Shown: in pieces, positions 1-64,000 of the stretch
Layout: every line of letters begins with the position of its first letter
Numbering within the stretch: position 1 is the first letter of the stretch
Assembly (NCBI GenBank): GCA_026770705.1
Contig: JANJGN010000052.1
Coordinates: 2,418,001 to 2,482,000, forward strand
From: Isurus oxyrinchus
Taxonomy: Eukaryota
Length of the DNA stretch: 64,000 nucleotides
Direction of reading: 5' to 3'
Made by a program: the position numbers and the translations under genes
The notes under the pieces: model-generated
Told to the model about the DNA's origin: nothing
What the model saw: the letters and a program-made list of their open reading frames with translations, nothing else
Databases searched by the model: none

Positions 1-459
1 GGTGACAGAGATAAAGAGTCAGTTTGTGGCAATGGAGGCATTTCAACACAGTGCTCTGAATTTTATGTTTGTGATGTTGTAGGACCAGGAGTCAGAAAAC
101 ACAGGTGTGAACGGAGAATGGAGTTTGGTGTGAGTTTGCACATTGGGTCACTGCTGAATCTGAACCCAAACAGAGCTCAGTAAGAATCTTAAGATTCTGC
201 TTGAGCTACAACAAACTTGCCTATCTCTGTAACCTCCTCCAGCCCCTACAACCCTCTGAGATCTCTGCTCTCCCCCCGTTCTGCTGTCAGACAGGGAGTC
301 AGTGTATATCAGTGAGCACAGGGGTGATGGGTGAATGGGACTTGGTGTGAGTTTGTACACTGGCTCACTGCTGAATCAGTTCCCAGTCACAGCTCAATAA
401 GAATGATCTTTTACAAAGACTATTAATCATAAATCTGTCCGAGATGACGATGATATTAC

Positions 460-499
460 CTTGGAGAAGTGACAGGAGGAAGTAAGATTTCCCGATCAT
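460..499 (-). CDS. Siglec-like gene 0, signal-peptide exon (MIGKSYFLLSLLQ-); rest of the gene lies left of the window
   Basis: Reverse complement reads cag|...ATGATCGGGAAATCTTACTTCCTCCTGTCACTTCTCCAAG|gtaat, near-identical to the leader exons at 8051, 16549 and 41432; exon about 460-539, phase-1 donor. Confidence 0.8.
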
Positions 500-949
500 T
501 GTCCACTCCCAGATATTCCATCCACTTCTCACTCTCAAACTGTGAAAGAGAAAGGAGTTAATGAGACCTCACCTCTTGTCCGACAGCTCTCGAGAGATCA
601 GAACTGCTTTTAAACAATGTCTTCACAGACTAATTTGATTCTCTGTGGGATGATAGGTGCTCTGCAGAGAGTTACAAGGCTTTAAGAAAGAAAAACAATG
701 AAGGACTTGCATTTCTATAGCACCTTTCACCACCTCAAGACATCCCAAAGCTCATGTCTCTGCACTTCCCTCATCCCTTGAGCTAGAAAGATGTTCTGTG
801 CAACAGACTTGAGTCTCACACCCAGATCTCAATAACCAGTAGAAATCTTTCAAAGGCATCAATCATTGGAATCTGTCTTTATAAAGTCACAACATCAACA
901 AAGGACGGTGTTGGTGGTGGAAGTGAATTCCAATCATTCCGTTACTTAC

Positions 950-1095
950 CCAGGACCTGTCCGACTGCTCGCCTGGGGAGGAACTGCCCACACGCTCTGC
1001 TTGGGCTGAATGACCTCTTCCCGTGCTGCTCCCTCTGTGTGTTTAATTAGAAAGGGTGGATGTGTCACTGTGAGACAAAATGAGGAAGTGGGTAA
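950..1095 (-). promoter_or_regulatory. Gene 0 promoter / non-coding exon 1 with PU.1-type ETS site
   Basis: Inverted copy of the block upstream of genes A, B and C; AAAATGAGGAAGTG at 1077-1090; donor GG|gtaagt ends the exon at 950. Confidence 0.6.
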
Positions 1096-1309
1096 CCAGT
1101 GAGAAGATCGAGGATGTTTTGCGCTCTCAGCAAAACGTTTACCATGTGATGATCTGTCAGCTCATATTTGGGCAGCTGTAGTCATGAAGCTTCTCCATTG
1201 GCTCCGTGGGATTAGACTCCTGCCCCTCACTTCGGAGGCTGAAACTCAGGCGATAAGAGTTCCCAATACAGGTCTCTGGCCTTATGATACATTTCAACGA
1301 TCCCTGATC

Positions 1310-3490
1310 ATTACGGAGGGAGTGCTGCACTGTCAGCGGCACTGTACTGTGGGAGTGCTGCACTGTCAGAGAGTCAGTAATGTGGGAGGGCTGCACTGTC
1401 AGAGGGTCAGTAATGTGGGAGTGCTGCAACATCAGAGGGTCAGTAATGAGGGAGTGCTGCACTATCAGAGGGTAAATAATGTGGGAGTGCTGAACTGTCG
1501 GTGGGTCTGTACTGAGTGGGTTCCGCACAGTTGGAGGGTCAGTATTGAGGGGGTGCCGGACTGTGGGAGGGTTAGTACTGAGGTAGAGTGGAGTGTGAGG
1601 AGATATCCTTTTATGGCAGAGTTTAACTGGAATTTATTTAAACACAATTCTTGTACTGTGTGTTATTGCAAAAGAAAGGATTTGAGGAACTAAGTCTTGT
1701 TCCCGTAAGCCTAAAAATAATTTTCACGGATTTCAATGATTTAGCATTGAAACCTCGCTCTTTGGGCACCAGTCTTGATTGAAACAACTCGCACAGCACA
1801 GTGGGAGGGTGAGTACTGAGGGTGTGCTGCACTGTGGGAGGGTGAGTACTGAGCGCGGGCTCACTGTGGGAGTGTGAGTACTGAGGGAGTGCTGCACTGT
1901 GGGAGACTGAGTACTGAGAGAGTGCTGCACTGTCAGAGGATCAGTAATGAGGGAGTGCTGCACTGTCAGAGGGTCAGTAATGTGGGAGGGCTGCACTGTC
2001 AGAGGGTCAGTAGTGTGGGAGGTCTGCACTGTCAGAGGGTCATTAATGTGGGAGGGCTGCACTGTCAGAGGGTCAGTAATGTGGGAGGTCTGCACTGTCA
2101 GATGGTCAGTAATGAGGGAGTGCTGCACTGTCAGAGGGTCAGTAATGTGGGAGGGCTGCACTGTCAGAGGGTCAGTAATGTGGGAGGTCTGCACTGTCAG
2201 GTGGTCAGTAATGAGGGAGTGCTGCACTATCAGAGGGTCAGTAATGTGGGAGGGCTGCACTGTCAGAGGGTCAGTAATGTGGGAGGGCTGCACTGTCAGA
2301 GGGTCAGTAATGTGGGAGGTCTGCACTGTCAGGTGGTCAGTAATGTGGGAGGGCTGCACTGTCAGAGGGTCAGTAATGTGGGAGTGCTGCACTGTCGGAG
2401 GGTCTGTACTGAGTGAGTTCCGCACAGTTGGAGGGTCAGTATTGAGGGGGTGCCGGACTGTGGGAGGGTTAGTCCGGGGTTTGATTATTGATTCTGAACG
2501 GCGTTTGATTATTGATACTGAACGGGGTTTGATTATTGACATTGAACGGGGTTTGATTATTGATTCTAAACGGTGTTTGATTATTGATTCTAAACGTTGT
2601 TTGATTATTGAACCTGAATGGAGTTTGATTATTGATTCTGAACGGGGTTTGATTATTGATCCTGAAAGGGGTTTGATTATGGATTCTGAACGGGGTTTGA
2701 TTATGGATTCTGAACGGGGTTTGATTATTGATTCTGAAAGGGGTTTGATTATTGATACTGAACGGGGTTTGATTATTTGTGTTATTGCAAAAGAAAGGAT
2801 TTGAGGAACTAAGTCTTGTTCCCGTAAGCCTAAAAATAATTTTCACGGATTTCAATGATTAAGCAATGAAACCTCCCTCTTTGGGCACCAGTCTTGATTG
2901 AAACAACTCGCACAGCACTTCGGGAGAGTGAGTACTGAGGGAGGGCTGAACTGTGGGAGGGTGAGTCCTGAGGGAGTGCTGCACTGTGGGAGGGTGAGAA
3001 TTGAGGGAGTGCTGCACTGTGGGAGGGGGAGTACTGAGGGAGTGCTGCACAGTGGGAGGGGGAGTACTGAGGGAATGCTGCACTTCGGGAGAGTGAGTAC
3101 TGAGGGAGGGCTGCACTGTGGGAGGGTGTGTACAGAGGGAGTGCTGCACTGTGGGAGCGTCAGTACTGAGGGAGTGCTGAACTGTCGGAAGGTCAGTAGT
3201 GAGGGAGGGATACAGTATCAGAGGATCAGTACTGATGGAATGCTGCACTGTGGGTGAGTGAGTACTGAGGGAGTGCTGCACTGTGGGTGGGTGAGTACTG
3301 AGGGAGTGCTGCACTGCCAGATTGTCATCCATGAGGGAGTGCTGCACTGTCAGAAGGTCAGTGCTGACGGGGTGCTGCACTTGAAAAGGGTCAATAATGA
3401 GGTAGTGCAGCACTGTCAGAGGGACAGTAATGAGGGAGCGCTGCACTGACGGAGGGTCAGCACTGAGGAAACGCTGCACTGTCAGTTCTG
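1310..3490. repeat. 33-bp satellite (ACTGAGGGAGTGCTGCACTGTCAGAGGGTCAGT variants) with interspersed duplicated unique blocks
   Basis: Direct reading; gives 11-aa periodic ORFs (EGVLHCQRVST / DPLTVQHSLST). Confidence 0.9.
2474..2778. repeat. 24-bp minisatellite (AACGGGGTTTGATTATTGATTCTG), about 12-13 copies
   Basis: Direct reading; 8-aa periodic ORF SERGLIID. Confidence 0.9.
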
Positions 3491-4309
3491 AGCGTGGTCT
3501 GCACTGTCCTAAGTGCATTCTAGGCACTGCCCAAGGTTCCGCCTGATGTCCGTGTAACAACAACATCATGTACACGTCGAGAATATTTCTCAGTTTGGTG
3601 CAGCAAGACAGTTTTGGAATGGCACCACCACTGGCAGGAGTGTGAAACTACAATGTGACATGTTTACATGGGAAATTTCTATTATAAAGATGGGCACAGG
3701 AATTTGTATGATAGAACAAATGTGACAACATGAAGTAATGTCTTTGAGCCAAAAATATTTTGTTAAACAGCGAAACGAACAACAATCTGGGAAACAGGGA
3801 AACAATTTGTTTGGAGATTTGAGAAATTCTCTGCAGCTTAGAGGATAACAGATGTGCTACAGTGCCAGCAATGATGGGAGTTCATCAGTACAACGTGACA
3901 TGTTTACATTGATATAGCCAATGAACATAGGAAATTATGATGTGAAAAATTGGTTGCAGGTTTATCTTCTTCAATATGTCATGGATGGATGAGACAGCTT
4001 TGATAACAGAATGAGATACAGCTGCAATAAACCTCAATTTTAGTCTTTCACACTTGGAGAGTACAATTAGCATCCATCCTGATGGCTGAGTGGATGGGTG
4101 GACTGTGCGATGTGTTACAGATTACAGAAACCAACATCCTTGATCCTGGTTCCGCTCTGTGTTTGATGAGATGCTTGTATCAAAGATTGGGAAAATAAAT
4201 AATCCTCCTGCATTGATCTGTATCTGGTCTCTCCCTCTATCAATGTCCTGAGGACAGAATTGGGTTCCATGTCCAAAATCAGACACATGCTTTGACTGCC
4301 CATTGAATC

Positions 4310-6720
4310 GGAACAGGAGGAGGCCATTCAGCCCCCTCGAGCCTGCTACACAGGAACAAGAGGGCACCTGAAACAAAAACAGAAATGCTGGAGAAACTGA
4401 GTAGGTCTGGCAGAATCTGTGCAGAGATAAACAGAATTAACATTTCGAGTCCGTATGACCCTTCTTCAGAGTCTCAAAGCAAAAACTCTGTTTCTCTCTC
4501 CACAGCTGCTGCCAGACCTGCTGAGTTAATGCAGCATTTTCTGTTTTTATTTCAGATTTACAGCATCTGCAGTATTTATTTTTAATGACAGGAGGACATT
4601 CAGCCTCTTGATCCTGTTACACAGGAACAGCAGGAGGCCATTCAGCCCCCTCGAGCCTGTTACACAGGAACAGGAGGAGGCCCCATTCAGCCCCCTCGAG
4701 CCTGTTACACAGGAACAGGAGGAGGCCCATTCAGCCCCTCAAGCCTGTTACACAGGAACAGGAGGAGGTCCATTCAGCCCCTCGAGCCTATTACACAGGA
4801 ACAGGAGGAGGCCCATTCAGGCCCTCGAGCTTGTTACACAGGAACAGGAGGAGGCCCATTCAGCCCCTCGAGCCTGTTGCACAGGAACAGGAGGAGGCCC
4901 ATTCAGCCACTCAATCCTGTTACATGAGGACAGGAGAAGGCCCATCAGCCTCATGAGCCTATTACACAGGAACGGGAAGAGGACATTCAGTCCCTCAACA
5001 CCCTTCCACAGGAACAGGAGAGACTCTCAGCCCCTCGAGCCTGTTACACAGGAAAAGGAGGAGTCCTATTCAGCCCCATAGAGCCTGTAACACAGGAACA
5101 GGAGGAGGCCATTCAGTCACCTGAGCCTGTTACCCAGGATCAGGAAGAGCACATTCAGTCTCTCAACCCTCTTACACAGGAATAGGAAACCTATTCAGTC
5201 CCTCGTGCCTGTTTTACAGGATCAAGAGGAGGCCCATTCTGTCCCCTCAAGCCTGTTACACAGGAACAGGAGGAGGCCCATTCAGCCCCCTCGAGCCTGT
5301 TACACAGGAACAGGAGGAGGCCCATTCTGTCCCCTTGAGCCTGTTACACAGGAAGAGGAGGCCCATTCAGCCTCCACAAGCTTGTTACACAGGAACATTA
5401 GGGGCTTCATTCAGCCACTCAAGCCTGTTCCACATGAACGGGAACAAAAACAAAAATAGCTGGAAAAACTCAGCAGGTCTGACAGGATCTGCGGAGAGGA
5501 ACACACTTGACGTTTTGGGTCTGTATGACTCTTCATCAGAACTAAAGGAATCGAGAAATGAGGTGACGTTTTAGCTGGTAGAGGGGGGGTGGGACAGGTA
5601 GAGCTGGATTGTGGGCCAGTGATAGGTGGAGGTAAAGAAGAGGTTGCCAAAGATGTGATAGACAAAAGGACAAAGGGGTGTTGATGGTGGTGATATTATC
5701 TGAGGAATGTGCTAATGGGGACATTAAGGGTAGAAAGCAGGACGAGCAAGAGACAGATAGTCCTAGTGGGGGTGGGGTGGGGGGAAAGGATTGAAATAGG
5801 CTAAAAGGTAGAGATACAACAACAGATGTAAAACATTTAAAAATAATGGAAATAGGTGGGAAAAGAAAAATATATGAATAAGAAAAATATTAAAAATGAT
5901 AAATTATTGGAAAAAGGGAGATTGGAAAGGGGGTGGGGATGGAGGAGAGAGTTCATGATCTGAAAGTGTTGAACTCAATATTCAGTCCGGAAGGCTGTAA
6001 AGTGCCTAGTCGGAAGATGAGGTGTTGTTCCTCCAGTTTGCGTTGGGCTTCACTGGAACAATGCAGCAGGCCAAGGACGGACATGTGGGCATGAGAGCAG
6101 GGTGGGGTGTTAAAATGGCAAGCGACAGGGAGGTCTGGGTCATGCTTGTGGACAGACCGAAGGTGTTCATGAGAGCGATCACCCAGTCTGTGTTTGGTCT
6201 GTCCCATGTAGAGGAGACCACATTGGGAGCAGTGAAGGCAGTAGATTAAATTGAGGGAAGTGCAAGTGAAATGCTGCTTCCAATGATGCTCCTAATGTAC
6301 TCGAGCCTGGTACACAGGAACTGGGGAAGGCCAATTCAGCCCCTTTAGCCTTTTACACAGGAACAGGAGGAGGCCCACTCAGCCCCTCGAGCCTATAACA
6401 CAGGAACAGGAGGAGGCCCACTCAGCCCCTCGAGCCTATAACACAGGAACAGGAGGAGGCCCACTCAGCCCCATGAGCCTGGTACACACTGAGAGAAGGA
6501 GGCCATTCAGCCCACCTGAGCCTGTTGCACAGGAAAAGGAGACCCATTCAGTCCCTTGAGCCTATAACACAGGAACAGGAGGAGACCCATTCAGCCCTCT
6601 CAAGCCTGTTACACAGGAACAGGAGGAGGCCCGTTCAGCCCCTCGAGCCTGTTACTCAGGAACAGGAAGAGGCCCATTCAGTCCCTCGAGCTTGTTGCAT
6701 GTGAACAGTCGATGGCCCTT
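4310..6720. repeat. ~43-bp minisatellite (AGGAGGAGGCCCATTCAGCCCCTCGAGCCTGTTACACAGGAAC), resembling a CR1/SINE 3' tail, split by a Penelope-like insertion
   Basis: Direct reading at 4310-4360, 4590-5440 and 6300-6720. Confidence 0.85.
5445..6285 (-). mobile_element. Penelope-like element fragment (GIY-YIG endonuclease C-terminus and tail)
   Basis: ORF 5953-6207: TKHRLGDRSHEHLRSV...PVACHFN...RKLEEQHLIFRLGTLQPSGLN, typical of Penelope-like endonucleases. Confidence 0.8.
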
Positions 6721-6789
6721 CAACCACATTCTTGGCACGCAAAGGGTTAACTGTTTTCTAACTGTGCGAGGCAAAGAGCTGCTTTCTCA

Positions 6790-6941
6790 CTTGGTACCAA
6801 GCACTTCCTCATTTTGACTCACAGAGACACATCCACCTTTCTAATTAAATACACAGAGGGAGCAGCACAGGAAGAGGTCATTCAGGCCAAGCAGAGCGTG
6901 TAGGCAGTTCCTCCCCAGGCGAGCAGTCGGACAGGTCCTGG
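6790..6941 (+). promoter_or_regulatory. Extra upstream copy of the promoter / exon-1 block of gene A (possible alternative first exon)
   Basis: Same sequence as 7450-7600, with ACTTCCTCATTTT (6803-6815), TGACTCA and an intact G|gtaagt donor at 6942. Confidence 0.6.
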
Positions 6942-7019
6942 GTAAGTAACAGAACGATTGGAAATCACGGGGGGAGTTCTGAGGGCTCCTAATCCATTGT
7001 CCTGTCTTGTAAATCAGCA

Positions 7020-7235
7020 CCTTAATACTGACCCTTCAACAGTGCGGCACTCCCTCAGTACTGATCCTCCAACATTGCAGCACTCCCTGATTAATGTCCC
7101 CCTGACAGTGCAGCACTCCCTCAGTACTGACCCTCAAACAGTGGAGATCTCCCTCAGTACTGACCTTACAATAGTGCAACACTCGCTCAGTAATGACCAT
7201 CCGACAGTGCAGCACTTGCTCAGTACTGACACTGG
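7020..7235. repeat. 33-bp satellite patch (opposite orientation)
   Basis: CAGTGCAGCACTCCCTCAGTACTGACC units. Confidence 0.8.
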
Positions 7236-7449
7236 GGAGTTTCAGTCTACTCTGTGGGGCAGATGTCCCCTGAATGGGGTCTTGAATCCCACAACATTCT
7301 GACCCCCTGAATTTGGCTGTGAAACCCACTGACCCACAGGAGAAACTCCTGGTCAATGACTGTCCACCTGTGAGCAGAAATATCACCACAGGGTCAGGAC
7401 ACAAAGGGTTAACAGTTCACCAACATCTCAAAACATGAGCTGCTCTGTC

Positions 7450-7600
7450 ACTTTGATCCAACTTCCTCATTTTGTCTCACAGAGACACATCAATCCTTTC
7501 TAATTAAACACACAGAGGGAGCAGCACAGGAAGAGGTCATTCAGCCCAAGCAGAGCGTGTGGGCAGTTCCTCCCCAGGCGAGCAGTCGGACAGGTCCTGG
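7450..7600 (+). promoter_or_regulatory. Gene A promoter / non-coding exon 1
   Basis: ETS/PU.1 motif ACTTCCTCATTTT at 7461-7473; donor GG|gtaagt at 7601; conserved in all paralogs. Confidence 0.6.
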
Positions 7601-8050
7601 GTAAGTAACGGAACGATTGGAATTCACTTCCACCACCAACACCGTCCTTTGTTGATGTTGTGACTTTATAAAGACAGATTCCAATGATTGATGCCTTTGA
7701 AAGATTTCTACTGATTATTGAGATCTGGGTGTGAGGCTCAAGTCTGTTGTACAGAACATCTTTCTAGCTCAAGGGATGAGGGAACTGCAGAGACATGAGC
7801 TTTGGGACATCCTGAGATAGTGAAAGATGCTATAGAAATGCAAATCAATCATTGTTTGTCTTACTTAAAGCCTTGTAACTCTCTGCAGAGCACCTATCAT
7901 CCCACAGAGAATCAAATTAGTCTGTGAAGACATTGTCTAAAAGCAGTTCTGATCTCTCGAGAGCTGTCGGACAAGAGGTGAGGTCTCATTAACTCCTTTC
8001 GCTTTCACAGCTTGAGAGTGAGAAGTGGATGGAATATCTGGGAGTGGACG

Positions 8051-8090
8051 ATGGTCGGGAAATCTTACTTCCTCCTGTCACTTCTCCAAG
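8051..8090 (+). CDS. Gene A leader exon (MVGKSYFLLSLLQ-)
   Basis: Acceptor ttcacag|8011; ATG 8051; CAAG|gtaat. Confidence 0.8.
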
Positions 8091-8794
8091 GTAATATCAT
8101 CATCAGCTCGGACAGATATATGTTTAACAGTCTTTGTAAAAGATCATTCTTATCTCTTTATCTCTGTAACCTCCTGCAACTCACCCAAACAACTTCCCAG
8201 ATCTCTGTGTTACTCCAATTCCGGCCTCTTGACCATCCCTCGATTCCCATCACTCCAATACTGGCGGCCGGGCCTTCAGCTGCCTGGGGCCTGAGCTCTG
8301 GAATTCACTCGCTAAACCTCGGCGATGGAGGAGCTCAGAGGGTTTCATTTTACTGAGAATCACCACGACCACATCACAGCTGCAGTGAGAATAGACAGAG
8401 AGTCCAGCCCTCACACTTCCTGCACAGTTTCACCATAGCAACCACAATATGGAAATTTAAAAATAACTGAAAGTTAAACTGAAGCTCAAACCAGTCAGTG
8501 TAGAGAGATGAGATGTTTACACAGTTTCCCTGTGTGTCTTGTAGACACTGTGTTGGGTGGAAGACTGGCTTCACTAAACAGGGTCCTGAGGACCATGAGC
8601 CAATGTAGAATGAACTTGTCCACTCCTGTGTCCAGGATTCTCTTCCATCCATTGTGAAACCTTGGGGAGTTCCATGTGTGTCCTGTAGATGGTCCACACT
8701 GCAGCCACTGTGCCCCAGTGATGGAGGGGGTGGATATCGAGTCTAGTGGATCTACAAACCTTCCAGAGTTAAATATTGACATTTCTCTCTCCAG

Positions 8795-9171
8795 TTGGAC
8801 TGTCACAAGAGTGGAAAGGCGACACTCCACGAGAGGTGGCAGCGCAGGAAGGTTCCTGTGTACAGATTCCATGTCATTACAGTTAATCATCACATTTCGT
8901 AGGGAGATCACGTGTCGGAATCTGGTTGAAAGGAATAGATGGGAACCCTACAGCCTAAATGGTCTATAGCCTTTCATTCCGAGGGTCACAGTCACAGGGA
9001 TCAAAGATTCCGCCATCGTACCCGGCTGTCTGGAGACCTGAAAGATGGCGACTGTTCCCTGATTATAAACAACATCAGACAGAAAGATGCAGGACCTTAT
9101 TTTTTTCAGAATAGAATTTGACAGCAGGAATAGTTAAAGCTACTATCCTGTAACCCAGCTTCACGTTTCTG
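8795..9171 (+). pseudogene. Gene A V-set exon, disabled
   Basis: In-frame TAA at 8884-8886 (TAT in paralogs); frameshift near 8930-8950; extra T in the poly-T before the essential Arg codon (~9100-9107); further TAA near 9135. Confidence 0.9.
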
Positions 9172-10030
9172 GTAAGTGCTGTGTTATAATTACTCACCAA
9201 TTCACATTCAACACTCAATGGGAAATAACACAAACTGTGACATTTACATATTAACACAAAACACAGTTTATTATAACACACTGTCTGATTCTCAATAACC
9301 TGGTGATAGCTTCCAGTTCAGTCCTAAAGCAACCTCTAATACTCACTTTAATATCAATGATGAAAAGCATTAACTGTATTATCAGGTTATCCATTCCCAT
9401 CAATCTCTCCTGTCCTGTTTAAAAGTCTGACGTATCGATAAAAGAAAGATGTGCATTTCTGCAGCGCAATTTACCACCTCAGGAGGATCCAAATCCCTTC
9501 ACAGCCAATGAAATTATTCCTGAATTGTAGTCACAGATGTTAAACACAGCAGGCAGTTTGTGCACAGCAAGATCCAACAAACCACAAGGTGATAAATCAC
9601 CCAGATCACTGAGGAAATGAGAGGCCAGTGAACCCTAACCTCTGGTCTGATGAAGAGTCATACGGACTCGAAACGTTAACCCTGGCTTCCTCTCCACTGA
9701 TACTGTCAGATCTGCTGGGCCTTTCCAGCAATTTTTGTTTTTGTTTCAGATTTCCAGCATCCACAGTATTCTGCTTTTAACTCCAATCTCTGGTCTGAGC
9801 CTCTTCTCTCATCCAGTGTTCTCAATTCACATGTCTCGGAGTGAACGTGTATTAAGCTGAGAGACAGAAACACTACTGCCAAAGAGCAAGAAAATCTTTC
9901 CTGATCATTGTAACCTCTCAGTTCTGATATCATCCTTGTAAAAGTGCTTTCTCTTGTGGGACTGTGATTTCTATTTGAACTGATGCTTCACGTTATATTT
10001 CTCTAAAAGGATCCATTCTCTGTCTGTTAG

Positions 10031-10327
10031 AATTCACAGATAAACCCATGATATTCCCTGCTGAAATTATTGCAGGAAAGCGTGTGGATGTAAGCTGCAC
10101 CTTCAATACAACGTGCAATGGAACAGCAGCACCTGTCTTAACCTGGGACACTCCCACTGACGTACCTGGATCAGTCTCAAACACTGTAACTCAGCATGGT
10201 GTCACTCTGACCTATACTTCTGTTCTGACCCTGATCCCATCACTCAAACACCACGGACACAATCTCAGCTGCAGAGTGAGATATCCATCTGTTTCATCGG
10301 AGCGGACCCTTGTACTAACTGTGCAAG
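10031..10327 (+). CDS. Gene A C2-set exon (domain 2), open frame
   Basis: ag|...FTDKPMIFPAEIIAGKRVDVSCTFNTTCNG...LSCRVRY...LVLTVQ G|gtaag; 297 nt; extra BC-loop Cys typical of Siglec domain 2. Confidence 0.8.
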
Positions 10328-10650
10328 GTAAGTACGGACACCCTTCATTCTACATCAGCACTCCCTCAGTGCTGACCCTCTGACAGTGCAGCCCGTTCTC
10401 AGTATCCACATTCTCATGCCTCTCAAAGTGCTTCACAGTCGATAGAAGTTAATTGATCTTTATTTGATTATTGCTGAATGAAGAGACAAGCTGTCTAAAC
10501 TTTACATCTCGCACACACCATTCTCCATGGCAACACCGCCACCTATCAGAGACCACTTGCCAACCAATCAGCACTCTCTTCCCATTAAGTATAAATTGTT
10601 GTTCACTTTCTGTCGGTAATCCTGTGAACGGGGTTCTTGATTCCCTCCCT

Positions 10651-10803
10651 GACATCTTAATGTCCCAATGAACAGAACAAGTTCCAACAATGAGCTGTGG
10701 TTTGTGATTCCTCACGTTACATCCAGGGACACTGGAGACTATCAGTGTGTGGCAGAGAATGAACATGGAGCAGTGGAGGGATTCATAACCATCACTGTGG
10801 AAC
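10651..10803 (+). pseudogene. Gene A: 3' half only of the 282-bp Ig exon
   Basis: HLNVPMNRTSSNNELW...YQCVAENEHGAVEGFITITVE|gtgagt present; acceptor and first Cys replaced by unrelated sequence. Confidence 0.85.
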
Positions 10804-12466
10804 GTGAGTGTACACAGACTTCAACATCTCTCTCAGATTCGAACACTACACAAACACCCTCAAACATACACATCTAAGTAGACACATGCAGACACACATA
10901 TATGACCACACAGAAAGACACACTCACACACAAACACACTAACACACACTCCCCTGTGGGCTACCTGACCTCCCTCAGTACTGCCCTGGAGAGTTGGCCT
11001 GAATTCTGGGATTTGTGTTCCCATTCATATTTATGCAAGAATATGGAAATTACAAAGTCTATTACAGACACTCAGATGCATAGAGACATTCACAGATACT
11101 CTCTGCCTCTCCAACTCTCTCTCTCCCTTTAAGAAGCTTCCTGAAAGCTCACCCTTCGAACAATCACCGGTCCCAAATCCTCCTTATCTGATTTGTGTGA
11201 TTTTCTTTGTGTATTTGAGAGTAAGAGAGAGGTGGAGAGGTTTAGGAGGAGAATTCCTGTTGGTGAAAAGCTTACATCATGTTCTCACCTTTCCAGTGCC
11301 CATATTTCACATGATGTCCAATGTCCTTGTTCATAATGGGGATTGCCTATGTAAACGTCACACTGTAGTTACAGCCTCCCACCAGTGGTGGCATTGTAGC
11401 CCTTAATCCTTGTGTTTCCCAGCTTTTCAAGCAACTCCACTTCCCAGTTTGCTACACAAGCTGTGAGTTCATTGGAATTCAATTATTTCTCAAACGGTAG
11501 ATTTGATGTCATTTTATTGAAAACTTCCTCAGCGCCTCCCTGAAGGGTTTACACTCTCTGGGAAGCAGGAATAGGCTGGATGTTGGGGAGTTCATCTTTT
11601 CCCAGAGAGTAGGGATCCTCGGCAATGTGTTGTCAGTGGGTGTGGTGGTTGCTGATTCTCTGTCGCCTTCAAGAGGGATCTGGAGTCGTTACTGACTGGG
11701 GGAGAGATCATGGAAACGGAGAATGATACAGCACAGGAGGAGGCCATTCAGTCCATTGTGCCTGTGCCAGGTCTTTCAATGTTCTATCCAATCAGATCCA
11801 CTAACCACCACTCCACTTTGCCCCCATCTTCCTACTTTAAGTATTTATCCAATTTCCCTTTTGAAAGTTCCTATTGAATCTGCTTCCACCGCCCTTTCAG
11901 GCAGCACCTTCCAGATCACAACTCGCTCTGTCAAAACAAATTCTCCTCATCTCCCCCTCCGGTTCGTCAATCTGTGTCCCTCTGGTTACCGAGCCTCCTG
12001 CCCCTTAAATACATCGATACTGTTCACCTCAACCACTCCCTGTGGGAGCGAGTTCCACATTCTCCCCTCTCTCTGGGTAAAGATTGGAACTGTTTATTAA
12101 GCGGGGGGTGTAAGTCCGTGGGGGAGTCCATCTCGATCCTGCCCGATTCGCACACACGTCCGAGATGAATTTCCACCCTGCACAAAACGTTTCCAGAATT
12201 TTCTACAGCACAATCCTGTACACAGCGATGGAGAGAAACATTGGACAGGGAGTCCAACAGCACAATGATCCATTCTCACCAATGTTCCACGCTAAGGGGA
12301 AAGTTCCGATTGTCCACTCTTCGAGTGTTTACAATGAAAACATTCATTCCACATTGAATCCCAATATTACAGCAAATGTTGCAGTGATATGAAGCTTGAT
12401 TGTTCAGCCAGAGTGAGAGATTGAAAGCGGAGAGTCAGTGATGATTTCTTTCTGTGTGTTCTCTAG

Positions 12467-12606
12467 ACAGTGGAGGAGAGATTCTGCACGTGATCCTGAT
12501 CCTGGGAATACGAGCTGTGATATTCCTTGTGGCTGTGGTTATCACTATCGCTGGAGTCTGTGTCTGGGAGAGACAAACAGTGAAAGGAAGTCGACAGACT
12601 GTTTGA
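12467..12606 (+). CDS. Gene A TM exon with intramembrane Arg: SGGEILHVILILGIRAVIFLVAVVITIAGVCVWERQTVKGSRQTV*
   Basis: Polypyrimidine acceptor ttctttctgtgtgttctctag|; phase-1 translation gives a ~29-aa hydrophobic stretch with CGA at 12511-12513 and stop TGA at 12604-12606; not in the ORF track. Confidence 0.8.
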
Positions 12607-12734
12607 AGCTTTGTACAGCAACAATCTGGTCAGTCAGTGCGGACAAATAACGTGTGATATTGGGTTAAGTTGTAATGAAACTGGTCAGTGTCCTGGTTAG
12701 AATCACCTTCGTATCAGAGAGGCATTCCAGCAGA

Positions 12735-13325
12735 CTGGGAGCCCATTCAGCCCATCGACTCCATGCTGTCTCTCTGTAGAGCAATCCAGTCAGTCCCATT
12801 CCCCCGCTCTATCCCCGTATCCCTGCAAGTTTATTTCCCCTCAAGTGTCCATCCAATTTCCTTTTGAAATCGTTCATCGTCTCCACTTCCACCATCCTCG
12901 TAGGCAGCGAGTTCCAGCTCATTACCACTCGCTGTGTAAAAAAGTTCCTCCTCACATCCCCCCTCTGCCCAAAACCTTCAATCTGTGTCCCCCAGTCCTT
13001 GTCCCATCAGCTAATGGCAACAGCTTCTCTTTGTCTACCTTATCTAAACCCATCATCATCTTGTACACCTCGATCAGATCCCCCCTCAATCTCCTTTGCT
13101 CCAAGGAGAACAACCCCAGCTTCTCCAACCCAACCTTGTAGCTAAAATCCCTCATCCCTGGACCCATTCTGCTCAATCTCCTCCCCACCCTCTCAAGGAC
13201 CCTCACTTCCTTCCCAAAGTGAGGAGACCAGAACTGGACACAATACTCTAGTTGTGACCTAACCAGAGCTTTATAAATGTTCAGCATAACCTCCCTGTGT
13301 TTGTACTCAATCCCTCGATTTATGA
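12735..13325 (-). mobile_element. CR1-like LINE 3' fragment
   Basis: YKALVRSQLEYCVQFWSPH...RRLRGDLIEVYKMM...TGGHRLKV, the CR1 RT C-terminus. Confidence 0.85.
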
Positions 13326-15949
13326 AAAGCTTATTCTTTCCATCAGCACAAACAGCAATTTCCAAGCGGACTCCCATCAGCAGACAGAGTGCAATGAAAC
13401 ATCGGCATGCCTGCTTCTTAATGTACGGAGAGAAACCTGGAACGAGAGATTCTCCTTCTTCTCCTCAGCAAGCTGAAACTTTTCCTTATACCTGGTGCTC
13501 CCCAGTCCTGCTGTGTGGACACGTCATAACCACGGCATTGTCTGGCTGTGTGCAGCCAACATGGTCGAATAGGAATGAACAGAAATGTGACATTGCTAAA
13601 CTCTGTTCTCTGATTGGAATGTGCTTTCTGAATGCTGCACCTTTTTCATGCTGCGATAGATTGTAAGAAGCATTTGGGTTATGAATAAAATTACATTGAT
13701 TTACTCAACTGATTAAAATGCTCAGCCTGTTCTGTAGATATTTATAGATTAAAATTCTTATTTTGAAGCCAAATTTTTGGCTCAAAGACATTACTTCATG
13801 TTGTTACATTTGTTCTATCATACGAATTCCTGTGCCCATCTTTATAATAGAAATTTCCCATGTAAACATGTCACATTGTAGTTTCACACTCCTGCCAGTG
13901 GTGGTGCCATTCCAAAGCTGTCTTGCTGCACCGACACAGTGAGAAATATTCTCGACGTGTACATGATGTTGTTGTTACAGGACATCAGGCGGAACCTTGG
14001 GCAGTGCCTAGAATGCACTTAAGACATTGCAGACCACGCTCAGAACTGACAGTGCAGCGTTTCCTCAATCCTGACCCTCGGTCGGTGCAGCACTGCCTCA
14101 TTACTGTCCCTCTGACAGTGCTGCACTACCTCATTATTGACCCTTTTCAAGTGCAGCACCCCGTCAGTACTGACCTTCTGACAGTGCAGCACTCCCTCAT
14201 GGATGACAATCTGACAGTGCAGCACTCCCTCAGTACTCACTCACCCACAGTGCAGCATTCCCTCAGTACTGATCCTCTGATACTGTATCCCTCCCTCACT
14301 ACTGACCTTCCGACAGTTCGGAACTCCATCGGTACACACCTTCTGACTGTTCAGCACTCCCACAGTGCTGACAAACTGACAGTGCAGCATTCCCTCAGTA
14401 GTGACCCTCTGACACTGTATCCCCCCCTCACGACTGACCTTCCGACAGTTCAGCACTCCCTCAGTACTGACGCTCCCACAGTGCAGCACTCCCTCAATTC
14501 TCACCCTCCCACAGTGCAGCCCTCCCTCTGTACACACCCTCCCACAGTGCAGCACTCCCTCAGTACTCCCCCTCCCACAGTGCAGCACTCTCTCAGTACT
14601 CCCCCTCCCACAGTGCAGCACTCCCTCAGTACTCAACCTCCCACAGTGCTGTGCGAGTTGTTTCAATCAAGACTGATGCCCAAAGAGGGAGGTTTCATTG
14701 CAAAATCATTGAAATCGGTGAAAATTATTTTTAGGCTTACGGGAACAAGACTTAGTTCCTCAAATCCTTTCTTTTGCAATAACACACAGTACAAGAATGT
14801 CTGTTTAAATAAATTCCAGTTAAACTTTGCTATGAAAGGATATCTCCTCACGCTCCGCTCTACCTCAGTACTAACCCTCCCACAGTCCGGCACACTCTCA
14901 TTACTGACCCTCCAACTGTGCGGAACTCACTCAGTACAGACCCTCCGACAGTGCAGCACTCCCACACTACTGACCCTCTAACAGTGCAGCCCTCCCACAT
15001 TACTGACCCTCTGACAGTGCAGCACTCCCTCATTACTGACCATCTGACAGTGCAGACCTCCCACATTACTGACCCTCTGACAGTGCAGCCCTCCCACATT
15101 ACTGACCCTCTGACAGTGCAGCCCTCCCACATTACTGTCCCTCTGACAGTGCAGCACTCCCTCAGTACTCACTCTCCCACAGTGCAGCACTCCCTCAGTA
15201 CTCACACTCCCACAGTGCAGCACTCCCTCAGTACTCACCCTCCCACTGTGCAGCTCTCCCTCAGTACTCACCCTCCCACAGTGCAGCACACCCTCAGTAC
15301 TCACCCTCCCACTGTGCTGTGCGAGTTGTTTCAATCAAGACTTTCGCCCAAAGAGGCAGGTTTCAATGCTAAATCATTGAAATCTGTGAAAATTATTTTT
15401 AGGCTTACGGGAACAAGACTTAGTTCCTCAAATCCTTTCTTTTGCAATAACACACAGTACAAGAATTGTGTTTAAATAAATTCCAGTTAAACTTTGCCAT
15501 GAAAGGATATCTCCTCACACTCCACTCTACCTCAGTACTAACCCTCCCACAGTCCAGCACCTCCTCAATACTGACCCTCCAACTGTGCGGAACTCACTCA
15601 GTACAGACCCTCCGACAGTTCAGCACTCCCACATTACTGACCCTCTGACAGTGCAGCCCTCCCACATTACTGACCCTCTGATAGTGCAGCCCTCCCACAG
15701 TACAGTGCCGCTGACAGTGCAGCACTCCCTCCGTAATGATAACAGGGATCGTTGAAATGTATCATAAGGCCAGAGACCTGTATTGGGGACGCTATCGCCT
15801 GAGTTTCAGCCTCCGAGGTGAGGAGGAGGAGTCTAATCCCACGGAGCCAATGGAGAAGCTTCATGACTACAGCTGCCCAAATATGAGCTGACAGATCATC
15901 ACATGGTAAACGTTTTGCTGAGAGCACAAAACATCCTCGATCTTCTCAC

Positions 15950-16098
15950 TGGTTACCCACTTCCTCATTTTGTCTCACAGTGACACATCCACCCTTTCTA
16001 ATTAAACACACAGAGGGAGCAGCACAGGAAGAGGTCATTCAGCCCAAGCAGAGCATGTGGGCAGTTCCTCCCCAGGCGAGCAGTCGGACAGGTCCTGG
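15950..16098 (+). promoter_or_regulatory. Gene B promoter / non-coding exon 1
   Basis: ACTTCCTCATTTT at 15959-15971; donor at 16099. Confidence 0.6.
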
Positions 16099-16548
16099 GT
16101 AAGTAACGGAACGATTGGAATTCACTTCCACCACCAACACCGTCCTTTGTTGATGTTGTGACTTTATAAAGACAGATTCCAATGATTGATGCCTTTGAAA
16201 GATTTCTACTGATTATTGAGATCTGGGTGTGAGGCTCAAGTCTGTTGTACAGAACATCTTTCTAGCTCAAGGGATGAGGGAAGTGCAGAGACATGAGCTT
16301 TGGGATGTCTTGAGGTGGTGAAAGGTGCTATAGAAATGCAAATCCTTCAATGTTTTTCTTTCTTAAAGCCTTGTAACTCTCTGCAGAGCACCTATCATCC
16401 CACAGAGAATCAAATTAGTCTGTCAAGACATTGTCCAAAAACAGTTCTGATCTCTTGAGAGCTGTCGGACAAGAGATGAGGTCTCATTAACTCCTTTCTC
16501 TTTCAGAGTTTGAGAGTCAGAAGCTTATGAAATATCTGGGAGTGGACT

Positions 16549-16588
16549 ATGATCGGGAAATCCTACTTCCTCCTGTCACTTCTCCAAG
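16549..16588 (+). CDS. Gene B leader exon (MIGKSYFLLSLLQ-)
   Basis: ATG 16549; CAAG|gtaat. Confidence 0.8.
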
Positions 16589-19500
16589 GTAATAACATCG
16601 TCAGCTCGGACAGTTTATGGCTAATAGTCTTTGTAAAAGATCATTCTTATTGAGTGTGATTGGGAACAGATTCAGCAGTGATCCAGTGTACAAACTCAAA
16701 CCAAGTCCCATTCACCCATCACCCCTGTGCTCACTGATATACACTGACTCCCTGTCTGACAGCAGAATTGGAGGAGAGCAGAGATCACAGAGGGTTTTAT
16801 GGTTGGAGGTGGTTACAGGGATTGGGAGTGTAGAGGGGGGATGGTGGGGTAAGAAATCGATGATGAGAATTTGAAATTTGAGTCATTGCTGGACTGGGAG
16901 CCAGTGTAGTTCAGCCAGTGACAGGGGAGCGATCGGCTGAATAGAGAATCAGGAACACCAACTGGGGGATGAGGTCTATCCTGATGCTGGGACTCGGATA
17001 ACAATACCCTGAAATTTTGTGTCTTTTGCTGATTTTGTCAGAATTTCCCATGAAGACAACACAGCAGCTCCTAGAATAGACAGGCTGTTCAGTGTCACAC
17101 TTCCTGTCCATTCTCACCTTGCTAGATACTTCAATAAGGGAGCAAGATAACTGAAAGAGAGAAGGAAGGTAAAGCTGTCTCTGTGTAAAACTGTCAAATA
17201 TTATGAGTTATCATGATTGTCTCTGATCTGCTGCAGAGTTTAAAGTTCTCAGAACATTAGCACTTTGCAGCTCAGAGAGAGACCATTGACTCACTGCCTG
17301 AAAGGCCGGTGGAAGCAGATTCAACAGGAACTTTCAGAAGGGGAACTGGATAAATACTTGAAGGGGACATTTTGCAGGGCTGTGGAGGAGAGAGCAGAGG
17401 TTAGAGTGGGACTAATTGGGCAGATCTTTCAAAGGCCCAGCACAGGCTCGATGGGCCAAATGGCATCCTTCTGTTCCGGATCATTCCACAATCTGATAAA
17501 TTAAGCCCCAGATCAGTAACTCTTCAGGCTCCTGCTGCAGGGATGGATCTTTGAGAAGGACAGGGAACAAGAGGTTCCTGGTATCATTTTCATATTTCTT
17601 GACAATTACATAAGTGTATAGATCTGTTGAATATTTGAGTCTCTAAAGCGTAGAGGTAATCTGCTGTTATGTCGAGATCTTGTGGTGGCAAAATTGTCTG
17701 GAGGTTTCTTTAATTGCTCACATTGATCTGTGGGATTGTCATTCTTTGATGTTGTCCCTGGTTTCAATTGACATTACACCCTTGATGCAATTGAGGAGGC
17801 TTTAAACTAATATAGCAGGGGATGGGATCCCGAGAGGAGGTTCAACAGAGAGAGATGCACAGCCAAAATTAGAAGGGAGCAAATGAACCTGGAAGGCATA
17901 GAAATTATTGGCCATTTAAGGCTCAAGATAGCGTGGTAAAGTTGGATTGTATTAATTTTAATGCAAGGAGTCTGACAGACTTGCATTCTCCTGCAGGTGT
18001 AATGTTGCTGCTCCCTTGAAACTGCCAATATTGTTGAATCTTTCTGCATATTTCAATGTTATGTTATGAACTGAGTTTATGGGATAGTTTCTGAGACTGG
18101 GACAGACATAAATCCATTGGCTTTCGGCCGGACCGGACAATCTTGGAAGTGGGCGGGGCCAGAAAATCCCACCCCTATGGGAACATTTTCAGTTTATTTG
18201 ATGTGCCCAGAGAGATCAATAAAGACCACAATCCACAATTTATTGGCAAGCCACATCAGGATATGTGTGAGAGGTGGAATATCGATCACCGCTCCTAGTC
18301 TCGTCGTATACATCATCGCCATTTCCTGGTTTGTCAGTCACCACATTTATATGTTCCTGATGGGATAGCGGATGGTCATTCTTATTGCTTGAAGGTTCCC
18401 CGTTGTGTAGGGTCTGTTTGGATCAGTGCACATCTCTTTGTAGCTGCATCAGCCTTTGCTCTAGTGCGCTGCCGCTGTCAATGGCCCTTTCTGCCACAAG
18501 CCTTGCAGGATTGGTGGAAAGCTGGGCATTTCCTTGGTGCCTGCAGAAGGCCCCACCTTCCACACGTCTCACTAGGTTTGGATGTTCTAGTGAGTGTGTC
18601 AACAATTGATGTTGTACTGAGGACCTGTAAGCTTCGTTGACCTGCGAGGATCACTTCGTATTTATGTCCATCCTTGAGTAACTCTTCAATGCTATAGGTT
18701 TTGGTCTTATCTAGCAGATCTTTCTGGAAGGCTTCCATGGGAGTGGATGTGATCACCAACTCAACAACTCTGTCTGCAGACTCTGTGTTTGAAATCACAG
18801 TGCGTACCCTTTTCTCTACATTGGCTGATGAAGTGGTCTATGGATTGTGTAGGCTGATGAAATGACATAAACTCTAGTTGATGAATATGGAGTTTAACCT
18901 GATTCTGAACCTGTCTTCCAATGTCGTCCATATCTATTGGGGATCCTTTCGCTCTTCTGCTGTTAATCCTGACGTGTTCAGCCTGTGTAGACCTTCATTC
19001 CCAATCGCGAGGTGAATTTTTATGGCTTGTTGGTCTGGTTCACTCACACCTGAATCAGGAAACCAGAGCTCTGTCCGCTGTTTAAACATTCTGAATTCAG
19101 ATAGTCGGTCAGCTACATCCCAGTTCAAACTGGGGAATTTAGTGGACATTCTGACAATATCAGAACAGATATACAAGGATATAAAGCTGGGAGACACCTG
19201 CAGCCAAACTGTGTGAGCTGTGTTCTGCTCACAGGCCAAAGTGAAACTTGGACTGGATGGTGTTACCATCCCAGCTGTGGTTACTACTGGGCAAGTCAGA
19301 TCCCAGTGTGGAACTCAGCTTGACAGGTCCTAACTTTTATTTTTTATTTAGGAATGTGGAGTGCAGCTACTGAACAGAGTCACAGGAGTCATCTGATGAA
19401 CTTCTAACAAAAGAATAAAACATTTATTAAACTAGGAAAGACAAACTATATGACATTACTCATTCACCCAGACCTATACCTTTACAGATTCATAAGTAGA

Positions 19501-22500
19501 ACACAAGTTACAATAACTATCTTATACTCTCATGTTCACACTAAGTACACAGTCGATGTAAACCAATAGACGACCTGTGGTCAGGGACACCACATTCTGA
19601 AAGCAAGTGGCAGAGCCCACTTGAACCAAATTCTATGTCTCATCTGTCCCCAGACGCTTGTTGCACTGTGAGCCAACCAGTCTCACTGAAAAGCTTCTTT
19701 CATATGAGGGTTTCCAATCTCCACTCTCCAAGAACTCACTTTGGAATCTTCTCCAACATGACACTTTCACTCAGGCACCTTCCACAAGGGTCCACTTTCA
19801 CTATTTCAAACTCTCCTTCCCATGTTCCTGCCCCCTGGATCGCCACGTGCATTCAGCCTTCCTTCCACGCCCTGTCTCTCCAATGCTCAGCCGTGTCAAT
19901 GGAACACCATGGCTTCACATGGCCGTAGTAATGAGTCACCAACCTGTGGTGTCTCCTAGGATCTTCTGGCTTCTCACAAGCCTATTTTGCTTTAGGCCTG
20001 TGTCCTGCTGCTTTCTCCCTTTATGCTTGAAGCCTTCTTCTGCTCCTCACTCTTAACTTCACTTAACAGGGCCTTTTCCAGATTTGACTAGAAGGTTTTC
20101 TTGGGCCCTTTCTCCTGTTCCACTCGATAGTTTTGACTTCTTCTTTACTTTGGGACTGACTATCTGTCCCGCTCCTTTGCTGCTTCTCCTGGCAACTCCT
20201 TTCAACAGAACTGAAAGTACTTTTCTGTTTTTTTCTGTCTCTGTGGGTCCTTCCCTCTGCATCACTGTTGCTAGGCAACAGCACAGTTTCTTATGCCTTG
20301 TATTTGTTTTGACTTCCCTTCAACAGTCATAAAACCTCAATGGAATGCTGGCTTCTTTTTAACTCAAGTTCCCCCTTTTCTCAACACCCAAATACAGAAA
20401 TACAAACTAAACTTGAACTTAAAGATAGACCTTTTGCCTAACACACACAAATACACATAGAACTTACTTAAGCGAACACCAGTTCCTAAAAATCACATGA
20501 CACACTTCCCCTCGAGTGATGTCATGCTGCTGTCCCTGAAAGGCATATTACAACAGTGTTATCACTTGGCAGGTGATGTGTGCCAGGCAGACCAAGTCCC
20601 TGAGAGAAACCTGGTCACACTATCATAATGATTTTGCAATTTGTATTTATTATGAGATGTGTGCACTTAATTCAGAAGCAATAACTCCACCAATACCTTT
20701 AGAGATTTAAAACAATAAATTAACATATTTGTCATCAAAATAAAAGATTTCAAGCACATACATAATGACAATGACTGCTATCATAACTCCTAAAATTCCT
20801 AATTAACCTGACTCCCAGTTACAGTCCCTTTAAGGCAACAGACCAAAAATAGATGTTAGATTTAAAACAAAATCAGCAAGTTAACCCAATGCCCCGGACA
20901 GTGGAATTCCAAATGCATTGTCCCCAACTTCAGTTCTGTTGGAGAGCAGGCTTGTGCACAAACAGGGTCCTGAGGACCATGAACCAATGTAGAATGAACT
21001 TTTCCGCTTTTGTGTCCAGGATTCTCTTCCATCTGGTGTGATACCTTGTGGAGTTCATTGTGTGTCCTGTAGATGCTCCACACTGCAGCCACTGTGCCCC
21101 AGTGATGGAGGGGGTGGATATTGAGTCTAGTGGATCAACAAAACATCCAGAGTTAAATATTGATATTTCTCTCCCCAGTTGGATTGTCACAAGAGTGGAA
21201 AGGTGACACTCCACGAGAGGTGACAGCGCAGGAAGGTTCGTGTGTACAGATTCCATGTCATTACAGTTATCCATCAGATTTGGTAAAGAAACCACAGGTC
21301 GGAATCTGGAAAATGAGAAGATACATACAGAACAAATGGTCTAAATGGTCTATAGCCTTTCACTCCAAGGGTCACAGTCGCGAGTTATCACAGTTCCACC
21401 ATCGGACCCGGCTGTCTGGAGACCTGAAAGATGGCGACTGTTCCCTGATTATAAACAACATCAGACGGGAAGATGCAGGATCTTATTTTTTCACGATAAA
21501 ATTTGGCAATGGTCCGAGACATAACGTTTCCCCTGAAACCCAGCTTCACGTTTCTGGTAAGTGCTGTGTTATAATTACTCACCAATTCACATCCAACACT
21601 CAATGGGAAATAATAGTGTTTGATTTGCTTGTTTTTTGGCCGTGTTAACCAGCGTCACTATTTTTAATGATTTGTCTATTTCTGCTCCCAGATCCATGAG
21701 CTTATTGTGTGTGATTGAATCCACATCATAGCTGTAACGTAAACCGAGCTGAGGGGTGATGACACCTCCCCCCTGAGTGAAGTGTCTCCTCCCCACTACA
21801 CCTTCCACCCCTCACACTGTCCGTGTAAACCCCCGTCCCATCTCCAGCCTCTCTTTCCCCTCCAAAGTCCTTGAACGTGTTTCCATCTCCCGAATCCGGT
21901 TCCATCTTTCCCGGAACTCCATGTTTGAATCCCTCCAATCAGGTTCCCACCCCAGCCACTGTGCTGAAACAGCTCTTATCAAGGTCACAAATGGCATCCT
22001 GTGTGACTGTGACAAAGGTCAACTTTCCCTCCTCGTCCTTCTCGATCTGTCTGCAGCCTTTGACACGCTCGACCACACCATCCTCCTCCAACCCCTCTCC
22101 ACTGTCGTCCAGCTGGGTGGGACTGCTCTCCCCTGGCTCCATTCTTATCCATCTCATCGTAGCCAGAGAATCACTTGCAATGGCTTTGCAGCATCATCTG
22201 AACAGTATTAGTTTTCACCTGTCCACTGAGGATCCCCAGCTCTACCTCACCACCACCTCTCTCGACTCCTCCACTGCTGCTAAATTATCAGGCTGCTTAT
22301 CCGACATCCAGTACTGGATGGGCAGAAATTCCCTCCAATTAAATATTGGAAAGACTGAAGCCATTGTCTTCATTCCTCGATCCAAACTCTGTTCCCTCGC
22401 TACCAACTCCATTCCTCTCCCTGGCAGCTCTCTGAGATTGAAGCCAATCTGTTCACAGCTTTGTTGTCCCATTTGATCCTGAGATGAGCTTCCGGCCTCA

Positions 22501-25500
22501 TATCTGCGCCCTCACTAACACTGTCTATTTCCACCTCCATAACGTCGTACGACTTCACCCTGTCTCAGCTCATCTGCTGCTGAAACCCTCATCCACGCCT
22601 TCATTACCTCCAGACTCGACTGTTCCAACACATGCTCTACACTCCATAAACTTGAGGCCATCCAAAACTGCTGACCACGTCCTTACTCACACCAAGTCCC
22701 GTTCCCTTATCACCCGCTCTGCTCGATGACCGAGACTGGCTCCTGGTCAAGCAAAGTCTCAATGTCCAAATTTTTGAATATTTTTCCTCCCTATTACAGT
22801 AATCTCCTCCTTTATCTTCATCCACGGCAACATTCCCTATCGCAGGAGCCTCCTCCAGTCCCTACAACCCTCTCTATCTCAGGAGCCTCCTCCAGTCCCT
22901 ACAACCCTCCCTATCTCAGGAGCCTCCTCCAGTCCCTACAACCCTCCCTATCTCAGGAGACTCCTCCAGTCCCTACAACCCTCCTATCTCAGTACTCTCT
23001 TCCAATCCCGAAAACCATTCCTATCACTGCAAACTCCTCCGGACCCAACACCCCTCCCTATCTCTTTAACCTCCTCAAGCCCCGATAACCCTCGCGATAT
23101 TTGTAGCCTCCTCCAGTCCTAACAACCTCCACTATCTCTGCAAACTCCTCCAGACCGAATACCTCTCCCTATCTCTGTAAGCTGGTCCATCTCTTACAAC
23201 CCTTCATATTTCTGTAACCTCCTCCAGCCCACTACAACCCTCCCTATCTCTGTAACCTCCTCCAGTCCCTAAGAGTTTCCTTCATCTCTGTAACTCCTCC
23301 AGCCATTATAACCCTCCCTATCTCTGTAGCCTCCCTCAGCCCCAGCCACACTCCATATCTATGTAACCTCGTCCTGCCCCTACAACCCTCCCTATCTCTG
23401 TAACCCCATCCTGCCCCAAAAACTCCCCCATCTCTGTAAACTCCTCCAGTCCCTGCAACCTTCCCTACCTCTGAAACCTCCACCAGCCTTTCCAACCCTC
23501 CCTACCTCTGCAATCCGTCCAGCCCCTACAACTCTTCCTATCCCTGTAAACTCCTCCTGCCCCTAAAACCGTCTCTGCCCTTGCAGCCTCCTCCAGTCCC
23601 TTCACGTTCCCCATCTCCATAAACTCCTCAAATCCCTATAGCCCTCCCTATCTCTGCAACCTCCTCCAGGTCCTACCACCCTCCCTATCTGCGTAACCTC
23701 CTCCAGTATCTACAGCCCTCCCTATCTCTGTTACCTCCTCCAGCCCCCACAAACCTCCCTATCTGTGTAACCTCCTCCAGCCCCTGATGGAAGGTGGGTC
23801 GAGCGGGTCAGTCACTTGCATGTTTATTCTGCAGCTTTAATATTTTAAGAAGGTAAGAATGTAGGAACATAAGAAATAGGGACAGGAGCAGGCCATTCGG
23901 CCCCTCCAGCCTGCTCTCACTGATCTGGTTGCGGCCTTAACTCCATTTTCCTGCCTGTCCCCCAAACCCTTGACTCCCTTGTCGATCAAAAACCTGCCTC
24001 ACTCAGCCTTGAGTCTATTCAATGGCCCAGCCTCCACTGCTCTCTGGGGAAGAGAATTCCACAGGCTAGCGCCCCTCTGAGAGAGGAAATTCCTCCTCAT
24101 CTCAGTCTTAGATGGGAGAGCCCTCATTCCGAAACTGTGCTCCCTGGTTCTAGATTCCCCCACGAGGGGGAAACATCCTCCCAGCATCCACCCTGTCAAG
24201 CCCCCTCGGAATCGGATATGTTTCAATAAGGTCACCCCTCATTCTTCTAAACTCCAATGGATACAGGCCCAACCTGCTCACCATTTCCTCACAGGACAAA
24301 CCCTTTAATCCCAGGAATCAGCCCAGTGAACCTCCTCTGAACTGCCTCCAATGCAACTCTATCCCTCCCTAAGTAAGGAGACCAGAACTGTACACACTGC
24401 TCCTGATACAATCTCACCAACGCCCTGTGCAGCTGCTGCAAGACTTCCCTCCTTTTATACCCCATCCCTTTGCAATAAAGGCCAACATTCCACTTGCCTT
24501 CCTCATTCCGTGGTGTTCCTGAATGCTGACTTTCTGTGATTCATGTACAAGGACACCCAGATCCCTCTGTACTGCATTCTGCAGCCTGTCTCCATTTAAA
24601 TAATATCCTGTTTTTCTATTCTTCCTGCCAAAATAATTTGTTGCCATTCTCCTCAGTATTGACCATCCCCCCAATTCAGCCTCATCAGTAAATTTTGAGT
24701 CTAGTGGATCCACAAACCATCCAGAGTTAAATATTGAGATTTCTCTCCCCAGATAAACCCTCACAAGAGTGGAAAGGTGACAGTCCACGAGAGGTGACAG
24801 CACAGGAAGGTTCGTGTGTACAGATTCCATGTCATTACAGTTATCCATTGTGTCCGGAAAACCAACCGCGAGGTGGAGTCTGGTTTAATAATGAGAAACA
24901 GATTCCCTGGGCTCCCATTGCCTTTCACTCCAAGGATCACAGTCACGAGTTACCACGGTTCCACCATCGGACCCGGCTGTCTGGAGACCTGAAAGATGGC
25001 GACTGTTCCCTGATTATAAACAACATCAGACGGGAAGATGCAGGACCTTATTTTTTCAGAATAGAATTTGACAATGGTCCGAGCCATAACTATTACCCTG
25101 TAACCCAGCTTCACGTTTCTGGTAAGTGCTGTGTTATAATTACTCACCAATTCACATTCAACACTCAATGGGAAATAACACAAACTGTGACGTTTACATA
25201 TTAACACAAAACACAGCTAATTATAACACGCTGTCTGATTCTCAATAACCTGGTGATAGCTTCCAGTTCAGTCCTAAAACAACCTCTAATACTCTCTTTA
25301 ATATCAATGATTAAATGTATTGACTGTGTCCATCAGTGTTATCAGGTTATCCACTTACATCAATCTCCCTAATCCTGTTTAAAATTCTTACATATCAACA
25401 AAAGAAAGATTTGCATTTCTATAGCGCCTTTCACCACCTCTGGACATCGCAAATGGATTCACAACCATTGAAATAATTCTTGAAATGTAGCCCTTGTTGT

Positions 25501-28500
25501 AATATAGGAAACACAGCAGCCAATTTGTGCACAGGAAGCTCCCAGAAACAGCAATGTGATCAATAACCTGATCATCTGCTTTAAATGCCGGTTCAGTGAT
25601 TGGTTCAAATGGATTCTCTCCTGCTGGGAACTGGATAGAATTTAAATCTGGCAGATTTCGGAGAAAGTAACAAGCCAGTGTGTCAGGAACTGTGAGCTGA
25701 TCCCCCACCCTCACCCGGGATTGTCAATTCAATTGTCTCAAAGTGGAAGTGAATTCATCTGAGTGACAGAAACTCCACTAAGTCTGAAAATAGGAAAGTC
25801 TCTCCTGATCGTTGTAATCTCTCAGTTCTGATATCATCCTTGTAAAAGTGCTTTTTCTTGTGGGACTGTGATTTCTATTTGAACTGATGCTTCACGTTAT
25901 ATTTCTCTAAAAGGATCCATTCTCTGTCTGTTAGATTTCACAGATAAACCCATGATATTCCCTGCTGAAATTATTGCAGGGAAGCGTGTGGATGTAAGCT
26001 GCACCTTCAACACAACGTGCAATGGAACAGCAGCACCTGTCTTAACCTGGGACACTCCCACTGACGTACCTGGATCAGTCTCAAACACTGTAACTCAGCA
26101 TGGTGTCACTCTGACCTATACTTCTGTTCTGACCCTGATCCCATCACTCAAACACCACGGACACACTCTCAGCTGCAGAGTGAGATATCCATCTGTTTCA
26201 TCGGAGCGGACCCTCGTATTAACTGTACAAGGTAAGTACTGAAACCCTTGATTCTATATTAGCTGTAATAGGTTACAATGTGCAGAGCAAGATCCCACAA
26301 ACATCACTGGGTTGAAGACAAAACAGGTCCTTTTTTATTAGCGATATTGACCAGGGAGAGCTCTTCCTGTATTGAGCCTTGGGATTGTTTATGCCTACCT
26401 GATAGGGCAGAGGGGGCCAATGTTGAACTTAAAAGACAATATAGGATAATATAAATATTGTCTTCATTGATGTCAAAGATTTTGGGGGAGATGTAGTATA
26501 AAAGTTTAATATTAACAATGTAAATAGATAGTATTTATCATCAGTTACTCAAGGTCACATGAGAATAGAACACGGAGAGAGATAGTTCTATAGATACCTA
26601 GGTACATAGAAACTAGGAGCAGGATTAGGACATTCAGCCCTTCAAGCCTTCTCCGCCATTCAATATGATCATGGCTGACCCTCTATCTCAAAGCCTTATT
26701 CCCGCTTTCTCTCCGTACCCTTTGATGCCCCTAATATCAAAATATTTATCAGTTTCTTTCTTGAATACACTCAGTGACCCGGCCTCCACAGCCTCTGTGA
26801 TGGAGAATTCCACAGATTGACCACCCTCTGAGTGAAGAAATGTTTCCCTATCTCAGTCCAAAATGGCCTGCCCTGTATCCTGAGATTGTGGCTCTTGGTT
26901 TTAGACTCCCCAACCAAGGGATGCATCCTCCCTCCATCCAGTCTGTCTATCTCTGTTAGAATTTCTTACGTTTATTCAGGTCTCCTCTCATTCTTCTAAA
27001 CTCTAGTGAATACAGACCCAGTCGTACCAATTCTCCTCATACGACAGTCCTGCCTCCCCTGGTATCAGCCTAGAGAACCTTCTCTGCACTCTCTCGACGG
27101 CAAGTCTATCCTTTTTTAGGGAGGGAGACCAAAACGGCACGTAGTACCCCATGTGCAGTCTCACCAAGACCTTGTATAACTGCAGTAAGACATCCCTACT
27201 CCTGAACACAAATCCTCTTGCAATGAAGGACAACATACCATTTGCCTTCCGAATTACTTGCTGCACCTGCCTGTTTACTTTCATTGGCTAGTGCACAAGG
27301 ACACCCAGATCCCTTTATACATCCACATTTCCCATTATATCACCATTTAAATAATACTCTGCCTTTCTGTTTTTCACACCAAAGCCTACAATGTCACATT
27401 CATCCACATCATCTGCCATGTGTTTGCCCACACACACAACTTGTCTAAATCGCCTTGAAGCCTCTTTACATCCTCCTCACAGCTCACACCCTTACCCAGC
27501 GTTGTGTCATCAGAAAACCTGGAAATATTGCACTTGGCTCCTTCACCCAAGTCATTTAAATATATCGTGAATAGTTAGGTCCCAAGCACGGATCGCTGTG
27601 GTACACCACTAGTCACCGCCTGCCACTCAGATAAAGACTAATTTATTCTGACCCTCTGTTTCCTGTCTGTCGACCAATTCTCAATCCATGCCAGTAAATT
27701 ACCCCCAATCCCATGGGCTTTAATGTTGCGCACTAGCCTCATGTAGGACCTTATCAAAAGCCTTCTTGAAATCTAAAAACACCACATCCACTGGTTATCC
27801 CTTATCTATTCCACAAGTTACATCCTCAAAATCTCCAGTAGATTAGTTAAGCATGATTTTCCTTTCATTAACCCATGCTGACTTTGTCTAATCCCATTAA
27901 TGCTTTCCAAGCGTTCCGTTAGCACACCTTATATAATAGGCTCTAGCGTTTTCCCCATGTTAGACTAACTGGTCTGTAATTCTCTGATTTTTCTCTCCCT
28001 TCTATTTTAAATAGTGGAGTTACAATTGCCACCCTCGAATCTATAGGAACTGCTCCAGAGCCTATAGAATTTTGGAGGATGACCACCAGTGCTTCCAATA
28101 TTTCCAGGGTCACTTCCGTTAGTCTCCGGGATGTAGATTTTCAGGCCCTGGGGACTGTTCAACCTTTAACCCATTAATTTCTCCAGCTCCATTTTTTAAA
28201 ACTAATCCTGATTATCTTCAATTCCTCCCTCTCACTAGACACTTGGTTCCCTAACATTCCTGGGAAATTATTTGTGTCCTCTTTTGTGAAGACAGAACCA
28301 AAATATATGTTCAGTTCTTCTGCCATTTCTTTGTTTCTCATTAGAATTTCCCCCATTTCTGACTGCAAGGAACCTACATCGGTCACTGCTAATCTTTCTC
28401 TCTTCACATATTTATAGAAGCTTTTACAGTTGGTTTTTACGTTCCCTGCAAGTTTAATCCCATGTTCCATTTTCCCCTTCTTGATCAATCTTTTTGTCCA

Positions 28501-31500
28501 CTTTTGCTGAATTCTAAACTGCTCCCAATCCTCAGCATTGCTGCTTCCCCTGGCAATTTTATGTCTCCTCTCTGGATCTAATACTATCCCTAATTTCTTT
28601 TGTAAGCCCTGGTTGAGCACCATTTCCTGATTTATTTTTACGCCAGACAGAAATGGATAATTGTTGTAGCAAATGCTTCAGCCTTATCTTTTGCCCTGAT
28701 GTGCTGGGCTCCCCCTTCATTGAGAATGGGGATATTTGTGGATTCCCCTCCTCCAGTGAGTTAATTGTCCGTTACCATTGGATACGAGCATTAGTGGACT
28801 GTATTAGACCATTATCGAAAATGAAAGCTGGACTCCAGTATGGCCTCACTATGATGGATATGACAACTCGATTTCCAGAGACCATCCCTTTAGGAACAAT
28901 TACAGCTAAAGTAGTAATAGGGAAGTTAACCCAATTTTTTACCCATTATGGATTACCGCTGGAGATCCAGTCAGATCAAGGTTCCATCTCTATGTCTTAA
29001 AATTTTCCGAACATAATGAGTAATTTGGGTATAAAACAGTTAAAGTCCACAGCATATCATCCATAGACACAGGGATCTTTAGAGAGGGACCAACAAACCC
29101 TCAAAACAATGATTGAAGCTATTGTCATGATCTCCCCATGACTGGGACAAAGGACTGGATTTCTTGTATTTCCCACATGAGATTCACCAACTGAATCGGC
29201 AGGTTTTAGTCTTTTTGGAATAACTTATGGACACGAGATAAGAGGCTGTTTGAAATACATCAAAGAAAGATATTCCGGACAGAGGGATGAATCCTCTATT
29301 TCAGATGATGTGTCCATGTTTCAGGAACGGCTCATGGGAGCCTCCAAAGTGGCACAAGAACATCTTATAGTTTCTCAAACAGAAATGAAGGAATGGGGCA
29401 GACAGGCAAGCTGTGACCCGAACATCACAACCAGGGGGATGACGTGTTAGTATCATTGCCTTGGCAGGGGGAGCCTCTGAAAGCGCGGTTCAGTGGTCTC
29501 CACAAGGTAATTAGGAGGGTTGGTCAAGTAAATTATTTGATAGACACCCCAGATTGTAGAATAAAGAATCGGCTGTGACACATCAATATGTTAAAACGAT
29601 ACCATCGTAGGGAGGGAGGTAAAAAGGAGCAGGTATTTCATTTCCAACCAGATTCTGCATAGATTACAGAAAGGTTAATGCAGCAATAAAACCAGATTCC
29701 TACCCAATCCCCCGTTTAGAAGATGGTATTGACGAGGTTGGCAGTGCCATGTTCCTTACTGAGATAAATTTGTTGGTAGTGGGGGGTGTTCGTGACCATC
29801 AGTGTGGAAGGGTTAGGTTTACAGGTTACACAGACCAGACACACACCAACAGACACACACACACATGTAAGCACGCACATTCACACGCACACGCGCACAC
29901 ACACAACACACACACGCACACACACACACGCACACACACACACACACACACACGTAAGCACGCACATNNNNNNNNNNNNNNNNNNNNNNNNNNNNNNNNN
30001 NNNNNNNNNNNNNNNNNNNNNNNNNNNNNNNNNNNNNNNNNNNNNNNNNNNNNNNNNNNNNNNNNNNNNNNNNNNNNNNNNNNNNNNNNNNNNNNNNNNN
30101 NNNNNNNNNNNNNNNNNNNNNNNNNNNNNNNNNNNNNNNNNNNNNNNNNNNNNNNNNNNNNNNNNNNNNNNNNNNNNNNNNNNNNNNNNNNNNNNNNNNN
30201 NNNNNNNNNNNNNNNNNNNNNNNCACTCAGTGCTGCACTGGAGTCTCGGTGTCAGCTCCGATTCTGTGTTGAAGGAAGGTAAACTCCGGATCAACAAGAC
30301 CCTGAATTGGATGGAGCAACCTCCTTAACAGAGAATTGTAGATTTACCCCTCAGTGCTCCATCGATCAAATATAATTCATTGCCTGTCAAGCCCTTGGGG
30401 ACATCCTGAGGATGTGAAAGGCAGTTTCTTTAAATCTGGATGGGCAGCGTCTCTGGTGGGAGAATGCTCCTGCAGTGTGACAGTTTACATAGGCAGTGCC
30501 CATTGTAAATGTGACATAGGAACTTATCTTGAGAGAAGGTGCCTAGAAATGCACACAGGCATCAGTTACAGCGAGATGATACAGGAAGTTTTGCTGTGCA
30601 CTGTGTTTGCTCACATTAAAATCTTTATATATTTTTAGATGCACCACAGAATCTCTCAATTACTTCTCTTGATATGATTAACGCTTCATCGATCAATATA
30701 ATTGCGGGGAATTCTGCAGTGATAATCTGCTCTGTCGAGAGCTTCCCAGCTTCTAACCTGACGTGGCGACATCTTAATGTCCCAATGAACAGAACAAGTT
30801 CCAACAATGAGCTGTGGTTGGTGATTCCTCACGTTACATCCAGGGACACTGGAGATTATCAGTGTGTGGCAGAGAATGAACATGGAGCAGTGGAGGGGTT
30901 CATAACCATCACTGTGGAATGTGAGTGTGGAGATACATTTGTTTGTTTGTTGTCTCCGTGGTCTCCGTGGAGCCATTGGGATCGTGTTGTTTTTAATCCA
31001 GTTTTCTTCAATCCTCGCTCAGTCCACGTTATCCACACATCCAATTTTTCCTCTCCCTTTCTGTTTTTGGTCTCAGTTTCTCCTTCAATGGTTGTGAGGA
31101 CAAGGCTGTCAGGTCTTCGTTTCCAATCTCCGTACTTGACGACCTTTCTCTCTCTAACTGTCCTGAACAACCCTTTTAATGGCTGAACGTCTCCTCTTGA
31201 TCTAAGCCACTCATTGGTCTTTCTGTCCATCCAGCTGATTCTGAGCATCTGGCAGCATCTGTGGAGAGAAAGACAGGGTTAGCGTTTGGAGTCCGTAAGA
31301 CTCCTCTTCAGAGCTAAAGGGAAGTAGACATGTGGTGAAATATATCCTGTCTAAGGGGGGGCGATGGGACAGGTGGAGCTGGATAGAAAACCAGCGATAG
31401 GTGGAGGCAATGGAGAGATTGTGAAAAATGTCATAAACAAAAGGTCAAAGGGTTGTTAACAGTGGTGGTATTGGATAAAGGAGGTGCTAATGGTGACATT

Positions 31501-34500
31501 AAGCAGAGTGTGATAATGGGCGGACCAGGGTAAGCACTCTGGAAAGAGACAGATGGCCCTCGTGGGGGTGTGGCAGGGGGGAGGGGACGGTGGAGGGAAT
31601 AAAGATCGAAAATAGACTAAAATCTGCGGATAAAACAATCAATAAAAATGGAAATGAATTTCAAATAATAATAATAAAAATAAGTGGAAAACAGTTAACA
31701 AAAAAAACAATTAAAATGAATACATTAAAAAAGGGCTCAAAAAGCAGTGAAGATCGAGGAGAGAGTTCATGATCTGAAATTGTTGAATTCAATATTCAGT
31801 CGGGAAGGCTGTAAAGTGCCAGGTCGGAAGATGAGGTGTTGTTCCTCCAGTTTGTGTTGGGCTTCACTGGAACAATGCAGCAGGCCAAGGACGGACATGT
31901 GGGCATGAGAGCAGGGTGGGGTGTTAAAATGGCAAGCGACAGGGAGGTCTAGGTCGTTCTTGCAGACAGACTGAAGGTGTTCATCAGAGCGATCACCCAG
32001 TCTGTGTTTGGTGTCTCCAATGTAGAGGAGACCACATTGGGAGCATTGAATGCAGTAGATTAAATTGAAGGAAGTCTGCGTGAAGCGCTGCTTCACCTGG
32101 AAGGAGTGTTTGGGTCATTGGACAGTGAGGGGGGAGGAAGTAAAGGGGCAGGTGTTGCACCTTCTGTAAATACATGGGAAGATGTCATCGGAGAGGGTTG
32201 AGGTGCTAGGGGTGATGGAGGAGTGGACCAGGGTGTCCTGGAGGGAATGATCCCTGTGGAATGCCAACGGGGTGGGGGTGAAGGGAAGATGCTTTTGATG
32301 GTGGTCAGATTTTGTCCAAAGGAGGTGAGAAATGAGGGAGGGAATTCCAGAGGTTAGGATCCAGGCAGCTGAAGGCACGGCTGCCAATGGTGGAGCGATA
32401 GGAATCGGGGGAAGGTCAAGAGGCTGGAATTGGAGGTGCATCGAGATCTCGGAGGGTTGTAGAGGCTGGAGGAGTTTACAGAGATAAGGAAGGTTGTAGG
32501 GGCTGGAGGAGGTTACAGAGATAGGGAGGGTTGTAGGGGCTGGAGGAGGTTACAGAGATAGGGAGTGTTGTAGGGGCTGGATGAGGTTACAGAGATAGTG
32601 AGTGTTGAAGGGTCTGGAGGAGGTTACAGAGATAGGGAGGGTTGTAGAGGCTGGAGGAGTTTACAGAGATAGGGAGGGTTGTGGGGGCTGGAGGAGGTAA
32701 CAGAGTTAGGGAGGGTTGTGGGGGCTGGAGGAGGTTACAGAGATAGAGAGGGTTGTGGGGGCTGGAGGAGGTTACATAGATAGGGAGGGGTGTAGGGATG
32801 GAAGGTGGTTGCGGAGTTAGCGAGTTTTATAGGGGCTGTAGGAGGTTACAGGGATAGGGACGGTTGTGGGGGTTGGAGGAGGTTACAGAGATAGGGAGGG
32901 TTATAGGTGCTGAAGGAGGTAACAGAGATAGGAAGGGTTATAGGGGCTGGAGGAGGTAACAGAGATAGGGAGGGGGTAAGGAGGGATTTGAAACGATGTG
33001 AATTTTAAAATTGTGGCATTGTCGGACCGGGAGCCAGTGTAGCTCAGTGACCAACAGGGAGTAATATGTGAACAGGACTCGGTGTGAGTTAGGACATGGG
33101 GACAGCAGAGTTTAGGATGAGCTGATGTTTATGGAGAGTGGAAGATGGGAAGTCGGGCAGGAGAGTGTTGGGATAGTTGAGTGCAGAGGTAACAAAGGCA
33201 GGAATGAGTGTTTCAGTGTGAAGATTCCATCTTACGCTCTAACTTTGCTATGACGTTGTCTCATTGTTGTCCTTACCTCCTCAGATAAGCCGGAGATTTC
33301 CCAGCAGTCGGAGTGCACTCGGAGATCAGAGGGGGTCACCTGCGTCTGTGTGACCACCTCCAACCCACCGGGAGACCTCACCTGGCACCTGCCCAGTGCC
33401 AACATCAGTGGTAACCAAACACACGGAGATTTTGTGTCGTGGCAGGTCAGAGATGGGCATCTGGTGACTGGTTCCCTCACCCTGATGAGACCTCAGGATG
33501 AGGGGGGAGTGATTGCATCCTGCTCGGTTCAAAACCCACATGGGGAAGCCATGTTCAAGGTGTATCTGTGGGTCAAAGGTGAGAGACTCGCTCAGGATCG
33601 ATCTCCACTCAGCTGGATTGATCCCTAAACTCGAGAATTCCCTCCCTCAACCTCTCCACCTCTCTCTCTACCTCCTCTAAGATGCTGTGTACAACTTCCC
33701 CCTTTGACCAAGCTTTGAATCACCTGACCTCATGTGACAATGGCAACACTTGGTCAAATTGGAGCCAGGCCGTTCAGGGGGTGATGTCAGGAAGCACTTC
33801 TTCACACAAAGGGGAGTGGAAATCTGGAACCCTCTCCCCCAGATAAGCTGCTTCATTGGGTGCAAGACAGAAAGCTTTGACAAAATGTCCTTTCTCAGCA
33901 ATACTCAGGTTCTCCTCCCAAACGACGAAATATTATATATAAACATTACATAGATTACATCGAGAAACATTATATATAAATATTACATAGATTACATCGA
34001 GAAATATTATATATAAATATTACATAGATTACATTGATAAATATTATATATAAATATTACATAGATTACATCGAGAAAAATTATATATAAATGTTACATA
34101 TATTACATTGCTAAATATTATACATTAATGTTATAGGGATCACATTGATAAATATATATAAATGTTAAATTGATTACATCGAAATGCAAGACTCGATAAC
34201 CAATGAAGCAGTTTCGAAGTGAGCTCACTGTTGTCATGTAGGAAACGCAACAGTTGATTTGTACACAGCAAGATCCCACAAACAACAGCGTGAAATTGAG
34301 GTGATAATTGATTATTTTAGTGAGGTTATTTGATACATATATATATAGAAATTACATATATAATGTGGGTCACTAATGACCCTTAAGGGAGGGAAACCTG
34401 TCCATTTTAACAGGTCTGGGTGTATATGTGACTCCAGTCTCAGACACCATCATGGTTAACTCTTACCTGCCCTCTGAACTGGTCTCCCAGTTTGGGACAA

Positions 34501-37063
34501 GCCAGTGGTTCAGGAGGAAGACTCCCCACCAGCTTCTCAAGGGGAAACTAGGGATGGACAATAAATGTCAGCATTGCCCGAGAATGAGTATTTAAACACT
34601 GAGTGAGTGTATCGCTTCTCGAGATACATCGGAGCATCATTGTAAACCTGTAGTGCAGTAATTAATGGCTGTTTTTACAGGTAGAGACTCCAGTAAATGG
34701 ACAGTAGGATTGTTCACGGCTGGGATCATGTTGAGTGTTTTCCTGGCTGGAATCTTCATCTTCATCTGTGTGAGAAAGTAAGTCTGAAGATTTAACTTGA
34801 TTTTAATATAAACATTTGTTGAGGACTAATTGGACAGTTTTTACAAAGGGCCAGCACAGGCACGATGGGCTGAGTGGCTTCCTCCTGAGCTGTGAGATTT
34901 TAAATTCTTTAATCAAATGTGACTGTCACTGGTGAGGCCGTTATTAACTTGCCCATCTCTAATTGCCCTTTGAGAAGGTGGTGGTGAGCTGCCTTCTTGA
35001 CCCGCTACAGTCCATGTGGTGTAGGTACACCCACAGTGCTGTTAGAGAGGGAGTTCCAGGATTTTGACCCTGCGACAGTGAAGGAACGGTGATATATTTC
35101 CAAGTCAGGATGGTGAGTGACTTGGAGGGGAACTTCCAGGTGGTGGTGTTCCCATGTGTCTGCTGCCCTTGTCCTTCTAGATGGTAGAGGTCGTGGGTTT
35201 GGAAGGTGCTGTTGAAGGAGTCTTGCTGAGTTGCTGCAGTGCATCTTGTAGATGGTACACACACTGCTGCCACTGTGTGTTCATGGTGGAGGGAGTGAAT
35301 GTTTAATGTGGTGGATGGGGTGTCGATCAATCGGGCTGCTTTGTTGTTGATGGTGTCGAGATTCTAGATTCTGTGCTTTGTGCAGAAGTGATTTAAAGAG
35401 ACAGTCCCAGTCATTGGTGTAAGTTACAGTGGGCTCTGTGTCTGTGCTGCACTGACTCTCTGCTATATGATAACCACAGTGTGATATTGTGTTATTGCAG
35501 GAGAAGGACAGCAATGGAGGAGAGAGTTTCAGGGAGCAGAGACATTGCATTGACCCTCAGTTCACTCTCTGTGAACCACCAGGTACAGGAGCTGTTTACA
35601 CTCACTCCAAAGCTTCAATCTCAGTGTGTAGACAACACATGTCCCAGATTCCCAGCCCAGTTACCCACTGATTTGTACCTGTGGAGTCAGCAATGGTTCA
35701 GTATCATGCTGTCTCTCTGTTATGACACAGCAACTGGTAAAGGCTGTTGTTTAAAATCCCAGAGGAAACTTTAAACAACTGTCATAACCTATATTTCCCA
35801 GTGGAATGTTTGAGATGCAGCTCTAAATTCAGGAATAAGAGCACCAGTTCTCGACATGGGTGTTATATCAAACTACATGAGACATTTATTAATTTACACA
35901 AGTTAAACATATGCACATGGCTACAAGCGAGTATTATCATAACTTTTTAACAAATTCCCAAACTAATCTCCTCTAAGACAACCCATAGACTTTAAGCAGA
36001 CACCAGGCAAAGCATTTTCACCTCACAAATTCCAAATGAGGTTCCTTTCACTTTGGTTCCTTTGCAGACAGATGTAGGCTTACAGCTGCTTTGATGTTAC
36101 AAGCCTCTGCTCTGCACACACAAAACTGCTCAAGTTATACCCAATGCTTCTCTTTGAATGTAAATTCTCATTGAATCATCAGGACCTTTGAACTCCACCC
36201 TTCATCGTATCAATTTTATTAGTAATATAAACATTGATTCGTTTAAGATTTCACTCCCAGACATTGAATGCTCTGTTTAAAAATGGAAATTACCCCTTTA
36301 CCTCTTTGTTTACATCTCAAAACTACTTGACATCAAAGTACCCGGACTGGCTGGCTTTAATCCAATTAAAACACTCACACACACACACCCACAGACTAAA
36401 CCTCTGTTTAAAAAGACAATTTCCAATTACATTACATACATTAATAGATTAATAACACCCTATCTCTATCCCTTTCTCTCTTTCTCTTCCCTCTCATCCT
36501 CTCTCTGATTACAAGGTTCTTGTTAATGAGCCTCACGTCAGGTACCTGAATGCAGAATCCAAGCCGGCACTCGCCAGAGACATTACCGAGGGAGTGCGAG
36601 ACTGACAGAGGGTCAGTCCTGAGGGAGTGCTGCGCTGTCGGGGGTCAGTACTGAGGGAGTGCTGCCCTGTCATAGGTGGTTTCTTTTTTATGATATGAGA
36701 GAGAGAGTAAAACCAACTGAGACACGACTGACACTAATGAGGCTGCACAATAATTTAACCCTATCAGTGCCAGTAAATGATGTGAGGATGTCTTCTGTTT
36801 CCATTTCTCTGTAGGGTAAACAGAACGTGCTGATTACTGAGCCCCGGAACACAACCAGAGACACAACTAGCGAGGGGGAGACCCCAGCTCCCCGGGGTCT
36901 CTCTGAAGGTCCAGTGGGAGGTGGTGCTGGACATGGGAACCCTGACAATCCCAACGACCTTCTCTACGCCAATCCTCAAGTCTTCAGGGTGCGCAGTGGT
37001 GATGGGACTGTCCACAAGGAAGAGGAGACGGAATACGCACAGATCAGATTCAAGCGAAACTGA
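16549..37063 (+). CDS. Gene B (spliced): Siglec-like receptor L-V1-V2-C2-C2-C2-TM-cytoplasmic tail, about 695 aa
   Basis: Exons 16549-16588, 21179-21556, 24753-25121, 25935-26231, 30639-30920, 33285-33578, 34681-34777, 35501-35582 and 36815-37063 all have GT-AG boundaries and compatible phases (sum 2088 nt). Confidence 0.75.
17590..19260 (-). mobile_element. Internally deleted Gypsy-type LTR retrotransposon (gag with Zn-knuckle, pol remnants)
   Basis: ORF 18934-19269 (gag N-terminus) and 18478-18798 ending CPAFHQSCKACGRKGH; pol-like FNNIGSFKG near 18030 and a C-terminal TRSRHNSRLPLRFRD near 17650. Confidence 0.7.
19261..20945. mobile_element. LTR-like dispersed repeats (related to 35718-36457, 39515-40347, 43610-44110, 58685-59580)
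   Basis: TGTT...AACA ends at 19261/20555; shared AT-rich motifs with the other copies; no clean TSD seen. Confidence 0.4.
21179..21556 (+). CDS. Gene B V-set domain 1 (essential Arg replaced by Thr)
   Basis: VGLSQEWKGDTPREVTAQEGSCVQIPCHYSYP...GDCSLIINNIRREDAGSYFFTIKF...QLHVS; Siglec V-set pattern (SCVxIPC, GDCSL, DxGxYFF); ACG at 21493-21495. Confidence 0.88.
21750..22770 (+). mobile_element. L2-like LINE RT fragment
   Basis: RPISSLSFPSKVLERV...ETALIKVTN...LLVLLDLSAAFDTLDHTILL; WMGRNSLQLNIGKTE. Confidence 0.8.
22845..23785. repeat. 37-bp C-rich minisatellite (CCTCCTCCAGCCCCTACAACCCTCCCTATCTCTGTAA)
   Basis: Direct reading. Confidence 0.85.
23860..24640 (-). mobile_element. CR1-like LINE 3' fragment
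   Basis: QRDLGVLVHESQKVS; SRTREHS...MRRNFLSQRGASLWNSLPQRAVEA. Confidence 0.8.
24753..25121 (+). CDS. Gene B V-set domain 2 (essential Arg retained, extra BC-loop Cys)
   Basis: DKPSQEWKG...SCVQIPCHYSYPLCPENQPRGGVWF...DAGPYFFRIEFDNGPSHNYYPVTQLHVS; AGA at 25058-25060; extra TGT at 24851-24853. Confidence 0.88.
25935..26231 (+). CDS. Gene B C2-set exon
   Basis: 297 nt, ag|ATTTCACAGAT...CAAG|gtaag; near-identical to the A and C copies. Confidence 0.88.
26600..28655 (-). mobile_element. CR1-like LINE fragment (~2 kb)
   Basis: KANGMLSFIARG...LLQLYKVLVRLHMGY; NCKSFYKYVKR...EMAEELNIYFGSVFTKED. Confidence 0.85.
28785..29775 (+). mobile_element. Gypsy (Gmr1-like) remnant with integrase upstream of RT
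   Basis: Integrase core LVDCIRPL...DMTTRFPETIPL...YGLPLEIQSDQGS followed near 29650 by RT motif RFCIDYRKVNAAIKPDSYPIPRLEDGIDEVG. Confidence 0.75.
30639..30920 (+). CDS. Gene B Ig domain (282-nt I/C2-type exon)
   Basis: DAPQNLSITSLDMINASSINIIAGNSAVIICSVESFPASNLTW...DTGDYQCVAENEHGAVEGFITITVE; ag|...T|gtgagt. Confidence 0.88.
30980..31260 (-). mobile_element. RTE-clade LINE 3' fragment (second copy ~55420-55630)
   Basis: MLRISWMDRKTNEW...LVLTTIEGETE...W resembles the RTE C-terminus. Confidence 0.6.
31255..32305 (-). mobile_element. Penelope-like element fragment
   Basis: NLIYCIQCSQCGLLYIGDTKHRLGDR (GIY-YIG) in ORF 31767-32096. Confidence 0.8.
32445..32975. repeat. 37-bp minisatellite, G-rich orientation (inverse of 22845-23785)
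   Basis: GGAGGAGGTTACAGAGATAGGGAGGGTTGTAGGGGCT units. Confidence 0.85.
33285..33578 (+). CDS. Gene B membrane-proximal Ig exon (MAG domain-5 / Siglec last-domain type)
   Basis: YKPEISQQSECTRRSEGVTCVCVTTSNPPGDLTW...VTGSLTL...IASCSVQNPHGEA; P-x6-7-C...CxC...SNP pattern of the MAG/Siglec juxtamembrane domain; 294 nt, phase 1-1. Confidence 0.85.
33930..34180. repeat. AT-rich ~37-bp tandem repeat (TATTATATATAAATATTACATAGATTACATCGAGAAA)
   Basis: About 6 degenerate copies. Confidence 0.8.
34681..34777 (+). CDS. Gene B TM exon, uncharged (GRDSSKWTVGLFTAGIMLSVFLAGIFIFICVRK)
   Basis: tttttacag| ... AGAAA|gtaagt; phase 1-2. Confidence 0.85.
34930..35370 (-). mobile_element. LINE 3' fragment (same family as 59580-60640)
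   Basis: CTIYKMHCSNSARLLQQHLPNPRPLPSRRTRA... tail. Confidence 0.7.
35501..35582 (+). CDS. Gene B cytoplasmic exon 1 (RRTAMEERVSGSRDIALTLSSLSVNHQ)
   Basis: ttattgcag| ... CAG|gtacag; phase 2-0; paralog at 56972-57053. Confidence 0.8.
35718..36457. mobile_element. Solo-LTR-like insertion specific to gene B intron
   Basis: TGTTA...TAACA ends; similar to 39515-40347; absent from the matching intron of gene C. Confidence 0.5.
36815..37063 (+). CDS. Gene B terminal exon: degenerate ITIM (LLYANP) and ITSM (TEYAQI)
   Basis: ctctgtag|GGTAAACAG...; ORF 36827-37063; AATAAA at 37605-37610. Confidence 0.85.
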   Translation, partial: GKQNVLITEPRNTTRDTTSEGETPAPRGLSEGPVGGGAGHGNPDNPNDLLYANPQVFRVRSGDGTVHKEEETEYAQIRFKRN

Positions 37064-38779
37064 GTGTGATACGGAGAGAGGGGGTGAGGAGGTTTGTGGG
37101 TGGGGGCAGGGATTGTGATTCCTTGGAACATGAGACAACCCACTGGGGGAGAGGGGGAGAGAGGGAGGAAGGGACTGAATGGATCTGTGGTTGGTGTGGT
37201 TTGGAATGAAATGTTTCCCCAGAGACGACTTGATGCTGAGTCATTGGGGACAGAGATTCAGTGTCTCTCTCTCTCCCAGTCTGTCTCTCTATCTCTCTCT
37301 CCTTCTCTGTCTGTCTCTCTCTGTCTCTCTCCCTCTGCATCTCTGTCTATCTCTCTCCTCCTTTAACATGGTCCTTATTAACTGGTTTTCTTAACTCAGC
37401 TTTTTGTCACCTGTCCCTTATATCTCATTATTTGTCTCAGAGATGGATTTATATGTGGTTAACAATCCCCTGAAGAGTTTTGGGACAGTGTGCTACTTTA
37501 AGTGTGCTATATAAATGCAAGTTGTTGTAGTAACGTTGATCTGCCTTGATTCAGAATGGAAACACGGAGAATCCTTTGACAGGGCGTGTGTGCAACAGGC
37601 TCGCAATAAATGCATTGCACGGCAACAACTAAGCATGTCCGTTGATGCTGATGCATCCCAGTCCTGCTGTGTGGACACATCACAACCGAGGGACTGCCTG
37701 ACTGCGTGCAGCTAACATGGCAGAGTAGTAATTAGCAGAAATGTGACGTCACTGAACTTTGTTAACATTTCAGAATGTGCTTTCTGAATTCTGCAACTTG
37801 TTTATTCTGTGATAGATTAAAAGAAGCTTTTGCATTTTCTATAATATTACATTTATTGTCACAAGGGATTGAAATGCCCAGACAACACTGTACAGATATA
37901 TTTTCATTAAACAGCTTACTCTGGGACAACCCCCCTGCTCCAATCTGTTAATTCATGTCATTGCATTTCCCCACCAAATTATGTAAATTCATGTGTCCAC
38001 ATTTATCATGAAAATTTCCCATGTAAACATGTCACACTGTACTTACACTCTCTTGCCAGTGGTGGTGCTGTAAGCACACCAGATACTTTCTCAGCGATTG
38101 CAGGACCTCTCCGAGTTGTCTTTACAATATTATTAAGATACAGGGAATGGGGACAATCTTCACACTGTGGTTACGATGTTGTTAAGACAGATAGCTGGTG
38201 AAACCTCCCCCCCCCCACTCCCGAGGCAGAATCTGTTCTGGCTGTGAGACCCCCACACTTATCCCATGCCCCCTGTTCATTTCTCCATCCCTGCTCTAAC
38301 TTAGCGCTTTTGGACATGACGGGCGGGGCCCACAGGAAAGTGTGGAAGGGCTGCCCATCGCAGCTGGAACAAGGATCCTGGCAGGTCTCCCAGGACAGAA
38401 TGGCGGAGTGGGGGAGGGGGAGCAGTGGGGTCAATATCCACACCCTCCAGGAGGGCAGCATCATTCATCAGGGAAACGCAGGGCCGAATGCCCCTCCACC
38501 CGGAACGCTGTCCACCATGATTTCAACGTCCTTCACCGGAAGCCTTTTGAAGGTTGCCGTGGCCAGATTTCAATCGGCCGCTTGGTCACCATTGGTCCAA
38601 GCAGTCACTAAGCACCCACCTCTGCCCGCCCCTTTGAACTCATTCTGCAGCCACATCTTATGCTGGCAGGCCTTAATTAGCCCGGCCGCGTAAAATCGCA
38701 GCGCGGAGCTGATCGCGGGCAATAGTCGGATTCCTCACCGCCCCCAGCCCTGTGCACCCCTGCCGAGGGCAAAAATCTG

Positions 38780-40800
38780 ACCTGAAGGATCCCAGCAGAA
38801 TAATAAAGAGGCAGAAATGATGATATGAGAGTAAACTAGCAAGAACCATAAACAATGACAGTGAGATGTTGTACATTAAAATAAGAGAGAAGCTACAGTA
38901 ATAATGGGACACATAGAAAATCAGACTGGGGAATTAATAATAGGAAACAAGGAAATGACAGAGACTTCCAACAAGAATTTTGTGTCTGTCTTCACAGTAA
39001 AAATCTCTAAAACCATCCCAATAGCAGGAGAAAGTCACGGTGCAACAAGGAGGGAGGAACATAAAACAATCACTATCACCAGAGAACAAGTATTAAGAAA
39101 ACTAATGAGACAAATGCTGACAAGTCCCATGGAGCAGACGGCCTGAATGTGAGGGTCTGAAAGGAAATGGCTGCAGAGACGGTGGATGCATTGGTTGTAA
39201 TCTTCCAGAATTCCTTAGATTATGGGAAGGTCCCAGCGGATTGGATAAACATAAATGAAACACGTCTGTTCAATAAAGGGGGGAGGTAGAAAGCAAGAAA
39301 CTACAGGTCAGTTAGTCTAACATCTGTCATTGGGAAAATACCAGAATTCATTATGAAGGAGGGAGCAGCAGGACATTTAGAAATCCATAATTCAATCAGA
39401 CAGAGTCAACAAGGGTTTGTGAAAGGGATATCATGTTTGAAAAAATAATTAGATTTCCTCGAGGATGTAACAAGTGGATTGGATAAAGGGGAACCTGTAG
39501 ATGTGGTGTATTAGGGACTATGACACAGCCAAGGGTAAAGGCCGAGTTGTTCAAATCCCAGAGGGAAAATTGAAACAACTGTCATAACCTAATTTTGCTA
39601 TTTGTAATTTCGAGATGAAGACTTTGAATTCAGTAGGAATAAGACCACGGAGGCTTGTGGGTTTTTTTTATATAAAACTAAATAAACCATTTATTAATTT
39701 AACAACAAAATTAACACATACACATTGGCTACAAATAACTATTATAATAACATTTTAACAAATCCCCCAATTAATCAACCCCACGTAAACCTCTACTAAG
39801 GCAACAATGAACCATTGACATAATATAGACACCAGGCAAAGCACATTTGACATTACAAATTCCGAATGAGGTTCCTTTGCAAGTTGGTTGGAGGCTGCAG
39901 GCTGGTTAGGTCTGAAATGCTCCTGCCTCACACACACAAACTCCTTCCTTTATATAGCTAGCTTTCCCTTTGAATGTAAATTTTCCATTGTATCACTCGG
40001 ACTTCTGAAGTCCAGCTCTTCGAACAATAAAACCCCCTTTCATAGCACCAATTTCATTAGTAAGTTCAAGAAAAAACACATCTTTTGGCTCCTTCTAACT
40101 AGGTGCAAGATTTTACCCCCAGTCTGGAATGGTTTATTCAACAATTGCAAATGAACAATTTACTGTTCTCCTCACAATTCACCCAATTAACATCTCAAAA
40201 CTACTAAACATCAAAGCACACAGACCAGCTGGCTTTAATCCAATTAAGACACACACAGACACACACCTATACATGGACCACCACTAGAATTCTATTTGAA
40301 AATATAATTTCCAAGCACATTTTACACACAAATATCTCTTCATGACACTGGATTTCCAAAAGGCATTCGATAAGTTGCCACATCAAAGGATACTGCACAG
40401 GGTGAAATTGGATGGTGTTGGGGGGGATATATTAATATGGATAGAGGACTGGCTAACTGACAGGAAACAGAGAGCCAGGATAAATGGGTGATTTTCAGCT
40501 TGGTAAACTGTAACTAGTGGAGAGCCACAGGGATCAGTGCTGAGGCCTCAACTATTCACAATCTACATTAGTGACTTGGATGAAGGGACTGACTGTACTG
40601 TAGGCAGATTTTCTGACTGTGCGGTGAAGATAGGTAGGAAATATATAAGCTGAGCAGGAAAGCAAATTATGAGGAGGACATAAAGAGGCTGCAGAGGGAG
40701 ATAAATAGTTTCAGTGAGGGGATAAAAAAATGAGTGGATGGAATATAAGGAATATAAGGGTGTCCAGCTGATCTTACTTGTTCTGTTCTTATATTCTTAT
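38780..40800 (+). mobile_element. CR1-like LINE fragment interrupted by an LTR-like insertion (~39511-40347)
   Basis: NKEMTETSNKNFVSVFT; the VDVVY|LDFQKAFDK motif is split by the insertion. Confidence 0.75.
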
Positions 40801-40849
40801 ACAGACACAAGGTTTACTGACAGTGCACAGCAAAGTGCTGTTCTCTCAC

Positions 40850-40998
40850 TTTGTTCCAACTTCCTCATTTTGACTCACTGAGACACATCAACCCTTTCTA
40901 ATTAAACACACAGAGGGAGCAGCACAGGAAGAGGTCATTCAGCCCAAGCAGAGCGTGTGGGCAGTTCCTCCCCAGGCGAGCAGTCGGACAGGCCCTGG
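40850..40998 (+). promoter_or_regulatory. Gene C promoter / non-coding exon 1
   Basis: ACTTCCTCATTTTGACTCA (ETS plus AP-1 motif) at 40859-40877; donor at 40999. Confidence 0.6.
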
Positions 40999-41431
40999 GT
41001 AAGTAACGGAACGATTGGAATTCACTTCCACGACCAACACCGTCCTTTGCTGATGTTGTGACTTTATAAAGACAGATTCCAATGATTGATGCCTTTGAAA
41101 GATTTCTACTGATTATTGAGATCTGGGTGTGAGGCTCAAGTCTGTTGTACAGAACATCTTTCTAGCTCAAAGGACATGAGCTTGGGGACATCCTGAGGTG
41201 GTGAAAGCGGATATAGAAATGCAAGACCTTCATTGTTTTTCTTTCTGAAAGCATTGTAACTCTCTGCAGAGCACCTATCATCCCACAAAGAATCAAATTA
41301 GTCTGTGAAGATATTGTCTAAAAGCAGTTCTGATCTCTCGAGAGCATTCGGACAAGAGGTGAGGTCTCATTAACTCCTTTCTCTTTCAGAACTTCAGAGT
41401 TAGAAGCTGAGGAAATATCTGAGAGTGGACC

Positions 41432-41471
41432 ATGATTCGGAAATCTTACTTCCTCCTGTCACTTCTCCAAG
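41432..41471 (+). CDS. Gene C leader exon (MIRKSYFLLSLLQ-)
   Basis: accATGatt; CAAG|gtaat. Confidence 0.8.
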
Positions 41472-44400
41472 GTAATACCATCGTCAGCTCAGACAGATTT
41501 ATGGTTAATAGTCTTTGTAAAAGAACATTCTTATTGAGCTCTGATAGGGAACTGAATCAGCAGTGATCCAGTGTACAAACTCACACCAAGTCCCATTCAT
41601 CCATGACCACTGTGCTCACTGATATACACTGAATCCCTGTCTGACAGTAGAATTGGAGGACAGCAGAGGTCTTGCAGGGTTGTAGGGGCTGGAGGGGTTT
41701 ACAGGGATAGGCAGGTTTGTAGCAGCGAGAGCAGAATCTTAAAATTCAGTTGCTGTCGGACGTTGGTCACTGAGCGATTGGGATTGATGGGTTGAGTAGA
41801 GAAGCAGGGATAAATACTGGTGGATGAAGCCTATCCTAATGTGAGGTCTCCTATAGCAATGGCCTGAAATTTGTGTCCTTTCCTGCCTTTATTCAAAATT
41901 GCCCATGAAGACAACACAGCAGCTCCTAGAATAGACAGGCTGTTCAGTGTCACACTTCCTGTCCATTCTCACCTTGCTAGATACTTCAATAAGGGAGCAA
42001 GATAACTGATAGAGAGAAGGAAGGTAAAACTGTCTGTGTGTAAAACTGTCAAATATTCTGAGTTATCATGAGTGTCTCTGATCCGCTGCAGAGTTTAAAT
42101 TTCACAGAATCTGAGCACTTTGCAGCTCAGAGAGAGACCATTGACTCACTGCCTGAAAGGGCGGTGGAAGCAGATTCAACAGGAACTTTCAGAAGGGGAA
42201 CTGGATAAATACTTGAAGGGAAATTTGCAGGGCTGTGTGAAAGGTGCTGGAGAGGAATTGGGAAAGAGCCAGCACATGCACGATGGGTCAAATGAGCTCC
42301 TCCTGTGTTGTATCATTCAACAATCAGACAATTTAAGAACCTTGTCAGCAAATCTTCAGAATCCTGCTGAATCACAGATGTTTCAGAAGGACAGGGAACA
42401 AGAAGTTTCTGGTATCAGCGTTTCATGTGGGGCCCAGTTCAGTTTGAGCAAAAAAATGACAACAGCATCTTTGAAAGTCATGAACCCACCACAGCGGCAC
42501 CTCCGACACATGCAGAGTTCAGGCTAGAGGCGCTTTGTTAGTGTGTTTCACAGTCTCTGCTGGAGTAGGGTCAGTGCTGAGCTTGGGGACAAGTCAGTCT
42601 ACAATGCTGCATCGGAATCAACAATACAACAATATGGGGTTTGGATCAGAAATAATCCCTTAGACAATGAGGATCCAAAGAGATTCCTTAGACAATGAGG
42701 ATCCAAAGAGATTCCTTTGGCAGTAAGAATCCAAAGAGATTCCTTATTCCATTGGTTGTCTAACTGGGGTCCATGATTTTCCAAGGGGTCCTTGGCAGAA
42801 TCAAATTATCGAGCAATAGTGTGTAAAATACCGGAGAGAACGGGAAAGGTGGGATCAATGGAAAACTGTTCACTCTGTTTACACTAATGGGAGTCAGTCT
42901 CAGTAATGGAGACCATGAAACTATCATCGATTGTCATACGCACCCATCTGGTTCACTAATGGCCTTTAGGGAAGGAAATCTGCCGTCTATATCTGGTCTG
43001 GCCTACATGTGACTCCAGACTCATAGCAACGTGGTTCCTCTGAAATGTCCGAGCAAACCATCCAGTTCTCACCATGCTAGAAACTTCAATAAGGGAGTAA
43101 GATAACTGAAAGAGAGAAGGAAGCCTAAGCTGTTCATGTGGATAGATGTCAAATATCCTGAGTGATCATGATTGTCTCTACTCTGCTACAGAGATTATGT
43201 CACGGGACATTAGAGATGGGCAGTAAATGCTGGCCTTGGCAGCGACGCCCACATCCCATGAATGAATACATTTACAAAATCTTATTACTTGGAAGGTGCA
43301 AGTGCAGGTTGTTATGATCCTTGAGCAGACCCTCTCAGCACTGACCCTACTCCAGCAGACCCTGTGAAACACACTAACAAAGCGCCTCTAGCCTGAGCTC
43401 TGCATGTGTCGGAGGTGCCGCTGCGGTGGGTTCATGACTTTCAAAGATGGTGTTGTTTATTTGTTCAAACTGAACTGGGCCCCACACAAAACGCTGATAC
43501 CAGAAACCTCTTGTTCCCTGTCCTTCTGAAATATCCGTGACTTCAGCAGGATTCTGAAGAGTTGCTGATGGAGGAACAGGCACCCAATTTTTTTTGATAA
43601 TTTACAGTTAGGAACCAATAATATTTTGTTTCAAGTAGACGAGGTTTGAGATTTAAGATGCTTGTGAAGAGAATAAAGCTACAAGATTCTATGGCTTTTA
43701 AACAAACAAAAATAAACTTTACTGCACCAGCTCAGAAAGATAAAATAATTCACAATATCCACCTTATACTCTAACATTCTGGATTAATATGAGCTCATGT
43801 GAATTAACAGGCAAACTGTGGTCTCACAGCCACATTACTCATTAAATTGTAAACGCAACCAAGATAGAGCCCATGGATTTCACAACAACCCACCTGGACA
43901 TCAGTGAACACTGTCAGTCAACCAATCTCACTGAAACTCTATTCTCTCATGAGGGATTCCAATCTTCAACTTCGAAGATCTTGCCTTGGAATTCTCTCCA
44001 AAAGTCGCTTCAACTCGGATGGCCTCAGTGACATTCGACCTCACAGGGTTTCCATCTCTTCTCCTGAGGCTCCATTGCCCTGGATTCCCGACTATATACT
44101 CAAGCACCACTAGGATTAGATGAAAGGTTTTGATTGACTGGGTAGACAGAGAATGTTCCCTCTTGTGGGCAGGAGAATAACTAGAGGCCGAGTGATTGGT
44201 GATTCCTTAAAAATTGAAGAGGGAATGAACACCAATCAGATTGAATCAGATTAGCCAATCAGCTGTGTTGAAGAGCAGACAGGAATGTTAGGCTAATTAG
44301 TGATTCATGATGGTGATAATGGGGGGAGTTCTGAGGGCTCCTAATCCATTGTCCTGTCTTGTAAATCAGCACTGAATGGATCTCAGTTGGTGTGTCTTGT

Positions 44401-64000: not shown

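Follow-up and report, generated by a model that had tools for sequence, protein, structure and literature searches.

The closest described counterparts of the genes treated here are the paired Siglecs of humans. As passages of PMC4042635 and PMC13358205 describe them, Siglec-5/14 and Siglec-11/16 combine Siglec V-set and C2-set domains, a near-identical V domain on an ITIM-tailed and a short-tailed gene, and a basic residue in the transmembrane (TM) segment, and this layout is shared by the shark genes. Two such pairs are given for humans in those passages, in contrast to roughly 200 + 220 loci with tandem V exons in the shark. Also in contrast to the paired Siglecs, the arginine-bearing TM exon of the shark (Arg-TM exon) is not homologous to the inhibitory TM exon, and its geometry appears to be that of FcR-gamma/zeta rather than DAP12 partners.

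A second parallel is the NxxR-type TM exon, which passages of PMC6557307, PMC2413239 and PMC4536121 place in LILRA, Fc-alpha-RI, NKp46, GPVI and OSCAR and in FCRL, CD2/SLAM and LRC receptors of Xenopus. Like this exon, the shark exon encodes TM segment and tail together, has an arginine at the outer and an acidic residue at the inner end, and occurs in several receptor families. Unlike it, the shark exon has no Asn at -3 (ILGIR), and its sharing, which includes Siglecs, was traced at the DNA level into the intron. The chicken CHIR cluster, as reported in part of PMC1458963 (103 loci, 41 pseudogenes), likewise consists of block-duplicated activating and inhibitory Ig receptors with many pseudogenes; it differs in its LRC-type rather than Siglec domains and comprises about a quarter of the loci counted in the shark. 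The same exon in the same frame is contained in RefSeq shark models named Siglec-7/12/13/14/16-like, CD33-, CD22-, sialoadhesin-like and SLAM family member 9-like; these names are automatic, and none gives an activating function or the shared exon. No account of shark activating Siglecs or of an Arg-TM cluster was found in the literature outside subscription journals and supplements, and the available text of a whale shark paper mentions Siglecs a single time, within a list.

The window analysed here comprises 64,000 nucleotides of contig C52 of the 4.98-Gb genome of Isurus oxyrinchus. We consider it probable that its gene A belongs to a shark Siglec-like receptor family whose membrane arginine couples to FcR-gamma or CD3-zeta and which would be activating, the copy in the window itself most likely being dead. 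The observed part of this reading comprises the exon, its frame and joints, the copy numbers, the interleaving, the near-identical V domains and both adaptor exons.

Table 1. Coordinates of gene A, its introns and its neighbours in the window
Feature	Position	Strand	Basis or remark
Gene A signal-peptide exon (MVGKSYFLLSLLQ), intact	8051..8090	+	matches N-terminus of catshark models P0033-P0035
Gene A Siglec V-set exon, broken	8795..9171	+	alignment to V exons of B and C
Gene A C2-set exon, intact	10031..10327	+	Pfam C2-set_2, E 4.5e-9; donor joined to TM exon
3' half of second C2 exon, skipped	10651..10802	+	joint 10327 to 12467 passes over it
Intron and acceptor homologous to pre-TM intron of CD2/SLAM-like C21 gene	12088..12466	+	DNA alignment
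TM and short-tail exon	12467..12628	+	coding 12467-12606, then 22 nt of 3'UTR up to donor
Membrane Arg codon (CGA)	12511-12513	+	kept in 86/89 copies, Gln in 3
GGAAGT, supposed decayed donor	12586..12591	+	coding (Gly-Ser); not seen used
Intron within 3'UTR, GT..AG	12629..13346	+	X5 joint (1/4 runs); GT kept in 79/89 copies
3'UTR exon, end approximate	13347..13760	+	X5 contig to 13736; AATAAA at 13684
Gene B: SP-V-V-C2-C2-C2-neutral TM-tail with TEYAQI, inhibitory-type	16549..37064	+	
Gene C: SP-V-C2-(C2)n-neutral TM-tail with LFYANI and TKYAQI, inhibitory-type	41432..58393	+	

The transmembrane exon and its transcripts

The exon follows an AG acceptor at 12465-12466, is entered in phase 1 and is read from 12469. 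Its translation, (D)SGGEILHVILILGI-R-AVIFLVAVVITIAGVCVW-ERQTVKGSRQTV, ends at a TGA (12604-12606) and reads (D)SGGEILHVILILGIRAVIFLVAVVITIAGVCVWERQTVKGSRQTV as a whole, so that one helix and a 12-residue tail lacking tyrosine are encoded together. The best Kyte-Doolittle 19-mer reaches 2.95 and contains the arginine, as does the best 21-residue window (likewise 2.95), which bears out the preliminary description in placing the arginine inside the helix. That description had also held the exon to be unlike the TM exons of genes B and C. The TM exon of C is 99% identical to that of B, and no homology to the latter was detected: the alignment of the A and B exons scored 36 against a shuffle mean of 35.7 at the DNA level (957 of 2000 shuffles reached 36) and 27 against 21.1 at the protein level (212 of 2000 reached 27). 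With flanks included the score was 114 against 95.5, a weak excess reached by 10 of 300 single-base shuffles. In a comparison with solved structures, the TM peptide had no match at E up to 10.

Transcript contigs of four runs (X1, X3, X5 and X21, out of 24 listed) were compared over 9950-13950, X1 and X3 being one sample and X5 a second study. The runs had been labelled RNA by guess, and the spliced joints argue for this label. A GT..AG joint from 10327 to 12467, linking the C2 exon to the TM exon, occurs in X1, X3 and X5 and not in X21; the hidden charged-TM exon proposed from the letters is therefore real, and its acceptor is used in three of the four runs. One 850-nt contig of X5 contains the C2 exon and the TM exon to 12628 and continues with 13347-13736. 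The proposed span 12467..12606 accordingly holds as the coding part, but the exon itself ends at 12628. As the donor at 12629 lies 22 nt behind the stop, the exon at 13347 is 3'UTR, spliced in one of the four runs; the contigs of X1 and X3 read through this donor. Because the contigs differ from the window copy at 10107 and 10262, they show the use of the exon by the family and not by the window copy. Stop codons close before the last junction escape decay under the 50-55-nt rule, by which the present stop, 22 nt before the donor, would escape as well.

For comparison, a set of 89 copies was formed from the window copy and 88 others fetched with 8 kb of upstream DNA (39 closest DNA matches and 49 further copies on C52); exon ends in this set were projected from BLAST matches, and single calls can be wrong. 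It was proposed earlier that GGAAGT at 12586 is a decayed gtaagt donor, so that a decayed internal exon would once have led from there to a longer coding tail at 13347. An exon is indeed present at 13347 and lacks an ITIM, as had been said, but it is no coding tail, since the spliced contig joins it behind the stop. A search for paralogous exons with an intact donor returned not one copy with an exact GTAAGT (among the first 100 of 194 copies listed, 96 have GGAAGT and 4 GCAAGT). In favour of the proposal, GCAAGT, a possible GC donor, stands at the site in 10 of the 89 copies. Part of the exon 13347..13760 shares homology with the 3' ends of genes B and C, and this resemblance to inhibitory genes also speaks for a lost tail. 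Against it, the sole observed joint uses 12629, behind the stop; a join from 12586 would add just 16 residues without a tyrosine; and the stop-ended tail recurs in models of three shark orders: those of white shark, catshark and bamboo shark conserve the G-S or G-N codons at the donor-like site and stop soon after. A decayed donor is thus largely refuted, and we regard it as extremely improbable.

Two other candidate structures were rejected. An RNA joint from 12876 to 13565 is non-canonical and equals a genomic deletion found in 20 of the 89 copies. Catshark model P0035 pointed to a cryptic exon at about 12226-12392, but the frame of this stretch stops after 31 codons in 50 of 58 motif-bearing copies, and no joint to it was found among the best 15 of 56 RNA joints. 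The deletion 12876-13565 removes the 3'UTR acceptor in the 20 paralogs, and the 3'UTR donor region is replaced in 9 further copies, so that several 3'UTR layouts exist in the family.

Siglec-like genes of the window and their paralogs

Gene A spans 8051-13760 in the window. Its only V exon is broken by two stops (TAA at 8884 and 9135) and two frameshifts (a 2-nt loss near 8930 and an extra T near 9100), for which reason gene A is most likely a pseudogene in the window; function belongs to the intact paralogs, not to this copy. Skipping of the V exon would keep the frame and yield a V-less protein. The lesion of the half C2 exon (10651-10802) is old, being common to 78 of the 89 copies. A locus 1 Mb away (L031, G000:C52:1386094-1396093) is 99.98% identical to gene A over 6050 nt, lesions included, and may be either a very recent duplication or an assembly duplicate.

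Siglecs are distinguished by extra cysteines in the V and first C2 domains, which form intra-sheet and inter-domain bonds. In the shark family, the V Cys-x-x-x-x-Cys and GDCSL align with Siglec-5 and the C2 domain holds CTFNTTC, so that this hallmark is present at the sequence level. Siglec-5 is also the best solved match of the V domain (E 2.2e-15), with YFFRxE aligned to YFFRVE, and the V exon of gene C is recognised by the Pfam families V-set and Ig_CD22. The order of an N-terminal V-set and a following C2-set domain is found in the family, the V of the window copy being broken. Among 76 intact V exons upstream of Arg-TM exons, 70 keep the essential F-strand arginine, 4 lack it and 2 were not parsed. 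Sialic-acid binding by the family is predicted.

Together with the conserved basic TM residue, the short tail without ITIM or tyrosine gives the genes the make-up of activating Siglec-14/15/16, and the activating-type reading of the preliminary description is sustained by this real coding exon and by its partnership with the ITIM genes B and C. Near-identical ligand domains on a nearby inhibitory gene mark paired receptors, and here the V exons of gene B match V exons of Arg-TM genes at 94% and 95% identity, and that of gene C does so at 88%. Among themselves, the 58 distinct intact V domains are on average 81% identical, compared with 95% for the C2 domains.

In the tail of gene B (36815-37064), the proximal motif is altered to LLYANP ahead of the distal TEYAQI; the tail of gene C (58145-58393) has the ITIM-like LFYANI and the distal TKYAQI. 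The first V exon of gene B (21179-21556) has Thr for the essential arginine, which its second V keeps. Gene C contains seven intact near-identical C2 exons and two remnants (46671-55362) and no match to the membrane-proximal C2 exon of gene B. Another gene of the family, oriented head to head with gene A, exits the window leftwards; its signal exon lies at 460-499 on the minus strand.

A search of the genome with the TM exon gave 229 DNA and 237 protein candidates, and 99 of 150 scored candidates are identical across all 45 residues. By exact short patterns, at least 194 Arg-TM exons and 219 neutral TM exons of ITIM-type genes are present, totals across contigs that uncollapsed haplotypes could inflate. 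Contig C52 alone carries 57 Arg-TM and 66 neutral TM exons, which are interleaved beyond chance (80 runs against 62.2 expected, p 0.0013). If the reading is true, activating paired Siglecs would be placed in cartilaginous fish at hundreds of loci, as a paired glycan-receptor system far beyond any found in the literature searched.

The acceptor AG is present in all 89 copies, the arginine in 86 (Gln in 3) and the UTR donor GT in 79. All V and C2 exons appear intact in 33 copies, as do 22 of 59 copies on C52, counts that are upper bounds, with the signal exon often beyond the 8 kb; three genes, L037, L068 and L149, are complete in view (SP-V-C2-TM). Some V exons are intact in 6 copies and V is broken in 16; the remainder have no V (15), no C2 (10), a broken C2 (8) or another defect (1). 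Overall, 50 of the 89 have no usable V+C2 within 8 kb. One V-less group (L038, L042, L044, L045, L047, L049, L050, L058, L115, L121, L126, L134 and L151) has one or two signal exons, C2 and Arg-TM, most members with the GCAAGT variant, and could represent a C2-only receptor or a dead branch. Three or more tandem V exons about 2.3 kb apart precede the activating-type exon at L034, L060, L064, L065, L140, L141, L144 and L146, and catshark model P0035 has at least five V exons.

The membrane arginine and its candidate adaptor

That paralogs might lack the frame or the arginine had been named as grounds for dropping the exon; the figures above speak otherwise, in a test that is weak because the copies are young and the genomes slow to change. 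No sign of purifying selection was found among the 89 paralogs: exon diversity is 0.0087 against 0.0097 in the adjacent intron, and 11 of 15 variable exon sites are non-synonymous or nonsense, about the neutral ratio. Compared with catshark, the exon is identical at 38 of 45 positions and the adjoining translated intron at 39 of 54 (p 0.22), so that conservation across species is weak proof of selection.

Among annotated proteins, models of the great white shark come closest (91-96%). Protein searches with the exon returned 9, 10 and, with a profile, 20 proteins; all 20 profile matches are shark Ig receptors, from Carcharodon, Scyliorhinus, Mustelus, Chiloscyllium, Hemiscyllium and Rhincodon. 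We take these six genera to represent three orders. Searches with so short a query are weak, and none of the proteins came from rays, chimaeras or bony vertebrates. The exon is present in 32 of 35 proteins compared, always in the same frame and with the arginine kept; it is missing from P0019, P0020 and P0028, the last of which is an unrelated repeat. Eighteen apolar residues follow the arginine, and the first charged residue stands at R+19 in 30 of 32 (Glu in 28, Lys in 2; other in 2); TM segment, short tail and the acidic inner-end residue thus share one exon. In other sharks, Gln, His, Asp or Ser can be found 5-8 positions ahead of the arginine, and since polar residues are tolerated there, the helix probably starts near ILGI, with the arginine N-terminal.

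Part of this evidence bears on whether the arginine recruits anything at all. It might lie at the outer membrane edge without a partner. In that case the short-tailed proteins would act in adhesion or as decoys that do not signal, and most copies would have arisen as by-products of segmental duplication and be drifting. The selection results just given, the breakage of more than half of the copies and the intact V+C2 of the 3 copies in 89 with Gln all speak for such decoys, yet ILGIRA-I-F does not vary among the 7 diverged rows compared, which include CD2/SLAM-like genes. Moreover, CpG changes affected the arginine codon once (3 copies), as against 16, 6 and 2 copies at the other CpGs of the exon, the copies not being independent, and both the Siglec and the CD2/SLAM-like loci pair the exon with a tyrosine-motif neighbour, which is a paired-receptor layout. 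We consider decoys very unlikely for the family. The three Arg-to-Gln copies (L040, L051 and L059), in which V and C2 are intact and the second C2 exon is complete, are possible non-signalling decoys.

Siglec-14 uses an arginine in the membrane, and coupling to DAP12 was proposed from this likeness, DAP10 being a further candidate. Named activating Siglecs use DAP12 according to passages of PMC13358205, PMC6288428 and PMC4042635, and in Isurus oxyrinchus ten mostly hydrophobic residues precede the arginine. Hydropathy of the window copy alone puts the arginine at place 7-8 of the best window, which falls in the range of 7-12 that a passage of PMC1440944 gives for the basic residue of DAP12 partners and counts against FcR-gamma. 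The same passage reports that DAP12 prefers Lys and that a K-to-R change cut KIR assembly to 15%, and in part of PMC8102735 macaque KIRs with an N-terminal arginine use FcR-gamma, not DAP12. The 18 apolar residues behind the arginine also argue against DAP12, so that a DAP12- or DAP10-coupled receptor seems unlikely. The only candidate from a genome search for the DAP10 family is a weak match (E 0.41) that contains a stop and is attributed to chance; this result does not imply that the genome lacks DAP12.

Partners of Fc-gamma have an N-terminal arginine (Arg 3 of Fc-alpha-RI against Asp 6 of Fc-gamma, in PMC1440944), and the relevant parts of PMC13107469 and PMC8102735 agree with this rule of position. 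The genome contains one zeta-like and two FcR-gamma-like TM exons (PF11628), with the first basic residue at D+16 in both kinds. Their assignment as zeta-like and FcR-gamma-like is our own, made from characteristic features. The two FcR-gamma-like exons (L101 and L102) are near-identical and lie on separate small contigs, as two genes or two haplotypes. Set against R+19, D+16 gives an offset of 3, as between Arg 3 and Asp 6, which fits FcR-gamma/zeta better than DAP12; to judge from this placement, the adaptor is rather probably FcR-gamma or zeta. On the other side, the NxxR motif of FcR-gamma partners is absent, Leu standing at -3 in all rows. A predicted structure of the TM peptide with two FcR-gamma-like peptides, folded without controls, scored 0.14 (mark 0.34) and counts neither for nor against this coupling.

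The exon, spliced onto the C2 exon, is the last coding exon of a large Siglec-like receptor family in sharks. Under FcR-gamma/zeta coupling, the arginine in its helix would bind the two aspartates of an FcR-gamma or CD3-zeta dimer, and ligand binding would activate the cell through this partner chain. These would be the first FcR-gamma-coupled Siglecs, with hypervariable V domains. The questions then raised are which adaptor the oldest activating Siglecs used and whether pathogen sialic-acid mimicry has driven the expansion of paired receptors ever since jawed vertebrates arose.

An exon and intron shared with a CD2/SLAM-like gene

The ectodomains ahead of the exon vary among sharks, from CD33-, CD22- and sialoadhesin-like to 'SLAM family member 9-like' in Mustelus and S. 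canicula. In Isurus oxyrinchus itself, a non-Siglec gene with the same exon lies on a 118-Mb contig (C21:89.44-89.45 Mb). Its TM exon is identical at 79 of 105 nt in the core (pS 0.34, pN 0.22). A stop interrupts the V exon of this gene, and its helix contains three polar residues. The label CD2/SLAM-like is that of the sources; model P0027, compared with solved structures, is nearest to CEA/CEACAM1, CD276 and, weakly, CD2, and is not a Siglec.

The similarity extends into the intron, with 224 of 330 letters (68%) matching over 12088-12435 and a score of 153, where the highest of 500 shuffles reached 43. The same comparison gave 26-28 for the intron preceding the gene B TM exon and 34 for DNA behind the stop. 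A dispersed repeat is unsupported as the source of the match: with the C21 stretch as query, 229 candidates were obtained, as many as with the window exon, and the best 40 of these 229 were C21 itself and Siglec copies, the other 39 all on Siglec contigs. As shared intron DNA cannot arise by convergence, exon and upstream intron were likely copied once between the Siglec cluster and the CD2/SLAM-like gene, likely before the split of catsharks and the Isurus oxyrinchus lineage, pointing to exon shuffling.

A wider reading for galeomorph sharks is that an ancient portable Arg-TM exon with its intron moved between CD33-, CD22- and sialoadhesin-like Siglecs and a CD2/SLAM-like gene, making each an FcR-gamma/zeta-coupled activating receptor, with a paired Siglec array of more than 400 loci in Isurus oxyrinchus. 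We judge the chances of this to be about even; if it is correct, the exon would be a concrete case, at the DNA level, of an activation module transferred between receptor families.

The C21 pair (L166-L170, G000:C21:89408057-89447640) places a neutral-TM neighbour with TIYDEI beside the Arg-TM gene, and a third C21 fragment lies near 89455951. Many further CD2/SLAM-like C2 exons (35-37% to P0029) were found on small contigs (L155-L164), suggesting another expanded family.

What the first reader, a model, noticed from the sequence alone, without database searches (positions are those of the whole stretch)
21179..25121. Tandem double V-set Siglec: Arg-less V1 capping an Arg-bearing V2 (convergent with Siglec-12)
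Seen: two intact V-set exons with no promoter or leader module between them, both phase 1-1. V1 starts VGLSQ (end of the signal peptide), whereas V2 has this start rewritten to DKPSQ, like the FTDKP inter-domain linker. V1 lost the essential Arg (YFFT) and the G-strand aromatics (HNVS); V2 keeps YFFR and HNYY. Established: two V-set domains are rare among Siglecs (primate Siglec-12). Inference: V1 binds a non-sialic ligand or masks V2.
Basis: partly seen in the sequence, partly recalled or inferred. Interest (0 to 1): 0.8.

Follow-up and report, generated by a model that had tools for sequence, protein, structure and literature searches.

The report
Shark Siglec gene with two lectin domains
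A shark immune-receptor gene of the sialic-acid-lectin (Siglec) family carries two lectin-domain exons in a row, the outer one without its key sugar-binding arginine, and such many-domain Siglecs turn out to be common in sharks and rays.

Summary
Two intact Siglec-type V-set exons lie at 21179-21556 (V1) and 24753-25121 (V2). Both are flanked by AG and GTAAGT, and both are phase 1-1. V1 has Thr where CD33 and Siglec-5 have the essential Arg; V2 keeps the Arg. The real leader exon is at 16549-16588, and there is none between V1 and V2.

The two exons are a roughly 495-bp duplicated unit, separated by 3.1 kb of retroelement and tandem-repeat DNA.

RNA-derived contigs show three junctions: leader to V1, a V-exon end to a V2-type exon, and V2 to C2 (GT..AG). 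No V1-to-V2 joint specific to this gene was among the rows shown.

The architecture is not rare in this lineage. RefSeq models with 2-4 Siglec V-sets exist in at least ten shark and ray species, and 27 of 157 proteins examined have two or more. V2 belongs to an old "internal V-set" type, marked by a BC-loop cysteine (29 of 41 internal domains against 4 of 142 first domains) and an xxPSQ start. The only feature peculiar to this gene is the Arg-less, fast-changing outer domain. The polarity is opposite to chimpanzee Siglec-12.

The scan's first readers noted the same architecture on two other pieces of this genome. A follow-up on a seven-V-set gene also found many-V-set Siglecs to be widespread. 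The ligand or masking idea remains untested.

The parts
16549..16588 (+). Leader exon of gene B: MIGKSYFLLSLLQ plus one base, with donor G|gtaata (phase 1)
   Evidence: tblastn with the N-terminus of P0002 matches 13 of 13 residues. Sequence and donor read. Its last 12 bases are the loose end of an X1 contig that continues into V1.
21118..21613 (+). First copy of the duplicated unit: 61 nt of intron, V1, then 57 nt of intron
   Evidence: Self-blastn matches 21118-21613 to 24692-25178 at 86.6%. Alignment of four copies. The flanks differ at 4 of 61 and 1 of 57 bases.
21179..21556 (+). V1: first-type V-set exon, 378 nt, phase 1-1, Thr at the essential-Arg column, no BC-loop Cys
21557..24752 (+). 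Intron between V1 and V2. It holds a reverse-transcriptase fragment (21777-22208), a 37-bp tandem array (22834-23785) and other repeats. It has no leader.
   Evidence: Pfam RVT_1, E 1.2e-08. TRF finds 25.8 copies. Repeat copies lie elsewhere in the window. No leader by homology or by scan.
24692..25178 (+). Second copy of the duplicated unit
24753..25121 (+). V2: internal-type V-set exon, 369 nt, phase 1-1, Arg kept, BC-loop Cys (YPLCP), start DKPSQ
   Evidence: It is 96.7% identical to domain 2 of Carcharodon P0176.
25935..26231 (+). First C2-set exon, starting DFTDKP
   Evidence: Pfam C2-set_2, E 2.9e-09. GT..AG joint 25120/1 to 25934/5 in X1, X6 and X7. 94% identical to P0167.
30641..30919 (+). 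Ig exon (Ig_3 / I-set). Limits come from tblastn only.
33266..33583 (+). Membrane-proximal Ig exon. Limits come from tblastn only.
   Evidence: 91.5% identical to P0167. Weak Pfam Ig_3 match.
34680..34778 (+). Transmembrane exon. Limits come from tblastn only.
   Evidence: 97% identical to P0167 residues 457-489
36776..37060 (+). Cytoplasmic tail exon with LLYANP and TEYAQI. The 5' limit is not fixed.
   Evidence: 74% identical to the tail of P0167

Best explanation
Gene B (about 16.5-37.1 kb, + strand) is one member of a large elasmobranch family of CD33/Siglec-like receptors. Many members carry several V-set lectin domains in series. Its most likely mRNA runs leader, V1, V2, C2, two further Ig domains, a transmembrane segment and a tail with tyrosine motifs. 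V2 is the conserved internal-type V-set. It keeps the Arg and the G-strand aromatics. It has an extra BC-loop cysteine that can take the inter-domain disulfide from V1, just as the C2 domain's extra cysteine takes the one from V2. It also has a proline-containing start that serves as a linker. V1 is the outer, fast-evolving domain. In this paralog it has lost the canonical sialic-acid contacts: Arg to Thr through two base changes in one codon, and YY to VS. The receptor can therefore bind sialic acid, if at all, only through the inner domain. The outer domain either binds something else or acts as a spacer or shield. Shown here: the exon anatomy, the residues, the family-wide architecture and the individual splice junctions. 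Inferred: the joint inclusion of both exons in this gene's mRNA, the disulfide pairing, and all ligand statements.
For: Intact ORFs with identical strong splice sites, phase 1-1.

V1 keeps the ancestral upstream intron and V2 keeps the ancestral downstream intron plus the C2 exon.

There is one leader, 4.6 kb upstream of V1, and none between the V exons.

RNA-derived contigs carry four signals (checked). An X1 contig carries the last 12 bases of the leader exon in front of V1. An X1 contig carries a V-exon 3' end (TTCACGTTTCTG) fused to a V2-type exon start. The V2-to-C2 GT..AG joint is present in 3 of 4 runs. In X1 the exon bins run at 127-839 against 20-75 in the intron bins free of repeats.

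Close RefSeq models join a V1-type and a V2-type domain in one protein: Carcharodon P0167 and P0170, Cetorhinus P0002, P0169 and P0168. P0167 matches gene B exon by exon at 91-97% downstream of V1.

27 of 157 proteins have two or more full Siglec V-sets.

In the tree V1 sits with the first domains of lamniform double-V proteins, and V2 sits in a clade of internal domains from three shark orders (SH-aLRT 92 for each).

The BC-loop Cys is present in 29 of 41 internal V-sets and in 4 of 142 first V-sets.

The cysteine count is 3 + 4 + 3 for V1 + V2 + C2, which is even only if V2 has a V-set in front of it.
Against: No contig was shown that spans V1-specific and V2-specific sequence of this gene. 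The 21556-to-24753 joint is not among the 15 of 68 joint rows printed.

The contig that shows a V-end joined to V2 starts AEPSQ, not DKPSQ. It therefore comes from another individual, species or paralog.

All runs were Logan contigs, labelled RNA only by a guess. Contigs cannot show absence or abundance.

X4 and X7 have no depth in the V1-specific bin 21273-21463.

No annotated protein matches V1 at more than 75% identity, so no curated model of this very gene was seen.

V1's loss of the Arg and aromatics, and its 9:0 excess of amino-acid changes over V2, also fit an exon drifting out of use.
Confidence: 0.72

Rival explanations
1. V1 is a decaying or optional exon. The working receptor is leader-V2-C2..., and V1 is skipped in most transcripts or is on its way to pseudo-exon status.
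For: V1 lost the Arg and both G-strand aromatics. In the 3' half, V1's lineage has 9 amino-acid changes and V2's has none. V1 is only 70-75% identical to its best relatives, while the rest of the gene is 91-97% identical to P0167. X4 and X7 show no depth in the V1-specific bin.
Against: The ORF and both splice sites are intact and identical to V2's. There is a leader-to-V1 junction contig, and V1-specific depth in X1 and X6. The 9 changes exceed the 3.4 expected from neutral drift (Poisson P about 0.008; post hoc, small counts). V2's start DKPSQ places charged residues directly after the hydrophobic leader. V2's extra Cys would be left unpaired without a V-set in front of it (inference).
Confidence: 0.13
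2. V1 and V2 are mutually exclusive alternative exons, giving two single-V receptors (V1-C2 and V2-C2) from one promoter.
For: Both exons are phase 1-1 with identical splice sites, so either alone stays in frame. The loose end at 25934 (TTCACGTTTCT) cannot tell which V exon is the donor.
Against: The closest gene models carry both types in tandem. An RNA contig joins a V-exon end to a V2-type start. V2-type hallmarks are tied to the internal position across the family. No known mechanism would enforce exclusivity across a 3.2-kb intron (inference).
Confidence: 0.08
3. The two V exons belong to two separate genes, with an unrecognised promoter or leader in between.
For: The window holds several Siglec-like genes in tandem.
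Against: There is no leader by homology or by scan in 21557-24752. Homology to the paralogs upstream of V2 stops 57-61 nt before the exon, while the paralogs' leaders lie 0.7-4.6 kb upstream of their V exons, outside that stretch. The interval is retroelement and tandem repeat. No C2, transmembrane or tail exons follow V1 before V2.
Confidence: 0.02

Closest known systems
Elasmobranch multi-V-set Siglec-like gene models in RefSeq. The closest are Carcharodon carcharias 'sialic acid-binding Ig-like lectin 13 isoform X2' (P0167) and 'lectin 12 isoform X2' (P0176), and Cetorhinus maximus 'lectin 12' isoforms (P0002, P0169, P0168).
   Same: The same leader (MIGKSYFLLSLLQ). A first-type V-set followed by an internal-type V-set with YPSCL/YPLCP. 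A DFTDKP-C2 domain. The same transmembrane segment and tail type. V2 is 92-97% identical, and C2, Ig and the transmembrane segment are 91-97% identical.
   Different: All of these models keep the Arg in both V-sets. V1 here has Thr and is only 70-75% identical to their first domains. Their internal V-set mostly starts VGLSQ or AEPSQ; here it starts DKPSQ.
Primate Siglec-12 / human Siglec-XII
   Same: [quoted passage not shown]
   Different: In chimpanzee Siglec-12 the terminal V-set is the Arg-dependent binder, and in humans both V-sets lack the Arg. Here the outer domain lacks it and the inner one keeps it. The shark duplication is shared by three shark orders, so I infer an independent origin; orthology to the primate gene was not tested. 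RefSeq's 'lectin 12' names for the shark proteins are automatic names.
Arg-mutated single-V Siglecs (the 'Roman-numeral' Siglecs of primates)
   Same: Replacement of the essential Arg in an otherwise intact, expressed Siglec is a recurrent event (PMC6288428, passage and table read).
   Different: Those proteins have no second, Arg-bearing V-set behind the mutated one.
Ray and carpet-shark multi-V models with Arg-less internal domains (Hypanus P0003/P0155, Mobula P0164, Hemiscyllium P0172, Rhincodon P0175)
   Same: A mix of Arg-bearing and Arg-less V-sets in one chain.
   Different: In the ray models and Hemiscyllium P0172 the first domain keeps the Arg and the internal ones carry Lys or Ser; in Rhincodon P0175 both V-sets carry Lys. 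Among the 27 multi-V proteins, none has an Arg-less first domain followed by an Arg-bearing second one.

Membership tests
Siglec (I-type lectin) family | Amino-terminal V-set Ig domain of Siglec type | tested here: met
   Pfam V-set and Ig_CD22 both score above their cut-offs for V1 and V2. The best PDB relatives are the V-sets of Siglec-5, Siglec-7, CD33, Siglec-8, Siglec-10, sialoadhesin and MAG, E 6e-15 to 1e-10.
Siglec (I-type lectin) family | Essential Arg on strand F | tested here: met
   Met for V2: 'yffRie' lies on Siglec-5 'yffRve' and Siglec-7 'yffRme'. Not met for V1: 'yffTik' lies on CD33 'yffRme'. The gene as a whole keeps one canonical site.
Siglec (I-type lectin) family | Siglec cysteine pattern: two Cys on strand B, one on strand E, and an extra Cys in the next domain | tested here: met
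   'egsCvqipC' and 'dCsl' align with 'eglCvlvpC' and 'nCsl' of Siglec-5 and CD33. The C2 exon has three Cys. The pairing itself is inferred from recalled Siglec structures and was not tested.
Siglec (I-type lectin) family | C2-set domains, a transmembrane segment and cytoplasmic tyrosine motifs | tested here: met
   C2-set_2, E 2.9e-09, and Ig_3 / I-set. The transmembrane segment and the tail with TEYAQI come from tblastn with P0167. The membrane-proximal motif reads LLYANP, which does not fit the ITIM consensus as I recall it.
Siglec (I-type lectin) family | Binding of sialic acid | not testable with these tools
   Needs recombinant protein and glycan arrays.
Elasmobranch multi-V-set Siglec-like group (RefSeq models) | First-type V-set after the leader, then an internal-type V-set with a BC-loop Cys and an xxPSQ/VGLSQ start, then DFTDKP-C2 | tested here: met
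   The Cys is in 29 of 41 internal V-sets against 4 of 142 first V-sets. V2 falls in the internal clade (SH-aLRT 92).
Elasmobranch multi-V-set Siglec-like group (RefSeq models) | Both V exons on one mRNA | tested here: inconclusive
   The leader-to-V1, V-end-to-V2-type and V2-to-C2 junctions were each seen separately in contigs. No single record across V1 and V2 of this gene was shown.
Primate Siglec-12 (orthology) | Descent from the same V-set duplication | not tested
   No mammalian sequences were put in the tree. I infer an independent origin from the shark-wide internal V-set clade and from the statement that all other Siglecs have one V-set (PMC7876704).

The most novel reading that the evidence does not exclude
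V1 is not decaying. It was remodelled by positive selection on its F-G face, with 9 amino-acid changes against about 3.4 expected from neutral drift, including a two-base Arg-to-Thr codon change. On this reading it has become a binding site for a non-sialic (for example microbial or protein) ligand. It sits on top of a conserved sialic-acid-binding V2 that is disulfide-linked to it, so one inhibitory receptor reads two different ligands through two stacked lectin domains.
Probability: 0.15. Interest if true: 0.6.

Novelty: new member of a known kind. Interest (0 to 1): 0.35.

Why it matters
[quoted passage not shown] Four searches for shark or cartilaginous-fish Siglecs found no description of multi-V-set Siglecs. 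Public shark and ray annotations nevertheless hold many of them. Stacking lectin domains is therefore an old and common solution in cartilaginous fish. This gene adds a natural case in which the outer domain has given up the canonical site while the inner one keeps it. That offers a ready-made test of whether inner V-sets can bind sialic acid, and of what an Arg-less outer V-set does. For this one locus the result is modest: an ordinary member of that family with one unusual residue pattern.

Tried and rejected
1. I first read a conserved ORF about 140-200 nt upstream of V1 (MNQCRMNFSAFVSRILFHL, 20979-21036) as the leader. I dropped it when relatives showed the leader to be MIGKSYFLLSLLQ and tblastn placed that at 16549.

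2. The word-index search with V1 alone gave only 3 proteins of 139-178 aa, with best identity 71%. It found no fragment of this gene.

No orthologous DNA was compared, so no codon model across species could be run.

4. The first ab initio leader scan was too strict: it missed 3 of 3 real leaders. I replaced it.

5. dN/dS over the whole exons is about 1 (0.64-1.1), which says little. In the 3' half, nonsynonymous change compared with synonymous plus intron-flank change gives an odds ratio of 2.0, Fisher P = 0.17, not significant. Only the V1/V2 asymmetry (9:0, P = 0.004) and the Poisson excess stand, and both are post hoc.

6. I considered the idea that the DKPSQ start was copied from the C2 linker, since both share the nine bases GATAAACCC. 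Relatives have AEPSQ, AKPSK and DVPSQ at this place, and DKP is two base changes from the AEP form seen in X1. A micro-conversion is therefore not needed, though it is not excluded.

7. I did not run structure prediction. The tool returns no coordinates, so it could not test the Cys-Cys pairing, and joining V1 to V2 for a fold was barred.

8. The by-sequence look-up in the scan's findings was blank.

9. Supplementary files of papers were not opened. Supplementary file 9 of the whale-shark paper (PMC8455134) lists Siglec gene families and might bear on prior description.


Full report
THE OBSERVATION

The stretch holds two open V-set exons on the + strand. V1 is 21179-21556 (378 nt) and V2 is 24753-25121 (369 nt). 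Each lies behind ...ctctccccAG and in front of GTAAGT, and each begins and ends in phase 1.

Both pass Pfam's cut-offs for V-set and for Ig_CD22. Their best solved relatives are the V-sets of Siglec-5, Siglec-7, CD33, Siglec-8, Siglec-10, sialoadhesin and MAG.

In the printed alignments V2's YFFR Arg lies on the Arg of Siglec-5 'yffRve' and Siglec-7 'yffRme'. V1 has Thr on the Arg of CD33 'yffRme' and Siglec-5 'yffRve'. That this Arg is the essential one I take from PMC6288428 (passages) and from recall. V1 reads HNVS where V2 reads HNYY.

THE GENE AROUND IT

The window is a cluster of Siglec-like genes on the + strand. It holds four V-exon copies:
- V1;
- V2;
- an intact copy at about 44930-45295 (gene C).

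Relatives found with V1 begin MIGKSYFLLSLLQ-VGLSQEW. tblastn places that leader at 16549-16587 for gene B, 8051-8089 for A and 41432-41470 for C, plus an inverted copy at 499-461. The exon ends ...CTCCAAG|gtaata, in phase 1.

Inside 21557-24752 there is no leader by homology. A scan that recovers all three real leaders also finds none there: 0 candidates, against 161 on the + strand of the whole window.

Using Carcharodon P0167 as a guide, the rest of gene B lies as follows:
- C2 at 25935-26231 (94% identity);
- an Ig exon at 30641-30919;
- an Ig exon at about 33266-33583 (91.5%);
- a transmembrane exon at about 34680-34778 (97%);
- a tail at about 36776-37060 (74%).

Only the leader, V1, V2 and C2 limits were fixed to the base.

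ANATOMY OF THE DUPLICATION

Self-comparison and a four-way alignment show three things:
- V1 keeps the upstream intron shared with genes A and C, from 20960.
- V2 keeps the downstream intron and the C2 exon shared with them, up to 26300.
- V1 and V2 share only a unit of about 495 bp (21118-21613 against 24692-25178, 86.6% identity).

The 3.1 kb between them holds a reverse-transcriptase fragment (Pfam RVT_1), a 37-bp tandem array of 25.8 copies and other repeats that recur in the window.

The identity is mosaic. The intron flanks differ at 5 of 118 bases. The 3' halves of the exons have dS 0.045, while the 5' halves have dS 0.32. I read this as gene conversion between two old exon types, not as a young duplication. 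That reading is an inference.

TRANSCRIPTS

The single run search gave 22 runs, all kept as Logan contigs and labelled RNA only by a guess. I laid four of them, from four studies, on 20700-26400.

- A GT..AG joint 25120/1 to 25934/5 (V2 to C2) is present in X1, X6 and X7, so these three runs do hold spliced RNA.
- In X1 a contig that fits from 21177 onward carries GTCACTTCTCCA in front. These are exactly the last bases of the leader exon, 16575-16586.
- Another X1 contig that fits V2 from 24756 carries TTCACGTTTCTGCTG in front. That is the common 3' end of a V exon (present at 9160, 21545, 25110 and 45284), followed by CTG. It reads ...HVS-AEPSQ....
- So a V exon is spliced to a V2-type exon in that animal. 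Because that exon starts AEP and not DKP, the contig comes from another individual, species or paralog.
- X1 has depth 127-515 over the V1 bins and 349-839 over the V2 bins, against 20-75 in repeat-free intron bins.
- X6 has depth 86 in the V1-specific bin 21273-21463. X4 and X7 have none there.
- The V1-to-V2 joint itself is not among the 15 of 68 joint rows printed.

Contigs cannot show absence or level. The tandem mRNA of this gene is therefore well supported but not shown.

RELATIVES

The exhaustive search with V1 found 1037 proteins at E up to 0.001. Seven of the first seven have 2-4 matched stretches. Names show them to be RefSeq models, plus one GenBank model. They come from Scyliorhinus canicula and S. 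torazame, Mustelus asterias, Cetorhinus maximus, Carcharodon carcharias, Chiloscyllium punctatum, Hemiscyllium ocellatum, Rhincodon typus, Hypanus sabinus, Mobula hypostoma and Hemitrygon akajei. Many are automatically named 'sialic acid-binding Ig-like lectin 12'.

I scanned all 263 proteins held, using a profile built from the three window exons. Of these, 157 have at least one full Siglec V-set, and 27 of the 157 have two or more: 17 with two, 6 with three and 4 with four.

The nearest proteins are from Carcharodon. V2 is 96.7% identical to domain 2 of P0176, and V1 is at best 75% identical. No protein of this very gene was found. The source is probably a lamniform shark close to Carcharodon, but I cannot name it.

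TWO DOMAIN TYPES

I built a quick maximum-likelihood tree from 78 domain rows of 46 proteins that I had tagged with species, plus the 3 window exons. The other 120 domain rows were left out, and the alignment has only 122 columns, so many forks are open.
- V1 joins the first domains of the lamniform double-V proteins (SH-aLRT 92).
- V2 joins a clade of 26 rows made almost wholly of second and later domains from lamniform, carcharhiniform and orectolobiform sharks (SH-aLRT 92).

A cysteine in the BC loop (YPSCL; YPLCP in V2) is present in 29 of 41 internal V-sets. It is present in 4 of 142 V-sets that directly follow a leader. Three of those 4 have it at another place in the loop, and the fourth sits in a truncated model.

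Internal V-sets start AEPSQ (9), VGLSQ (5), DVPSQ (2), or AKPSK, AEPSK, AGPSQ and others. First V-sets start VGLSQ, AGLAQ and similar. V2's DKPSQ is thus a variant of an old internal-domain start, two base changes from the AEP form seen in X1.

Counting cysteines gives 3 for V1, 4 for V2 and 3 for C2. All can pair only if V2 has a V-set in front of it (sequence; the pairing scheme is recalled from Siglec structures).

WHAT IS PECULIAR HERE

At the Arg column, 179 of 201 domains have Arg, 14 have Lys, 4 Ser, 2 Thr (V1 is one of them), 1 Glu and 1 Gly. In multi-V proteins the Arg-less domains are almost all internal ones, in rays, Hemiscyllium and Rhincodon. None of the 27 has an Arg-less first domain followed by an Arg-bearing second one. 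The V1-type first domains of Carcharodon and Cetorhinus all keep the Arg.

In the 3' half of the exon, V1 and V2 differ by 13 nonsynonymous and 2 synonymous changes. Where gene C's exon agrees with one of the two, V1's lineage has 9 nonsynonymous changes and V2's has none. The split is 9:0 (P = 0.004). Nine is more than the 3.4 expected from the neutral rate of the flanks and silent sites (Poisson P about 0.008). A direct comparison of the rates is not significant (Fisher P = 0.17). These are small, post hoc counts. They favour neither decay nor adaptation with any force, but they do show that V2 is held constant while V1 changes.

MECHANISM

Most likely (0.72) both exons are constitutive, and the protein carries a stacked V1-V2 head on C2 and Ig stalk domains, with a tyrosine-motif tail. 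V2 is the only domain with a canonical sialic-acid site. V1, the membrane-distal domain, cannot bind sialic acid in the canonical way. Whether V1 shields V2, binds another ligand or merely extends reach is open.

Rivals:
- V1 is a drifting, often skipped exon (0.13).
- V1 and V2 are mutually exclusive exons (0.08).
- They belong to two genes (0.02; contradicted).

COMPARISON WITH WHAT IS KNOWN

[quoted passage not shown] Chimpanzee Siglec-12 binds Neu5Gc through the Arg of its terminal V-set. In humans the critical Arg is mutated in both V-sets (PMC7876704, passages; PMC6288428, passages). The shark gene shares the domain count and the habit of losing the Arg, but has the opposite polarity and, by inference, an independent origin.

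Five literature searches were run. Four of them looked for shark or cartilaginous-fish Siglecs or V-set counts. They found only a passing mention of Siglecs in the whale-shark genome paper (PMC8455134, passages) and no description of multi-V-set Siglecs in cartilaginous fish. The library lacks most subscription journals, and supplements were closed, so this is not proof that none is in print. The proteins themselves are already in public annotation.

THE SCAN'S OWN RECORD

First readers noted the same 'tandem V-V with Arg-less outer domain' on two other pieces of this genome (s1-863088, s1-869973; spans 3900 and 3919 letters; not checked by me). A follow-up on a seven-V-set gene (s1-868556) concluded that many-lectin-domain Siglecs are widespread in sharks and rays. 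My reach the same conclusion independently.

VERDICT

This is a new member of a known kind, with one unusual residue pattern. Interest is 0.35.

Noticed in passing
window 461-499 (- strand), within 184-1104: There is an inverted copy of the Siglec leader exon (MIGKSYFLLSLLQ, 13 of 13 residues). It lies inside a block that matches 41747-40844 in reverse at 89.6%. It may be a leader or promoter module of a gene reading off the left end of the window, or a relic.
   Followed up: no
window 21118-21613 vs 24692-25178: The identity between the two V units is mosaic. The intron flanks differ at 5 of 118 bases and the 3' exon halves have dS 0.045, but the 5' halves have dS 0.32. This looks like gene conversion tracts between a first-type and an internal-type exon that leave the BC-C' core distinct.
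   Followed up: partly
window 24753-24761 and 25943-25951: The nine bases GATAAACCC (counting the phase-1 G) begin V2 and also encode the DKP of the C2 exon's DFTDKP linker. Contigs of run X1 have CTGAACCC (AEP) at the start of their V2-type exon.
   Followed up: partly
window 46676-55400: Gene C carries at least eight near-identical Ig exons of about 93 codons, about 1 kb apart (47426, 48384, 49412, 50463, 51553, 52819, 53872, and a partial one at 55296). Gene B has a single such exon, at 30641-30919.
   Followed up: no
window 8797-9176: The V exon of gene A is split over three frames in tblastn and has in-frame stops, so it is a pseudogene copy. Its DNA is 94% identical to gene C over 8574-10359 against 44709-46483.
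   Followed up: no
window 22834-23785: A 37-bp tandem array (25.8 copies) lies in the V1-V2 intron, and an inverted relative lies at 32451-32974. The bins over it reach summed contig depths of up to about 211,000 in the runs laid, so it is a very abundant repeat family in these transcriptome contigs.
   Followed up: no
window 36950-37060: Gene B's tail reads LLYANP...TEYAQI, where Cetorhinus P0002 has LLYINV...TEYAQI. The membrane-proximal tyrosine motif no longer fits the ITIM consensus as I recall it.
   Followed up: no
window 20979-21036, 8595-8650, 44730-44790: A short ORF (M[NS]QCRMN[FL]S..SRILFH..) is conserved in the intron about 140-200 nt upstream of the V exons of genes A, B and C. 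It is not the leader. The reason for its conservation is unknown, and it may simply be young paralogous intron sequence.
   Followed up: partly
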